From positions 1 to 52,700 of the forward strand of contig JABWCP010000039.1 in NCBI GenBank assembly GCA_013360215.1: 52,700 nt of DNA. Reading direction: 5' to 3'. The position numbers and the translations under genes are program-made. The notes under the pieces were generated by a model. That model was not told where the DNA came from. It made no database searches and saw only the letters and a program-made list of their open reading frames with translations. This document shows, piece after piece, positions 1 to 52,700 of the stretch. The stretch is from a bacterium (GTDB lineage Bacteria > CLD3 > SB21). Every line of letters begins with the position of its first letter. The stretch's first letter is position 1.

Positions 1-227
1 ATACCTCTATATATGAAGCGTTTTCCGTACTCAATCCCAAAGCGCCCTTTATTTTATCCAAATTTGTCGTGGACACTCCGTCGGTAAAGCACGCCACCGA
101 CGCACTCAAAACCGATGATCGCTTTTTTCTCAGTCTACGCACCGTATTGATCAAACACTGGATGCGCATGAGCAAACCGTCGTATGTGGATTTATTGATT
201 GAAGCTTTGAGGGAGAAGAGAATTTAG
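1..227 (+). CDS. 3' end of a hypothetical protein (starts upstream of the window)
   Basis: Frame open from position 3 (TSIYEAFSVLNPKAPFILSK...LLIEALREKRI) to TAG at 225-227; not in the ORF track. Confidence 0.6.
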   Translation, partial: TSIYEAFSVLNPKAPFILSKFVVDTPSVKHATDALKTDDRFFLSLRTVLIKHWMRMSKPSYVDLLIEALREKRI

Positions 228-267
228 AATTTAGAATTTAGAATTTAGAATTTAGAATTTAGAATTT
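219..267. repeat. Tandem heptamer repeat (AGAATTT)x7
   Basis: Seven perfect copies read directly, overlapping the stop of the upstream gene, between convergent genes. Confidence 0.95.
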
Positions 268-297
268 GAGATTGATTTTTTTGATTTGAATAGAAAC

Positions 298-1578
298 TTA
301 ATCTCCGCGTTCGGCGGCGATCGGGAGAGGGACTTCGATATCGCGTCGAATATGATTAGCCGAAAAACGAATCATCATCACCGTACTGATGACCATCAGA
401 CCTGCCGCAAATAAAAATGTATTTCCCATACCCGATGTACCGATAAGCCACGCACCGATAAACGGCGCAACAATACCGCGCAGACCGGTCAGCATCGTGT
501 GAATTCCCATATACAAACCCACCTGCTGCCGCGGAGCAAACTCCATCACACAGAGTTGCCAACTGAGTTGCGCACCGCTCATAGAAATACCTTGTAAAAA
601 ACTGGCAAAATAAATCAGTCTGAGATCGGTCGCAAAATAAAACAAAATCACATTGATCGTCGGTAAAATATTGAGCAGAAAACGAATTTTTATCACACCG
701 TATTTATCAATCTGCCGCCCCCAAAATGCAAACGTCAAAAGCATCACCGCCTGCGGAATCACCGTCACGGCGAGCACCGCTTCTTCGTACGTCGCATTAA
801 TCCCGTAGGCCGGATCCGTCACGTAAATAGTTTTTACGGGATCAATCATCAGCATGGCAAAACCGAAAATCGCCCAATATCCCATGAAATGAGCAAACGG
901 TTTGTCTTCCCTCAAAATCGTCAAGGCGGATCGGATCGGATGCATCGGTGACGTAGTATGGACTGTCGGAATGATGTTTATTTTTCGTAATTGCCACCCG
1001 CCCCACAATCCGACCAAACCGATAATAGGATACACGTACACATAATTATGCCCGTCCAAATCCAGCATCAGTCCGAAAACATACGACGCCACAACAAACG
1101 CGATATTAAACACTGTGCGCACGATACCCATCACTTTACCGCGCGAATGATCGGGATAGTTACTCCGATAAATACTCGTCAGAACGGGCGTGTTGAGCGA
1201 ATTGAATGCATACGCCGCACAGAGAATGGCCGTAAAAAGCCATGCATTGGGGATCAGCGCCGTAGCCACGGCCGTAAGAATAAACAAGGTACGCGCAATG
1301 GCATCCGGCACGTACGCATAATTCATTTTATTGGCACGTTCGGCATGGACAGCCGTAAAGATAGAAAACAACAATCCTAGATTGGTCGCACTATAGAGCA
1401 AAGCGACTTGAAAATCGGAAGCGGAAAATGATTTTTTGAGAATGACACCGGCCACACCGGCGGAACCGGCCAACACCAGTCCTTTGGAAATGCCATACTT
1501 AAAATCATGGCGGAACGTTTCGTAGGCATCATCGGGAACACGATAATGATTGATGATTTTTTTGAACAATGAACGCAT
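298..1578 (-). CDS. MFS transporter
   Basis: About 12 hydrophobic segments; WGRQIDKYG motif-A-like loop; start placed at MRSLF (ORF extends to 1602). Confidence 0.85.
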   Translation of the reverse strand: MRSLFKKIINHYRVPDDAYETFRHDFKYGISKGLVLAGSAGVAGVILKKSFSASDFQVALLYSATNLGLLFSIFTAVHAERANKMNYAYVPDAIARTLFILTAVATALIPNAWLFTAILCAAYAFNSLNTPVLTSIYRSNYPDHSRGKVMGIVRTVFNIAFVVASYVFGLMLDLDGHNYVYVYPIIGLVGLWGGWQLRKINIIPTVHTTSPMHPIRSALTILREDKPFAHFMGYWAIFGFAMLMIDPVKTIYVTDPAYGINATYEEAVLAVTVIPQAVMLLTFAFWGRQIDKYGVIKIRFLLNILPTINVILFYFATDLRLIYFASFLQGISMSGAQLSWQLCVMEFAPRQQVGLYMGIHTMLTGLRGIVAPFIGAWLIGTSGMGNTFLFAAGLMVISTVMMIRFSANHIRRDIEVPLPIAAERGD

Positions 1579-1619
1579 ACGATAACATCTATCCGAATAC
1601 AAACTTTAACAAAAGAATT

Positions 1620-2201
1620 TCACTTCGTACCGACGACTTTTTCCACGAAATAATGATGCATACGCGCATCATCGGTGATCTCGGGATGAAATGTACAAAC
1701 CAGTACACGCCCGGAACGTGCGGCCAATATGTTCTCTCCGACGGACGACAGGATCTCCGTCGCGGGGCCTGCCGCGACGATTCGCGGTGCACGAATAAAC
1801 ACGGCATGCACGCTTTTTTCACCCAAAACGGGAATCTTGATGTCTTTTTCAAAACTATCCACTTGCCGTCCGTATCCGTTACGCTCGACGGTAATATCAA
1901 TTAACCCGAAGCGGAACTGCGGCGAATTGACGATGGTTTTGGCAACAAGTATCGAACCCGCGCAGGTCCCGAAAATTGCGCCGCCATTGTCGTAAAATGC
2001 CTGTATCGCATCATCCATCACAAATGCGCGCATCAGCTTGATCAACGTGGTACTTTCACCACCGGGAATAATCAACCCGTGCAAGCCCTCCAATTCGGAC
2101 GGTTTGCGTACCTGCACGGCATCGGCGCCGACAGACTGTGTCATCTTCTGATGTGCCTCAAAATCACCTTGCAACGCCAGCACACCGATTTTTTTTTGCA
2201 T
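1620..2201 (-). CDS. pdxT: Pyridoxal 5'-phosphate synthase glutaminase subunit
   Basis: GVLALQGDF, PGGESTT, GTCAG nucleophile, RNGYGRQVDSF, FIRAP and FHPE motifs. Confidence 0.97.
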   Translation of the reverse strand: MQKKIGVLALQGDFEAHQKMTQSVGADAVQVRKPSELEGLHGLIIPGGESTTLIKLMRAFVMDDAIQAFYDNGGAIFGTCAGSILVAKTIVNSPQFRFGLIDITVERNGYGRQVDSFEKDIKIPVLGEKSVHAVFIRAPRIVAAGPATEILSSVGENILAARSGRVLVCTFHPEITDDARMHHYFVEKVVGTK

Positions 2202-2217
2202 AAACTTGATCTCTTAA

Positions 2218-2733
2218 TTATTCGTGTTCACCGGCCATGCCGACCATATACTGCGCGATCACATCGGTTGCCGTTTCCCACTCCGGCAGAGGCGACTCCC
2301 AGGTGCGATCCTGTGCGCGCCGTAGGTATATCATTTGGCTCATATGATAAAGATAATGCTGCGGGATATGCGCCATCACAGCACCCAACGATTTGTACGG
2401 CACTTTGTCCGCCGCCGTGGTTCGTCGATCCAATAACGCATCAGACTCCAATCCGTCGAGAATGGCTTCATATTGCCCCAACGCCTGTTGCAACATAGTT
2501 TGGAGTTGCGTGACTGTCGGGCGTTTTATGTCGGCTACATCCGGCGTGATATCATGGCGTTTGTAAAACCACATGTCAACGCGAATGAGGTGACGCATCA
2601 TGTCTCCGATCGAACGCGATTCGGCCGCCGGTTGCCAGTACAACTGTTCTTCCGTGATACCGTCTAAGGTTTTGATCAGACCTGCGCGTGCGACGCGGTG
2701 CACCCGGCGAAGTTTTTCTATTTTATCTTTCAT
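2218..2733 (-). CDS. DinB superfamily protein
   Basis: SIGDMMRHL and HIPQHYLYHMSQM metal-ligand His pattern; start placed at MKDK. Confidence 0.8.
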   Translation of the reverse strand: MKDKIEKLRRVHRVARAGLIKTLDGITEEQLYWQPAAESRSIGDMMRHLIRVDMWFYKRHDITPDVADIKRPTVTQLQTMLQQALGQYEAILDGLESDALLDRRTTAADKVPYKSLGAVMAHIPQHYLYHMSQMIYLRRAQDRTWESPLPEWETATDVIAQYMVGMAGEHE

Positions 2734-2753
2734 ACTTACTATCCGGTGATCGG

Positions 2754-3665
2754 TTACCATCCCCGATTGGCCAATAATTCACTGGCAGCAAGATTGTCTA
2801 CATTGATACCGACCATCGCTGCGCCGAGCGACTTCGACACTTCGGCCAATATCGCAGGATCTTTGAAATGCGTCGCCGCTTTGACGATCGCTTCCGCACG
2901 TTTGACCGGGTTTCCGGATTTGAAAATGCCCGATCCGACAAATACCGCTTCCGCGCCGAGTTGCATCACGAGTGCGGCATCGGCAGGCGTAGCGATACCG
3001 CCCGCTGAAAAATTGGGTACAGGCAGTTTGCCGTTTTTTGCAACCCATTGGAGCAGTTCAAACGGTGCACCCATCGTTTTTGCTTCGCTCATCAGTTCGT
3101 CCGTGCCCATCACGGTCAGTTTTTTGATATGCCCGATGATCGTGCGGATATGGCGCACAGCTTCGACCACGTTTCCGGTACCCGCTTCGCCTTTGGTACG
3201 AATCATCGCCGCCCCTTCGCCGATACGACGCAGCGCTTCGCCGAGATTGGTCGCACCGCAAACGAAAGGTACTTTGTAATCATGTTTGTATATGTGGTTA
3301 GCTTCATCCGCCGGCGTAAGCACTTCACTTTCGTCAATAAAATCCACACCCAGCGATTCGAGGATTTGCGCTTCGACAAAGTGGCCGATGCGTGCTTTGG
3401 CCATGACGGGAATGCTGACCGCATCCATAATACCGAGTATCATTTCCGGGTCGCTCATACGCGCCACGCCGCCATCACGACGAATGTCTGCCGGAACGCG
3501 TTCCAACGCCATCACGGCGCATGCGCCCGCATCTTCGGCGATTTTAGCCTGCTCGGGATTGACCACGTCCATAATGACGCCGCCCTTCATCATCTCGGCC
3601 AAACCGACTTTGACTTTGAATGTCCCTTTGAGAATATTGTCTTCTCCTTGTGTACTTGCTGTCAT
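2754..3665 (-). CDS. pdxS: Pyridoxal 5'-phosphate synthase lyase subunit
   Basis: [41 protein letters not shown] and [17 protein letters not shown]; start placed at MTAST. Confidence 0.98.
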
Positions 3666-3720
3666 GATATATTCCTTTCGATTTTTTAAGTGCGCAAATA
3701 TAATTTTTTTTAATTCAGGG

Positions 3721-4641
3721 TCAATTGTGATCCTCAACTATCGTTTGAACGGCTGTACGTGACCGCGAACGATACACATTAACAAAATACACACCGATCA
3801 GTATCAGTACGCAGCCGATCATCGCACGTACAGTCAACGCTTCCCCGCGGACAAGCCAGCCGAGTATCACGGCGACTAAGGGTGTGGCGACAGGTATGAT
3901 CGCCGCTTCCACGACGGAAACTTTTTTGATCACCCACATATACACAACAAAGGCGACCGCCGAGCCGAATACGCCGAGGTAAAAAATGCTCGCGACGGAT
4001 TGCGGTGTCCAGTGCAAACGCGACGTATCTTCGGTAAGTAACCCAGTGCCTAAAAGACAAACGGCGCAGAGAATCATTTGTACCGTTACGTTGACGACGG
4101 GATGAATGCCGTCCGCATGTTTTTTGGCATATACGCTGATGACGGCACCGCACAGTGCCGCTAAAATGATGGAAACATCGCCCATCCACGACGTACCGAT
4201 ATGGTGAATATCACGCAGAAAAACAACCGTGACCCCGGCAAAACTAACGACCGTACCGAAAATTTTGACTCCTGTGATTTCATGTTCCGCTAGCCACAGG
4301 TATCCGAGTATGATGACAAAAAACGGCATGGTTGCAAAAATAATCGCACCGATACCCGAATCAATATACTGTTCACCCCAGAATACAAAGGCATAATCCA
4401 GCATTTGAAAAAAACCCAGAAACAGCATGACACGCCACGAATGCCGGTCGCGGGGAAACGGAATACGCTGAAAGAACATCAAAGCAATCAATAATACCGA
4501 CGCGATAACAAAACGAATTCCGGCAAATAAAAACGGCGGTAAATCTTCAAGACCGATTTTGATGGCAAGCCAGGTCGAACCCCAGATCAAAGTACAGATC
4601 GCAATCGCGATGTGCGGCCAGTAGTGTTTGTGTGACGACAA
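3721..4641 (-). CDS. EamA/DMT family transporter
   Basis: [20 protein letters not shown]; about 10 TM segments in two repeats. Confidence 0.9.
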
Positions 4642-4681
4642 AAGAACCTCGTGTGCTCTCTATGTATTTTTTATTTTATCG

Positions 4682-5173
4682 TTAATCGTTTTTTATTGTA
4701 ATCACATCGCCGGCTTGTACCGTACCTTCGTGTAAAACCTCGGCATAAAATCCGCCCGCTCCCCAATGCGGCGACTCCGGATTACCGTCCCGGGCCAAAG
4801 CGTCGTACAAATGCGTCCCGATATCCGCTCCATACACTTTGATCGTATTGCACGGGACCCGCAGCTTGGTGATGCGTAGTATAAGTTTCTCTCCGACTGA
4901 AAACGTATCGCCAAAACGAATCGGCGCGTACGGTAACCCCTCCGTCGTAAAATTTTCTCCCAAGGCGCCGGGGAAAACAGGGTAACCGAGTTGGACCAAC
5001 GATTGATACGTTTCGTTCGCAATCATCAGAACGACTTGGCGCGGCCCGCCGTGAACTTTTTTGTTGTTCCAGTCATCACCTTGTACGCGCTCATTACTGA
5101 CATACGCGGAAGCGATCTGTTTTTTCGGGATGCCGCCGGACGAAATATTGATCTGTTTGATGATACCTTGCAT
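4682..5173 (-). CDS. MOSC domain protein (YiiM-like)
   Basis: HGGPRQVV, PGALGENFTT, RVPC and G-FYAEVLHEGTV motifs. Confidence 0.88.
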   Translation of the reverse strand: MQGIIKQINISSGGIPKKQIASAYVSNERVQGDDWNNKKVHGGPRQVVLMIANETYQSLVQLGYPVFPGALGENFTTEGLPYAPIRFGDTFSVGEKLILRITKLRVPCNTIKVYGADIGTHLYDALARDGNPESPHWGAGGFYAEVLHEGTVQAGDVITIKND

Positions 5174-5178
5174 ACGGA

Positions 5179-5646
5179 TTATTCTCTGCAAAATGTGATG
5201 TAATCGGTTTGTGCCGGCGTTCCTCCGGCCTTACGCACTTCCATCGCGATCTGCCCGCGATGATAGGTCGAGTGATACAAAACATGCGTTATTATTTCAT
5301 TAATCGTATTGGAAAACGATTGACCTTGCGTGTTGGTATATGTGATCGTGTTTTCCAGCGCATCGTCTGTTTGCGATGTCATAAAATCAATCCATTGGCG
5401 TTCCACGGTTTGAAGTTGCGACTCACATTCTTCCAGAGACCAATCATTCCAAACTCCCTTCACGTGTTTATATTCGCCCGTGATACGAAGAAACCATAAA
5501 CGTTTGGCTTCTACTAAATGTGAAAAGAGTTGTACGCTACGCGCACGTCCCATACCCAAAGCGCGAATAGATGCATAAGTACGTGCGTCCGCCCAACGAT
5601 CATACGCCCATTGTGTTTGCAGTTGATCAACTCTGTTTTTGTTCAT
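5179..5646 (-). CDS. DinB family protein
   Basis: FSHLVEA and HVLYHSTYHRGQI; P-TDYI C-terminus. Confidence 0.88.
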   Translation of the reverse strand: MNKNRVDQLQTQWAYDRWADARTYASIRALGMGRARSVQLFSHLVEAKRLWFLRITGEYKHVKGVWNDWSLEECESQLQTVERQWIDFMTSQTDDALENTITYTNTQGQSFSNTINEIITHVLYHSTYHRGQIAMEVRKAGGTPAQTDYITFCRE

Positions 5647-5801
5647 TTTGTCGATTCCGATTTAGCGCACTGTTAATGTTATCGTACTAATGTTCTAACA
5701 ATGCCGTGTTAGATTACATCCGAAAATAGTTCATTAAATCAACGAATTTATTACATAACGAATATCATTATAGACGATATCACCAAACTGAAAGGACATG
5801 T

Positions 5802-6206
5802 ATGGTTTCATTCCGTCGTATCGCATTGCTGACCTTGGTATTTATTGTTATCGCTTCCACGGTTGAAGCGGCTGATCGCGCTCCGGTTAATGTACTCGAA
5901 GCAGCCCGGAAAAATATTATTTTGACGCTCAAGGGCGTTAATGAATCCATGCAAGCGGACGCGATACAGACATTGATCGAGTTGCACCGTCAATATCCTG
6001 AAATGGATTTTTCGGAAGCTGTCCCGGCATTGCTTGGCATGCTGGATGGCCATCGCAGTTACAGCGTAAGAATCTTGTCTGCTCTTGCCTTGGCTGAAAT
6101 TGGCGGAATATCCTACAAAGATGCTATCTCCAAAAGGGCGCTTAATGACCAACATCCGTGCGTGCGTCATGTCTGTGCCGGAATTATGGCTGAGTTTAAA
6201 ATGTAA
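5802..6206 (+). CDS. Secreted HEAT-repeat protein
   Basis: Signal peptide (VEA-AD), AVPALLGML..VRILSALALAEIG HEAT-like unit, AAGGA RBS upstream. Confidence 0.7.
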   Translation: MVSFRRIALLTLVFIVIASTVEAADRAPVNVLEAARKNIILTLKGVNESMQADAIQTLIELHRQYPEMDFSEAVPALLGMLDGHRSYSVRILSALALAEIGGISYKDAISKRALNDQHPCVRHVCAGIMAEFKM

Positions 6207-6238
6207 TTGATTTCCCACTTCGTTTCTTCTTCTGTTGC

Positions 6239-6261
6239 GCGGCCTTCGGGCCGCTTTTTTT
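6239..6261 (+). terminator. Intrinsic terminator
   Basis: GCGGCC-TTCG-GGCCGC hairpin followed by a T run. Confidence 0.85.
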
Positions 6262-7795
6262 ACATCACCGAAGCCAGTGCGGAGTCGGACTCGACCCACG
6301 GCGCACTGCCCATTTTTTTCTTAATAATATCTCCGAGTATCGCGATACCTTCATGAATATGCTCCGTCGTTTGCGAAACAAAACCCAAACGCATACCGCC
6401 GCCGGCATCCGGGCGCACGGAAAAAAAACGCTTGGGCGTAAAAAGAACACGCCGCTGACGGGCTTCCATCAGCACATCATACTCATCCATACCTTCCGGC
6501 AGATCCGCCCACTCAAAAAGACCGCCGGCAGGAACATGGAAATGCACTTCCTCCGGAAAGTACTGACGGGACGCGGTGATCATCGCATCGCGCCGCTCTT
6601 TGACAACTTTCATTTTTCTTTTCAGATAGCGATCGAAATGGCCGGCTTCACAAAACTCCAATATTGCGCCCTGAATCAAATAATTGTTTTGCCAGTCCGT
6701 GAGGCGTTTGGCGTAATTCAGTTTATTTTGAAACGCGCGATTGGAAGTAATCACCCAACCCAGGCGAATGCCGTGAAATAATATTTTTGAAAAACTGCCA
6801 AGCGCGATGACAATACCTTCGTCATCTAATGCCGCAATCGGCACGATCTCCTCGCCCTCCATGCGCAGTTCGTTGGCGTATTGATCTTCGACGATCGGTA
6901 TTTCGTAATGGTACGCCAGTTCCAATAGATGTTTACGTCGTTCCAGAGGCATCGTTCGGCCCGTTGGATTTTGGAATGTCGGTATCGTATATATCAACTT
7001 TACTTTTTGCCGCTCCAGTATCGTTTCAAGAATATCCATGCGCATGCCCTGATCGTCCATGGGAATGCCGATGATATTAGCGCCGAGCGATTTGAATATG
7101 CGCCGCGCACCGTGATAGGTTACTTCTTCCGTGATCACCGTATCGCCGGGATTGATCAGAATCCGTGCGATCAGATCTATGCCTTGCTGAATGCCGCTGA
7201 CCATCGTGATATCCGAACTCTGTACGGTAAGACCGCGTCGTACTAGAAACTTCGGCAAATATTCGACGAACGGCCGAAACCCCTGCGTATCACCCATCTC
7301 CAGCAGATCCACTCCGTATTTTTGAATCGCCCGATAGGAACAATTTTGAAAATCAACGAGCGGGAAAAGATGTTTATCCGGCACAACCGAAGAAAATGCA
7401 ATCATGTCCTGCGGTTTGCTGCATGTGCGCACGATCGTATCAATCGCCTGCATCGAAGGGTCTTCGGGATTGATCCAGTGCTCCGCATACAAACCGTCGA
7501 ATGAAAAATTACCGGATTTGTTTTGGGCGGCGACCACTCCTTTGGCAGCAACGTGGGCATGTTTACTGACAAAAGTACCGCGGCCTACTTCGGAGTACAC
7601 AAAACCTTTAACCTCAAGTTCCTGATACGCCTGGACGACCGTATTGCGGTGCACATGCAACTGTAAAGCCAGATCACGCGTAGCGGGTAATTTTTCGTCG
7701 GCCTTGAGAATCCCGACGCGGATCAATTCCGTTATACGCCGTTCAATCTGCGTATAGAGCGGAACATCGCTTTCTTTGTTGAGTTCAAACACCAT
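6260..7795 (-). CDS. MocR/GabR (PdxR-like) transcriptional regulator, GntR wHTH plus PLP aminotransferase domain
   Basis: PLYTQI..LPATRDLA..VHRNTVVQAYQELEVKG..GRGTFV; YTIPTFQNPTG, EDQY, GSFSKILFHGIRLGW. Confidence 0.93.
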   Translation of the reverse strand: MVFELNKESDVPLYTQIERRITELIRVGILKADEKLPATRDLALQLHVHRNTVVQAYQELEVKGFVYSEVGRGTFVSKHAHVAAKGVVAAQNKSGNFSFDGLYAEHWINPEDPSMQAIDTIVRTCSKPQDMIAFSSVVPDKHLFPLVDFQNCSYRAIQKYGVDLLEMGDTQGFRPFVEYLPKFLVRRGLTVQSSDITMVSGIQQGIDLIARILINPGDTVITEEVTYHGARRIFKSLGANIIGIPMDDQGMRMDILETILERQKVKLIYTIPTFQNPTGRTMPLERRKHLLELAYHYEIPIVEDQYANELRMEGEEIVPIAALDDEGIVIALGSFSKILFHGIRLGWVITSNRAFQNKLNYAKRLTDWQNNYLIQGAILEFCEAGHFDRYLKRKMKVVKERRDAMITASRQYFPEEVHFHVPAGGLFEWADLPEGMDEYDVLMEARQRRVLFTPKRFFSVRPDAGGGMRLGFVSQTTEHIHEGIAILGDIIKKKMGSAPWVESDSALASVM

Positions 7796-7804
7796 ACATC
7801 ACCT

Positions 7805-8146
7805 TTACGGAGCTTTGGGTTGATGAATTTTTTTCTTCCACACATAACCGATCCAGAAATAGAGTACACAACACACGGAAAAAACGATCGGGCTTACATA
7901 AAAATCAAGAAACGTCAATTCCGCCTTATCGCTTACGGTAAACATGTACATCGTGCCGACCGTACCGATCAAAAAACATACTAAACAACTATAGAGGTAG
8001 CCGAACGAACGATGTTCGCGCCATCGCTGCTGATTCTGCCGGCTTTGCATAACGACAAAAATCATCACAAGGATCGCCAACTTAAAAGCGATGACCATCA
8101 TACCGATAAAAACGGCCCACGCAATGAGGCCTTCGAGTGGTAACAT
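7805..8146 (-). CDS. Small membrane protein (about 3 TM)
   Basis: Three hydrophobic stretches; fits the gene spacing of the cluster. Confidence 0.6.
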   Translation of the reverse strand: MLPLEGLIAWAVFIGMMVIAFKLAILVMIFVVMQSRQNQQRWREHRSFGYLYSCLVCFLIGTVGTMYMFTVSDKAELTFLDFYVSPIVFSVCCVLYFWIGYVWKKKIHQPKAP

Positions 8147-8208
8147 AGAATTATAAATTTTTAGTGAATATTGGTTGTATTAACATAACTAAATCTCATC
8201 GCATGCGT

Positions 8209-8646
8209 TCAGTTTACCAACGGAAGATGTTCGAATTCATCGGGAATTAATTTCGGATTCCAACAAATTTCCCAGCTATACCCATCCGGATCGGAAAAAA
8301 AAGCATGGCGCCCGCCCCATACGGCAGGTTGTGCTTCTTTGAGTATTTTTACCTTTTCGTTTTTTAGTTTATTGACCCACGCATCAACATCGTTTTCATT
8401 TTGAACATTATGCGATAAAAGGATTCCCGTAGACGAAGGCGATACCGTTTCAAACGACGCGCCGGTTAAGGCGTTCAGCTGTTGAATGGGATATATCCCC
8501 AGTACCATACCGCCATTGTCAAAAAGTGTAATCACCGGTGTTTTTTTCAATATTTTGAATCCCAATACATCCGAATAAAAATTCGCCGCACGTTGCATAT
8601 CCGACACACCGAGTGTTATAAAATGGATTCGCATCGGTTTCACCAT
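8209..8646 (-). CDS. VOC/glyoxalase family protein
   Basis: ITLGVSDMQRAANFY; WGGRHAFFSDPDGYSWE. Confidence 0.9.
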   Translation of the reverse strand: MVKPMRIHFITLGVSDMQRAANFYSDVLGFKILKKTPVITLFDNGGMVLGIYPIQQLNALTGASFETVSPSSTGILLSHNVQNENDVDAWVNKLKNEKVKILKEAQPAVWGGRHAFFSDPDGYSWEICWNPKLIPDEFEHLPLVN

Positions 8647-9419
8647 TGGATCGTACCTTGCAGATAATCGGCCGCATAACCACCGATATCAACCCGATCA
8701 CCGCGCAATTTACAAAAAATTTCACCGCCGCGTTTTGAAACCTGAAGTGCATACAATTCATCTTTTCCCAGCCGCTCCGCCCAGTACGGGATCAGCGAAC
8801 AATGCGCCGAACCGGTGACAGGGTCTTCATTGATACCGACGCTCGGTGCGAAAAATCGTGACACAAAATCCGTCGTATCGCCCCGCGCCGTGACGATAAC
8901 TTTTTCGCCTAATGATTTTAGCATTGTGAAATCCGGCGACAATGCACGCACCGTCGCTTCGGAGTCAAATACGCAAAAGTAATCGCGTGCTTTAAGAATT
9001 ACGTCCGGATTGGCGCCAAGACCTTCAACTAATGCCCGCGGCACCGTGCAGGGTAAGGGTTTGCGTGCGGGAAAATCCATAAGCAACTTTCCGTCAGGTA
9101 AACGACGTATGGTCAATTTTCCGCTTTGCGTGTGAAAATGTATTTCCGATCGTTCAAAGTGCAGGTGTTCAAAAAGCACATGGGCCGTCGCCAGTGTGGC
9201 ATGACCGCAAAGATCAATTTCCACTTCCGGGGTAAACCACCGCAATGCAAAATCGTCACCTTGCGGAATAAAAAACGCCGTTTCCGAAAGATTGTTTTCA
9301 GCGGCAATACCCCTCATTATTTCATCTTCCGGCCAGACTTGCATCGGGCAAACCGCTGCCGGATTGCCGGAAAAAACTTTACGCGTAAACGCATCCACCT
9401 GATACATTGTGATTTTCAT
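8640..9419 (-). CDS. PhzF-family isomerase
   Basis: VDAFT..GNPAAV, NLSETAF, EIDLCGHATLA, EDPVTGSAH. Confidence 0.93.
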   Translation of the reverse strand: MKITMYQVDAFTRKVFSGNPAAVCPMQVWPEDEIMRGIAAENNLSETAFFIPQGDDFALRWFTPEVEIDLCGHATLATAHVLFEHLHFERSEIHFHTQSGKLTIRRLPDGKLLMDFPARKPLPCTVPRALVEGLGANPDVILKARDYFCVFDSEATVRALSPDFTMLKSLGEKVIVTARGDTTDFVSRFFAPSVGINEDPVTGSAHCSLIPYWAERLGKDELYALQVSKRGGEIFCKLRGDRVDIGGYAADYLQGTIQW

Positions 9420-9421
9420 TT

Positions 9422-10225
9422 TTATGATCCCGTATAAGTGATCGTATCGCCGATACGCAGTTTACCGTTTTTTTGCACCGGAATAAGATTCATCCCGAAC
9501 ATAATTTTACCCTCCGCGCTCCGGCGATATGTCGCCAGTGTTTTCAAAGGTTCCGCACCACTTTCGGTTGTCTCCGGATCCACCGTCGTCAGTACACAAC
9601 GGGAACACCGTTTGACGCCGCGAAACTCTACTGCACCGGTACGCATGATTTGCCATGTATCTTCTTCATGCGCCGCGCAACCGCTTACGACGATATTTGG
9701 GCGAAATCGTGTCATCGTCACCGGCGAAGCCAGTTTGGAATTGAGTAATTCTAACGAGGCTTCCGAAATCACCAGCGCTGGATACGCATCGGCAAAACTC
9801 ACGTGATCATCGGCAACGGCATACTTGCGATCCACCGGTCGTAAAAACTGTGGCTGCATACGAACTAACCGGTAGCGCGCACCGAGAAACTGGCTCAGCC
9901 ATTCGGCCGGTGCGCCGCCGCAATCCCATGCTTCGCACGTATCTTCCCATACCGTGACGCGGACGATGCTGTGCGGCATAAGATGGATCGGTGTTGCAAA
10001 AAGCTCCATCCCCGGCGCCCGCATATACAAAATACCGCTTTCGATCGAGGGTTCGATCCATAACAATGGATGCACCTCACGCGCCGTCACAAAACGACCG
10101 GATGTATCCACGATCATAAAACGCCGATCATCGGTAAATCCGTACGCATCCAACGTAACTGACGGGACGGAAAATCCTTTGCAGGATTTGATCGGATAAA
10201 TGCGAAGATCGCTGATTTGTACCAT
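9422..10225 (-). CDS. MOSC_N plus MOSC protein (YcbX/mARC-like)
   Basis: IYPIKSCKG, DRRFMIVD, FADAYP, RFRPNIVV, KRCSRC; start placed at MVQIS. Confidence 0.92.
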   Translation of the reverse strand: MVQISDLRIYPIKSCKGFSVPSVTLDAYGFTDDRRFMIVDTSGRFVTAREVHPLLWIEPSIESGILYMRAPGMELFATPIHLMPHSIVRVTVWEDTCEAWDCGGAPAEWLSQFLGARYRLVRMQPQFLRPVDRKYAVADDHVSFADAYPALVISEASLELLNSKLASPVTMTRFRPNIVVSGCAAHEEDTWQIMRTGAVEFRGVKRCSRCVLTTVDPETTESGAEPLKTLATYRRSAEGKIMFGMNLIPVQKNGKLRIGDTITYTGS

Positions 10226-10248
10226 TTTTATTTTTTTTAAAGTTAATG

Positions 10249-10998
10249 TTATTTGTGAATACGCCCGATGCGCATAAACATCGGCCATTCGACCGGGCGT
10301 TTCTCCGAACCCCAAAGATTGTGCAGTTCACCGGTTATCCAATCAACCGGATCTTTGCCGTGTACTTTTAAATAACCTTGCACGCTGGACCATGTACGCA
10401 AGTAGCCGATCAAATCATCTACTGTCAGAGTATGATTGATAGCAAAGGAAGGCGCTGAAATTTCCTCAAATGGAAACGGTATCGTTTTATATTGCTCCTC
10501 AACCCAGCGTCGTTCTTTGGGCCAAAATGGCCCGGCTATATCGTAATACAAACGATCTACGAGGATATCTATTTCGTTAGAAATCTTTACACGATCATAC
10601 GCCCATACTGCGAGAAGAGCGTCCGGCCGAGCTACACGTTTGACTTCGCCGTAAAACGCATGCATGTCAAACCAATGAATGGATGCGGCCGCTGTGATGA
10701 TATCCACACTACCTGTTTCTAAATGACTTTGTTCTGCGGGTTCTACAAAATAATGAACTTTCGGATGCGGTTGCGCTTGGCGAATCTGCTGTGCGCTGGC
10801 ATCGGTCGCCGTAACAGTATCAAAAGATTCTGCTAACCGGATTGCCGCCTGCCCATTACCGGTGCCGCAATCCCACGCGTTTTCTTGCCGCGCCGTAAGA
10901 CTTATCAGCCACGCATAAAAGGGTTCCGGATAATGCGGGCGAAACGTCGCATAGGCTTCCGCATGACCGGAAAAATGATCTTTAAATATTATATCCAT
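10249..10998 (-). CDS. Class I SAM-dependent methyltransferase
   Basis: FKDHFS..YATFRPHYP, WDCGTGNGQ, AASIHWFD. Confidence 0.92.
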   Translation of the reverse strand: MDIIFKDHFSGHAEAYATFRPHYPEPFYAWLISLTARQENAWDCGTGNGQAAIRLAESFDTVTATDASAQQIRQAQPHPKVHYFVEPAEQSHLETGSVDIITAAASIHWFDMHAFYGEVKRVARPDALLAVWAYDRVKISNEIDILVDRLYYDIAGPFWPKERRWVEEQYKTIPFPFEEISAPSFAINHTLTVDDLIGYLRTWSSVQGYLKVHGKDPVDWITGELHNLWGSEKRPVEWPMFMRIGRIHK

Positions 10999-11372
10999 TC
11001 TACCACGTCGTCGAGCACTGCACGTGCAGGGCTCCAATTTTCTTCTTTGACTAAAATATAATCCGTATCGAACGTCGAGACGGCAAAAATACTGATCCCG
11101 GCTTCACCAAGCGGTGCGATCACCGAAGCCAATACGCCCGTCATTTCAAAAGGTATCGGTCCCACGATTTTAAAAGCACGCCAACCGTGTTCAGCTCGGG
11201 CATCCGGCGGGACAAGGATTTGTTTACACACGATACTCAATTCCTCATCTGTTCGCGTAACCGAAAAAAAACCATCTTTCGATTGGAGCCAGGGCGGCCA
11301 CGGCGCATCCGATGCTAAACGAACAACCGACAATCCGGCCGGTCCGTTTTGTATTCGGAGTTTGGTTTTCAT
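10989..11372 (-). CDS. ACT-domain protein (ACT_7/CASTOR-like)
   Basis: FFSVTRTDEELSIVC; GISIFAVSTFDTDYILV. Confidence 0.88.
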   Translation of the reverse strand: MKTKLRIQNGPAGLSVVRLASDAPWPPWLQSKDGFFSVTRTDEELSIVCKQILVPPDARAEHGWRAFKIVGPIPFEMTGVLASVIAPLGEAGISIFAVSTFDTDYILVKEENWSPARAVLDDVVEWI

Positions 11373-12517
11373 GAACGCAACGCCTCTCGAATATCATCAA
11401 GTATATCCGTGGCGTTTTCGATACCGACGGACAATCGCATCAGCGCATCCGTAATACCCGCTTGTTTTTTTTCCTCGGCCGAAAGGCGCAGATGTGAAGT
11501 TTTAGAAGGCATACACAGTGTGGATTCTACACCGCCAAGACTCAGCGCCGGCTTGATCAATCTCAGTTGTTCTAAAAATTGATCCGGTGAAATAACCGCG
11601 GTATCAATATCAAAGGATAACATCCCGCCAAAACCTCGCATCTGACGCTTCGCAACGGCATGACCGTCGTGCGATGCCAGCCCGGGATAATAAACGCGTT
11701 TGATACGTTTCTCATTTTGCAATGCTTCAGCCAGCGTCATCGCATTATGATTATGACGGTCAACCCGAACCGAAAGCGTTTTGATACTGCGCTCCAGCAG
11801 ATAACACGTTTCGGCATTGAGGCTACCGCCGAACATGTTGGCTTTTTTTCGAATCGCATCCGCTAACGCTTCGCGGGTAACGATCACACCGCAACAAATA
11901 TCGCTATGCCCGCCGAGATACTTGGTACCGCTGTGCATTACGATGTCTATTCCGAGTGCGATAGGATTCTGATTGACGGACGACGCAAACGTATTGTCAA
12001 TCATCGTCGTGACGCCGTGCTTTTTACCGATGGCCGCGATCACCTCTATATCTATGATTTTGAGCAACGGATTGTTAGGCGTTTCGATGTAGATCAATTT
12101 GGTGTTGGGCCGAATTGCCTTTTCATACTCTGCAGGATCCAGCGATCGGACAAACGAATATTCAATACCGAGCGGTTCCAGTTGTGTCGCTGCGAAATGG
12201 TACGTACCGCCGTAAATATCGTATTGCAGTAAAATATGATCGCCTTTGCGGGCTAATGTGAGCATCGTCGTGCTGATCGCCGCCATACCGGAGCTAAACA
12301 ATACACCGGCTTCGGCTTTTTCCAATGCGGCAATTTTTTCAATGACCGCCTGTTGGTTCGGTGTATTGTAATACCGCGGATACACCATCGGCCCGGCGGT
12401 TTTGTATTCAAACGCCGTAGAAGTATAAATCGGTGTATTGACACCGGGAAATTCACCGCTGCGTTTGGTACCGGCATGGATACACAAGGAGTCATCCGAT
12501 AATTTTTTCTGCATCAC
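11369..12517 (-). CDS. PLP-dependent trans-sulfuration enzyme (cystathionine gamma-synthase/lyase family)
   Basis: FSSGMAAI, YIETPNNP, DNTFA, HSGTKYLGGHSD (PLP Lys), SLGGVES, RLSVGIE. Confidence 0.93.
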   Translation of the reverse strand: MMQKKLSDDSLCIHAGTKRSGEFPGVNTPIYTSTAFEYKTAGPMVYPRYYNTPNQQAVIEKIAALEKAEAGVLFSSGMAAISTTMLTLARKGDHILLQYDIYGGTYHFAATQLEPLGIEYSFVRSLDPAEYEKAIRPNTKLIYIETPNNPLLKIIDIEVIAAIGKKHGVTTMIDNTFASSVNQNPIALGIDIVMHSGTKYLGGHSDICCGVIVTREALADAIRKKANMFGGSLNAETCYLLERSIKTLSVRVDRHNHNAMTLAEALQNEKRIKRVYYPGLASHDGHAVAKRQMRGFGGMLSFDIDTAVISPDQFLEQLRLIKPALSLGGVESTLCMPSKTSHLRLSAEEKKQAGITDALMRLSVGIENATDILDDIREALRS

Positions 12518-12529
12518 AATTTCCTTTTT

Positions 12530-12961
12530 TTAAGATGGTTTGAAAATCAACCACAAGCCGCCCATACATAAAACAATACCGGTTATTTTTTCCCATGATA
12601 AATGTTCATTGAAAAACAGAATGCCTATGGGCAAAAGCAAAAGTGTCACGGTCACATTGGATGTCACGGCGCCAAGACTGATATTCCACCCGGCACGGTA
12701 AGCCAGTAAAAAGCCAATTTCTATGCCGACGATCGCAATACCGACAGCCAACGTGGCCCAGTTGACATCCCGCCAACCTGCTTGCGTTAGATGGGTATCG
12801 CTAAAAAACGGATACAAACATAACGAGGTCGTCAACGCTACCGCATAAGCGATGATCGTCGGAATGATCGGATTGAGATGCGACGGTATGGATTTTTGTG
12901 CGATATGGTAGATCACGTTGGATGCCACCGTCAACATCATCGGAAAATAAAAAGATTTCAT
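12530..12961 (-). CDS. Single-repeat EamA-family transporter
   Basis: About 5 TM segments; YHIAQKS and GFLLAYRAGW. Confidence 0.8.
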   Translation of the reverse strand: MKSFYFPMMLTVASNVIYHIAQKSIPSHLNPIIPTIIAYAVALTTSLCLYPFFSDTHLTQAGWRDVNWATLAVGIAIVGIEIGFLLAYRAGWNISLGAVTSNVTVTLLLLPIGILFFNEHLSWEKITGIVLCMGGLWLIFKPS

Positions 12962-12984
12962 AGATCTTTCGGTTAATAGCCGAT

Positions 12985-13497
12985 TTATTTTTTTAGATAG
13001 CGCTCTTTGATGATGCCCACATGGTGCAATTCATGCCCGACTAAAATATAAGCCATCGCACGTACGCTGGTTGTGCGCCCGTTGGCCGTGCCGCGCTCCT
13101 GCAACGCTTCGTCGTCCAAGCTTTCAAATAGCGTGAGCGAAGCGGCCCGCACGGTTTGGTATTCGTTCAAAATACTCTCTGCGGTACGCTGCGTTGCTTT
13201 GGACGCGGGTACGTATATGTTTTCATCAAATCCCGGCAAATCGGTTTTGTCTTTTCGCGCAAAACGAAGCGCACGATACGAAAAAATTCGTTCGGCATCG
13301 GATAAGTGCATCAAAACTTCTTTGATACTCCATTTTCCTTCAGCATAACGATAGTTCAACAGATCTTCGCTCAATGGGCTAATGAGTTTTACGGTATTCT
13401 CTACACCTTGCCGCATTTGTTGTACAATATCGCCGTCCGGTACTTTGCTTACGTACGTTTCAAAAAACGAGGGGTATTCATCTTTCGTTGGACGCAT
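12985..13497 (-). CDS. DinB family protein
   Basis: YAEGKWSIKEVLMHLSDAERIF; GHELHH. Confidence 0.9.
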   Translation of the reverse strand: MRPTKDEYPSFFETYVSKVPDGDIVQQMRQGVENTVKLISPLSEDLLNYRYAEGKWSIKEVLMHLSDAERIFSYRALRFARKDKTDLPGFDENIYVPASKATQRTAESILNEYQTVRAASLTLFESLDDEALQERGTANGRTTSVRAMAYILVGHELHHVGIIKERYLKK

Positions 13498-13546
13498 ATG
13501 CGCTCCTGTTGGTTATGGCTTATTATAGATGACGTCTTTCAATAAC

Positions 13547-14056
13547 TTAATAGCCGACGTTTTTACTGCGGCGTTCCATCAATACCACGTCGCGCCAAAC
13601 TCCTTGATACTGACCTAATTTCTCTCGATAGCCTATTTCACGAAATCCGCAAGCTGCGTGTAATTTCAAACTGGCTGTATTCTCGCGTAAAATTCCCGCT
13701 TGTAAAGTCCACAATCCTTGCGATTCCGATGAAACCGTCAATTGATTAAGTAGTTTTTTTCCAATTCCTTTTCCCTTATAAGCCGGGTGAATATACACAC
13801 TCACCTCAGCTACACCGGCATATACACAACGGCCGGACACCGGCGTCAATGCAGCCCATCCGGCGATAATATTATTATCCATCGCCACAAAACGGCATTG
13901 CGGTATATGTGCTTTATCCCATGCCTCCCAACTCGGTACGGATGTTTCAAGCGTAGCATTTCCCGTTTCAATGCCGGCCTGATATATGGCGGCGACTTCC
14001 GGCCAATGCTTAGACTCCATCATTTGCAATGCGTATGTATTTGTTGTCGCGTTCAC
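13547..14056 (-). CDS. GNAT N-acetyltransferase (phosphinothricin acetyltransferase-like)
   Basis: IYQAGIETGNAT, VSGRCVYAGVAEVSVY, KGKGIG, NTASLKLH, WRDV; GTG start at 14056. Confidence 0.9.
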   Translation of the reverse strand: MNATTNTYALQMMESKHWPEVAAIYQAGIETGNATLETSVPSWEAWDKAHIPQCRFVAMDNNIIAGWAALTPVSGRCVYAGVAEVSVYIHPAYKGKGIGKKLLNQLTVSSESQGLWTLQAGILRENTASLKLHAACGFREIGYREKLGQYQGVWRDVVLMERRSKNVGY

Positions 14057-14057
14057 T

Positions 14058-14627
14058 TTATTTTTCTCCGGCTTTGATGGATCCACCGGCCGTCGTATTA
14101 AATGCGCATGCATGCAAAATCAATTGCCCATTAGTTGTATCGGCGCTCATGCTGATCCACCCGTAGTGATGTTGATCGCTTACGGTAAAACGTACGCCCA
14201 CAAATTGATGATTCGCTTTAGACCAATTGCCCCGCCAGACGGAATCGGTAGCAGATGTATAAAGAATCGAACACAAATCATTTTCGAACACATCCCATTG
14301 TTTAGGACTTGCGGGCGACGATGAAATAAGCGCGTTCTGAGCAAGAGCGGGTATCTCCGCTGATGAAGTATTGTACAACACGGCATTGGAAGTGGTGCCG
14401 TTGATTACAAACTGCAACACGGTTTTTCCGTCTTCCTGCATTAGTGATGTGGTGAAGGAATAATCCTCCGCACCGTTGCTATCCAGATCCACCGTCTGCG
14501 GTGACAGATATTTGACGGCACGATCATTGAGCGAACGATGAAAAATTTCTTTCTCTGACGAAGTTTTATCTTCGCCGCATCCGATCAATATCAAAACACA
14601 CGATACGGTTAGAGTCATTCGTAACAT
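14058..14627 (-). CDS. Lipoprotein of unknown function
   Basis: Lipobox LIG-C; DLDSNGAED Ca-binding-like loop; YGWI motif. Confidence 0.7.
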   Translation of the reverse strand: MLRMTLTVSCVLILIGCGEDKTSSEKEIFHRSLNDRAVKYLSPQTVDLDSNGAEDYSFTTSLMQEDGKTVLQFVINGTTSNAVLYNTSSAEIPALAQNALISSSPASPKQWDVFENDLCSILYTSATDSVWRGNWSKANHQFVGVRFTVSDQHHYGWISMSADTTNGQLILHACAFNTTAGGSIKAGEK

Positions 14628-14735
14628 ACGTTTCCCCGATTTAGTTACTTAGAAATAGTAAATTGTAAAACATAACTTTTTTTACCTGTACTTATATCAT
14701 ATCTGCATATTTTCTTAGTACGCGTTTTTTGAACT

Positions 14736-15194
14736 TTATTTCAACGCTGTTGTTACGGGTAAAAAATAGCGATACGTATCTGTGTTGCGCTGATAACCTA
14801 ATTTTTCATACAGCGCCTGCGCTTGAACATTTTCAACACCTGTTTCCAGTTCAATGCCTTTAGCGCCTGTTTCGACGGCAAAGCGACGTGCTTTTTCCAT
14901 CAAAGCCTCACCGACACCCGATCGGCGCGCCGTTTGGCTCACGTATAAATCATTAAGTAACCAAACCGGTTGCATGGACACCGATGAAAAAAGAGGATAC
15001 AACTGCGTAAAACCCACGGCGTTTTCTTTCGCATCCAGGGCTATAAAAACAACGGACTCCCCGTTACGAATCCGGGTCGATAAAAAAATTTTGGCCGCCG
15101 ATTCATCGGACGATTGATGATAAAACATTTGATATGCATCAAAAAGTGGTACCAATTTGTCTATATGCCGTTCTTCACAGCGTATGATATTCAT
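14736..15194 (-). CDS. GNAT N-acetyltransferase
   Basis: GFTQLYPLFSSV, WLLNDLYV, RRSGVG, AQALYEKLGY. Confidence 0.9.
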   Translation of the reverse strand: MNIIRCEERHIDKLVPLFDAYQMFYHQSSDESAAKIFLSTRIRNGESVVFIALDAKENAVGFTQLYPLFSSVSMQPVWLLNDLYVSQTARRSGVGEALMEKARRFAVETGAKGIELETGVENVQAQALYEKLGYQRNTDTYRYFLPVTTALK

Positions 15195-15745
15195 CCGCGT
15201 TTCCTTTTATTCTTCGATGTTTTTTTCACCTGTTTTGTTTTTGCTTTTTTGGCCGGTTTGTTTTTTCCTGTCCAGCCCATACGAACACGCAAACCATTGA
15301 TGTGCTCGCAGTGTTTTTCACCATGATTGGCATACGTCAAAAGAATACGCTCCAGTGACATTACACCGTTTGCGGGATGCATGACTGTCCGCGACCAATC
15401 GGATTCTTGCACGCGATCCCAAAACTGTCCCCATCGTGCATGCAACGCTTTGATAATCGTCATCGAATAATCCACCGGTAAACTCTTGCCGTCTTCCATT
15501 TCTGCCCAGGCATCCTGATCGTACGGTTTGATCGTCGGATGATCTTCCGACACAGCCAGTTTAGCCCGGATATAGGCATTCATATGCGAATCGGCGATAT
15601 GATGCACAACCTGACGCGGCGTCCATCCGCCTTCACGATACGGCGTATCCATTTGTTTTTTGTTCAAGCCGGCTATGGCTTTTTCTAAGTTTTTGGGTAA
15701 GTCTTTGATCTTTTTTATCAGTATCCCACGTTCATCGCGTGTCAT
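15191..15745 (-). CDS. yfiT: YfiT/BstA-family (bacillithiol) S-transferase, DinB superfamily
   Basis: [39 protein letters not shown], HG-KH. Confidence 0.88.
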   Translation of the reverse strand: [184 protein letters not shown]

Positions 15746-15775
15746 ATCAATTCCTTTTTATTTATACAACCAACA

Positions 15776-16174
15776 TTATTTGCTATTGTTTTGAATCAAT
15801 GCCACTTTGAATGGCAGTAGTTGGGCTGTCATGACACCCGCTTGCACAGCGGCGTCACCGGCCATGATTTTTTGTGCCGCACTTTCATCCGTCGCCCAAA
15901 ACACCGCGATACCAAACGTATTTTCATTCATCACATCCGTTCGTCCTGCAAAAATCAAAGTACCTTCAGCCAACAAGTTTTTGAGGTAATTGAAATGACG
16001 TCCGACGGCCGCGTTATCTGCCTCTTTCCAGTTTTCTTCTTTGAGTAAATCCGGCCGAAGTTTGAGGACATACACAAATTGTTTTTTACCGGTATTTTTA
16101 TCGGCCGGTTTTTTTTCTTCCTGCGCACAAAGTACGCTCGCCATAAAAACCCATAGAACCACATAACGCATCAT
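15776..16174 (-). CDS. YciI-family protein with signal peptide
   Basis: HFNYLKNL..GTLIFAGRT..D-AV-AGVM; hydrophobic N-terminus. Confidence 0.8.
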   Translation of the reverse strand: MMRYVVLWVFMASVLCAQEEKKPADKNTGKKQFVYVLKLRPDLLKEENWKEADNAAVGRHFNYLKNLLAEGTLIFAGRTDVMNENTFGIAVFWATDESAAQKIMAGDAAVQAGVMTAQLLPFKVALIQNNSK

Positions 16175-16695
16175 AGAACCTCCGGGATGGTAACGGTGTG
16201 TGTTTCAGTTTTGTATATTTCAAATCCAAGTTTTTGATACAGCGGCAAAGCCCTCGGGTGATCAAGCGAACACGTATGCACCCAAAAACGCTGCGGCTTA
16301 TATTGCCACGCCTTTTCGATAATCCAGGTCAGCAAAAAGCGGCCGTAACGTTTACTGATAAATTCCGGTATGATGCCAAAATATTTCAATTCGATCTCCC
16401 CGGCTATACGACGATCTATCTCCGCATAACCTGCCGGCACACCGCGATCATACAGAACATAAACTTCCACCAGCGCATCCTGCGTCTCTTCGGCCAATTC
16501 TTCATCCGCCATTTTTTTTCGATCTATCCAATTCCAATCCGCACCCACCGCATCGTACAAAAACCGATAAAACTTTACCGTCGGATTTTCAGCGCGAATG
16601 ATCACACAATCGGGCGGCATCGCTAGAGTTTCGATGGACGGTTTTTGATGCATCGCCAGGTACGTCGTGACGACGCTTACGTCTTTCGTTTTCAT
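16171..16695 (-). CDS. GNAT N-acetyltransferase
   Basis: YFGIIPEF..RYG, WVHTCSLDHPRALPLYQKLGF. Confidence 0.88.
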   Translation of the reverse strand: MKTKDVSVVTTYLAMHQKPSIETLAMPPDCVIIRAENPTVKFYRFLYDAVGADWNWIDRKKMADEELAEETQDALVEVYVLYDRGVPAGYAEIDRRIAGEIELKYFGIIPEFISKRYGRFLLTWIIEKAWQYKPQRFWVHTCSLDHPRALPLYQKLGFEIYKTETHTVTIPEVL

Positions 16696-17159
16696 AGACG
16701 GTTTTCCTTGGCGATTTTCGAATAAATATTCATATCTACGATTTCCATCAACCGTTCGGGTTTCGCGGTTACATTAAATCCAAATTGTTTGTAAAGCCCA
16801 TGTGCGTCAAGCGTGGCCAGCATCCATCGCCTCAGGTTTTGCAATTCGGGATGACTTTGGATGCATCCCATCAGCCATTTGGACAACCCTTTACCGCGGT
16901 GCGAAGCGACAACAAAAACGTCGGCAAGGTACGCAAATGTAGCATAATCCGTGATCACCCGTGCAAAACCGATTTGCTTCGCTTCATGATAGATGCCAAA
17001 ACAAAGCGAATGACGTATGGATTTTTCCACAACAGACCGGGGAATATCTTTTGCCCAATAAGACGCGCCTAAAAAACCATGAATCACATCCACATCCAGA
17101 TTTTTTGGATCGGTATCAATTACGTACGCTTCGTTTTTCCAAATCATTGTTGCGCCCAT
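16692..17159 (-). CDS. GNAT N-acetyltransferase
   Basis: QIGFARVITDYATFAYLADVFV..HRGKGL; DAHGLYKQFGF. Confidence 0.92.
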   Translation of the reverse strand: MGATMIWKNEAYVIDTDPKNLDVDVIHGFLGASYWAKDIPRSVVEKSIRHSLCFGIYHEAKQIGFARVITDYATFAYLADVFVVASHRGKGLSKWLMGCIQSHPELQNLRRWMLATLDAHGLYKQFGFNVTAKPERLMEIVDMNIYSKIAKENRL

Positions 17160-17176
17160 AAGTAAACATTTAAAAT

Positions 17177-17803
17177 TTAAGAAAATTCCGGTGTATGTTT
17201 TTCCATCAGATCGGCTATCCGATGGGAATTTCCGTCTTTGCTGTTACGCAATTGACGAATAATATTTTCATAATCCGAGCGGTGACGATTCTGGCTCAAT
17301 TTGAAAGCCGCATCCACCTTTTCTATTTGGATTTCTATCCCCACCAAACCTTGGGCTTCGCGGTTGTAATAATCTTTCGGTAAGGATTGAACAGAATATG
17401 TATTGCCGTGTGCCGATTCATATGTATCTACCAATACGGTGAGCATTTCACGAATAGCTTTCGGATCATCTATGATACGGGCGCGCCCCGCGATGTGGAC
17501 GGACGCATAGTTCCACGTCGGCACATTGACATGATCATACCATGTCGGCGTGATATGCACATGCGGCCCCAGAAAAACCGCCAAAACGGTCTGACCTTCC
17601 ACGTCTTTCCATTGCGGATTGGCCTTGGATATATGCGTACGCAGCACACCGTGCGGGCTTCCGTCGGAAAGCCACTGCATCGGTATGTGTGTGGCCCATG
17701 GCTTGCCGTCCGATTGACTGAATAACGTTCCAAATTCGTACTCCGCCACAAACGTACGAATCGTATCTATATCCGTGATCCGATATCGTTTTGGAATGAA
17801 CAT
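17177..17803 (-). CDS. paiB: FMN-binding negative transcriptional regulator (PaiB family)
   Basis: ATHIP, HISKANPQW, VPTWNY, KLSQNR. Confidence 0.9.
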   Translation of the reverse strand: MFIPKRYRITDIDTIRTFVAEYEFGTLFSQSDGKPWATHIPMQWLSDGSPHGVLRTHISKANPQWKDVEGQTVLAVFLGPHVHITPTWYDHVNVPTWNYASVHIAGRARIIDDPKAIREMLTVLVDTYESAHGNTYSVQSLPKDYYNREAQGLVGIEIQIEKVDAAFKLSQNRHRSDYENIIRQLRNSKDGNSHRIADLMEKHTPEFS

Positions 17804-17806
17804 ACG

Positions 17807-18733
17807 TTACTCCGCAGTGATGGTTTTTGTTGCGGCCCTCAACCCGGTTTTTTCGGCGGCCTTGACGATGATCTCCCAATTGAAAAGTAAAATAGCCACG
17901 GCGAGGAGACTGTATGAAATCACAGCCAGCTCGTTCAGGTCTTCGCCGTACCATACGATCGCCGTGACGAAACTAATAATCGGGTTGATGTAAATCAAAA
18001 ACGCAAGCTGGGACGAACCCATACCGTTGAGCGCGTACAGATTGAGCAAAAGCGGTGTTACGGTAAAAACGATCGCAATGATCGTGACATTGATCCAGAA
18101 GTGCATCGGCAAATCAACCGGTGCAGTATGTATGGGATCCATCGTCAAAAGTAATGCTGTGCCAACGATCATTTGCAGAGCGAGATTGGTACGGCGCGGC
18201 ATATACGTGTTTTTACGTTGAGTGATCAGATAAAAACTATACGACAGCGTGATCGCCGCTATGTATGCCATCTGGCGCGCATCCACATTGGCCATCAAAT
18301 AACAACTGACACCGCTCATCGCTACCGCGGCCCACCGCATCGCATTCAGTTTCTCTTTGAGCAGGATCAATGCCAAAAACGCAGTCGCTATGGGTAAAAT
18401 CAAATAAGAAAACGAAGCGGCGTTGATGCTGACATGATTGACTACATAAACGTACGTTACCCAATTCGTCGCCAAAAGTCCTCCGCCGATAGACGTCAAT
18501 ATCAGCATATGCAAAAAATCTTTTTTTGAGCGACGGTATAATCCTCCGATCGCTTGCGAAGTCTCACCCCACAAAAGGAGCGCTACACCTGTCATGGCCA
18601 AAGCCGCCAGCAAAATGCGATAAAAAATTATTTCGTAATCATCAAACCCTTGCAGTTTTTTCAAAAAAATGGGAACAAACCCCCAAATCACATAAGACAT
18701 TAATCCGCTAAAAAAGTACTTTTTGGAACTCAT
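17807..18733 (-). CDS. rarD: RarD-like EamA transporter
   Basis: SYVIWGFVPIF, EIIFYR, LLATNWVTYVY, ASFSYLILP, YINP. Confidence 0.8.
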   Translation of the reverse strand: MSSKKYFFSGLMSYVIWGFVPIFLKKLQGFDDYEIIFYRILLAALAMTGVALLLWGETSQAIGGLYRRSKKDFLHMLILTSIGGGLLATNWVTYVYVVNHVSINAASFSYLILPIATAFLALILLKEKLNAMRWAAVAMSGVSCYLMANVDARQMAYIAAITLSYSFYLITQRKNTYMPRRTNLALQMIVGTALLLTMDPIHTAPVDLPMHFWINVTIIAIVFTVTPLLLNLYALNGMGSSQLAFLIYINPIISFVTAIVWYGEDLNELAVISYSLLAVAILLFNWEIIVKAAEKTGLRAATKTITAE

Positions 18734-18742
18734 AATGAAATA

Positions 18743-18864
18743 TAGTCCAATTTTTTAATTAATAAATAGTCCAATATGTCATTCGTTTGATAAAGGTAGT
18801 CCAATATAGGATACATTTACACTGTCAAAAAGTACCAATTTTTGTGTTTTCATTATAGACCATT
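18743..18864 (-). promoter_or_regulatory. Putative MocR/PdxR operator: three perfect TAGTCCAAT direct repeats plus degenerate copies
   Basis: TAGTCCAAT at 18743, 18767 and 18797; AAGTACCAAT at 18830; TAGACCATT at 18856; directly upstream of the first cluster gene. Confidence 0.7.
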
Positions 18865-18956
18865 GTATTTTTTTCTAAAAATTTTTGTTTTAATGGTACA
18901 AATCAAATCCTTGCGGCGCATCGAAGAAACACATTCGCAAATAGCATAGAATTGCC

Positions 18957-18985
18957 TTGCTAAAAACAGCCTTCCCGCCTATATT
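18957..18985 (+). promoter_or_regulatory. Sigma70-like promoter of pyrB
   Basis: TTGCTA-17 bp-TATATT, -10 preceded by GCC; same pattern at three other sites. Confidence 0.65.
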
Positions 18986-19019
18986 GCCGCGAAATTTCCG
19001 AGATTTTGTGTTGCCTTCT

Positions 19020-19901
19020 ATGGAGCTTAAAAGCCGTCACTTGCTCGGCCTCAAAGGAATGAGCGCTGAAGAGATCGAGCTGATACTCGAGACGGCTCTG
19101 TCGTTTAAAGAAGTTCTCAATCGCCCTGTAAAAAAAGTTCCCACCCTTCAGGGTTTTACCATTGCTAATTTGTTTTTTGAGCCGTCCACCAGAACGCGCA
19201 TCTCGTTTGAATTAGCTCAAAAAAGATTGTCCGCCGACACGGTCAATTTTACACCATCGGGCAGCAGTACATCCAAAGGCGAAACGCTCAAAGATACCGC
19301 GCGTAATATTGAAGCTATGAAGGTAGATATGGTGGTGATTCGCCATTCGGCTGCGGGTGCGGCTTGGTTTTTATCGCAACGTTTACAAACCAATGTCATC
19401 AATGCCGGCGATGGAGCGCACGAACATCCGACACAAGCACTTTTAGACATATTGACTCTGCGTGAAAAATACGGATCTCTGAAAGGTTTGCGCGTAACCA
19501 TCGTGGGCGATATCACCCACAGCCGCGTGGCCAAATCCAACATCTATGCGCTCAAAACATTGGGCGCGGAAGTTGCCGTCTGCGGACCGCCGACGTTTAT
19601 CCCGCGTAACATGGCGGACCGCCATTCGGATGTGCTCAATGTGCTGCGTATCCAGCTTGAACGTCAGTCTTCAGGACTCTTTCCGTCCATTCGTGAATAC
19701 CATGCGCGATTTGGTATTAACAAAGAAAAATTAGCGCTCGGTTCGAAGCATATGACGATCATGCATCCGGGGCCTATCAATCGCGGCGTAGAGCTTGACA
19801 GCGAAGTGGCCGACGGCGAATATTCCGTCATCTTGGATCAGGTGCTCAATGGCGTCGCCACACGCATGGCCGTAATGTATCTTTTGAGTGTTACTAAATA
19901 G
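19020..19901 (+). CDS. pyrB: Aspartate carbamoyltransferase catalytic subunit
   Basis: FFEPSTRTRISFE, NAGDGAHEHPTQALLD, LRIQLER, MHPGPINRGVE; apparent short in-frame deletion near 19620. Confidence 0.96.
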   Translation: MELKSRHLLGLKGMSAEEIELILETALSFKEVLNRPVKKVPTLQGFTIANLFFEPSTRTRISFELAQKRLSADTVNFTPSGSSTSKGETLKDTARNIEAMKVDMVVIRHSAAGAAWFLSQRLQTNVINAGDGAHEHPTQALLDILTLREKYGSLKGLRVTIVGDITHSRVAKSNIYALKTLGAEVAVCGPPTFIPRNMADRHSDVLNVLRIQLERQSSGLFPSIREYHARFGINKEKLALGSKHMTIMHPGPINRGVELDSEVADGEYSVILDQVLNGVATRMAVMYLLSVTK

Positions 19902-19982
19902 TTTTTTTTTAATGACCAAGCTTGTACAAACCATGTAAAATAGTCTGTGCAAGCATCACTACTTTTTAGGACTTAAACGCAT

Positions 19983-20993
19983 ATGCAATCCATTCTCGTC
20001 ACCGGCGGCGCCGGATTTATCGGAAGTAATTTTGTTCGCTACATGCTTAAAAAGTATCCGTCGTACCGTATCATCGTGCTCGATGCGCTTACGTACGCCG
20101 GTAATCGCGCCAATCTTGCCGATCTTGAAAAAAATCCGCGTTTCTTTTTTTATCATGGAAATATTTGCGACCGAAGTGTCGTAGACAATCTTGTATCCAA
20201 TGTGGACGCCGTGGTCAATTTCGCCGCGGAAACTCATGTGGATCGTTCTATCCATGAAGCGGATTCTTTTGCACAAACGGATGTTTTGGGCACTATGGTA
20301 TTGCTTGAGGCGGCAAAAAAATACAACATCGCGCGGTACCTGCAGATTTCCACCGACGAAGTTTATGGTTCAATTGAAAACGGCGAATTCACCGAAGAAC
20401 ATTCACTTTCACCCAATAGTCCGTATTCCGCCAGCAAAGCCGGCGGCGACATGATGGTGCGCGCTTATCATAAAACGTACGGTGTCCCGACTTTGATCAC
20501 CCGCGCATCCAATAACTACGGCCCCTATCAATATCCGGAAAAACTGATTCCGCTTTTTGTCACCAATGCTCTGGATAATATTCCTGTTCCTCTCTATGGC
20601 GACGGTATGAATGTGCGCGACTGGTTATATGTCGAAGACCATTGCTCGGCCGTGGATTATGTGCTTCATCACGGCGTGATCGGCGAAGTCTATAATATCG
20701 GCGGGGGTAACGAACGCACCAACGTCACCATAACACACACCATCCTAAAGGCACTGAATAGACCCGAATCTCTGATCAAACGCGTAGCCGACCGCCCCGG
20801 CCATGATCGCCGGTATGCCGTGGATACTTCCAAAGTGCGTCGTCTGGGTTGGAAACCTGCTTACAATTTTGAAGAAGCCATCGTCGAAACCATCCAATGG
20901 TATGTGAAAAATGAATCCTGGTGGCGCGCTATCAAAGAAAAACAAAAAGCATTTCAGGAATTCATGAAAAAGAACTACGAAGATCGGAAATAA
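19983..20993 (+). CDS. rfbB: dTDP-glucose 4,6-dehydratase
   Basis: GGAGFIG, DALTYAG, AAETHVDRS, STDEVYG, YSASK, DRPGHDRRY. Confidence 0.97.
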   Translation: MQSILVTGGAGFIGSNFVRYMLKKYPSYRIIVLDALTYAGNRANLADLEKNPRFFFYHGNICDRSVVDNLVSNVDAVVNFAAETHVDRSIHEADSFAQTDVLGTMVLLEAAKKYNIARYLQISTDEVYGSIENGEFTEEHSLSPNSPYSASKAGGDMMVRAYHKTYGVPTLITRASNNYGPYQYPEKLIPLFVTNALDNIPVPLYGDGMNVRDWLYVEDHCSAVDYVLHHGVIGEVYNIGGGNERTNVTITHTILKALNRPESLIKRVADRPGHDRRYAVDTSKVRRLGWKPAYNFEEAIVETIQWYVKNESWWRAIKEKQKAFQEFMKKNYEDRK

Positions 20994-20994
20994 T

Positions 20995-21477
20995 ATGGCC
21001 GACAGCGCACACAAAACACTGGAAGACCTCATTAAGAGTGTCGAAATTTTCAACGGATTGGATACCCGCGACATCAACAAAGTTCTAAAAGTCGCTACCG
21101 GGAAAAAATTTGAAACCGATGCGGTGGTGTTTCGAGAAGGCGATCAGGGTGATTGTTTTTACCTGATCATCGAAGGGAAAGTGCGTGTTTCCAAAAGTGT
21201 GAGTAACGATAAAATTGAGGAAGTTGCCATTCTGAGCGCCGGTGATTATTTCGGTGAGATGGCACTTTTTGACGGGGAACCGCGTTCCGCGTCCGTAGTT
21301 GCGATCGAGTCCACCAAACTTCTGGAAGTTAAAAACAGTCAGTTTATCAAAATCATCATGAGCGATGAGAATTTTTCACGCAAAGTCCTGTGGGCTTTTT
21401 GTTCGACTTTCGCCAAACGCTTGCGTGCAACCAATCATCTGCTGAGCATTTTCGCTAAAAATCAAACCCCGCGCTGA
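20995..21477 (+). CDS. Stand-alone cyclic-nucleotide-binding domain protein
   Basis: FREGDQGD.FYLI..G.V; FGEMAL..PRSASV phosphate-binding cassette; no HTH. Confidence 0.9.
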   Translation: MADSAHKTLEDLIKSVEIFNGLDTRDINKVLKVATGKKFETDAVVFREGDQGDCFYLIIEGKVRVSKSVSNDKIEEVAILSAGDYFGEMALFDGEPRSASVVAIESTKLLEVKNSQFIKIIMSDENFSRKVLWAFCSTFAKRLRATNHLLSIFAKNQTPR

Positions 21478-22345
21478 TACGGTGTGCTGACCCGAGGCTG
21501 TTGGTAAACGGCGTCCAAGCATAATCCAAACGCATGCGACGTTGAAAGATAAAACCAACACCGGCGCTGATATTGCGCGAAGCATAACCCCAAACGTACC
21601 CCAACCGAATACATACCTTTTCCTGAAACACGTATTCACTTCCCGTATGCAAACGCGGTGATGCGCCGTAGGTTTTGATCACGTCGGCCATGAGGTCCGC
21701 GCGATGCCGGTTTTCCTGGCGATACACCGTATAACCGCCCGATAATCGCACTTGAAACGGGAGTCTTATGCGTTCATCGATTAACTTACCCGAACGTCCA
21801 AGATTTTGAAAACTAAAACCTGCACGCCATGTTTCATTGGGCACATAATACAATCCCCCGTCCCATGCCCAGGCCGTAACCGTATTTTGTATGCGTTCAT
21901 AAATATATTTCGTACCGATACCGGCATGCCAACGGTCATTAAGAGCGCGGGACAACACAAAACCAATCGCCAAATCGTGCGAGGAAAAATACGCGGTCGG
22001 TTCCTCCGAGGGTATATCGCGCTGAGGAATATCATCCACGCCGGTGTACAGGTAATACAATGACCACGCCCACGATCCGGTTTTAAATTTTCCCGAAAAC
22101 GCCTGATAATCGGTGCTTTCAATCCACCGGTTATAAGTGAAAGCCACACTATGGGATGGTGTCAAGGAAAGATTGGCCGGATTTACCAAAACCCCCATAG
22201 GATCTTGACCGTCGTACGTGCTCACCTCGCCCATTGCCGAGGAACGGGCGCTGGCATTGATCTTAAGAAAAGCAAATCCCGTCTCGCCGGATCCGGCATG
22301 AAGTGAAATCGTCAGCGAAAAAAACAATATTAAACGCACTGTCAT
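21455..22345 (-). CDS. PorV/PorQ-like (UPF0164) outer-membrane beta-barrel protein
   Basis: Signal peptide, then FLKINASARSSAMGE and NPANL; C-terminal HRISAGFDF; start placed at MTVRL. Confidence 0.8.
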   Translation of the reverse strand: MTVRLILFFSLTISLHAGSGETGFAFLKINASARSSAMGEVSTYDGQDPMGVLVNPANLSLTPSHSVAFTYNRWIESTDYQAFSGKFKTGSWAWSLYYLYTGVDDIPQRDIPSEEPTAYFSSHDLAIGFVLSRALNDRWHAGIGTKYIYERIQNTVTAWAWDGGLYYVPNETWRAGFSFQNLGRSGKLIDERIRLPFQVRLSGGYTVYRQENRHRADLMADVIKTYGASPRLHTGSEYVFQEKVCIRLGYVWGYASRNISAGVGFIFQRRMRLDYAWTPFTNSLGSAHRISAGFDF

Positions 22346-22346
22346 T

Positions 22347-23942
22347 TTATTTGGGAAATGTAAAAATAAATGTTGTACCGCTGCCGATTCGGGTTTCGAT
22401 CTGAACTTTTCCGCGATGCGCTTCGACAATGGATTTGACAATCGGCAAACCCAAGCCCGTACCGTGTTTTTTGGTGGTAACGAACGGTTTGAATATTTGA
22501 GGCAATACATCTTCCGGTATACCCGGTCCTGTGTCGGAAATACGGATCACCAAATCATTTTTTTCAAAAGCGGCCGTAACGGATATATGCCCCGCATCGC
22601 CCATTGCATCGCAGGCATTGGTAAGTATATTATAAAAAACACGGCAGATTTTATCTTTATCGAGAGGAAATTCCAAACCTTCAGGGATGGATGTCTGCAT
22701 AGTGATTTTTTTACCGGCGGTATCAAGCAACGGCATCACCATATCAAAAATTTCGCTGATGCGTACCGGTGTGGGACTGGCTTTGACGGAACCATCCCCG
22801 TAAATCAACACTTCCTGCGACATCCCCATCATAAGCGACGAAAATTTCACGATTTTTTCTACTAATTCTTTTCGCTCTTCTTCCGTCGCGGCTGTCTTGA
22901 TCAGTTTCGCATAATTATAAACAACCGACAGCAGGTTTTTAAAATCATGCAACAGCGAACTCGACGCTTTACCGACGGCGGACATTTTTTCGTCAAACAT
23001 CGCTTTACGCATCAGGCGCATATTGCGCAACACCATAGATACATCCGACGCCAGCGTAGTCATAAAGGCTTCATCTTCCGGTTCCCATCGAAACTTTTGC
23101 GCGGACTTCACGGCAATAAAACCGTGATTTTGTCGCGGATCATTGATCGGCGCGATCATTATACTGGCCGCATTTTTCCAAAACGCTTGCGGCTCCATCG
23201 TGTCACGAAATTCGTACGCCGCAAAGTCTTCCATCGTCAGTGTTTTTTTAAGAGCCGCTAACTTAGCCGTGCCTTTATCCGTTTCACTAAAATCGATCAT
23301 ACGCCAGCCCGACACTTCTTGAATGCTTGTATGGTATCTGCCCGACTCGGGATCATCCAATACTAAGAGTACATCATGGCATAATATCTGACTGCGAACA
23401 ATAACAGGTACAACACGAAACAACCCGACTTCTTCACGTTCGGCGCCGAGTGTTTTATTAAATTCGATCAAACTTTGGAAGCGTTCCAACTGTTTGGCGT
23501 GATAACGCTCCTTTTCTTCCATGGATTGCATAATCTGATCGTTGGACAAGCGCAGACGCATGCTGATCGTTCGTAGAATATTGACCGCTACCCGCGGTTC
23601 ACGGATCATCATCGCATTAAATTCGTTTTTACCGATCACACCGGCCACCGAATCCTCTGTAGCAACAACCCGTGCCGAACGCGGTGCATCATCGAGTAAC
23701 GCCATTTCACCAAAAAAATCGCCGGCATGCCGCTCGGTAAGTATCATCTCGCGACCGTCCAATCCGTTGCGTGTGATTTTAACATTGCCCGCGATCAACA
23801 GATACAAATAGCTTCCCGGCACACCCTCGTCAATCAGTACCGCGTTTTTCGGAAAATCTTTAATACGAATAAATTCTTCGAGTTTGGCGATTTCTGTCTC
23901 GGGCAAACCCGAAAAAAGACTGTTTCCTTTCAGTCGCTGCAT
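22347..23942 (-). CDS. cNMP-binding/GAF sensor histidine kinase
   Basis: FFGEMALLDDAPRSA; GAF-like middle region; HDFKN H-box, NACDA, DTGPG, GTGLGL. Confidence 0.9.
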   Translation of the reverse strand: MQRLKGNSLFSGLPETEIAKLEEFIRIKDFPKNAVLIDEGVPGSYLYLLIAGNVKITRNGLDGREMILTERHAGDFFGEMALLDDAPRSARVVATEDSVAGVIGKNEFNAMMIREPRVAVNILRTISMRLRLSNDQIMQSMEEKERYHAKQLERFQSLIEFNKTLGAEREEVGLFRVVPVIVRSQILCHDVLLVLDDPESGRYHTSIQEVSGWRMIDFSETDKGTAKLAALKKTLTMEDFAAYEFRDTMEPQAFWKNAASIMIAPINDPRQNHGFIAVKSAQKFRWEPEDEAFMTTLASDVSMVLRNMRLMRKAMFDEKMSAVGKASSSLLHDFKNLLSVVYNYAKLIKTAATEEERKELVEKIVKFSSLMMGMSQEVLIYGDGSVKASPTPVRISEIFDMVMPLLDTAGKKITMQTSIPEGLEFPLDKDKICRVFYNILTNACDAMGDAGHISVTAAFEKNDLVIRISDTGPGIPEDVLPQIFKPFVTTKKHGTGLGLPIVKSIVEAHRGKVQIETRIGSGTTFIFTFPK

Positions 23943-23944
23943 AT

Positions 23945-25456
23945 TTAATTCCTTGTAAAAAAGGCAAGGCGTCCGATAATCATATCTTGTATTCTATCTA
24001 TTTCGAGACGATCTGTGGTAAAATTATTGCACATGACACTATAAACCAATTCTTCTCCGTCGCGCGTTTTTACAAAACCTGAAATAGTTCGGACATTATC
24101 AAGATATCCTGTTTTGGCACGCGCATTACCTTCGGCCAAAGTCCCTTTCATGCGCGACTTGACGGTGCCTTCTTCACCGGCCAAAGGCAGTGATTCGTAA
24201 AAAGTTTTCCAATTTTTGTGTTTGCGAACCCACGTCAATAATGTGACAATATCCTGAGGTGACACAAGATTGCCGCGCGCATAACCCGATCCGTCGCAAA
24301 TACTTATTTTATCCGGATTCAGTCCGACGGATTTTAAAAATTTTTCTTCCAACGCCAACGCACGTTTGGAAGTTCCCGACGAATCTTTCACCGCCGCCAC
24401 CGTACGCCATAATAACTCGGCGTATAGATTGTGACTGTTTTTATTGATTATTTTCATCAACTCGGGCATGGCCGGTGAAACATACCGTGCAATACGTATC
24501 ATATTGGAATCGGTTTCATTGTATACATACCTCACCAGATCATCGGCATCAACGGCAGCGCTATCCACGCGTATGTTTCTGGATTGGAGGATTTCACTAA
24601 AAACGTGTGCCGTGTAGCGTGTCGGATTCTCTACGGTCACATACCCGTGTTGCGGATCGCTCTCAGTGAGAATACTACCTATAAAATCCACTTCATTGGC
24701 AGCGCGTCGACGTATCGCATCTACTTTGACCGCTTCCGATTTTGACGAGACGGTTTTAACAAAGTTATTAATTTTGATATACTGCGTCGGCGGTATCAGA
24801 ATAATCTTAGCCGGTTCGCCGATGCGCGTGGGTTTGACATACCAATCCACGCAGTTATCGTTAAAATTGAGTCCGCTGATTTGTGCCGAGTACCAATACG
24901 ATTCTTCCGTAGATTCCCAATAATCCCCGAGCACATCGTCGCCCATAAGACCGTTATCATCGCCGATGATGCGACCGCGAATGGATTTGATCCCTTTTCG
25001 TTGTACGCTATCCGCCCAATCTTCTAAAATTTTTGTAATTTTATTTTCATAAAAGCGTCCGGAAATCGTCGGGTCACCCGCACCGCGAATTATAATATCG
25101 CCCGTAAAAACCGAATCCGAATCCAGCACACCTTTAGCAAAAACCTGTGTGACATAGGCAAAATCGGCGCCCAATTGATCCAACGCAAAAATGGAGGAAA
25201 AAATTTTCCGATTGGATGCCGGGATGAGATTTTTTTTAGGATTTACGGAAACCAACGTCTCGCCGTTTTTGAGCGATTGGACCACAATTCCCCACGACGC
25301 ATTCTCGACAAATTTTTGCCCGATGTCATCAAGGACATCCGCTTGCAACTGCTTGATAGCGGGCGATACATTCTGTTTTTTGGATTGTGATTTGAGATCC
25401 GGACTCCACACGATGCCGAGGATGCACCATAAAAACATCAATCGCATGCTGTTCAT
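23945..25456 (-). CDS. dacB: D-Ala-D-Ala carboxypeptidase/endopeptidase (PBP4, S13)
   Basis: PASNRK (SxxK), GAGDPT, SHN (SxN), DGSG, AKTG. Confidence 0.93.
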   Translation of the reverse strand: MNSMRLMFLWCILGIVWSPDLKSQSKKQNVSPAIKQLQADVLDDIGQKFVENASWGIVVQSLKNGETLVSVNPKKNLIPASNRKIFSSIFALDQLGADFAYVTQVFAKGVLDSDSVFTGDIIIRGAGDPTISGRFYENKITKILEDWADSVQRKGIKSIRGRIIGDDNGLMGDDVLGDYWESTEESYWYSAQISGLNFNDNCVDWYVKPTRIGEPAKIILIPPTQYIKINNFVKTVSSKSEAVKVDAIRRRAANEVDFIGSILTESDPQHGYVTVENPTRYTAHVFSEILQSRNIRVDSAAVDADDLVRYVYNETDSNMIRIARYVSPAMPELMKIINKNSHNLYAELLWRTVAAVKDSSGTSKRALALEEKFLKSVGLNPDKISICDGSGYARGNLVSPQDIVTLLTWVRKHKNWKTFYESLPLAGEEGTVKSRMKGTLAEGNARAKTGYLDNVRTISGFVKTRDGEELVYSVMCNNFTTDRLEIDRIQDMIIGRLAFFTRN

Positions 25457-25462
25457 TTCTCT

Positions 25463-26755
25463 TTATTTTTTGAGGCCGCGTGTTATGATGAGGCTGCCCA
25501 GCTGATAGTAGAAGTAGTATTCCCCGTTAGGTAATTCTGCATCGTTTTCATCCGTACCGGCCCACTCGATCGTAAATTGTCCGTCGGATAAATCGGATTC
25601 GATATCAAAATATTTACGTGCCGGCTTTCCGTCCGGGTAATAGAGATACATACTGACTTTTTTGTACGCAGACGACATGAGGACGTCGGCATTATTGGGC
25701 TTGGTAAAATCCGGTGCATACACGATGATCAGTTTTCCTTGCGCAAAAGTATTTTGCGGCGCCGGATCAGGTTGCTGATTCATATAAATCGTTACTTGCG
25801 CATTGGCCGAATCCAGAAGCGCAATATCGGCTTTTTTATCTTTGTTAAAATCCCCGACACAAAACGACGTCGAACCTGCAGGAACTTTGAGTGTAAATAT
25901 GTTATCCAAAATAAGACCATTGGCTTCTGCTTTGATCACCGCGATCGTACTTTTGTTGCGATCAAAAAGAAACGCATCTTCGAATCCGTCGTTATTACCG
26001 TCCGCATGGTGGGTAAATTGCGGTAAGGCCAACATATCTATTTTGGCCGTGTTGATTTCGTATTTGTAACCTTTGAGTTCGACCATATTCGCCAGTGTGA
26101 CATACGATGCGGCTTCATAACTAATCACCATATGGGAAAATCCGTTGCCCGAATAATCATCGCTGCGTATGGCCGACGGTACGTCATCAAGAATTTTTAC
26201 GGCCGATAGTTTGTACGATGTGCCCTTATAAATATGAAGCTCTTTTGTCGCTTTGATTACGATCGCGATATCAATCTTACCATCCTTGTCATAATCGCCA
26301 AGATTGATCAGCGAAGGCTCCCCTTTGATTTTGATCGGGTCTTTAGCTTTAAATCCGCCGGATTTTTGGTTCATAAAAACAGATACCGTTTGCGCAGGGC
26401 CGTTGGCCGTAACGATATCAGGCATACCGTCATTATCTAAATCGCCCACCTGTATGTCTACGGCAAACTTCTCGCTGGCAAGATCAATTTTATTTTTGAA
26501 AGTTCCGTCGCCTTTGCCGTACAAAACGGAAATAATACCCGAACCGTCTAGGTCGTTTTTTCCGGAGGTCACCACGTCCATAAATCCGTCGCGATTAAAA
26601 TCCCCGACATGGATGGCAAATGGTGTAAAATAGAGATTAAAGGGTGTGCCCGTCGTATAAATATCCTGTCCCAATGTGGGAAGCGCGAAACACAATGTCG
26701 CAATGACGGTAAGATATGAACGGCGATGAAACGATTTCATAAAAAATCTAAACAT
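25463..26755 (-). CDS. Secreted FG-GAP/VCBS-repeat protein with FlgD-Ig-like C-terminal domain
   Basis: GDFNRDGFMD, GDLDNDGMPD, GDYDKDGKID, GDFNKDKKAD; W-GTDEND-ELPNGEYYF tail. Confidence 0.82.
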   Translation of the reverse strand: MFRFFMKSFHRRSYLTVIATLCFALPTLGQDIYTTGTPFNLYFTPFAIHVGDFNRDGFMDVVTSGKNDLDGSGIISVLYGKGDGTFKNKIDLASEKFAVDIQVGDLDNDGMPDIVTANGPAQTVSVFMNQKSGGFKAKDPIKIKGEPSLINLGDYDKDGKIDIAIVIKATKELHIYKGTSYKLSAVKILDDVPSAIRSDDYSGNGFSHMVISYEAASYVTLANMVELKGYKYEINTAKIDMLALPQFTHHADGNNDGFEDAFLFDRNKSTIAVIKAEANGLILDNIFTLKVPAGSTSFCVGDFNKDKKADIALLDSANAQVTIYMNQQPDPAPQNTFAQGKLIIVYAPDFTKPNNADVLMSSAYKKVSMYLYYPDGKPARKYFDIESDLSDGQFTIEWAGTDENDAELPNGEYYFYYQLGSLIITRGLKK

Positions 26756-26916
26756 ACTAAATGATATTGCCCTACTCAGAAAGGAAGAACCAAATTAAAT
26801 GGGAAGAATTTTCCTCATGAAGTGAATATGTCCAATAAGAGCTATTAAATCAATAGTTATTAGGTAGTTTGCGTTTTGTAGTATATCCGATTTTGCCGGC
26901 TCTTTCTCGGATTTAG

Positions 26917-28179
26917 TTATGCTAATTTAGTCTTTAAGTACGACGTAAGTTCGTTGAGTGAAATTTGTTCCTGTGCACCATCGCTCATATTTTTTACGAC
27001 GGCCATGTTTTGAGCGATTTCATTATCGCCGAGTATTACGGTAAATCGTGCCTGCATACGATTGGCATCGCGCATCTGCGCCTTCATACTTCGCGCCAAT
27101 AAATCCGTGTCACAGGTCAACCCTTCGCGTCTTGCTTTTTGTATCAGCGGCATAGTGGCCCCTACCGCGGCCGCGCCGAGAGCGATAAAATACACATCCA
27201 ATTTTTCAGGTTCGCCGATCGGAATACCCTCCGCTTCTAAAACGATCATCAAACGCTCGATACCTGCCGCAAAACCTACAGCCGGTGTGGGTTTACCGCC
27301 AAATTCTTCCGCCAAAAGATCGTACCGTCCGCCACCGCCCAACGCGTTCTGCGAACCCAGATTACCGCTTTGAATTTCATATGCCGTTTTGGTGTAATAA
27401 TCAAGACCACGTACGAGCCGTCCGTCTATTTCGTACACGATACCCAACCCATTCAGCGAACTTTGGACGCGCGAAAAATGCGTTGCACAGTCCGTACATA
27501 AATGATCTTTCATCAACGGTGCCGATTGCGTCAGCGCGATGTCGCGTTCGTCTTTGGAATCCAAAATACGCATCGGGTTCACAACCAAGCGTTTGCGGCT
27601 CTCTTCCGACAATTGCTCTTTGACACCGTCAAGAAAAGCCACCAAGGCATCGCGGTAAGCGGGGCGGCATTGAGGGCAGCCGACACTATTGATTTTAAAA
27701 TTGAGCGCTTTGATACCCAGCTCTTCATATACAGTAAGTACGACCAACATCGTTTCGACGTCGGCTTCCGGTGAAGCGCTGCCGAGCGCTTCGACTCCGA
27801 ACTGATGAAACTGACGCAGACGCCCTTTTTGGGGACGCTCTTGACGAAACATCGGGCCCATATACCAGCATTTATTCAAGGGAAGTTGCTCGCCGAGACT
27901 GTTTTCGATGTATGAGCGCATAACCGAAGCCGTCAATTCGGGTCGCAGTGTCAGGCTCTCCTGGCCTTTATCCAAAAAAGTGTACATTTCTTTTCCGACA
28001 ACATCCGTCGCTTCGCCGATCCCGCGCGCAAAAAGTTCGGTATATTCAAACATCGGTGTGCGAATTTCTTTGTAGTTGAAACGGCGCATCACATCGGCGA
28101 TTTTACGCTCGACATATTGCCATTTATAACTGTCAGACGGTAACACATCTTTGGTTCCGGTCGGCATACGATACGTCAC
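26917..28179 (-). CDS. hisS: Histidine--tRNA ligase
   Basis: LRPELTAS, FRQERPQKGRLRQFHQ, LVRGLDYY, GGGRYD, GFAAGIER. Confidence 0.98.
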   Translation of the reverse strand: MTYRMPTGTKDVLPSDSYKWQYVERKIADVMRRFNYKEIRTPMFEYTELFARGIGEATDVVGKEMYTFLDKGQESLTLRPELTASVMRSYIENSLGEQLPLNKCWYMGPMFRQERPQKGRLRQFHQFGVEALGSASPEADVETMLVVLTVYEELGIKALNFKINSVGCPQCRPAYRDALVAFLDGVKEQLSEESRKRLVVNPMRILDSKDERDIALTQSAPLMKDHLCTDCATHFSRVQSSLNGLGIVYEIDGRLVRGLDYYTKTAYEIQSGNLGSQNALGGGGRYDLLAEEFGGKPTPAVGFAAGIERLMIVLEAEGIPIGEPEKLDVYFIALGAAAVGATMPLIQKARREGLTCDTDLLARSMKAQMRDANRMQARFTVILGDNEIAQNMAVVKNMSDGAQEQISLNELTSYLKTKLA

Positions 28180-28197
28180 AAGGGACTCCTAAAAGAC

Positions 28198-29925
28198 TTA
28201 AGCGGTGGATTGCGGCCGCTGCGATGTACGCGTGTTTTGAGACAACATACGTAATTCTTCGGCGGACGATAACATGTTTTTATTTTGTCGTAATGATTCT
28301 TTGGCGCCGGCATCAATATCTTTGATGCTCATCCAGAGCTGCTCCAAGGCGCTCTGCTGCTGCTGGATCGCTTGCGCGATCTGCTGGACGGACTCCATCG
28401 TCTGGCGCACCATCCAGTATATTTGTTCAAACGATTCGCGCGCATCCCCGGCGTGCCGGATTCCTTCTTTGACCTGCATCAGCTCTTTTTCACTGGCCAG
28501 TACCGATACTTGCGACGCTTTACGCACGTCGAGCAGGATTTTTTTGATCTCTTCGGTGGAGTCGGCGATATTTTGTGCGAGATGCCGGATCTCTTTCGCT
28601 ACGACGCCAAATCGTTCGCCCATTTCCCCGGCGCCTGCGGTTTCGATAGCCGCGTTGAAAGCCAATATTTTGGTTTGATCCGTGATGTAATTAATAATTT
28701 TGATCACATCTTCGATTTGCGTCATTTTGAGACTCAAATCCAAAATACGTTGTGCGCTGGTTTGCGATTCGCGATGTATCTGCTCCATACTCTGCAATGT
28801 ATCCGCTACATGACGTTTCCCGTCTTCCGCTTCCTGACTGCCCTTGAGCGTGGATTGATTGACGGATTTGGAATTTTCGGATATCTGCGCAACCGATTTC
28901 ATCAGCTCTTCGAGCGATGCCGTGATCTGCGCCAATGCCGAGGCATGATTGGAAGCGTAGCTGTTTTGCGATTTTAAGCCGGACAAAATGTGTTCAGCGG
29001 TCGCACCAAGGGGTTGGATTTGATCACGTAAAACGAGCGCCTCCCGTTTGGCCGTGGCCGCAAATCGTTCCGCCGTTTTTTGTAATCGGTATATATCACC
29101 CGCATGCAACATGGTATGACCAACCTCTTCAGACGGATATATGTCCGGACCGGACCAGAGTGTCAACCACCGATCATGCGCCGTCTGCACCGTACGGGTC
29201 GTAAGCCATCCGATAAAGCCAAACATGACAAGCGCCAAAAGTGTAATCGCAACCGGATGATTGTGATAATTATACAGCAAAAGACCGTACCACAGTGTCA
29301 TCGCGAGGATCGGGGCCATGACGCGCGTACGCAGACGAATCCAGACGATATCCGGATCGTTGGCGTCGGGCATTTGCGCCAAAACTTCGGGAAACCGCGA
29401 ACTGCATACATGAATTCGCCACTCCAGCACATAAAATAAAATAATGGAAAAGGGAATTAGACCAAGTAATACCCAAATCAACGTTTTATACATGTATTCC
29501 CATCCGGAAATCGACTGGATTACAAACGGCACGAGCAAAACCGATGAAAGCAATAAACTCATTCCCGCGAGGTACACAAAGTAGAGATAAAAAACCATCG
29601 TTCGGGGATATTTCAGCCATTCGACCCATATCCTGCGAATAGATTCTTCGGATAGCGTACCGCTATGGCTTTCGGCGGTCAATGTTTTTCGAAAAAGCGC
29701 CAGATGCATCATGCCGCCGACTACGATCGTGAGACCGACAACGAGAAATCCGGTCACGGAAACGAAAAACGATTCGTCCGGTGAAAGTTCAAACAACCGT
29801 TGATACGTGATCACATTCCAAATCGCCATCACCAGTGTCACGCACAGCGTGGCTAAAAAAGGTGACCACAGCATGACCCGGTTATCCGATCTGGAATTGA
29901 ATAAAGCGCTCGTTTCGTTTAACAT
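28198..29925 (-). CDS. Methyl-accepting chemotaxis protein with multi-TM N-terminal sensor
   Basis: ITDQTKILAFNAAIETAGAGEMGERFGVVAKEIRHLA hairpin tip; about 6 TM helices at the N-terminus. Confidence 0.92.
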   Translation of the reverse strand: MLNETSALFNSRSDNRVMLWSPFLATLCVTLVMAIWNVITYQRLFELSPDESFFVSVTGFLVVGLTIVVGGMMHLALFRKTLTAESHSGTLSEESIRRIWVEWLKYPRTMVFYLYFVYLAGMSLLLSSVLLVPFVIQSISGWEYMYKTLIWVLLGLIPFSIILFYVLEWRIHVCSSRFPEVLAQMPDANDPDIVWIRLRTRVMAPILAMTLWYGLLLYNYHNHPVAITLLALVMFGFIGWLTTRTVQTAHDRWLTLWSGPDIYPSEEVGHTMLHAGDIYRLQKTAERFAATAKREALVLRDQIQPLGATAEHILSGLKSQNSYASNHASALAQITASLEELMKSVAQISENSKSVNQSTLKGSQEAEDGKRHVADTLQSMEQIHRESQTSAQRILDLSLKMTQIEDVIKIINYITDQTKILAFNAAIETAGAGEMGERFGVVAKEIRHLAQNIADSTEEIKKILLDVRKASQVSVLASEKELMQVKEGIRHAGDARESFEQIYWMVRQTMESVQQIAQAIQQQQSALEQLWMSIKDIDAGAKESLRQNKNMLSSAEELRMLSQNTRTSQRPQSTA

Positions 29926-29926
29926 A

Positions 29927-32848
29927 TTATCCGATCAGGCTTTCGACTGTGTCAATAAGATTGGTTTGGTCAAATGATCCTTTGACGATATAAGCATTGG
30001 CACCCGCTTCGATACCGCGACGCTTATCCTCGGCGGAATCGCGCGATGTCACGATCACCACGGGTATGTGCTGATACGAAGCTTCCGATTTGATGCGCGA
30101 AGTCAGCGTGAGACCGTCCATCGCCGGCATTTCCAAATCGGTTACCACAAGGTCGTATTTCTTTTGCTGTATTTTCTCCAAAGCATCCAACCCGTCTTTG
30201 GCCGTTTCGACATCGTAACCGTAGGCTTGCAATATGGTTTTCTCGATTTCGCGCGTGTTGAGCGAATCGTCCACGACCAAAATACTGCGCGCTGATTTGG
30301 GAATACTTTGCACTTGTTCGCGGACTGAAAAATCTTTGGTCGCACGGATGAGATCGGGCGCGTGCAAGACCATGATGATTTCGTTATTGGAAGCGACGGT
30401 CGCCGACGATATATGTTTGACCTTGGCAAATTGCTTCGGCAATGACTTTACGAGAATCTCCCGTTCATCAATGATATCATCCACCACAAATCCGGCTTTT
30501 TCGCCATTGGCATGGATAATAATCAAAAAACGTTCGTCGCGCTCTTCATCGGAAGCGGCATAACCGACGACTTCATTCAAACGCACGATGGGAATGAGCT
30601 GATTGCGGAGGCGAATCGCTTTTTTCTCCACGACTTCGATGATATCGTCGTGTTTGATTTTGAGTGTCTCGGCCACCGCCTGCATCGGCACGGCAAATTT
30701 ATAAGCCGCCGATTTTACAAACAACGCTCTCAGGGAGGTCAGCGTCAACGGCAGATGGATCGAAAATCGCGTGCCTACATTGGGCGCCGTGACCACTTCG
30801 ATATAACCTTTGATGGATTCGATCGCGCGTTTGACGACATCCATTCCATAACCGCGCCCGGATATGTCGGTGATCAGTTCCGATGTACTGAACGCCGGAA
30901 GAAAAATCAGATTGATCAGATCGTTTTCCGAAAAACGCGAGATATCCTGTTCGTCGGTTACGATTTTCTTTTCGATGGCTTTGGCTTTGATGCGTTCGAG
31001 ATCAATGCCCCGCCCGTCATCTTCGACTTCGATCAGAATGGTATTACCTTCATTGTATGCGGCGATACGCAGAAGACCTTCGGCCGTTTTGCCTGCGGCG
31101 ATGCGATCCGGCGACGGCTCTAGTCCGTGATCGATCGCGTTGCGTATCAGGTGTATCAAAGGCTCGTTGAGGCTTTCTACGATTTTACGATCAAGTTCGG
31201 TTTCCGCACCTTCCACGACGAGCTTCACATCTTTGCCTAAGTTTTTGGCAAGATCGCGTACGGCACGCGGAAATCCGTCGAATATGCTGCGGATCGGCAC
31301 CATGCGCATTCCCATGATACCGGTTTGTATGGCATTCAAAGACAAATCAAAATTGGCTGCTTCTTCGCGCGCGATTTTGATCACATCGGCCAACTCATCC
31401 GCCGTCTCCGATAAACGTTGGGACAGGTGCGGATTATCTATGACATTGCCGGCTTGGGCAGCGTTTTCGTAATCGCGGAGTTCTGAATTCCAATATTTGA
31501 GTGCCAGATAAATTTTGCGCAGTACGGCAATATGCTCTTCGGTTTTGATCTGTTTGGTCGAAATATCACCGACGGACTTGATCAGTTCGTCGAGCTTATC
31601 AATACGCACGTGAACAAACTGATCTGAATTGAGTACCTCTTCTTTTTGCGTAATGCGGCCGGCGTTGATTTGCGTTTGACCCAGCAGTTCACGCGAAGAT
31701 TTTTGTTCCATCAAAAGCTGATTGAGCTGATCGCGATTGATATAACCCAAAGCGACCAATCTTTCGCCCAGAGGCATGCGGGTATCGGTGGTCTGATTGG
31801 CATGCATCAGTTCTTCGCGCGTGATCAATCCCGCTTCGATCAGGCGTTCACCCAAACGATCCGGTCCCGACGCCCCGCTCTTAACTTCGCGTACGGGCCG
31901 CGTTTCACCCACGGGATGCACCGGTTTGCGAATCAAATCCCGGACAGCCTCTTCGGTAGGCACGGCACCCGCATTGATTTCATCCAGCATGTCCATCAAG
32001 GCGGCATTTTGAAATTCATCCTTTTCGGTAATGCGGATTTTTTCGATCAGATCATCTAAACTTTGATACGCCATTACCAATACCTGGTCGGCGCCAGCGC
32101 TCCATGTCAATTTTTTTTCTTTCAATCCGCGAAAGAAGAATTCGGCACGCTGACTGATATTGCCCACGTTTTCAAACTTCATCATGCGGGCGGAACCTTT
32201 GAGCGTGTGAGCGGCGCGGATAGCTATCTCCAGCGACGCGGCATCGTGCTGTTTTTGCCAAGCGGCGGTATGTTGTTTCAAATTACGAACATGTTCTTCG
32301 GCTTCGGTGAGAAACCGTTTGATAAAAAGCCCGCGATCCAGCGTCACCGTTTTGCTCGATTTTTTGGGCGTGACCGGCTCGGCGACCGGTTCCGTCGTCT
32401 CGGTGATTTTTTTATCCGATGTGTCGGCGCTTGCTTCTTTTTGCAATTCGTTGATTTTTCGTTCGGCGATGAGCGTGATGCGATGAAGCCACGACGAAAG
32501 ATCGGCTTCGGAATGCCCGTCGCGAACGATATCGTCCAGATGCGTATCCGTCTTATCAAGCGTGCGCAAAAACGTATCCATCACGGCACGTTCATGCATG
32601 TACTTTTGTTTGTGCGCATTACCGAACGCCTCCTCAAACGCATGCATCAGCTCGCTGATCGCGCGCAGATTGAGCATACGCGCCGAACCTTTGATGGTAT
32701 GCAGCGTGCGCAGGATTTCATCCGGTGCATCGGTATCGCCCGGATTTTTTTCGATACGGAGCAACGCATTGTTCAAACGCCGGATATTTTCCCGTGTTTC
32801 GAGTACAAACTTTTGAATAAATGTGCTGCGATCGAAGCGCGTGTTCAT
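29927..32848 (-). CDS. cheA: Hybrid CheA (2 Hpt, MshEN-like insert, HATPase, CheW, REC)
   Basis: LHTIKGSA and AHTLKGSA; HLIRNAIDHG, DDGRG, SGRGYGMDVV, LPLTL; C-terminal VVDDS..VTDLEMP..KG. Confidence 0.95.
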   Translation of the reverse strand: MNTRFDRSTFIQKFVLETRENIRRLNNALLRIEKNPGDTDAPDEILRTLHTIKGSARMLNLRAISELMHAFEEAFGNAHKQKYMHERAVMDTFLRTLDKTDTHLDDIVRDGHSEADLSSWLHRITLIAERKINELQKEASADTSDKKITETTEPVAEPVTPKKSSKTVTLDRGLFIKRFLTEAEEHVRNLKQHTAAWQKQHDAASLEIAIRAAHTLKGSARMMKFENVGNISQRAEFFFRGLKEKKLTWSAGADQVLVMAYQSLDDLIEKIRITEKDEFQNAALMDMLDEINAGAVPTEEAVRDLIRKPVHPVGETRPVREVKSGASGPDRLGERLIEAGLITREELMHANQTTDTRMPLGERLVALGYINRDQLNQLLMEQKSSRELLGQTQINAGRITQKEEVLNSDQFVHVRIDKLDELIKSVGDISTKQIKTEEHIAVLRKIYLALKYWNSELRDYENAAQAGNVIDNPHLSQRLSETADELADVIKIAREEAANFDLSLNAIQTGIMGMRMVPIRSIFDGFPRAVRDLAKNLGKDVKLVVEGAETELDRKIVESLNEPLIHLIRNAIDHGLEPSPDRIAAGKTAEGLLRIAAYNEGNTILIEVEDDGRGIDLERIKAKAIEKKIVTDEQDISRFSENDLINLIFLPAFSTSELITDISGRGYGMDVVKRAIESIKGYIEVVTAPNVGTRFSIHLPLTLTSLRALFVKSAAYKFAVPMQAVAETLKIKHDDIIEVVEKKAIRLRNQLIPIVRLNEVVGYAASDEERDERFLIIIHANGEKAGFVVDDIIDEREILVKSLPKQFAKVKHISSATVASNNEIIMVLHAPDLIRATKDFSVREQVQSIPKSARSILVVDDSLNTREIEKTILQAYGYDVETAKDGLDALEKIQQKKYDLVVTDLEMPAMDGLTLTSRIKSEASYQHIPVVIVTSRDSAEDKRRGIEAGANAYIVKGSFDQTNLIDTVESLIG

Positions 32849-34308
32849 TTCAAATATTGTTTACAAGCATTGATCAGATAATCGGACGAATAACCTTGTG
32901 CCAAAAATGACACCGAAGTATCCTGTTTATGTTCTAAAATTTTGATAGTGTTGCGAAATTCACGCCGCGCATCGTCCGTTTTCCCGCTTTGGCGATATAC
33001 CGAAGCCAAATAATAATGCGCCATCGCAAGGTCTTTTTTCAAAAACAGCGCTTTTTTCAGTTTTTCCGTTGCGGCGGCAAATTGTCCGGCGTGGTAATCT
33101 ACCAGCCCGCTTAAAAAATAAACCTCCGCATTGAGCGCATCAAGCGCCATCATCGCATCGCAGGTTTTGCGCGCCAAATCGAAGTCTTCCTGCCCAATAT
33201 AGATGAAAGCTTTTAAAATCAAAAAAGGAATTTTAGGTTCTAGCCCGTCAGCGTGCATGTCCCATAATGCCAGAATCTGTGCATACGCGCCGTCTTTGTA
33301 CATTGCAAAGACCTGATCCAAACTGGGCGGCGCTTCCGGTTTGGTGCGTGACGACGCGGATCGGGGCGTTTGCGGTTTGGCGATTTCTTTCGGAGAAGCC
33401 GGACGATGGTGACGTTTCGATTCGTGAAGCGAAGGCGCTATCGTTTTTTTGGTTTTTTCTTCGGTTCCCGTTTTTTTCTGATACAAAAAGACACCGTCGT
33501 AATCCACCAGATCCAAATGGCCGAAATTATGATGCAACGTCTCGGATGAACCCAAAAACAAATAACCCGATTCATTGAGCACTTCGCTCAAGCGGCGATT
33601 CACCGATTGGATTTTATCTTTGGGAAAATAAATGGATACGTTGCGGAAAAAGATCACATCAATGTCGTGCAGATAATCCGGATAATGATCGTCAAACAAA
33701 TTGAGATATTCAAAACGCGTTATGGCGCGAATGCGCTCGTCTATGATCCGGTAATCCATAAGCCGTTGATCAGGGATGCGAAAATAGGTGTTAAGATACG
33801 ACGGGTCTATCGCACGGAAAGAATTGCGGCCAAAATTACCGAGCTGCGCTATCGTCAACGCGTTGCGATCAATATCGGTTGCCAGCACTTCGATATCAAA
33901 ATCACCGAGCAACATGCGCGTTTCGAAAAGGCTGATGGCGATGGTATAAGCTTCTTCGCCGGTCGAGCAGCCCGCGCTCCACACACGAATCCGGCGCTCT
34001 TTCTTTTTACGAAGCAACTCCGGCACGATGTGAGACTTGAGCACGCGAAAATGGGCCGGCTCGCGAAAAAAATACGTTTCATTATTGGTGATGGATTCGA
34101 TGAATTTACGCAATTCATCTTCGCCGGCTTCCCGGCCTGCGATGTGTACGTGGTAGGAATAAAAATCACTAAATCCGGTCTGCGTCATGCGCTCACGGAT
34201 TTTACGTTCCAATTCGCTGCGGCTGTCATCGGGTATGGCGATTCCGCAGAAATCGAGGATCGTTTTCCTAAACGTTTCAAATAATGCGCGGGTAAATTCC
34301 TGTTGCAA
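32845..34308 (-). CDS. cheR: CheR methyltransferase with C-terminal TPR repeats (WspC/FrzF-like)
   Basis: TNNETYFFRE, WSAGCSTGEE, RNVSIYF, GSSE; TPR-like AEVYFLSG..AMAHYYLA. Confidence 0.93.
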   Translation of the reverse strand: MQQEFTRALFETFRKTILDFCGIAIPDDSRSELERKIRERMTQTGFSDFYSYHVHIAGREAGEDELRKFIESITNNETYFFREPAHFRVLKSHIVPELLRKKKERRIRVWSAGCSTGEEAYTIAISLFETRMLLGDFDIEVLATDIDRNALTIAQLGNFGRNSFRAIDPSYLNTYFRIPDQRLMDYRIIDERIRAITRFEYLNLFDDHYPDYLHDIDVIFFRNVSIYFPKDKIQSVNRRLSEVLNESGYLFLGSSETLHHNFGHLDLVDYDGVFLYQKKTGTEEKTKKTIAPSLHESKRHHRPASPKEIAKPQTPRSASSRTKPEAPPSLDQVFAMYKDGAYAQILALWDMHADGLEPKIPFLILKAFIYIGQEDFDLARKTCDAMMALDALNAEVYFLSGLVDYHAGQFAAATEKLKKALFLKKDLAMAHYYLASVYRQSGKTDDARREFRNTIKILEHKQDTSVSFLAQGYSSDYLINACKQYLK

Positions 34309-34317
34309 CGGTTATCC

Positions 34318-35376
34318 TCAGGCGTCGGTTTTGATACCCGTCCAACGGGTTATTTGTTCGGCGATACGCTCCGCCGGTAAAACGATTTCCGCGGCGCCTA
34401 TGTCTATCGCGGCTTTGGGCATACCGAAAATCAGCGAAGTCGCTTCGTCTTGTACGATCGTATGTCCGCCGTTTTGTTTTATAGCCAGCATACCGTCGGC
34501 GCCGTCCCGGCCCATACCGGTCAAAAGTACGCCCACCGCATGCCGCTTGGCATGGGTCGCCAGCGAACGCAAAAGAACCGAACCCGACGGTTTGTGCCCG
34601 GATACGTCTTCTTTTTCACTCAGAACGATTTTGTTTTGCGCTCCGATTTCCAGGTGTTTACCGTTGGGAGCGATATATACCGTACCGCGTGCCAACGCCT
34701 CACCCTGTTCGGCGGACTTGACCCGAAGCGGCGACACGTCGGCAAGCCACTGGATCAGACCGTCGGTAAACCCGTCGGCAAGGATCAGACCGTCGGTAAA
34801 CCCGTCGGCAATATGCTGCACGACCAATACCGGCGCGGAAAGGTTTTTGGGCAAAGAACCCAGTATCGAAGCCAGCGCACGCGGGCCGCCGGTGGACGCA
34901 ACGATGCCGATGACACGCAAAAAATCACTCGTATCGTTGACGGTTTTGACATCCACCATTTTGCCTGAGATATGCGTAATCACTTTGACCCGTGCGATCA
35001 ATTTTACTTTGCGAATAAATTCTTCGTATTTACGCGCATGAAAATCCAATTCGAGGGAGGGCTTCTCGACCACTTCCAGCGCGCCAAACGATAACGCCTG
35101 AAACGCAATGCTCGCATCCGTACTGGAGGTGATCACCAAAATCGGCGTCGGATAGTGCGCCATGATTTGTTTGATCGCATCAAGGCCGTTCATGATCGGC
35201 ATCTGGATATCCACCGTGATCACATCCGGGCGCAGCGTTTCGGCCATAGCCACGGCTTCGCGGCCATTGACCGCTTTACCGACAATACGGATATCGTCAT
35301 CGGTTTCCAAAATCGTGGCGATAATGTCCACGGCGGTCGGCGAATCATCGGCAATCAGAACACGAATCTGACTCAT
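34318..35376 (-). CDS. cheB: CheB methylesterase (REC plus esterase)
   Basis: DIQMP receiver; ASTGGP, VVQH, LTGMGRDG; contains a 10-aa tandem duplication. Confidence 0.95.
   Translation of the reverse strand: MSQIRVLIADDSPTAVDIIATILETDDDIRIVGKAVNGREAVAMAETLRPDVITVDIQMPIMNGLDAIKQIMAHYPTPILVITSSTDASIAFQALSFGALEVVEKPSLELDFHARKYEEFIRKVKLIARVKVITHISGKMVDVKTVNDTSDFLRVIGIVASTGGPRALASILGSLPKNLSAPVLVVQHIADGFTDGLILADGFTDGLIQWLADVSPLRVKSAEQGEALARGTVYIAPNGKHLEIGAQNKIVLSEKEDVSGHKPSGSVLLRSLATHAKRHAVGVLLTGMGRDGADGMLAIKQNGGHTIVQDEATSLIFGMPKAAIDIGAAEIVLPAERIAEQITRWTGIKTDA
34752..34811. repeat. Exact 30-bp tandem duplication inside cheB
   Basis: GGATCAGACCGTCGGTAAACCCGTCGGCAA at 34752-34781 and 34782-34811. 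Confidence 0.95.
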
Positions 35377-35420
35377 ACGAATAAAAAAGGTAGGTGAGAA
35401 CGCGTTTTGAATATGGGGAA

Positions 35421-35449
35421 AATATATATCAGACGGCCTGCATATACAA
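35421..35449 (-). promoter_or_regulatory. Sigma70-like promoter of the che operon
   Basis: Minus strand TTGTAT-17 bp-TATATT. Confidence 0.55.
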
Positions 35450-35498
35450 GGTTTAGTCTACAAAATATCGCGCCGTTTCCCGCATCCGGTTAAAATTC

Positions 35499-35527
35499 TT
35501 GCATTACGCCGGTATCGTGCCTATTTT
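35499..35527 (+). promoter_or_regulatory. Sigma70-like promoter, probably leaderless
   Basis: TTGCAT-17 bp-TATTTT preceded by GCC; ATG at 35534 begins 7 nt after the -10 box. Confidence 0.6.
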
Positions 35528-35533
35528 GGGCGC

Positions 35534-36634
35534 ATGAAATCTTTGCCGATGTTACGCATCCCCATCGTACGTTATTATTGCCTGCATTTGCATACCCATG
35601 CACCGCACGATACGGTACCGTATCCTGATTTGTATGCCTCCTTTGCGCAGACCGCGTATTCACAAATGATACTCAGCGATGTCGCTTCGGATCAAAAAAC
35701 CATGCAAAAGCAGGCGCGCAATACGGCATTGGACGAATTTCAGGTTATCGAAAATTATACGGCCAAATTAGATGACCATTCTACGATCAATATCACCATC
35801 TACGAAGCCTACGATCTGCCCAAAGATCTTTTGATCGCCGATTTATCCGAAGAGCTTTTGGAAACACTGGAAATCATTTATCTTTTTTATAAAGGCGCTA
35901 TTTTCCCGGGCATTCACAAACTGGAAATGCTGCTTGATATGGGCGTCATCGCCATGTTGCCGTTTCGTGAAATTTTGTCGCGCGTGCTCCCGGATATGCT
36001 CAAAATCAATATACTCGCCGAATACCAGCTGATGAATTTTGACAAACACGATGACGATTTTATTGATTTCAATCTGATCTGGTTTCTCGGAAAACTCAAT
36101 CTGCAAACCGTGGACAAGTTTCTCAGCGATAACGATTGGCATCACGACACGCCTGATTTTAATAACCGCGACGAAGAATCACCGCCGTTCGGCGATGCGT
36201 ACGATCCCGCCGAGTCGGAATCCAATGACGCCGACGCGTCGGCCGGTGCATTTGATCTCAATGAAGAAGATCGTTTGCTAAAAACCGAATTGGAAAACGA
36301 ACTCAAACATTTTTATCAGGATCAGTCACATTTTTATACCCGCGTAGTCGGACTGCGCCATACGGAGTTTGACATCAGCACGCTGAGCGAAGGTGCGCGG
36401 CTGACGCTCGTGCCGGAACCCGAAAATACGCACGACCCTATGGCCGTGAGCGTGCACAGCGCCCGCGGTGAAAAAATAGGTTACCTCAAAAAAGAACTGG
36501 CGGCCTTACTTTTTTCGGAATTGCGCCAAGGCGTAGTTTTTCACGCCACCGTCGTCAAAGTTTTGCCCGACGCCGAAGAAGCCAATCTGCGCTTGCATAT
36601 ACTGGTCCGGAAGTGGACGCATCATTTCAACTAA
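35534..36634 (+). CDS. Protein with C-terminal HIRAN domain
   Basis: TRVVGLRH..LTLVPEPENTHDPMAVSV..GEKIGYL HIRAN signature; acidic linker; N-terminal domain not recognised. Confidence 0.8.
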   Translation: MKSLPMLRIPIVRYYCLHLHTHAPHDTVPYPDLYASFAQTAYSQMILSDVASDQKTMQKQARNTALDEFQVIENYTAKLDDHSTINITIYEAYDLPKDLLIADLSEELLETLEIIYLFYKGAIFPGIHKLEMLLDMGVIAMLPFREILSRVLPDMLKINILAEYQLMNFDKHDDDFIDFNLIWFLGKLNLQTVDKFLSDNDWHHDTPDFNNRDEESPPFGDAYDPAESESNDADASAGAFDLNEEDRLLKTELENELKHFYQDQSHFYTRVVGLRHTEFDISTLSEGARLTLVPEPENTHDPMAVSVHSARGEKIGYLKKELAALLFSELRQGVVFHATVVKVLPDAEEANLRLHILVRKWTHHFN

Positions 36635-36662
36635 CCGGACGACGCCCTCCCACGCACACACC

Positions 36663-37580
36663 ATGGACATTTCAACGCTCAATCACGCTGTACTCGCGGC
36701 CAAACCGTATCTCCAAAACGGCCGTGTCGCCGACTATATCCCGGCTTTGCGCGAAGCGGATGCGCAACATTTGGGCGTAGCCGTAGCGGACACCGGCGGT
36801 ACAGTGATTGGTGCCGGCGACTGCCAGGTTTCTTTTTCGATACAAAGTGTGTCCAAAATTTTTTCATTAGCTTGTGTGCTCCGGCAGCGCGGTCTGGATG
36901 CCGTACTGCAGCATGTGGGTATGGAACCCAGCGGCAATCCGTTTTATTCGCTGGTGCAGCTTGAGTACGAATCCGGCAAACCGCGTAATCCGTTTATCAA
37001 TGCCGGCGCCATCGCCGTGACCAGTTTATTACCCGGTCAGACGGCCGGCGAAAAATCCGAATTTTTATGCCGTTTCCTGTCCGAGATATCCGGGACTCCG
37101 ATCGCGGTCAATGAAAAAGTTTATTTCTCTGAATACGAAACAAGCCATCGTAACCGCGCCGTGGCGCATTTTATGAAACATTTTGGCAATCTTGAGGGCA
37201 ATGTCGAAGAGGCCGTTAATGCTTATTTTCAGCAATGCTCGATCACGATGGATGCGGTTACACTGGCGCGCCTCGGGCTTTTTTTGGCACAACACGGCAC
37301 GGATCCGGTTTCCGGCAAAACCATCGTGGATGCCAAAAGCCAGCGTTTCTTATTGGCCATGATGACCATGTGCGGCTTGTATGACGCCTCGGGAGAGTTT
37401 GCCGTACGCGTGGGTTTACCGGCCAAAAGCGGCGTGGGCGGGGGTATTTTTACCGTCGTGCCCGGCCGTTATACGATCGTTACATTCGGGCCGGCCTTGG
37501 ATGACAAAGGAAATAGCATCGGCGGCATTCAAATATTAGAACATCTCTCTTCGGCCTGCCAACTTTCCTCCTGGGTATAA
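36663..37580 (+). CDS. glsA: Glutaminase
   Basis: VADYIPAL, FSIQSVSK, VGMEPSG, PRNPFINAGA, GLYDASG, PAKSGVGGG. Confidence 0.96.
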   Translation: MDISTLNHAVLAAKPYLQNGRVADYIPALREADAQHLGVAVADTGGTVIGAGDCQVSFSIQSVSKIFSLACVLRQRGLDAVLQHVGMEPSGNPFYSLVQLEYESGKPRNPFINAGAIAVTSLLPGQTAGEKSEFLCRFLSEISGTPIAVNEKVYFSEYETSHRNRAVAHFMKHFGNLEGNVEEAVNAYFQQCSITMDAVTLARLGLFLAQHGTDPVSGKTIVDAKSQRFLLAMMTMCGLYDASGEFAVRVGLPAKSGVGGGIFTVVPGRYTIVTFGPALDDKGNSIGGIQILEHLSSACQLSSWV

Positions 37581-37710
37581 GCATTTCCCTTGTTATTAAC
37601 GACTTCATACTTGAATTTTAATTGGCTTTTAGCAAAAAGCGTTTGGTTTGCAGACTATGTTGTGACCGTTATGTGACGCATAACATAATATCGAAATATC
37701 CCTTACCATT

Positions 37711-37910
37711 TCTCTTTGCGACTTGGCGAAAAAAATATTCTCGCTAAGACGCCAACCCCTACCCTGCCGTTCCCGCGAAAGGGGGAATGACCGTTGTGTA
37801 TGAGCACCCGCGTGCGCGGGTGAGACAATGTAAAATCACACCTGTTTCTATTTTCTCTTTGCGGCTTTGCGAGAAATTATACAAGCTCGCCAAGGCGCTA
37901 AGGCGCGAAA
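37711..37910. repeat. Cluster of degenerate REP-like hairpins
   Basis: Two CTTTGCG-CTT-GCGA/TCGC-AAG-CGC imperfect inverted-repeat units, plus TTCCCGCGAAAGGGGGAATGAC and CACCCGCG-TG-CGCGGGTG hairpins. Confidence 0.55.
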
Positions 37911-38039
37911 AAAACATCAAGACCATATAATTGAGTTTCATGCGTTTTAACGATGCGCATTGGGGTCGCTGGTTACGTTTTGACCGTTATACGATCATTA
38001 ATAATTTACGATATATCGCCAAAAACTTACCAAAATCAT

Positions 38040-38068
38040 TTGACCGCGATGGGTATTTTGCCTATCTT
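38040..38068 (+). promoter_or_regulatory. Sigma70-like promoter of etfBA
   Basis: TTGACC-17 bp-TATCTT preceded by GCC. Confidence 0.65.
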
Positions 38069-38130
38069 CGGCGCGCGTACAGCCTATGTGATTTTGCATA
38101 TTTTAACATATTATTTCGGAGGATTTTTTA

Positions 38131-38877
38131 ATGAATATTATCGTCTGCATGAAACAAGTTCCGGACAGCGAAACGCGCGTAAAAATCGGCGCCGACGGCA
38201 AGTCTGTGGATCTTTCGGCGGCCAATTTTGTGGTCAACCCCTATGACGAATTTGCCATCGAAGAAGGCATTCGTCTCAAAGAAAAATTTGGCGGTGAAGT
38301 GACGATCCTGACGCTCGGTACGGATCGCGCGGAAAATGACATTCGTAAAGGTTTGGCTATGGGCGCGGACAAAGCGATCCTGCTCAAAGCCGATGCGTTT
38401 GACGGCGATGTAGCCCATGCACTGGCGGAAGAAATCAAAACCGGCGCGTACGATTTGGTACTTTTCGGCAAACAAGCCATTGACGAAGACAGCTCCGTCA
38501 TGCCGCAAATGATCGCTGAAAAGCTGAATCTCCCCTGCGTCACGGTGGTTACCAAACTGGATGTCCAGGCCGAGACCAAAGCGATCACCTGCGAACGTGA
38601 AATCGAAGGCGGCAAAGAGATCGTCGAACTTTCGTATCCGGCCGTAATCGGCACCCAAAAAGGAATCAATGAACCGCGTTTGCCTAACCTCAAAGGCATC
38701 ATGGCGGCCAAGAAAAAAACCATCGATAAAAAAGACCCGGCTAAAGCTCCGGCGATGACGGAAATCGTAGCGATCGAATTGCCACCGGCACGTCCTGCGG
38801 GCAAAATCGTCGGCAAAGGCGCCGATGCGGTTCCCGAGTTGCTTCGCTTACTGCACGAAGAGGCCAAAGTCATCTAA
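38131..38877 (+). CDS. etfB: Electron transfer flavoprotein beta subunit
   Basis: KQVPD, NPYDEFAIEEG, GKQAID, NEPR-P; GGAGG RBS. Confidence 0.97.
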   Translation: MNIIVCMKQVPDSETRVKIGADGKSVDLSAANFVVNPYDEFAIEEGIRLKEKFGGEVTILTLGTDRAENDIRKGLAMGADKAILLKADAFDGDVAHALAEEIKTGAYDLVLFGKQAIDEDSSVMPQMIAEKLNLPCVTVVTKLDVQAETKAITCEREIEGGKEIVELSYPAVIGTQKGINEPRLPNLKGIMAAKKKTIDKKDPAKAPAMTEIVAIELPPARPAGKIVGKGADAVPELLRLLHEEAKVI

Positions 38878-38921
38878 GCGGTTCACGATCCGATCAACAA
38901 AAAAAATAATATGGAGTATAT

Positions 38922-39890
38922 ATGTCCGTTATAGCATTTGCAGAACAGCGCGGCGGCGCTTTTAAGAAATCGGCTTTCGAAGCCGTGGCCGAGGCCAAAC
39001 GTCTGGCCGATAAACTCGGTACGCAGGCCGTCGCCGTAGTCATCGGAAATAACGTGTCCGGTATAGCCGCCGAACTCGGCAAATACGGCGCTTCCAAAGT
39101 CTATGTCGCAGAAAACGCGGCGTTGGAAAACTATTCGACCGAAGGTTACACGCAAGCTCTGAACGAAGCCGTCAAAAAAGAAAATGCTTCGGTGGTACTT
39201 TTGGGTGCGACGGCGATGGGCAAAGACCTCGCACCGCGTACGGCTGCACGTCTGGGCGCCGGTATCGCGAGCGATGTCACCGGTTTGGACGTCGAAGGCG
39301 GTAAAATCACCATTACCCGCCCGATCATGTCCGGCAAAGCCTTCCAAAAACTGCGCATTACGACGGCCACCCAAGTGATCACGATTCGCCCCAATGTATT
39401 TAAAGCAACCGAGTCCGGTGCGGCCGCGGCAGTAGAAAATCTTTCGATGACGATGGCCCCCATCCGTGCTACGGTAAAAAACACGGTCGTCGAATCCGGT
39501 AAAAAAGTCGAGCTCACCGAAGCCGATGTCGTCGTTTCCGGCGGACGCGGGCTCAAAGCGCCTGAAAACTGGAACTTGGTCGTGGAATTGGCCGAAGCTT
39601 TCGGTGGCGCCCACGGCGCATCACGTGCGGTCGTAGACGCCGGATGGCGTTCGCACGAAGAGCAGGTCGGTCAAACCGGTAAAACGGTCAGCCCGCAACT
39701 CTATATCGCGTGCGGCATTTCCGGTGCCATTCAGCATTTGGCCGGTATGTCGAGTTCCAAATACATCGTGGCGATCAATAGCGATGCGGAAGCGCCGATA
39801 TTCAAAATCGCCGACTACGGTATCGTAGGCGATGTGATGGAGATATTGCCTGCCATGACCGCCCAAGTGCGTAAGATCAAAGGCAAATAG
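38922..39890 (+). CDS. etfA: Electron transfer flavoprotein alpha subunit
   Basis: VVSGGRG, GASRAVVDAGW, QVGQTGKTV, GISGAIQHLAG. Confidence 0.97.
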   Translation: MSVIAFAEQRGGAFKKSAFEAVAEAKRLADKLGTQAVAVVIGNNVSGIAAELGKYGASKVYVAENAALENYSTEGYTQALNEAVKKENASVVLLGATAMGKDLAPRTAARLGAGIASDVTGLDVEGGKITITRPIMSGKAFQKLRITTATQVITIRPNVFKATESGAAAAVENLSMTMAPIRATVKNTVVESGKKVELTEADVVVSGGRGLKAPENWNLVVELAEAFGGAHGASRAVVDAGWRSHEEQVGQTGKTVSPQLYIACGISGAIQHLAGMSSSKYIVAINSDAEAPIFKIADYGIVGDVMEILPAMTAQVRKIKGK

Positions 39891-39913
39891 TCCGATTTAT
39901 TTTTAGCTTGCCA

Positions 39914-39945
39914 GGGGCTGACGCATAAGCGATCAGCCCTTTTTT
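39914..39945 (+). terminator. Intrinsic terminator after etfA
   Basis: GGGCTGA/TCAGCCC stem followed by a T run. Confidence 0.75.
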
Positions 39946-39979
39946 GTTTATGAAGTATATCTGCCGGCGGAAAAAATCA

Positions 39980-40008
39980 TTGCAAAATAAGCCTTAGCCG
40001 CCTATCTT
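39980..40008 (+). promoter_or_regulatory. Sigma70-like promoter of tRNA-Val
   Basis: TTGCAA-17 bp-TATCTT preceded by GCC. Confidence 0.65.
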
Positions 40009-40042
40009 TGACCGGCTTTTATTTTATCTTCGTACGACATTC

Positions 40043-40120
40043 GGGCAATTAGCTCAGTTGGTTCAGAGCGTTCGCTTCACACGCGAAAGGTCACTGGTTC
40101 GAATCCAGTATTGCCCACCA
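40043..40120 (+). tRNA. tRNA-Val (anticodon CAC)
   Basis: Acceptor stem GGGCAAT/ATTGCCC, anticodon stem TTCGC/GCGAA with loop TT-CAC-AC, T arm ACTGG-TTCGAAT-CCAGT, encoded CCA. Confidence 0.96.
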
Positions 40121-40182
40121 ATTCTTAAACATATTTCTATATATTTCTTTAGACGCGAAAGGCCATCCCGCCTGAAGCGGGA

Positions 40183-40207
40183 TATTGCCCACCAATTCTT
40201 AAACATA
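40183..40207 (+). repeat. 25-bp direct repeat of the tRNA 3' end and flank (att-like)
   Basis: TATTGCCCACCAATTCTTAAACATA is identical at 40109-40133 and 40183-40207. Confidence 0.9.
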
Positions 40208-40440
40208 AGCGGGATATTGCCAATTTATCTCATGAATATTTCTATCAGCGCTTTAATATATATACCCTATTCGATATCATTGAAGCAACAGTTGTTCATG
40301 GTTCCATTGTGAGCTATAATCGCCAGCATAATCTATAGATTCCATTTATGATACGAGTATCCTTTGGTAAGCATTTTTCTTGATTATTCTCTTTTCATCT
40401 ACGAAATTGCTTATAATCCTTTCTCTTTGGGGTTCGTATT

Positions 40441-43197
40441 TTGCCTAAATCCATTTCCGAAGCTGAAACCCGTTATTCCCTGATCGATCCCGATCTTAAA
40501 AAAGCCGGATGGAATCTGTCCGACCGGTCGCAGGTGGGGTTTGAAATTCCGGTCGACCGATACGACGGTAAGCTGGAAGAGGGGATCACCGACTATTGCC
40601 TCTACCACGCCAACGGCGAAGTTCTGGCCGTCGTGGAAGCCAAGCGAACCAGCCGCGATGCCCGCGTAGGGCAGAAGCAGGTTGAAGATTACGTCACTAA
40701 GATCGCTAAAACCCAATCCTTCCGACCGTTTGCCTTTATGGCCAATGGCACGGATATCTTCTTCTGGGATACCGAGGAATCAGCACCGCGCCACGTTGCC
40801 GGGTTCTTTTCACGTGAGAATCTCGAACGCCTGCTCTGGATCAAACAAAACCGCATTCCGCTAAGCACGATTCAGATAAAACAATCCATCGTTGACCGCG
40901 CGTATCAGGCGGAAGCAATTCGCCGCATCTCCGAGACCATCGAATTAAAGAAAAAACGTAAAGCCCTGCTTGTCATGGCTACGGGAACGGGCAAAACGCG
41001 CACAACGATGGCCCTGATCGACGTATTTCTGCAGGCCCGCGCCGCTCAGAGGGTTCTGTTCCTCGCTGACCGTGATGCCTTGGTGCAACAGGCCATGACG
41101 GACGGACTCAAACGCCATCTGCCCAACGAAGCCCGCGGACGTATACGAACTTACGACCTCGACAAAACCAAAAGGGTCTTCGTATCCACGCTGCAGACTT
41201 TGGAGATCTGTTTCAAGGAATTCACACCCGGTGATTTCGATCTGATCATTACCGACGAATGCCATCGCTCGATATACAATAAATTCACCGACGTATTGGC
41301 CTATTTCGATGCCGTTCAGATAGGCCTTACGGCTACTCCGGCGCAATTCATCGACCGCGATACATTCAAATTCTTCGATTGCGAAAATAACGCCCCGACC
41401 TTCCTGTATTCCTACGAGGATGCCGTCAAAGAAGAATATCTGGTAGACTACAACGTCTATTCCGCACAGACCAAATTCCAGCGCAAAGGCATCAAAGGCG
41501 TGGACCTGAGCGAGGAGGAACAAAACGCCCTGCGCGAGCGCGGCATTGATCCGGAGGACATCAATTACGAAGGCACCGACCTGGAACGCAAAGTGACCAA
41601 CCGCGACACCCTGCGGAAACAGATCGAGGAATTCATGGAAGTCTGTCACAAAGATTCCACCGGCCAGCTTCCGGGCAAGTCTATCGTCTTTGCCATCACG
41701 CAGGATCACGCCATGCGCATTGCGGAGGAATTCAACAAAATGTATCCCGAACATCAGGGGCGGGTGGTGCAGGTGATCACCAGCAAGATGGAACGCACGC
41801 GCGAACTGATCGATGCCTTCAAGAAAAACGACATGCCGCGCATAGCGATCTCCGTGGACATGCTCGACACGGGCATCGACGTGCCGGAGGTCGTGAATCT
41901 GGCCTTCATGAAGCCGGTCAATTCGCAGATCAAATTCTGGCAGATGATCGGACGCGGCACGCGCCCGCACGAAGCCTGTCAAAACTATGCCTGGCTGCCC
42001 AATAGCCGCAAAGAGAGTTTCCTCATCGTGGATTTCTGGGAGAATTTCGAACACTTCGAGATGATGCCCAAAGACGACAAAGGCCCTTCGCAGGTGCCCG
42101 TGCTCGTCACGATATTCCATACTCGCCTTCAGAAACTTCAGTTTCTTCTGGGCGACCAGTCTTCCGCCGATCTCAAACGCATCGTGCAGGACGTACGCGC
42201 GGACATTGCCAGGATTCCAACCGATTCTTTTACCGTAAAGAGATCCATGAGCGACCTGAGGCAGGTCACGGACGATGATTTCTGGGCTTATCTGACGGAA
42301 GACAAACTCGAACTGCTCCGTCTCAGGATCGCGCCCTTGCTCCGGTTCGTCACCGGAGTCAATCCCAAAGAAGCCTTTTTCATCAGCAAGATGGAACGTG
42401 CGGAACTGTTTCTTCTGCAGAAAAAAGACTTATCCGCGCTCATGGAATCCATTCGTGAAGACGTAGCACGTCTGCCGTCATCACTGCCGCAGGTAAAAGC
42501 GGTCGAAGAACACCGCCAAAATATATTAGCCAATAAATTCTGGACCGAACTCACGCTTGAACGTCTTGACACAGCCAAAAAAGCCCTCGCCCCGGTGATG
42601 AAACTGGCCGAAGACATCAAAACCGATCCCATCGAACTCGGCCTCGACGACATCATCGATTCCCGCCGGTGGATCATTCTGCGCGACAAGACCGGAAAGC
42701 AAAAGATCATGATCGAGGAATACAAAAAGCAGGTCGAGGAGAAGATCCTTGAACTGGCCGAAAAACATCCGACGATCAAAAAGCTCAAAGCCGGTGAAAC
42801 CATCACGGCAGGCGATCTGGAAGACTTAGACGATACACTTGAAAAAGAACTGATCCATCTCGGCCTTGACGAAGAAAATATTCTCAAAGCTTTCGGCGTG
42901 CGCGTAGGGAATCTCGTGGATTTTCTCAAACATATCCTGCACCTGGAGTCGCTTCCGACCTACGCATCCATCGTGCAAAGGTCATTCGATGCCTTTATTC
43001 TGGAACATAATTACAACGCCGATCAGTCGCGTTTTCTTCGTGTCGTGCAAAGCGTATTTCTGCAAAGACGCAAACTGGAACTGGCCGATCTGTATGAGGA
43101 ACCGTTTACGAATCTTGGAATGAATGCGGTGGAGAAGTTATTTGGGAAAGAGGAAGTGGATGAATTGATTATGTTAACAAGAAGATTAGTTGCTTGA
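40441..43197 (+). CDS. hsdR: Type I restriction enzyme R subunit (EcoAI/EcoEI-like)
   Basis: SEAETR, DY..VVEAKR nuclease motif, MATGTGKT, DECHRS, GLTATP, DMLDTGID, QMIGRGTR; TTG start. Confidence 0.93.
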   Translation: MPKSISEAETRYSLIDPDLKKAGWNLSDRSQVGFEIPVDRYDGKLEEGITDYCLYHANGEVLAVVEAKRTSRDARVGQKQVEDYVTKIAKTQSFRPFAFMANGTDIFFWDTEESAPRHVAGFFSRENLERLLWIKQNRIPLSTIQIKQSIVDRAYQAEAIRRISETIELKKKRKALLVMATGTGKTRTTMALIDVFLQARAAQRVLFLADRDALVQQAMTDGLKRHLPNEARGRIRTYDLDKTKRVFVSTLQTLEICFKEFTPGDFDLIITDECHRSIYNKFTDVLAYFDAVQIGLTATPAQFIDRDTFKFFDCENNAPTFLYSYEDAVKEEYLVDYNVYSAQTKFQRKGIKGVDLSEEEQNALRERGIDPEDINYEGTDLERKVTNRDTLRKQIEEFMEVCHKDSTGQLPGKSIVFAITQDHAMRIAEEFNKMYPEHQGRVVQVITSKMERTRELIDAFKKNDMPRIAISVDMLDTGIDVPEVVNLAFMKPVNSQIKFWQMIGRGTRPHEACQNYAWLPNSRKESFLIVDFWENFEHFEMMPKDDKGPSQVPVLVTIFHTRLQKLQFLLGDQSSADLKRIVQDVRADIARIPTDSFTVKRSMSDLRQVTDDDFWAYLTEDKLELLRLRIAPLLRFVTGVNPKEAFFISKMERAELFLLQKKDLSALMESIREDVARLPSSLPQVKAVEEHRQNILANKFWTELTLERLDTAKKALAPVMKLAEDIKTDPIELGLDDIIDSRRWIILRDKTGKQKIMIEEYKKQVEEKILELAEKHPTIKKLKAGETITAGDLEDLDDTLEKELIHLGLDEENILKAFGVRVGNLVDFLKHILHLESLPTYASIVQRSFDAFILEHNYNADQSRFLRVVQSVFLQRRKLELADLYEEPFTNLGMNAVEKLFGKEEVDELIMLTRRLVA

Positions 43198-43283
43198 AGA
43201 TGGATGTAAAGAACTTTTTCGTGATATATAAATCATTGTTCTAATCTATTTGGAAAGACATTTGCAAAATAATGGGAGGTAAC

Positions 43284-46200
43284 ATGCGTTTTTTTGTATT
43301 CATATCCACAACTTGTCATAAAGATGCTCAAGAAAAGGGCTTTGCGAAGGAAATTGAGAAGCTGAGAATAAAGGTTGAAGCCGATCAATCAGTAGACTCA
43401 TGGGAAGATTTTTTGCCAAGTCCTATCATACAAAAGAAATTAGGGGGTTATAGGTTAGTCGCAGAAAAGCGAATCGTTGATGACTCCACAATGGCGATAG
43501 TATTTCTTACTATTTTGAAAAAGGGAACTCCGAAATATGAGAAATTTCATGGTGCAGAAGTCGAGTATTGTGAAAACCTTAAACCATCAAATTTACAAGT
43601 TACCGATGAAATCAGGGCTCGCATTAGAGAAGAAAATTCTGTACCAATTGTTCCTGAGCCGAATGACATAGAATACAGTTATCTTTTTGATCAGGGCAAT
43701 AGCCTGGATTTTGACGATGGCATTGTGTTCGAAAGTCATGAATGGGTCCAACGTATCTCCAAGGGTGAATACCAACAATATCTAACAGATTTCTACAATA
43801 TTGCTAGTGGCATATTTGGGGATGCGACAGACACATTAAAGATCAGCTCTTCAACTAGTGCACAGATCTTATTCCGTTACTTTCCTGAATCAAAAATATT
43901 GTTTCTGATTTCACCGATTACAAAAGCCAATCAATCAGAAATTCAGAAGATTCAGGAACAATTTGCGTCTATTTTAATGAATTCAACGGTGTCCCAAGAC
44001 GAATTATTGAGACAAAGCGGAAGATCTTATCCTGCATTAGTACTCGCTGATGATTTTGAAGTGTGGAGTGCCATTGAGTCTAACAAAGAGGGCAATTTGG
44101 CCCTTTCTCCAGAGGAATCAGTTATTCTAGAGTCCGTTTTCTTGTCAAAGAGACCCAAAGAAAAGAGATTTCCCCTGTTCATTAATGGAAGACCGGGTAG
44201 CGGTAAGTCTACGGTCTTACATTATATGTTTGCAGAGTTTTTTTTTCGACATATTCAGAAGTCGAAAGATCAGAGGCTAAAGCGGCCGCCCCTGTATCTC
44301 ACATATAATCCGAGACTACTGGAAAACGCCCGAGCCGCTGTGGTCAAAATAGTGACATCAAACCACAAATTTGCCGCAGAAAAAAAAGTATTTACGGAGC
44401 AGGAATTGGAGGAAACCCTCGATCAGGCATTTGAAGTTTTTCATGATTTTCTTAAAAAATCTCTGCCATCAGAAAAGTCAAACTTATTCCGTAAAGATAA
44501 AAGGATTGATTTTGGAGAGTTTAAGAAAAGATGGTCAGACCATATGAGGCGTGATTTCCGGAATGAACTAAAAAAAATCAACGCCGAATTAGCATGGCAT
44601 GTTATTAGAACATACATCAAAGGCATGCGTGACGATGAGGATAACTATTTTGACAAGGATTCCTATTTTGATCTTCCGGAAAAGAGAAAAACAGTCAGTC
44701 AGAAGACATTTGACTTAATTTATGATGAATGTTGGGAAGGTTGGTATTATCCATTATGCAATAAATCGCAATACTGGGATGATCAGGATCTGACGCGCAA
44801 GGTTCTTGATGAGGTTGGGGCAGATTATTTCCAATATCCAGCCGTTTTTTGTGATGAGGCACAAGATTTTACTCGGATTGAATTGGAACTTATTTTCAGG
44901 ATGAATCTTTTTTCACGACGACGGACATTACCGGATCAGATAAAAAATATCGCATTTTCATTTGCAGGTGACCCATTCCAGACTCTCAACCCAACAGGAT
45001 TCAATTGGGAATCAGTTTCATCAGCTTTTTATGAAAGAATAGTTCAACATTTGGATCCTTCTGGATCAGGGCGGCTTCAATTCAATCCTCAAGAACTGAA
45101 GAACAGTTACCGTTCGACACGTCACATCGTAGGAGTGTGCAATCTCATACTCTTAGTTCGCGGCATTCTCTTTAATATACCTAAGCTGCATCCACAAGTA
45201 TCTTGGTTTGAAAGGGATGCTTCAGTTCCGGAATTTTATGATATACAAAGTCAGCATTGTGTTGATCGACTAAGAGAGGAGGAGAGCATTACGGTTATCT
45301 TACCCTGTCAAGAAGATGAAGAATTAGACTACATCGAGAAAGACAGTATTTTAAAGGAATTGTCGGTTTCCGGAGACCGTCCAAGAACCTTCTTAAGTCC
45401 AATGGCTGCCAAAGGTCAAGAATTCCCTCGTGTTGTTATCTATAAGTTCGGAGATGATTGTGTTCGCAACTACCCAACTCTGTTAGACCCACTCTCTTCC
45501 GTAAAGCCTCAGGAACAGGACTTGGATAGGCTATTGCCCATGCAATATTTTATGAATCGTCTATATGTGGCAGCCAGCAGGGCTCAGAAGCGATTGATCA
45601 TTGTTGATACAGAAGATGGCATTAGCAAATTCTGGAATAATGCAATGATGACTAACCCCGATGCTCTTATTGATAAGTATAGAACCATGTTTGATCCGAA
45701 TAATCCATGGGGGACAAAAAATATCTGTCTCTGTCAGCCGGGCGTCCAGACCACAAAAGATAGAAAATGGTCCGAAGATCGGGAAAACCCTGAAGAGCTC
45801 GCAGAAGTAGCGAAGAACTTAAAGGAGGACGGAAGAAGAACCAAGAGTTCATATAAGTTGCGTCTAGCATCAGCAAATTTTGAGCGCGCTTCTTTACCTG
45901 ATGAAGCTAAAAGATGTATGGCATTGTGTTATGAAATAGAAAATAAGTATACTGAAGCAGCTAAATTGTATCAAGAACAATCCTTACACACAGAAGCTCT
46001 TGGGTGCTATTGGCAGGGGGGCTTGTTCAGTAATGTTGTAAAAAATGTTGCGTTTTCGGAGTATCCAGAGTACCGAGCGTCAGATTTTATGCTGGGAGTG
46101 CAAAGTGGATCAGACAGTATACAGTTCCTTGATTTTATTTCGAATGAAATGCGCGGCCCCAGGAAAAATAATATAATTGACAATCCGACATGGATTAACG

Positions 46201-47399
46201 TTTTTGAGAAACTGATAGCAGCGCTGGCGAAAATGGACAACACAACTGATGGTAACGATGCATATAGAAAAGTTATGGCAATTAGTCAAGAAGGTCTCCC
46301 GACGTCACAATACTTGGAGCTTGGAAAACTCGCATGCAAAGCAGGGCTTTATGAGGAAGCATTGAAACAGTTCAATAAAATCACGCCCAAACCGGTTGAT
46401 GCACCCGAATACGTTTTTGTAAAATCACAACTTTCGCCATTTCCGGAAAGTATTGAATGGCTGCACAAACAAAAAAATGGTAGTGAAATAATAACCCAAT
46501 GGAAAACGCATTCACTTTTGCTTGAGGAAAAATATGAAACAATAGTCTACAATGCTATTATTGAAAAGCAGGCGTTTGACCTCCTTCCTCAATTCATAGA
46601 GTTTCATCCTAAGTATGACTATTTTTTTAAAGCGCTTAGTGTTTATGAAAAGGAACAAGATGATATATCGTACGAGTTAATGGCGCATCGGCTGATTTGT
46701 CATTACGTAGATGAAAACCGATGGACAGAAGTGTTGAAGTTCTTGAACAGTAATATCAAGATAAAAAAGTTGGATTTAGGTATAAAGAATCGATTTGTTT
46801 TTGAATTTGCAAAATCATCACCGAAACTCAATGAAGAAAACGAAAAAGCCATCGCAGATTTTATTGAGAAGTGGTATATCAAACACCCAGAATCAATTTT
46901 TAGTATAAAGATAGTTGGGACGTCAGTTGAGAAATCAAATCGTATGATTCTTTCTCTTGAATTTTATGAAAATATTTGGAAGCACAAGAAATATGGATCA
47001 GAAGCAGATCTGGAATTTGCAAGAAGACGTTGGTTGCGGTGTAAAAATAGGCAAATAGAACGTGGCAAATCCACATCTCGTGGAATTGAGGACTTTGAAA
47101 AATACTCTGCGGAGTGGGGCTATTCTATTGATGACATCCCGCAATATGAAGATCTTGATGGTATATCTTTTTCAGACGAGTATAAAGTTCCAGTGCAGCA
47201 GCAAAAAGCACGAGCAAGTACGCGGGTCGAGATTAGAAAGGATACGATTTCTGAAGAGCAGCGACTGGCTATCAAGGATCTTTATGAAATTGGTTATTCA
47301 GTAGAAAAAATACGACATATATTTCCGACGGTGTCCAATAACACGATCGAAATGATAATTGACAGTAACATGACTGAAGCGCAGAACAAACACAAGTAA
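43284..47399 (+). CDS. Large SF1 (UvrD-like) helicase/ATPase with RelE-like N-terminus, TPR-like region and possible C-terminal HTH
   Basis: LSPEE, GRPGSGKST, DEAQD, AGDPFQTL, SYRS, AKGQEF, RLYVAASRA; GGAGGT RBS before ATG 43284. Confidence 0.8.
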   Translation: MRFFVFISTTCHKDAQEKGFAKEIEKLRIKVEADQSVDSWEDFLPSPIIQKKLGGYRLVAEKRIVDDSTMAIVFLTILKKGTPKYEKFHGAEVEYCENLKPSNLQVTDEIRARIREENSVPIVPEPNDIEYSYLFDQGNSLDFDDGIVFESHEWVQRISKGEYQQYLTDFYNIASGIFGDATDTLKISSSTSAQILFRYFPESKILFLISPITKANQSEIQKIQEQFASILMNSTVSQDELLRQSGRSYPALVLADDFEVWSAIESNKEGNLALSPEESVILESVFLSKRPKEKRFPLFINGRPGSGKSTVLHYMFAEFFFRHIQKSKDQRLKRPPLYLTYNPRLLENARAAVVKIVTSNHKFAAEKKVFTEQELEETLDQAFEVFHDFLKKSLPSEKSNLFRKDKRIDFGEFKKRWSDHMRRDFRNELKKINAELAWHVIRTYIKGMRDDEDNYFDKDSYFDLPEKRKTVSQKTFDLIYDECWEGWYYPLCNKSQYWDDQDLTRKVLDEVGADYFQYPAVFCDEAQDFTRIELELIFRMNLFSRRRTLPDQIKNIAFSFAGDPFQTLNPTGFNWESVSSAFYERIVQHLDPSGSGRLQFNPQELKNSYRSTRHIVGVCNLILLVRGILFNIPKLHPQVSWFERDASVPEFYDIQSQHCVDRLREEESITVILPCQEDEELDYIEKDSILKELSVSGDRPRTFLSPMAAKGQEFPRVVIYKFGDDCVRNYPTLLDPLSSVKPQEQDLDRLLPMQYFMNRLYVAASRAQKRLIIVDTEDGISKFWNNAMMTNPDALIDKYRTMFDPNNPWGTKNICLCQPGVQTTKDRKWSEDRENPEELAEVAKNLKEDGRRTKSSYKLRLASANFERASLPDEAKRCMALCYEIENKYTEAAKLYQEQSLHTEALGCYWQGGLFSNVVKNVAFSEYPEYRASDFMLGVQSGSDSIQFLDFISNEMRGPRKNNIIDNPTWINVFEKLIAALAKMDNTTDGNDAYRKVMAISQEGLPTSQYLELGKLACKAGLYEEALKQFNKITPKPVDAPEYVFVKSQLSPFPESIEWLHKQKNGSEIITQWKTHSLLLEEKYETIVYNAIIEKQAFDLLPQFIEFHPKYDYFFKALSVYEKEQDDISYELMAHRLICHYVDENRWTEVLKFLNSNIKIKKLDLGIKNRFVFEFAKSSPKLNEENEKAIADFIEKWYIKHPESIFSIKIVGTSVEKSNRMILSLEFYENIWKHKKYGSEADLEFARRRWLRCKNRQIERGKSTSRGIEDFEKYSAEWGYSIDDIPQYEDLDGISFSDEYKVPVQQQKARASTRVEIRKDTISEEQRLAIKDLYEIGYSVEKIRHIFPTVSNNTIEMIIDSNMTEAQNKHK

Positions 47400-47402
47400 A
47401 TC

Positions 47403-48899
47403 ATGCTCACAAACCCTGACTTAAAATCAAAAATCGACTCCCTCTGGGACAAATTCTGGTCCGGTGGAATAGCCAATCCGATTACAGCCATTGAACAAAT
47501 GTCCTATCTGATCTTTCTGAAAAGACTGGAAGACATGGACAATGCCCGCGCCGCCGCGGCTAAGCGGAGAAATGAAACGTACCGCTCGGTATTTCACGGA
47601 AATAAGGAATGCAGATGGTCGCACTGGAGCCAATTGCCCGGCGATCAAATGCTCAAGCATGTGCGCGATAAGGTGTTCGATTTCCTGCGGGAAGTGGGCG
47701 GGGAGACGAGCACATTCACACAGCACATGGAAGACGCCGTGTTTGTCATTCCGAAAGCGTCGCTCTTGCAGGAAGCGGTCAAGATCATCGACGATATGCA
47801 CATTTCGGAACAAAACGTGGACGTGCAGGGCGATCTGTATGAGTATTTGTTGAGCCAGCTTACCACGTCCGGCAAGAACGGCCAATTCCGCACTCCGCGG
47901 CATATCATTCGTATGATCACGAAACTCGTCGATCCGAAGATCGGCCAGCGTATTTGCGATCCGGCTTGCGGCACGGGCGGGTTTCTTGTCGCCGCCTATG
48001 AACAAATTCTCGAAGAAAACACGACCCCTGACCTGATCGAACGCGACGAAGACGGCAAGGCGCATCACCTGATCGGCGATAAGATCGCGGATAAGAAACT
48101 GATGCAATTCCTGAAAAGCCGCGCGCTCACCGGATACGATTTCGATTCCACGATGGTGCGTATCGGCGCGATGAACCTGATGCTGCACGGCATTGACAAT
48201 CCGCGCTGCGTTTACACCGATACCATGTCGAAGGCATTTACCGAAAAATCGGAATACGACGTTATTTTAGCCAATCCGCCATTCAAAGGCTCGATCGACA
48301 AGAGCGACATCAATGAGCGTTTTACCACCAGCACGACCAAGACGGAACTGCTTTTCATCGAATTGATCTACGGCCTGCTGAAAAACGGCGGCAAGGCGGG
48401 CGTGATCGTGCCGGACGGCGTGTTATTCGGGACGAGCAATGCGCATGTGGATACCCGCAAGATCATCGTGGATAAGTGCAAGCTCGAAGGGGTGATCTCT
48501 ATGCCTTCGGGCGTATTCAAACCGTATGCGGGCGTTTCCACAGCGGTGCTGATATTCCAGAAGGGCGGCACGACGAAGAACGTCTGGTTTTACGATATGG
48601 AAGCCGACGGATTTTCACTCGACGATAAACGTCAGCGTGTTGAGGCCAATGATATTCCGGACATTCTGAAGAGTTGGGGATTGAGAAATTCGGAATCACC
48701 TATCGACAATCAAAAATTCTTCAAAGTGACCGTCTCCGATATCCGAGCAAATAAATACGATCTTTCCATTTCACGATACAAAGAGATCGTGCACACGGAA
48801 ATCGAATACGAAAAGCCGGATGTGATCATGAATAAGATCGTCGAATTGGAAAAAGGGATCGCGATGGATGTGGAAGAGATTAGGGAGATGATGAAGTGA
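47403..48899 (+). CDS. hsdM: Type I R-M N6-adenine methyltransferase
   Basis: LWDKFWSGG, GQFRTPRHI, DPACGTGGF, NPPF, VPDGVLF. Confidence 0.96.
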   Translation: MLTNPDLKSKIDSLWDKFWSGGIANPITAIEQMSYLIFLKRLEDMDNARAAAAKRRNETYRSVFHGNKECRWSHWSQLPGDQMLKHVRDKVFDFLREVGGETSTFTQHMEDAVFVIPKASLLQEAVKIIDDMHISEQNVDVQGDLYEYLLSQLTTSGKNGQFRTPRHIIRMITKLVDPKIGQRICDPACGTGGFLVAAYEQILEENTTPDLIERDEDGKAHHLIGDKIADKKLMQFLKSRALTGYDFDSTMVRIGAMNLMLHGIDNPRCVYTDTMSKAFTEKSEYDVILANPPFKGSIDKSDINERFTTSTTKTELLFIELIYGLLKNGGKAGVIVPDGVLFGTSNAHVDTRKIIVDKCKLEGVISMPSGVFKPYAGVSTAVLIFQKGGTTKNVWFYDMEADGFSLDDKRQRVEANDIPDILKSWGLRNSESPIDNQKFFKVTVSDIRANKYDLSISRYKEIVHTEIEYEKPDVIMNKIVELEKGIAMDVEEIREMMK

Positions 48900-50113
48900 C
48901 TACTGTTCAATACTATCCCAAAGTCAATTTACGCGATCATGCTTTGTTAATAAGGGGTATTACGTTCAAGCCGCATCAAAAAACTGATATTCCTTCTGAT
49001 GATGCAATAGTGTGCTTACGTACTGCCAATGTCCAATCTAATGTTGATTGGAGAAGTCTTATCTATATTCCAAAGGCACTAGTAAAAAGGACTGATAAGT
49101 TATTGCGTGAAAAAGACATTCTAATATCAACAGCCAATAGCAATAATTTGGTTGGCAAGTGTTGCTTGATTCGCTCACTTCAAGTCCCGGCAACACTTGG
49201 GGGATTCATTTCCGTTATTCGCGCAAATGGTGAGAGCCTTGACGCGTCGTATCTTTATCATTATTTGAATTCTGACGAAATTCAAGCGCTTCTCAGAAGT
49301 ATTTCCAGGCAAACTACAAATATTTCGAACCTACCGACAGACCAATTGTTGAATGTTCAAATCCCTCTCCCTCCTCTTCCTATCCAGAAGCGCATCGCCG
49401 TGATACTTGAGAAAGCCGACGCCGCGCGCGAAAAGCGTCGCCAAACCATCGAGCTCACAGAAAAATTTCTCCAGTCCGCCTTCCTCGAAATGTTCGGCGA
49501 TCCGGTGACAAATCCGAAGGGGTGGGAAAAGGAGACCATGGATGAGCTGTGTGATAGAATTACAGATGGTACGCACGACACTCCCAAACGCCTAACACAA
49601 GGAGTGAAGTTCATAACTGGAAAGAATATTCGCCCACATAGGATTGACTTCAGCAATCTGGACTTTGTTTCGCAAGATGTTCATGAGGAAATCTATAGGA
49701 GGTGTAATCCTATATTCGGAGATGTTCTTTACACAAATATTGGAGTCAATCTTGGAACCGCCGTCATGAACAACCTGCATGAAGAATTCAGCATGAAGAA
49801 TGTTGCGTTGCTCAAACATAATCGTCAGAAACTGGAATCTCGATTTCTTGAATACATTCTCAATGATCAAAGAATGAAAAAGGCTCTTCTCAAGCGCTTT
49901 TCAATTGGTGGAGCTCAATCATTTTTAAGCTTAGGTAACATTAAAATGATTGAAATACCAGTTCCCCCTCTCTCCTTACAGCAAAAATTCGCCGCGATGG
50001 TCGAGAAAGTCGAAGCCATGCGCTTCAGGCAGCGCGCGTCGGAGCAGGAATTGGAAAATTTGTTTCACAGTTTGATGCAGCAGGCGTTTAAGGGGGAGTT
50101 GGTACTTGCTTGA
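48896..50113 (+). CDS. hsdS: Type I R-M specificity subunit
   Basis: Two TRDs separated by IPLPPLPIQKRI..FLEMFGDPVTNPKGW; distal PVPPLSLQQKF..AFKGEL; overlaps the hsdM stop. Confidence 0.95.
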   Translation: MTTVQYYPKVNLRDHALLIRGITFKPHQKTDIPSDDAIVCLRTANVQSNVDWRSLIYIPKALVKRTDKLLREKDILISTANSNNLVGKCCLIRSLQVPATLGGFISVIRANGESLDASYLYHYLNSDEIQALLRSISRQTTNISNLPTDQLLNVQIPLPPLPIQKRIAVILEKADAAREKRRQTIELTEKFLQSAFLEMFGDPVTNPKGWEKETMDELCDRITDGTHDTPKRLTQGVKFITGKNIRPHRIDFSNLDFVSQDVHEEIYRRCNPIFGDVLYTNIGVNLGTAVMNNLHEEFSMKNVALLKHNRQKLESRFLEYILNDQRMKKALLKRFSIGGAQSFLSLGNIKMIEIPVPPLSLQQKFAAMVEKVEAMRFRQRASEQELENLFHSLMQQAFKGELVLA

Positions 50114-50185
50114 ATAGTGCAATCTGAAATGTGGGTAGTGGAAAACTTGTAACATTTTAAGTGTATAAATAGGGGAGCATTTCTT

Positions 50186-51265
50186 ATGATGAAGACATCA
50201 ATAGTCGTTCTTTGTCTCGCAATAGCATCTTGCATGCCTTCCACTGCGACTCATCAAGGCTCTTTCTTTCAGAAGAAGGCCGGAAAGAGAAAAATCGTCA
50301 TTTTCTATCATGGTATTTTTGGCGATGCTCGCACAACGTGGGGTAAGACGGATAAGGCATGGCCAATGTTAATTTCTTCTGATCCCCAGTTTGAAGATTT
50401 TGATGTTTTCGTAGTTGACTATGACTCTCCATACTTGTCCAAAACATCAAATATAGAAGAAGTCTCGGTTGCCAAGAAACAAGAATTGCAAACTAAGGGT
50501 ATTCTGCGTGACTATGATCAAGTTCATATTATTGCTCACAGCATGGGGGGAATTATTGCACAGCGAATTTGTGTGCTTTTAAGGGCAGAGACTACACCTG
50601 ACTATTCAAAAATAAAATCTATTACACTGCTTTCAACCCCTAGTCATGGAGCAACTATTGCATATTTGACATCTTGGTTAAGCTCAAATCCACAGTTGAA
50701 AGATCTCAAATCTTCTGATATGAACACTCTATTACAGGCTTATTATAATTCTTGGAAGCTACTGGCTGATAGCAGGGTGAAGTCTGGGTTACTTCAACCT
50801 AGGATTAATGTTCTCTATGAAACTAAACCAATGATTACTATCAAAATTGTCGAGAGAACATATACTCTAACGGCTTTCGATGGTTTACCAATCGCTCTGG
50901 ACAGGAATCATATTGACATGGCGAAGCCAGACGGATATGAGGATAGATTGTATGAAACGGTCCGATCTTTCATCCAAGAGGCTGTGGAACCACCAGAGGA
51001 AGAGGTGGGCATGTTCATAGTTGAGGGGATGAGCTTCGATGATGCCGTGAATGGAATATTGCGAGGTACTGGGTTCGCTCCACGTTACATTTCTTGTGAT
51101 ACAATCAAAAATAAAAAAATTGTTGCGGGTGAGTTAAAGGCTCGGTCAATTGAGAGGTTCATTGCGTTGCTTGGGCAGCGCCTTATAGGAAGTAACAGAA
51201 TTCAACTAAAAATCCAAAAAAACCAGGAGCAAAGTCTATATGACATCAGTTGCGACGAAAATTAA
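50186..51265 (+). CDS. Lipoprotein alpha/beta hydrolase (PGAP1/DUF676-like)
   Basis: Lipobox IAS-C; FYHGIFG, AHSMGG nucleophile elbow, STPSHG, NHIDMAKP. Confidence 0.8.
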   Translation: MMKTSIVVLCLAIASCMPSTATHQGSFFQKKAGKRKIVIFYHGIFGDARTTWGKTDKAWPMLISSDPQFEDFDVFVVDYDSPYLSKTSNIEEVSVAKKQELQTKGILRDYDQVHIIAHSMGGIIAQRICVLLRAETTPDYSKIKSITLLSTPSHGATIAYLTSWLSSNPQLKDLKSSDMNTLLQAYYNSWKLLADSRVKSGLLQPRINVLYETKPMITIKIVERTYTLTAFDGLPIALDRNHIDMAKPDGYEDRLYETVRSFIQEAVEPPEEEVGMFIVEGMSFDDAVNGILRGTGFAPRYISCDTIKNKKIVAGELKARSIERFIALLGQRLIGSNRIQLKIQKNQEQSLYDISCDEN

Positions 51266-51881
51266 ATTCGGATTGTACTTGCTTATTTTCCCTTCCTTTG
51301 GAATCAATTCGCAAACCAAAACTTCTTGTGGAACACAACCCTTAGAAGTTAGATGCGAAAAAAATCAGGTACCGGTTTGTAGGAGGAATTACGCAGAATG
51401 CTATACTCCCAAAGGGATTACTAAGGAACAAAAGTGTGCAGATCTTCTGAGTCATGTAACTGAAAAGGCAATCACGACAGAAAACCTGTCAGAATATTGG
51501 AAACTCATTGAGGATGGTGAGTATGGAACAGGAGACAACAAAGTCAGCTTTGTAATACCCGATGACTGGAAAACGATTGTTGGAAATTCTCAAACAACTG
51601 ATGGGAAGGCGCAGGACAAGCAACAAGACATATTAAAGAAAACGCTTGACGAGTTAGATGGCAAGATAAAGAACTTGGAAAACGACGGAAGCATACAAGC
51701 GGTTGTTTCGCAAATGAACGCGAATGACAAAACGGAGTATAACAAGAAAATCCAAGCCATGAGGGATGCAATATTGGAAGCGCGAAATAACCTTAACCAG
51801 GGGAGTGCAAAAGAAAAAATAACAAAACAACAAAAAGAACTCGAAAACTTAAAGATTTGGATCGATGGCAAACGGCCGTGA
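51240..51881 (+). CDS. Hypothetical exported protein (Cys-rich N-terminus, coiled-coil C-terminus)
   Basis: 213-aa ORF, hydrophobic N-terminus, five Cys, heptad-like tail; overlaps the upstream gene by 26 bp. Confidence 0.65.
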   Translation: MTSVATKIKFGLYLLIFPSFGINSQTKTSCGTQPLEVRCEKNQVPVCRRNYAECYTPKGITKEQKCADLLSHVTEKAITTENLSEYWKLIEDGEYGTGDNKVSFVIPDDWKTIVGNSQTTDGKAQDKQQDILKKTLDELDGKIKNLENDGSIQAVVSQMNANDKTEYNKKIQAMRDAILEARNNLNQGSAKEKITKQQKELENLKIWIDGKRP

Positions 51882-51955
51882 CAATTAGGATTGTCCGCAT
51901 TATGCAGATGTGTTTTCAAATTCTTGAAAATATCCTTATAGTACTTAATACGTTA

Positions 51956-52033
51956 CGCGCGTCGGAGCTGGAATTGGAAAATTTGTTTCAGAGTTTAATG
52001 CAGAGAGCGTTTAAGGTGAAGTTGGTGAGTTAA
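51956..52033 (+). pseudogene. Orphan hsdS 3' tail, copy 2
   Basis: Encodes RASELELENLFQSLMQRAFKVKLVS*; 63/72 nt identical to hsdS 50033-50104 by hand count. Confidence 0.9.
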
Positions 52034-52132
52034 ACCTAAAAGGTCTATTGGAATTGATTGAATTACACGTAAATGCGGGAATATGGAACAGGCAGGTCGA
52101 AACCTATAGTCAGGATAGACCTTATAGGTTTA
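52031..52132. repeat. About 100-bp element with 18-bp terminal inverted repeats (REP/MITE-like)
   Basis: TAAACCTAAAAGGTCTAT (52031-52048) and ATAGACCTTATAGGTTTA (52115-52132) are reverse complements at 17/18. Confidence 0.7.
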
Positions 52133-52137
52133 CGACT

Positions 52138-52248
52138 GTCGAGAAAGTTGAAGCCATGCGTACGAAGCAGCGCGCGTCGGAGCAGGAATTGGATTTGCTT
52201 TTTCAAGCATTAATGCAAAGAGCATTTAAAGGAGAATTGGTAAGTTGA
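52138..52248 (+). pseudogene. Orphan hsdS 3' tail, copy 3
   Basis: Encodes VEKVEAMRTKQRASEQELDLLFQALMQRAFKGELVS*; 80/105 nt identical to hsdS 50000-50104 by hand count. Confidence 0.9.
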
Positions 52249-52700
52249 CTTGCCCTGAGCGATGCGCCTTCGGCGCAGAGTAAAGAGGCATAGATTGTTT
52301 AAGGAAGACAAGCACAGCGTGCAAGATTGGGGCTTTGTGATTCACGTTCGGAGATTCAGCACTTATTGATTATGTCAGTTTACAGGATGCTCTGTAATCC
52401 TTGAGAACACAAACCCACAAACCATTGGTGGCAATATCGGAGACCACTATGAATTTTGAGCAGATTACTGAAAATTATAGACTTAGAAACCCTCATAAAA
52501 AACGAAACCCGATAGTTTGAATTGCTTCAGGGACTACCGGGAATAAGACATCATTAACATACATACATTTGAACGATAAAAGCAAATAAAAGTTTACAAT
52601 GAAATGGGAAACGGAAGCAACATCGTACCCCCCTTTGGATAGAAGGGAAAGAAGGATTGAGATTGGTGATAGAACATTGCAGGAAGTCTTGCGAGCGTAG

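Follow-up and report, generated by a model that had tools for sequence, protein, structure and literature searches.

A RelE-fold, SF1 helicase and TPR-like protein encoded between hsdR and hsdM is a candidate stand-alone anti-phage defense

The gene between hsdR and hsdM of a bacterial type I restriction-modification (R-M) operon encodes one chain in which a predicted RelE fold is joined to an SF1 helicase and to a TPR-like region, and we judge it to be likely an unnamed single-protein anti-phage defense. Phage defense is likely because this layout of predicted RelE toxin, helicase and repeats lies in a gap where relatives carry known anti-phage genes. That the one-chain protein acts against phage by triggered RNA cleavage that halts translation has roughly an even chance of being correct. 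The operon lies in the window, the whole stretch of 52,700 nucleotides of DNA that was analyzed; features are collected in Table 1.

Table 1. Positions of the RelE-helicase-TPR gene, its predicted domains and its operon neighbors in the window
Feature	Position	Strand	Remarks
hsdR, EcoEI-like type I REase	40441..43197	+	left flank of exchangeable gap; scores as type I REase
Shine-Dalgarno-like GGAGG	43275..43279	+	4 nt ahead of ATG at 43284
RelE-helicase-TPR gene	43284..47399	+	1371 aa: RelE fold, alpha/beta domain, SF1 helicase, TPR-like region, likely HTH
RelE/HigB-fold domain, aa 1-95	43284..43568	+	model, Foldseek, VIA, conservation; predicted catalytic R57, K80, Y85
Second alpha/beta domain, aa 145-266	43716..44081	+	conserved E150, W154, R247-x-Y249-P250, W261
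SF1 (UvrD-like) helicase core, aa ~271-785	44094..45638	+	motifs I-VI in order
Walker A GRPGSGKST	44187..44213	+	K308 in 97/97 homologues
Walker B DEAQD	44853..44867	+	D524, E525, Q527 in 97/97 homologues
TPR-like region, aa ~835-1290	45786..47153	+	weak matches; both ends conserved, middle variable
C-terminal helix-turn-helix (HTH), likely	47247..47357	+	observed in the short subclade to which the window gene belongs; weak
hsdM	47403..48899	+	right flank of gap; scores as type I MTase
hsdS	48896..50113	+	scores as type I specificity subunit

Gene and operon context

The open reading frame (ORF) runs on the forward strand from 43272 or 43284 to 47399 and encodes 1375 or 1371 amino acids (aa), depending on the start; the start at 43284 agrees with most close homologues, whose alignments begin at its residue 1. 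The frame is intact. An earlier reading of the sequence only had described a ~1370-aa gene between hsdR and hsdM, and the coordinates agree, as the TAA stop codon closes at 47399, 3 nt ahead of the hsdM ATG at 47403. Its remark that the gene is AT-richer than the R-M operon also holds, with a GC content of 0.392 (GC3 0.362) versus 0.517 for hsdR, 0.506 for hsdM and 0.448 for the whole genome. A promoter scan (14 versus 17.3) and a terminator scan (10 versus 10.9) stayed at chance level.

Contigs from RNA libraries of two studies (X17 and X18, which are one sample, and X20) overlap parts of the gene, hsdR, hsdM and hsdS. Such contigs are no proof of transcription and gaps in their cover carry no meaning; among the pieces of X17, X18 and X20 listed, none spans the gene-hsdM junction.

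Domain architecture

An alignment-based model of residues 1-295 reached a pLDDT of 88, and from residue 1 to ~95 it resembles RelE/HigB toxins; a single-sequence fold of aa 1-297 (pLDDT 41) was unusable. All 38 Foldseek matches listed from the PDB were RelE/ParE-superfamily toxins or Cami1 (best E 1.5e-3), and structure comparison with VIA returned HigB2 at Z 9.0 (rmsd 3.2, 100 aligned), RelE at Z 8.6 and 8.5, and Cami1 at Z 7.4. On the predicted model, aa 1-95 fall within the RelE/ParE superfamily, so that the label "RelE-like," which the sequence-only reading had attached without giving a reason, is supported by structure. Searches of Pfam, PDB sequences and the ESM Atlas with the N-terminal region gave no useful match.

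Three positions stand out in this domain: R57, R/K80 and Y85 are each present in 95/95 homologues and, in a second, partly overlapping set, in 96/97, 96/97 and 92/97, respectively. The window copy has K80 where most homologues have R, and Q50 where most have K. RelE itself requires R61, R81 and Y87 and tolerates K52A and K54A (PMC2807027), and the three conserved residues are likely the counterparts of this catalytic set. They line up with those of RelE in a profile alignment whose score did not exceed that of shuffles, and the mapping leans on that alignment together with a structural match at the level of the fold, not of superposed residues. Near-invariance of the Arg/Arg(Lys)/Tyr set is as expected of a catalytic site. 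The RelE/ParE fold also includes gyrase inhibitors (PMC11980606), and an rRNA-cutting RelE1 is reported (PMC12620021).

The second alpha/beta domain has the same order of strands and helices as the first, and aa 145-266 were considered as a second, dead RelE copy; this reading gained no support, as the domain aligned by profile with neither domain 1 nor RelE better than shuffles did.

All SF1 motifs quoted in the sequence-only reading are present in the translation and in SF1 order: GRPGSGKST at aa 302, DEAQD at 524, GDPFQ at 562, SYR at 608, KGQEF at 710 and YVAASRA at 761. With motifs I, II, III, IV, V and VI ordered and the catalytic residues in place, the region is an SF1 helicase, and the ATPase residues K308, D524, E525, R610 and R766 are kept in 97/97 homologues. 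The span between motifs IV and V is only ~100 aa, which suggests that subdomain 2B is nearly absent. When aa 1-116 were docked in silico onto aa 268-1150, the score was 0.14 against a mark of 0.32, a value that speaks neither way.

Behind the helicase, aa ~835-1290 would likely form TPR-like repeats, a possible sensor. The family profile matched CDC23, IFT122 and IFT144 at E 0.001-0.006, whereas a Pfam TPR_2 match (E 0.0012) fell under that model's cut-off, so that the earlier "TPR-like" description stands as a set of weak matches. HTH-type Pfam families were matched by 6/11 tails (E 0.01-0.04). Domain order, intact motifs and the predicted RelE fold together uphold the single-polypeptide toxin-ATPase-repeat layout proposed from the sequence.

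The hsdR-hsdM gap as an exchangeable site

Close hsdM orthologues were found in 5/40 relatives, and all five carry different AT-rich, defense-type cargo upstream of hsdM (Hachiman, TIR/SLATT, GmrSD-HEPN and NACHT proteins), with PADLOC matches in 4/5. The gene likely entered the operon as swappable cargo, by recombination between hsdR and hsdM, and we propose that it is independent of the R-M enzyme. For further defense candidates, the hsdR-hsdM gap of this group of bacteria is an obvious place to look.

PrrC and RloC are ABC-ATPase-HEPN anticodon nucleases. Like Ronin, they are encoded by toxin-type genes inside type I R-M operons, as in the window, where the protein has an SF1 helicase and a RelE fold in place of the ABC ATPase and HEPN. 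The sequence-only reading had pointed to prrC and rloC and suggested that the protein guards this R-M system or senses phage DNA. A guard of the PrrC/RloC/Ronin kind would be a toxin silenced by the adjacent type I complex and freed when a phage anti-restriction protein blocks that complex. R-M-linked guards of this kind exist (10.1101/2023.04.06.535777), and the placement between hsdR and hsdM, 3 nt before hsdM, would suit one, as would four further loci that adjoin type I hsd genes and three that adjoin type III mod/res (L018, L095 and L139). However, whereas PrrC, RloC and Ronin are linked to R-M, type I R-M genes are among the nearest four genes at only 4/56 loci of this family (L041, L071, L091 and L093) and lacking there at 52/56; homologues also adjoin DISARM, Hma, BREX, Tiamat and Dnd-type genes. 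Given this count and the unrelated systems held by the same gap in five relatives, a dedicated R-M guard is unlikely.

Distribution and defense neighbors of the family

The family is unnamed and patchy across phyla, with 926 clusters at 50% identity. Its members show lower GC than their flanks in 66/82 loci. There is no fixed partner gene, as no neighbor is common to more than 12/160 loci. Nor was a conserved antitoxin gene found: a small same-strand ORF lies ≤150 nt upstream at 12/97 loci, in a count that took in ORFs of ≥70 aa only, and these ORFs share no common family. Six peptide patterns had no match in viral contigs, and plasmids gave 6 distant partial matches. The family is absent from NCBIfam, and no full-length HMM of PADLOC 2.0 (2023 library) matches the window protein; the best signal, mad8 over aa 301-348 (E 2e-4), is at the level of Walker A. 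Absence from PADLOC, which the sequence-only reading had named as a sign of novelty, is thus confirmed, and ~900 clusters at 50% identity without a PADLOC model amount to a sizeable gap in defense annotation.

Defense genes flank 18/56 homologue loci versus 1/26 control sites (p 0.003), and 6/26 versus 1/26 in the 26 genomes that supplied a control as well as a test locus (p 0.05), for a list of defense families that was fixed after matches were seen and for loci that, where related, are not independent. TmtA lies directly upstream at two non-redundant loci (L083 and L120). Together with the defense cargo of the five relatives, this enrichment favors the defense role that had been suggested from the sequence.

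The same survey bears on a different account, in which the gene has no part in phage defense but encodes an enzyme of stress or of ribosome quality, or is a selfish addiction gene, and simply accumulates in variable regions. Two thirds of the loci (38/56) have no listed defense family among the four nearest genes, defense neighbors occur at only 2/10 loci of a cyanobacteria-rich tree branch, and the RNA-library contigs over the gene, themselves no proof, would be consistent with routine transcription. Homologues mostly in housekeeping contexts had been named in advance as evidence against defense, and these 38 loci bear that out in part. The non-defense account is at odds with the absence of any full-length match in 40 relatives, 14 of them of the same family, with a tally of at least 253 confirmed stretches among 185,579 species genomes of many phyla, and with the low GC of the gene relative to its flanks, in a gap used by known defense systems. 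We regard a non-defense function as unlikely.

A Planktothrix-type group has a housekeeping context common to 4 loci (clusters 8, 12 and 13), which accords with that non-defense account.

Proposed mode of action

As a stand-alone anti-phage switch, one chain would act by itself to sense infection, cut RNA and halt translation. The RelE domain would be an active RNase and the effector, kept off in cis by the remainder of the chain; autoinhibition in cis is suggested because no antitoxin travels with the gene. The trigger could be the binding of a phage protein by the TPR region or of phage nucleic acid by the helicase, and an ATP-dependent change would then free the RelE domain to cleave mRNA in the ribosomal A site, with growth arrest of the infected cell. 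Our certainty falls in the order of defense gene, RelE as RNase effector, control in cis, trigger and A-site target. A broader view, that the family is a widespread NLR-like one-gene immune receptor, swappable across phyla, in which an SF1 helicase instead of a STAND ATPase switches a TPR sensor to a RelE ribonuclease that stops translation, is tentative and somewhat less probable than the mode of action itself.

Comparison with known systems

RelE-UvrD fusions are already known from ArmD of ARMADA II, and the window family is a stand-alone, TPR-extended variant. ArmD likewise starts with a RelE-like domain and continues with an SF1 (GajB/UvrD-like) helicase in a defense context, is needed for ARMADA II defense and is inactivated by a Walker A mutation (PMC12458937); ECs_5264 carries the K266 and D454 of that paper. 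In both proteins Walker A lies ~260-300 aa in and the motif IV-V span is short. ArmD has 704 aa and no TPR region, compared with 1371 aa for the window protein, and belongs to a four-gene system of which all genes are needed (PMC12458937), whereas the window family stands alone. Full-length orthology was not found, the likeness being confined to the Walker A region (HHalign probability 41, 73 columns; BLASTP best E 0.14). No armA-D set lies beside the family: in 160 loci and the window there was no ArmB match, with partial matches to SNF2 in 5 loci and to ArmC once, and the window's own genome has only one partial ArmA match, on another contig.

ARMADA II gave protection with no sign of cell death or of a metabolic shutdown (PMC12458937), which argues against assuming abortive infection for the window family. 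Defense could instead be a direct attack without cell arrest. The helicase would load on phage DNA or RNA, and the RelE-fold domain would bind or cleave phage transcripts on the spot or would no longer be catalytic. ArmD-dependent blocking of phage in viable cells, as described there (PMC12458937), speaks for this, and the lack of a conserved antitoxin, with no shared cluster of note among the small upstream ORFs at 12/97 loci, would be less puzzling if the domain were no general toxin. We nevertheless give direct attack a low probability, as the near-invariant RelE-type residues look like a catalytic site and the protein has neither a DNase domain nor a methylase partner by which to tell self from non-self.

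For the preferred reading of a translation-halting toxin, RelE/HigB toxins and Cami1 (CARF-RelE) share the predicted fold of aa 1-95 and likely also its catalytic residues, and Cami1 illustrates that a RelE domain within a larger protein can inhibit translation in defense. The window family differs in having no antitoxin gene and no CARF domain, so the helicase and TPR parts would have to supply the control. In the available accounts, RelE-helicase fusions have so far been one part of multi-gene systems in which the role of the RelE domain is not put to the test; a stand-alone family with repeats and near-invariant RelE residues offers the simplest form for asking how, with no antitoxin present, an RNA toxin is controlled by a helicase.

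Tiamat type I-K, as far as its available description goes (10.64898/2026.09.30.754977), places a fusion of a RelE-like domain and a helicase next to a defense gene, as at L083 and L120, and also includes a methylase. By description, its RelE-helicase may be ArmD-like or may belong to the window family (10.64898/2026.09.30.754977).

The sequence-only reading had also likened the layout to TRANK1. Weak searches, run without the TRANK1 sequence, found no protein of that type (120 of 135 matches listed, all bacterial-type; 2350 candidates, no match), and the likeness was not recovered. TRANK1 is a eukaryotic TPR/ankyrin/UvrD-like protein that combines a helicase with helical repeats. WP_187655799.1, a 970-aa "ankyrin repeat" helicase of an E. 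coli plasmid, has a homologous helicase core (HHalign probability 98.8, 433 columns) and the same short motif IV-V span; unlike the window protein, it ends in ankyrin repeats. Its N-terminus appears RelE-like by eye but gave no alignment above shuffles. A RelE/ParE-SF1 helicase fusion (Z5902) was reportedly described by Anantharaman and Aravind in 2003.

A likely defence gene within a type I restriction-modification operon

The gene between hsdR and hsdM is a real and intact open reading frame, with GGAGG before its ATG at 43284 and an alternative in-frame ATG at 43272 that would make the protein 4 amino acids longer. As the sequence-only reading had described, it is AT-richer than its surroundings (GC content of 0.392 versus 0.517 for hsdR, 0.506 for hsdM, and 0.448 for the genome) and stops 3 nt before hsdM. 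Pfam matches of its product (UvrD_C, SLFN-g3 helicase, and TPR_2) were all sub-threshold, and an NCBIfam scan gave none. PADLOC returned mad8 alone, at the level of Walker A, so that no system model matches the protein at full length, an outcome that the same reading had associated with novelty.

We consider the gene likely to function in defence of some kind. Based on fold, motifs, conservation, and context, as predicted or computed here, we propose a self-contained switch, to which we give an even chance: the RelE domain would be the effector, the helicase would exert ATP-driven control over it, and the repeat region would act as sensor, leading to RNA cleavage and arrest of translation, with RNase activity, autoinhibition, trigger, and target all putative.

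Features of the window, of the hsdR-hsdM gap in host relatives, and of homologue loci
Locus	Feature	Coordinates	Strand	Remark
Window	tRNA-Val	40043-40207		3' end of the tRNA and following bases (25 nt) repeated exactly at 40183-40207, within the span given
Window	hsdR	40441-43197		type I R-M, left neighbour
Window	RelE-helicase-TPR gene	43284-47399	+	1371 aa
Window	hsdM	47403-48899		type I R-M, right neighbour
Window	hsdS	48896-50113		type I R-M
Window	second AT-rich cargo block	50186-51881		downstream of hsdS
Window	hsdS 3'-end copies	51918-52027, 52133-52242		decaying
L178	gap: Hachiman hamAB, other genes			PADLOC E 1e-90, 1e-219
L178	4-HFC-P synthase-like gene, methyltransferase, two unknown genes	12509-17024	-	upstream of Hachiman
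L179	gap: TGT/QueC/glycosylase, ThsB-like TIR, SLATT and TIR cluster; PDC-S11; two unknown genes
L179	genes of 850 and 287 aa	9155-12557	-	no Pfam or PADLOC match
L179	TGT-glycosylase-QueC-TIR cluster	16130-18928
L180	gap: 992-aa NACHT protein			Pfam only
L181	gap: GmrSD_N (NsnA-like), HEPN
L182	gap: 804-aa NACHT protein			PDC-S60-like
L003	TGT-glycosylase-QueC-TIR cluster	5409-8320
L177	WP_187655799.1	5530-8442		E. coli plasmid
L081, L153	DISARM neighbour			hand-picked PADLOC scan
L057	Hma neighbour			hand-picked PADLOC scan
L148	Dnd/Pbe neighbour			hand-picked PADLOC scan
L083, L120	Tiamat neighbour			hand-picked PADLOC scan
L121	type IIG R-M neighbour			hand-picked PADLOC scan

The hsdR-hsdM gap carries exchangeable defence-type cargo

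The strongest evidence for a defence role is the varied defence cargo that occupies the same gap in host relatives. Close hsdM orthologues (78-93% identical) were present in 5 of 40 relatives, each with different, mostly AT-rich genes upstream. The far-side hsdR orthologue is found in L179, L180, and L181 and as a 3' end only in L182; it was not seen in L178, where the contig ends. Likeness to the window breaks off at the hsdR stop and returns at the hsdM start, and in L179 the cargo blocks are separated by additional, incomplete copies of the 3' end of hsdR and the 5' end of hsdM, which fits an exchange of cargo through homologous recombination. Because unrelated cargo takes the same gap, the location is poor evidence of a link to R-M. 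This, together with type I R-M genes flanking just 4/56 scored homologue loci, argues against the earlier proposal of a PrrC/RloC-like guard of the R-M system, which we regard as very unlikely.

Several further observations concern these islands. The repeat at tRNA-Val, on the left margin of the R-M island, resembles an attachment-site scar, and the hsdS 3'-end copies, which follow the second cargo block, are a scar of the type found in the gap. This block encodes an alpha/beta hydrolase with a weak LmuA match (E 7e-9) as well as a protein of 213 aa; by eye, the start of each resembles a signal peptide. The 850- and 287-aa genes of L179 are further defence candidates. The TGT-glycosylase-QueC-TIR cluster recurs in L003, a Nitrospirae genome, directly downstream of a family member; the two clusters represent a shared pool of defence cargo.

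Defence genes neighbour a minority of homologues

To the 80 loci kept from the GTDB species set were added 80 from metagenomes; 139 of the 160 remained after removal of near-duplicates, and scoring covered the 56 flanked by at least 3 kb to the left and to the right. On each side, Pfam (E 1e-12) was applied to the closest two ORFs of at least 130 aa; R-M, BREX, Hma, Abi, and CRISPR families were taken as defence, a list fixed after the matches had been seen. With ambiguous loci (L024, L053, L072, L102, L116, L148, and L157) entered as negative, defence neighbours were observed at 18/56 loci (genomes, 10/35; metagenomes, 8/21), compared to 1 of 26 control sites, which were set in these genomes by position only (of 35 requested, 26 existed; Fisher p 0.003, with two locus pairs still near-identical on the tree and kin not independent). 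Within the 26 matched genomes, the counts were 6/26 versus 1/26 (p 0.05). Against defence, 38/56 loci had no listed defence neighbour, the cyanobacteria-rich branch had one at 2/10 loci, and a number of the nearest relatives, namely L002, L005, L014, and L086, have ordinary or unknown genes around them. The neighbourhood survey that the sequence-only reading had suggested is divided, with the gap cargo and the excess over control sites favouring its view of an anti-phage protein and most homologue loci not. A non-defence or selfish function, with which those loci would agree, is in our judgment unlikely.

The widest-shared neighbour family occurred at no more than 12/160 loci. In a related group (L018, L095, L102, and L103), the gene belongs to a longer block that also contains UvrD and a PD-(D/E)xK nuclease; some of these loci have, in addition, a D12 methylase and NurA-HerA on the upstream side and type III mod/res on the downstream side. 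Among 82 loci with flanks of at least 5 kb, 66 had a gene GC lower than that of the flanks.

Domain architecture

A model of residues 1-295, built from a 96-row alignment, displayed two alpha/beta domains (pLDDT 88, pTM 0.63). All 38 Foldseek matches listed from the PDB were RelE/ParE-superfamily toxins or Cami1, none at E 0.001 or better. VIA-align placed HigB2 on top (Z 9.0, rmsd 3.2, 100 aligned), followed by RelE (8.6 and 8.5), with matches covering residues 1 to about 110; by title, 21 of the best 22 rows are RelE/ParE-superfamily members. Residues 145-266 gave no fold match in structure comparison or profile searches.

R57, R or K at 80, and Y85 were each conserved in 95/95 homologues and K50 in 87/95; a second, partly overlapping set gave 96/97, 96/97, 92/97, and 77/97, respectively. 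In a profile alignment with E. coli RelE, the first three fall on R61, R81, and Y87, and K50 near K52; as its score was no better than shuffles, these residues are likely, rather than established, counterparts. Two reports describe R61, R81, and Y87 of RelE as important and K52A or K54A as having little effect (PMC2807027; PMC12620021); therefore, the Q at position 50 of the window copy need not inactivate it.

Every SF1 helicase motif is present and in order, and K308, D524, E525, Q527, D563, Q566, R610, K710, and R766 are kept in 97/97 homologues. A protein with this helicase and RelE domain might instead attack phage nucleic acid directly, without arrest, which we consider improbable. Motifs IV and V are roughly 280 residues apart in UvrD/PcrA; with a spacing of about 100 here, little of subdomain 2B is likely to be left. 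The segment that holds the adenine-binding Gln of SF1 helicases (window 44112-44117, residues 277-278) reads LSPEE, with E278 in 97/97 homologues, and may alter nucleotide preference; ArmD carries Gln in the aligned segment. Residues 835-1290 look weakly TPR-like. A helix-turn-helix likely closes proteins of the window's subclade, and three longer members inspected differ there in sequence.

Family distribution and known relatives

Of 7987 candidates scored with residues 1-900 as query, 1114 were relatives, with identities of up to 43-44% across the whole query; a profile restricted to the N-terminal 295 residues recovered 926 clusters at 50% identity. The GTDB species set contained at least 253 confirmed stretches, and metagenomes 264, with record titles naming Chloroflexota, Nitrospirae, Proteobacteria, cyanobacteria, Verrucomicrobia, Bacteroidota, Planctomycetes, and one archaeon. 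The 40 host relatives yielded no full-length match, only short ones at E 2.7e-5 or weaker. The layout is stable: a profile of residues 1-95 matched 85 of 110 long homologues selected by their C-terminal part. Long members P0141, P0257, P0310, P0316, P0317, and P0321 bear an extra ABC/SMC-type ATPase domain (precomputed Pfam).

RelE-helicase fusions are already known from ArmD of the four-gene ARMADA II defence; new here is a stand-alone, repeat-extended form. ECs_5264 carries K266 and D454 at its Walker motifs and is therefore taken here as ArmD. It aligns with the family at Walker A alone and has a likewise short motif IV-V spacing (123 residues), and no arm operon accompanies family members at the 160 loci or in the window. 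A RelE-like helicase mentioned for Tiamat type I-K neighbourhoods in a preprint (10.64898/2026.09.30.754977) could belong to this family. The main text of Gerdes 2025 contains no "helicase," "UvrD," or "TPR," and three supplements, one in part, no "helicase" or "UvrD"; a literature search with limited coverage of subscription journals turned up no description of a RelE-helicase-TPR protein that stands alone. Two weak homology searches did not recover TRANK1, to which the sequence-only reading had likened the helicase and TPR layout. WP_187655799.1 has the common helicase core with ankyrin repeats at its end and may come from a sister family in which helicase and repeats likewise form a stand-alone protein.

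Follow-up and report, generated by a model that had tools for sequence, protein, structure and literature searches.

Repeated hsdS ends border an exchangeable two-gene block behind a type I restriction-modification operon and may serve as homology anchors

Integron cassette arrays place compact gene units, often with defence or toxin-antitoxin functions, behind a fixed site. How defence genes accumulate beside restriction-modification (R-M) operons without an integrase is the question addressed here. A close parallel is C-terminal displacement in Rhs genes, for which homologous recombination via circular intermediates was proposed by the authors (Jackson et al. 2009, PMC2935791). As the available text of that report describes it, an intact gene is followed by variable-length fragments of its conserved part, old ends are displaced downstream and no integrase is linked. 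In long target duplication (Furuta, Abe & Kobayashi 2010, PMC2853133), the accessible sections of the paper present R-M genes mostly as the insert, with direct repeats that in many cases cover a start or stop and leave the target gene intact. From the pneumococcal tvr locus (SpnIV), circles are excised, partly without the locus recombinase at longer repeats, according to the available part of the report (Kwun et al. 2018, PMC6265443). In the S. aureus lpl tandem cluster, exchange units are, in the accessible account, delimited by successive conserved intragenic tracts (Tsuru & Kobayashi 2008, PMC2568036). For the layout described below, in which copies of the hsdS end (tail) follow the intact gene, no description was found in the full-text literature, with most subscription journals and supplements lying outside this scope.

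The window (the whole stretch of 52,700 nucleotides analysed) carries on its plus strand hsdR (40441..43197; type I restriction subunit, 918 aa; ResIII, HSDR_N, EcoEI_R_C), hsdM (47403..48899; 498 aa; N6_Mtase, HsdM_N) and an intact hsdS (48896..50113; 405 aa) with two recognition domains (PF01420, two stretches). A helicase gene sits between hsdR and hsdM, and no duplicated ends were found around it; cargo can thus arrive without a tail mark too. The initial annotation had reported three copies of the hsdS tail, and their coordinates, frames, stops and protein endings all held on re-check. Copy 1 is the live hsdS end (50000..50113, +), as defined by sequence comparison and by the empty-site allele described below. 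Copy 2 (51956..52033, +; 89% over 71 bp, E 3e-20) is an orphan that begins 81 nt before the stop register, and copy 3 (52138..52248, +; 77% over 108 bp, E 8e-16) is an orphan as well. More tails had been envisaged, and none was found in the 3.72-Mb genome beyond these three, the next-best match of a genome-wide search having E 0.03. The perfect 27-bp core said to be common to copies 1 and 3 was placed at 50029..50055 and 52167..52193 (both +) by their alignment and by the empty-site joint. Given 25 differences in 105 nt, an identical run of 27 bp occurred in 0.4% of random placements.

A sister strain, drawn from a different study (run X13), lacks exactly 2,138 bp, its junction lying inside this core. 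Its contig (61,805 bp, depth 120) passes from 50028 to 52167 with the 27 letters fitting both sides, shows zero cover across the cargo and has 0 differences over 52167-52605. The presence or absence of the 2,138-bp block (50056..52193, +; GC 0.40) is set by a crossover inside the 27-bp core, and a breakpoint within the tail had indeed been predicted. The empty-site HsdS (P0008) is intact (404 aa), and its end combines the left part of copy 1, the core and the right part of copy 3, the last of these serving that strain as a working gene end. Copies 1 and 3 each agree with the empty-site sequence to one side of the core but not to the other; the left part of copy 1 occurs also in the empty-site strain, and its right part probably arrived with the cargo. 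The recognition domains of the window HsdS and P0008 differ at one residue, and both alleles of hsdS, filled and empty, probably have the same specificity. The copy 1-copy 3 joint was the only one observed: no circles, back-joints or copy 1-copy 2 joint were present in the contigs of four runs, and contig sets of this kind drop rare forms. A deletion would account for the empty site equally well. A patch in the central region that differs between the two strains was rejected as proof of the direction of the event because it is equivocal: the window agrees with G013/G012 at 10-11 of the 13 sites listed, and X13 with G004/G006 at 9-12 of 13.

The closeness of the region to the contig end might suggest a misassembly, or else a single local duplication that decays neutrally. 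Contigs from three runs of three studies (one possibly the source) bridge hsdS and the cargo, and those of runs X7 and X9 span copy 2, copy 3 and the downstream DNA. The three tails are therefore real, and misassembly, a concern which the initial annotation had itself raised, is excluded. Single duplication is likewise contradicted by the synonymous excess among tails, by the identity of the right part of copy 3 with a working allele and by the recurrence of the layout in distant lineages. Both are already refuted.

The divergence of the tails points to separate functional alleles, as had been proposed. Copies 1 and 3 differ at 11 synonymous and 14 non-synonymous positions, with about 18% of sites being synonymous, and copy 3 is a working end in the sister strain; 17 gene-orphan pairs at other loci gave pS 0.23 vs pN 0.07. 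Mismatches between copies 1 and 3 fall at 6 of 29 left sites and 19 of 49 right sites. Against the gene of G013, a genome of another genus, copy 3 differs at 1 and copy 1 at 5 of the left 29 nt, while in the right 49 nt copy 1 differs at 6 and copy 3 at 18. The direction of this left/right mosaic was the same on both sides in 6/6 tails of the same class. Beside the longest perfect tract of 20 pairs, pS was 0.25 vs pN 0.11 on the left and 0.54 vs 0.10 on the right (synonymous counts exclude L102, a 97% twin of L070). The synonymous excess on the left indicates that the left part was not copied from the host gene.

We consider it probable (roughly 60%) that the hsdS tail anchors incoming [tail + cargo] units by homology, their insertion relying on ordinary short-homology recombination of the host and on no dedicated recombinase. 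The incoming unit would be circular, or else linear (tail-cargo-tail) and derived from a related hsd locus, and one crossover in the tail would give hsdS a new end and shift the old end downstream with specificity kept. The inserted cargo would then come under hsd operon transcription. In the window, a first round may have brought a hairpin mini-unit, made up of the right part of copy 2, the hairpin and the left part of copy 3, and a second round the two-gene unit. The reverse crossover would release a circle with one whole tail, able to insert again. Such a scheme shares with Rhs, in the available text of that report, the intact gene followed by fragments, the displaced old ends and the lack of a linked integrase. 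It differs in that Rhs, as described there, moves the gene's own variable tip, whereas here the recognition domains are kept and the payload consists of unrelated genes, and in that the hsd anchor is only 36-140 nt. The lpl units are parts of tandem paralogs, foreign cargo not being described in the accessible account, whereas hsd units carry unrelated genes.

A polarity survey of 80 related loci plus the window supports the importance of gene ends. A tail copy lay downstream of 12/50 hsdS genes (11/49 excluding the window) and upstream of 0/59, and interior windows were copied in 0/361 cases, compared with 4/458 for tails of other ORFs. The layout is found in bacteria and archaea. Against the anchor reading, only one of five other same-class genomes with a window-type tail had orphans. 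The layout is not specific to hsdS as first supposed: tails of hsdR (4/40) and of hsdM (4/63) were duplicated as well, less often than those of hsdS, and hsdM heads were duplicated only upstream (4/64 vs 0/63). Insertions probably survive only at gene ends because only these leave the gene whole, and the prominence of hsdS may reflect its last ~140 nt, the part that otherwise unlike alleles have in common. As for the cargo, stacks of up to three units with differing cargo follow the tails in other genomes, in line with the initial prediction. In 12/16 gaps (9 arrays) there is a plus-strand ORF, with its start -3 to 73 nt past one tail and its end 15 to 138 nt short of the next. Cargo elsewhere is often defence or toxin-antitoxin, and tail-flanked examples include HEC-01, an ApeA-like gene, HEPN-nucleotidyltransferase, TIR plus PIN and GIY-YIG-RAMA. 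Plasmids and viral contigs yielded no tail, which again speaks against anchoring, and a metagenome pattern scan gave 3 matches, 0 with an hsd gene, which were excluded from all counts.

The same survey bears on the view that the units are passive scars, each having entered once, either on linear DNA that paired at the tail and had its other end joined illegitimately, or through insertion with long target duplication. Orphans would then be decaying leftovers, the empty site a later deletion between repeats, and units would not be re-used. The absence of circles from the contigs of four runs and the uniqueness of the window cargo fit this view, as do orphan left edges that vary from 36 to 140 nt before the stop and stops in several orphans (L039, L040, L042). 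Moreover, two orphans, those of L042 (2 synonymous/3 non-synonymous changes) and L095 (1/3), show about 96% similarity to their own gene and changes of a neutral-looking kind, an outcome expected of plain target duplication. A further point against homology anchoring is that likeness to the live gene does not drop with distance, no age gradient being seen along arrays.

Long target duplication is also known around R-M genes, and several of its marks as given in the accessible sections of PMC2853133 recur here, namely an insert below 20 kb (2,138 bp), repeats above 30 bp (108 bp), an empty site in a relative and no mobility gene. Unlike the inserts of that work, however, the window cargo is a hydrolase plus an orphan protein rather than the R and M genes by which the 2010 intraspecies screen was defined. 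An R-M gene is the target here, units stack, and the repeats are different alleles instead of target copies; the repeats of L042 and L095 are near-copies of the target, whereas those of the window are not. Four observations speak against passive scars. The left part of copy 3 is unlike the empty-site allele and travels with a hairpin between genera, and left parts carry the synonymous excess described above. Random joints would often leave a recognition-domain remnant, but 17/17 separated short tails begin at hsdS profile positions 345-373 of 392, past the recognition domain (357 and 359 for the window orphans). This test dropped 5/22 hits, of which those at L036 and L079 abut the called gene end and those at L083 and L090 are longer second hsdS pieces. 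Finally, one archaeal junction of a nucleotidyltransferase gene with the left part of a tail (451 bp, 91%) occupies the first position after hsdS in L070/L102 and the second in L081, although the stretch common to these loci covers part of its unit only. On balance we regard passive scars as unlikely, yet as deserving serious weight.

The gap between copies 2 and 3 is filled by an 18-bp inverted repeat that had been overlooked. This hairpin mini-unit of 102 bp (52031..52132, no strand assigned) has arms at 52031-52048 and 52115-52132, forms a near-perfect 18-bp stem with one mismatch, and has a fold z of -3.9; each arm is in turn almost palindromic. The motif has its sole site in this genome here. 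Taken together with the adjoining repeat arm, copy 2 shows 89% similarity to the live hsdS end of G013 across 93 bp. In G013, the arms surround a different middle between tails, and after the hairpin comes the left-part variant present in the window, joined to a different right part. The hairpin was rejected as an attC site, having no extrahelical bases and the wrong placement as judged from folds.

A hairpin at such a place, present in G013 too, could be the substrate of a site-specific enzyme acting in trans, either an unlinked tyrosine recombinase or a REP-associated Y1 nuclease, which would cut the tail and move units as in an integron or in pneumococcal tvr. Candidates are at hand on other contigs, in the form of five PF00589 genes (C43, C4, C27, C24, C10) and one Y1 transposase, and related hsd operons contain what we take, by eye, to be Y1-, GIY-YIG- and DUF559-like genes. 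Neither PF00589 nor Y1 genes were found on the window contig (C18) or on C54, the contig continuing beyond the window end. Yet the longest perfect tracts of 20 pairs, the likely crossovers, measure 12-94 nt and are scattered between 122 and 3 nt before the stop, and tail sequences differ among lineages. The hairpin motif occurs in 4/84 loci scanned (window counted) and is absent from the two-gene unit, whereas hsdR and hsdM ends of unrelated sequence behave like hsdS tails. We thus hold an enzyme in trans to be highly improbable.

The comparison of the initial annotation with integrons is only partly apt. Compact stacked gene units, up to three, are a true likeness, but the contig has no integrase, the cargo units have no attC-type site and no crossover base is fixed; with no linked recombinase and no fixed crossover, this is not an integron. 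Its statement that silent recognition domains and a linked recombinase are absent agrees with both the profile starts and the PF00589 search. The tvr locus likewise has direct repeats within hsdS sequence and, in the available part of PMC6265443, shuffles recognition-domain sequences via TvrR, whereas the window has neither a spare recognition domain nor a recombinase, and specificity would be unchanged.

The module between copies 1 and 2 had been called AT-rich; its GC is below that of the genome, though modestly so (cargo 0.40, genome 0.45, hsdS 0.43). Its first gene (50186..51265, +; 359 aa) encodes a DUF676/PGAP1-type alpha/beta hydrolase (PGAP1 7.8e-6) with a leader that looks lipoprotein-like by eye. 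It gave a weak LmuA match (7e-9), its closest other homologs stand at 33-34%, and its predicted fold resembles ABC-three-component hydrolase effectors (TM 0.68). The second gene (51240..51881, +; 213 aa) belongs to no known family, its 90% cluster has one member, and no usable family or Atlas match pointed to its function. No other context was found for the two-gene unit, and Rfam had no match in 49900-52700. Expression of the cargo from the hsd operon can only be inferred, because promoter and terminator scans stayed at chance level (8 vs 5.9 and 2 vs 2.3, respectively).

Filled and empty versions of this locus, and a crossover narrowed down to 27 bp, make a simple mechanism testable, and the survey found its mark behind about one fifth of the related hsdS examined. 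If homology anchoring is true, orphan hsd tails would be a cheap finder of candidate defence genes, including the two of the window. We suggest more tentatively that type I R-M operons across bacteria and archaea may share a recombinase-free cassette system. The hsd ends, mainly the last 140 nt of hsdS, would then be re-usable attachment sites for circulating [tail + defence gene] circles, tails being kept because units without them could not spread. Defence islands next to R-M genes would then expand in part by this route.

It should be further pointed out that a multi-copy IS, missed earlier, starts at the window end (52605..52700, +). It is shared with the ends of 7 other contigs, lies outside the unit and breaks the contig, and the empty-site contig continues past 52605 without it. 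In 15 kb of C54, no hsdS tail, integrase or second tRNA-Val end was found; the contig begins with genes which by eye are Abi-like and AbiEi-like.

Copies of the hsdS tail around cargo genes form a real and recurrent layout; at this locus a naturally occurring empty allele places the crossover within 27 bp. The window is the complete contig C18 and carries at its end a type I operon with hsdR (40441-43197), a helicase-like gene, hsdM (47403-48899) and hsdS (48896-50113). The final ~110 nt of hsdS (copy 1, 50000-50113) are repeated at 51956-52033 (copy 2) and 52138-52248 (copy 3), and copies 1 and 3 share a perfect core (50029-50055 and 52167-52193). The frames, stops and 27-bp core described in the initial annotation were correct on re-check; copies 2 and 3 are separated by a 102-bp hairpin, its arms an 18-bp inverted repeat, which had been overlooked. 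A multi-copy IS interrupts the contig from 52605, and the locus resumes on contig C54. Further tails had been expected past 52700, but none is present on C54 or elsewhere in the genome. The IS (52605-52700 and the start of C54) apparently has a target repeat of ~15 bp and was inserted at the start of a gene labelled Abi-like by eye.

Alleles were compared in the contigs of four of the 21 listed sequencing runs, from four studies. Three runs (X5, X7 and X9; X5 is possibly where the window came from) hold the cargo form with contigs spanning the hsdS-cargo joint, and those of X7 and X9 also cover copies 2 and 3 and continue downstream of them. In the fourth run, X13, a 61,805-bp contig at a depth of 120 joins 50028 to 52167; 27 letters at the joint match either side, and the interval between has zero cover. 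Because the 27-bp repeat is shorter than the words of these assemblies, which we take to be 31 letters, assembly collapse at this joint is unlikely. P0008, a protein from a contig of the same 61,805-bp length, is an intact HsdS of 404 aa whose recognition domains are one residue apart from those of the window HsdS, and it combines the left residues of copy 1 with the ending of copy 3. Thus the right part of copy 3 is a working gene end, in line with the proposal that the tails derive from functional alleles. The joint and the mosaic protein therefore indicate that the 2,138-bp block (50056-52193) was gained or lost via a crossover within the core, so that the breakpoint does lie in the tail as anticipated. 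The empty-site strain also lacks the IS at the 52605 position.

The direction of the event was approached by comparison with the hsdS gene of G013, a genome of another genus in the same class. Over the left 29 nt copy 3 differs from it at one site and copy 1 at five, and over the right 49 nt copy 1 differs at six sites and copy 3 at 18; the same lean on both sides was seen for all six tails of the class. As judged from these sequences, the simplest reading would be two parents, namely a resident allele of the divergent, empty-site kind and an incoming tail close to the consensus. In G013 the same hairpin arms directly follow the live hsdS stop, and after the hairpin come the same left-part variant with another right part, a 469-aa gene and a third tail. 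This arrangement suggests that the left part of copy 3 would belong with the hairpin unit rather than with the resident gene. The strains also differ by dense patches in hsdM (48236-48563) and in the central conserved region of hsdS (49438-49474), the recognition domains being the same. These patches give no sign of which strain is older, and a deletion in X13 is a possible origin of the empty site. Both versions of the central patch are present in run X9. Behind the third tail of G013 (L016, 7136-12035), a primase-like gene and a 523-aa serine-recombinase-like gene (labels by eye) were seen, the latter ending at a tRNA-Ala; this hsd locus may be carried by an integrative element.

The survey covered the best 80 of 135 hsdM relatives plus the window. 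For each complete ORF of at least 150 aa, the first 120 nt, the last 120 nt and interior windows were tested, and a repeat was counted if nearby on the same strand, provided that side had 1 kb of room. Taken as sample frequencies rather than as a test, because kin among the loci are not independent, hsdS tail copies occurred downstream in 12/50 cases (11/49 without the window), upstream in 0/59 and as interior copies in 0/361 windows, compared with repeated tails in 4/40 hsdR, 4/63 hsdM and 4/458 other ORFs, and hsdM heads repeated upstream in 4/64. Orphan tails outside these counts are carried by L052 and L060 (less than 1 kb of room) and by the partial genes of L070 and L102, which are near twins. 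The carrier records are titled Bacteroidota, Ignavibacteria, KSB1, Anaerolineales and Methanoregula among others. Arrays on other gene ends include three hsdM heads upstream of hsdM (L084, 7099-10052) and two hsdR tails (L044, 2797-4553), with gaps that mostly each hold a different gene. Y1-transposase-like, GIY-YIG-like and DUF559-like genes (by eye) and short palindromes lie between or right after hsd genes in L018-L022, L029, L052, L060 and L095, and in genome G004 a Y1-like ORF (by eye) terminates in an hsdM tail copy.

An HsdS profile built from 55 proteins gave 22 downstream matches. Seventeen are separated short tails, all starting at position 345-373 of 392, past the recognition domain, so that these short orphans lack a TRD. 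Two others adjoin the end of the called gene, and the remaining three are second hsdS pieces of considerable length in L083 and L090. Those at L083 12653-13487 and L090 12629-13299 carry recognition-domain sequence directly behind hsdS and are possibly phase-variable loci. The left edges of the orphans lie anywhere between 36 and 140 nt ahead of the stop and never beyond the point where the conserved helix starts, a pattern suggestive of a joint confined to the paired stretch or of trimming at a later stage. Right edges are mostly at or near the stop, except in L039 and L070 (31 and 51 nt short). The synonymous bias seen in the window extends to 17 other gene-orphan pairs, with 71 synonymous and 80 non-synonymous differences (pS 0.23, pN 0.07, p 3e-13). 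Across 20 pairs, window included, the excess is found on either side of the longest perfect tract, which measures 12-94 nt and has no fixed position. However, the L042 and L095 orphans are each ~96% similar to their own gene, and the changes look neutral. Stops are present in some orphans. A plus-strand ORF, tightly packed between tails, occupies 12 of the 16 gaps examined in nine arrays.

Cargo gene 1 (50186-51265) encodes a DUF676/PGAP1-type hydrolase with a weak LmuA match and a fold resembling ABC-three-component effectors, and no family was found for cargo gene 2 (51240-51881); our guess is that both act in defence. The expectation of different cargo between tails was borne out at other loci, where it includes HEC-01 (AAA ATPase plus DUF4276), an ApeA-like gene, HEPN-nucleotidyltransferase, TIR plus PIN, GIY-YIG-RAMA, a four-helix-bundle gene, pRiA4b ORF3 and MazE; 7 of 19 tail-flanked proteins there had no match in Pfam or PADLOC. 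In Methanomicrobiales relatives, the arrays between hsdS and hsdM differ. One cargo-to-tail junction stands first in L070/L102 and second in L081, the shared stretch being only 451 bp. A circulating cassette pool is a tentative idea, which we hold to be somewhat improbable.

As the initial annotation stated, no recombinase is visible on C18, nor was one found on C54; the genome does encode five tyrosine recombinases and one Y1 transposase, all on other contigs. An enzyme acting in trans is considered very improbable. Because the crossover is not fixed and unrelated gene ends show the same layout, host recombination at short homology is favoured as the process that moves the units, with a probability of roughly 0.6. 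E. coli RecA works efficiently on perfect matches down to about 27 bp. A one-tail unit would cross over once, restore the gene end and leave the old end downstream, and the reverse crossover would free a circle. The main rival is that the tails are passive one-way scars. It is consistent with the lack of any circle in the contig sets of the four runs (which drop rare forms), with no whole unit being found re-used, and with the absence of tails from the plasmids and viral contigs searched; we regard it as unlikely.

The hsdS tail arrays work like Rhs C-terminal displacement (PMC2935791) and resemble insertion with long target duplication (PMC2853133). They do not belong with phase-variable hsdS loci such as tvr (PMC6265443), nor with integrons. 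The earlier label "integron-style" is dropped, since C18 and C54 lack a recombinase and the longest perfect tracts sit at no fixed place. The layout is a further form of homology-driven insertion, a known process, and not an integron. In a full-text literature search, hsdS tails around cargo were not found in titles or abstract openings; a review of R-M biology from 2025 covers defence hotspots, but the word "duplication" is absent from the available part of its text (PMC12707154).

Two further features of the operon were observed. A tRNA-Val (ARAGORN anticodon cac) lies directly before hsdR, within 40043-40220; its 3' end plus flank (25 bp, 40109-40133) is repeated at 40183-40207, with more partial repeats and no integrase nearby, and the sequence is suggestive of a scar left by a tiny insertion or an attachment site. 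Between hsdR and hsdM (43272-47399) lies an AT-rich helicase-like gene of 1,375 aa (GC 0.39), which has no PADLOC match and around which gene ends are not duplicated; with its weak helicase and TPR matches, it is a candidate defence gene.
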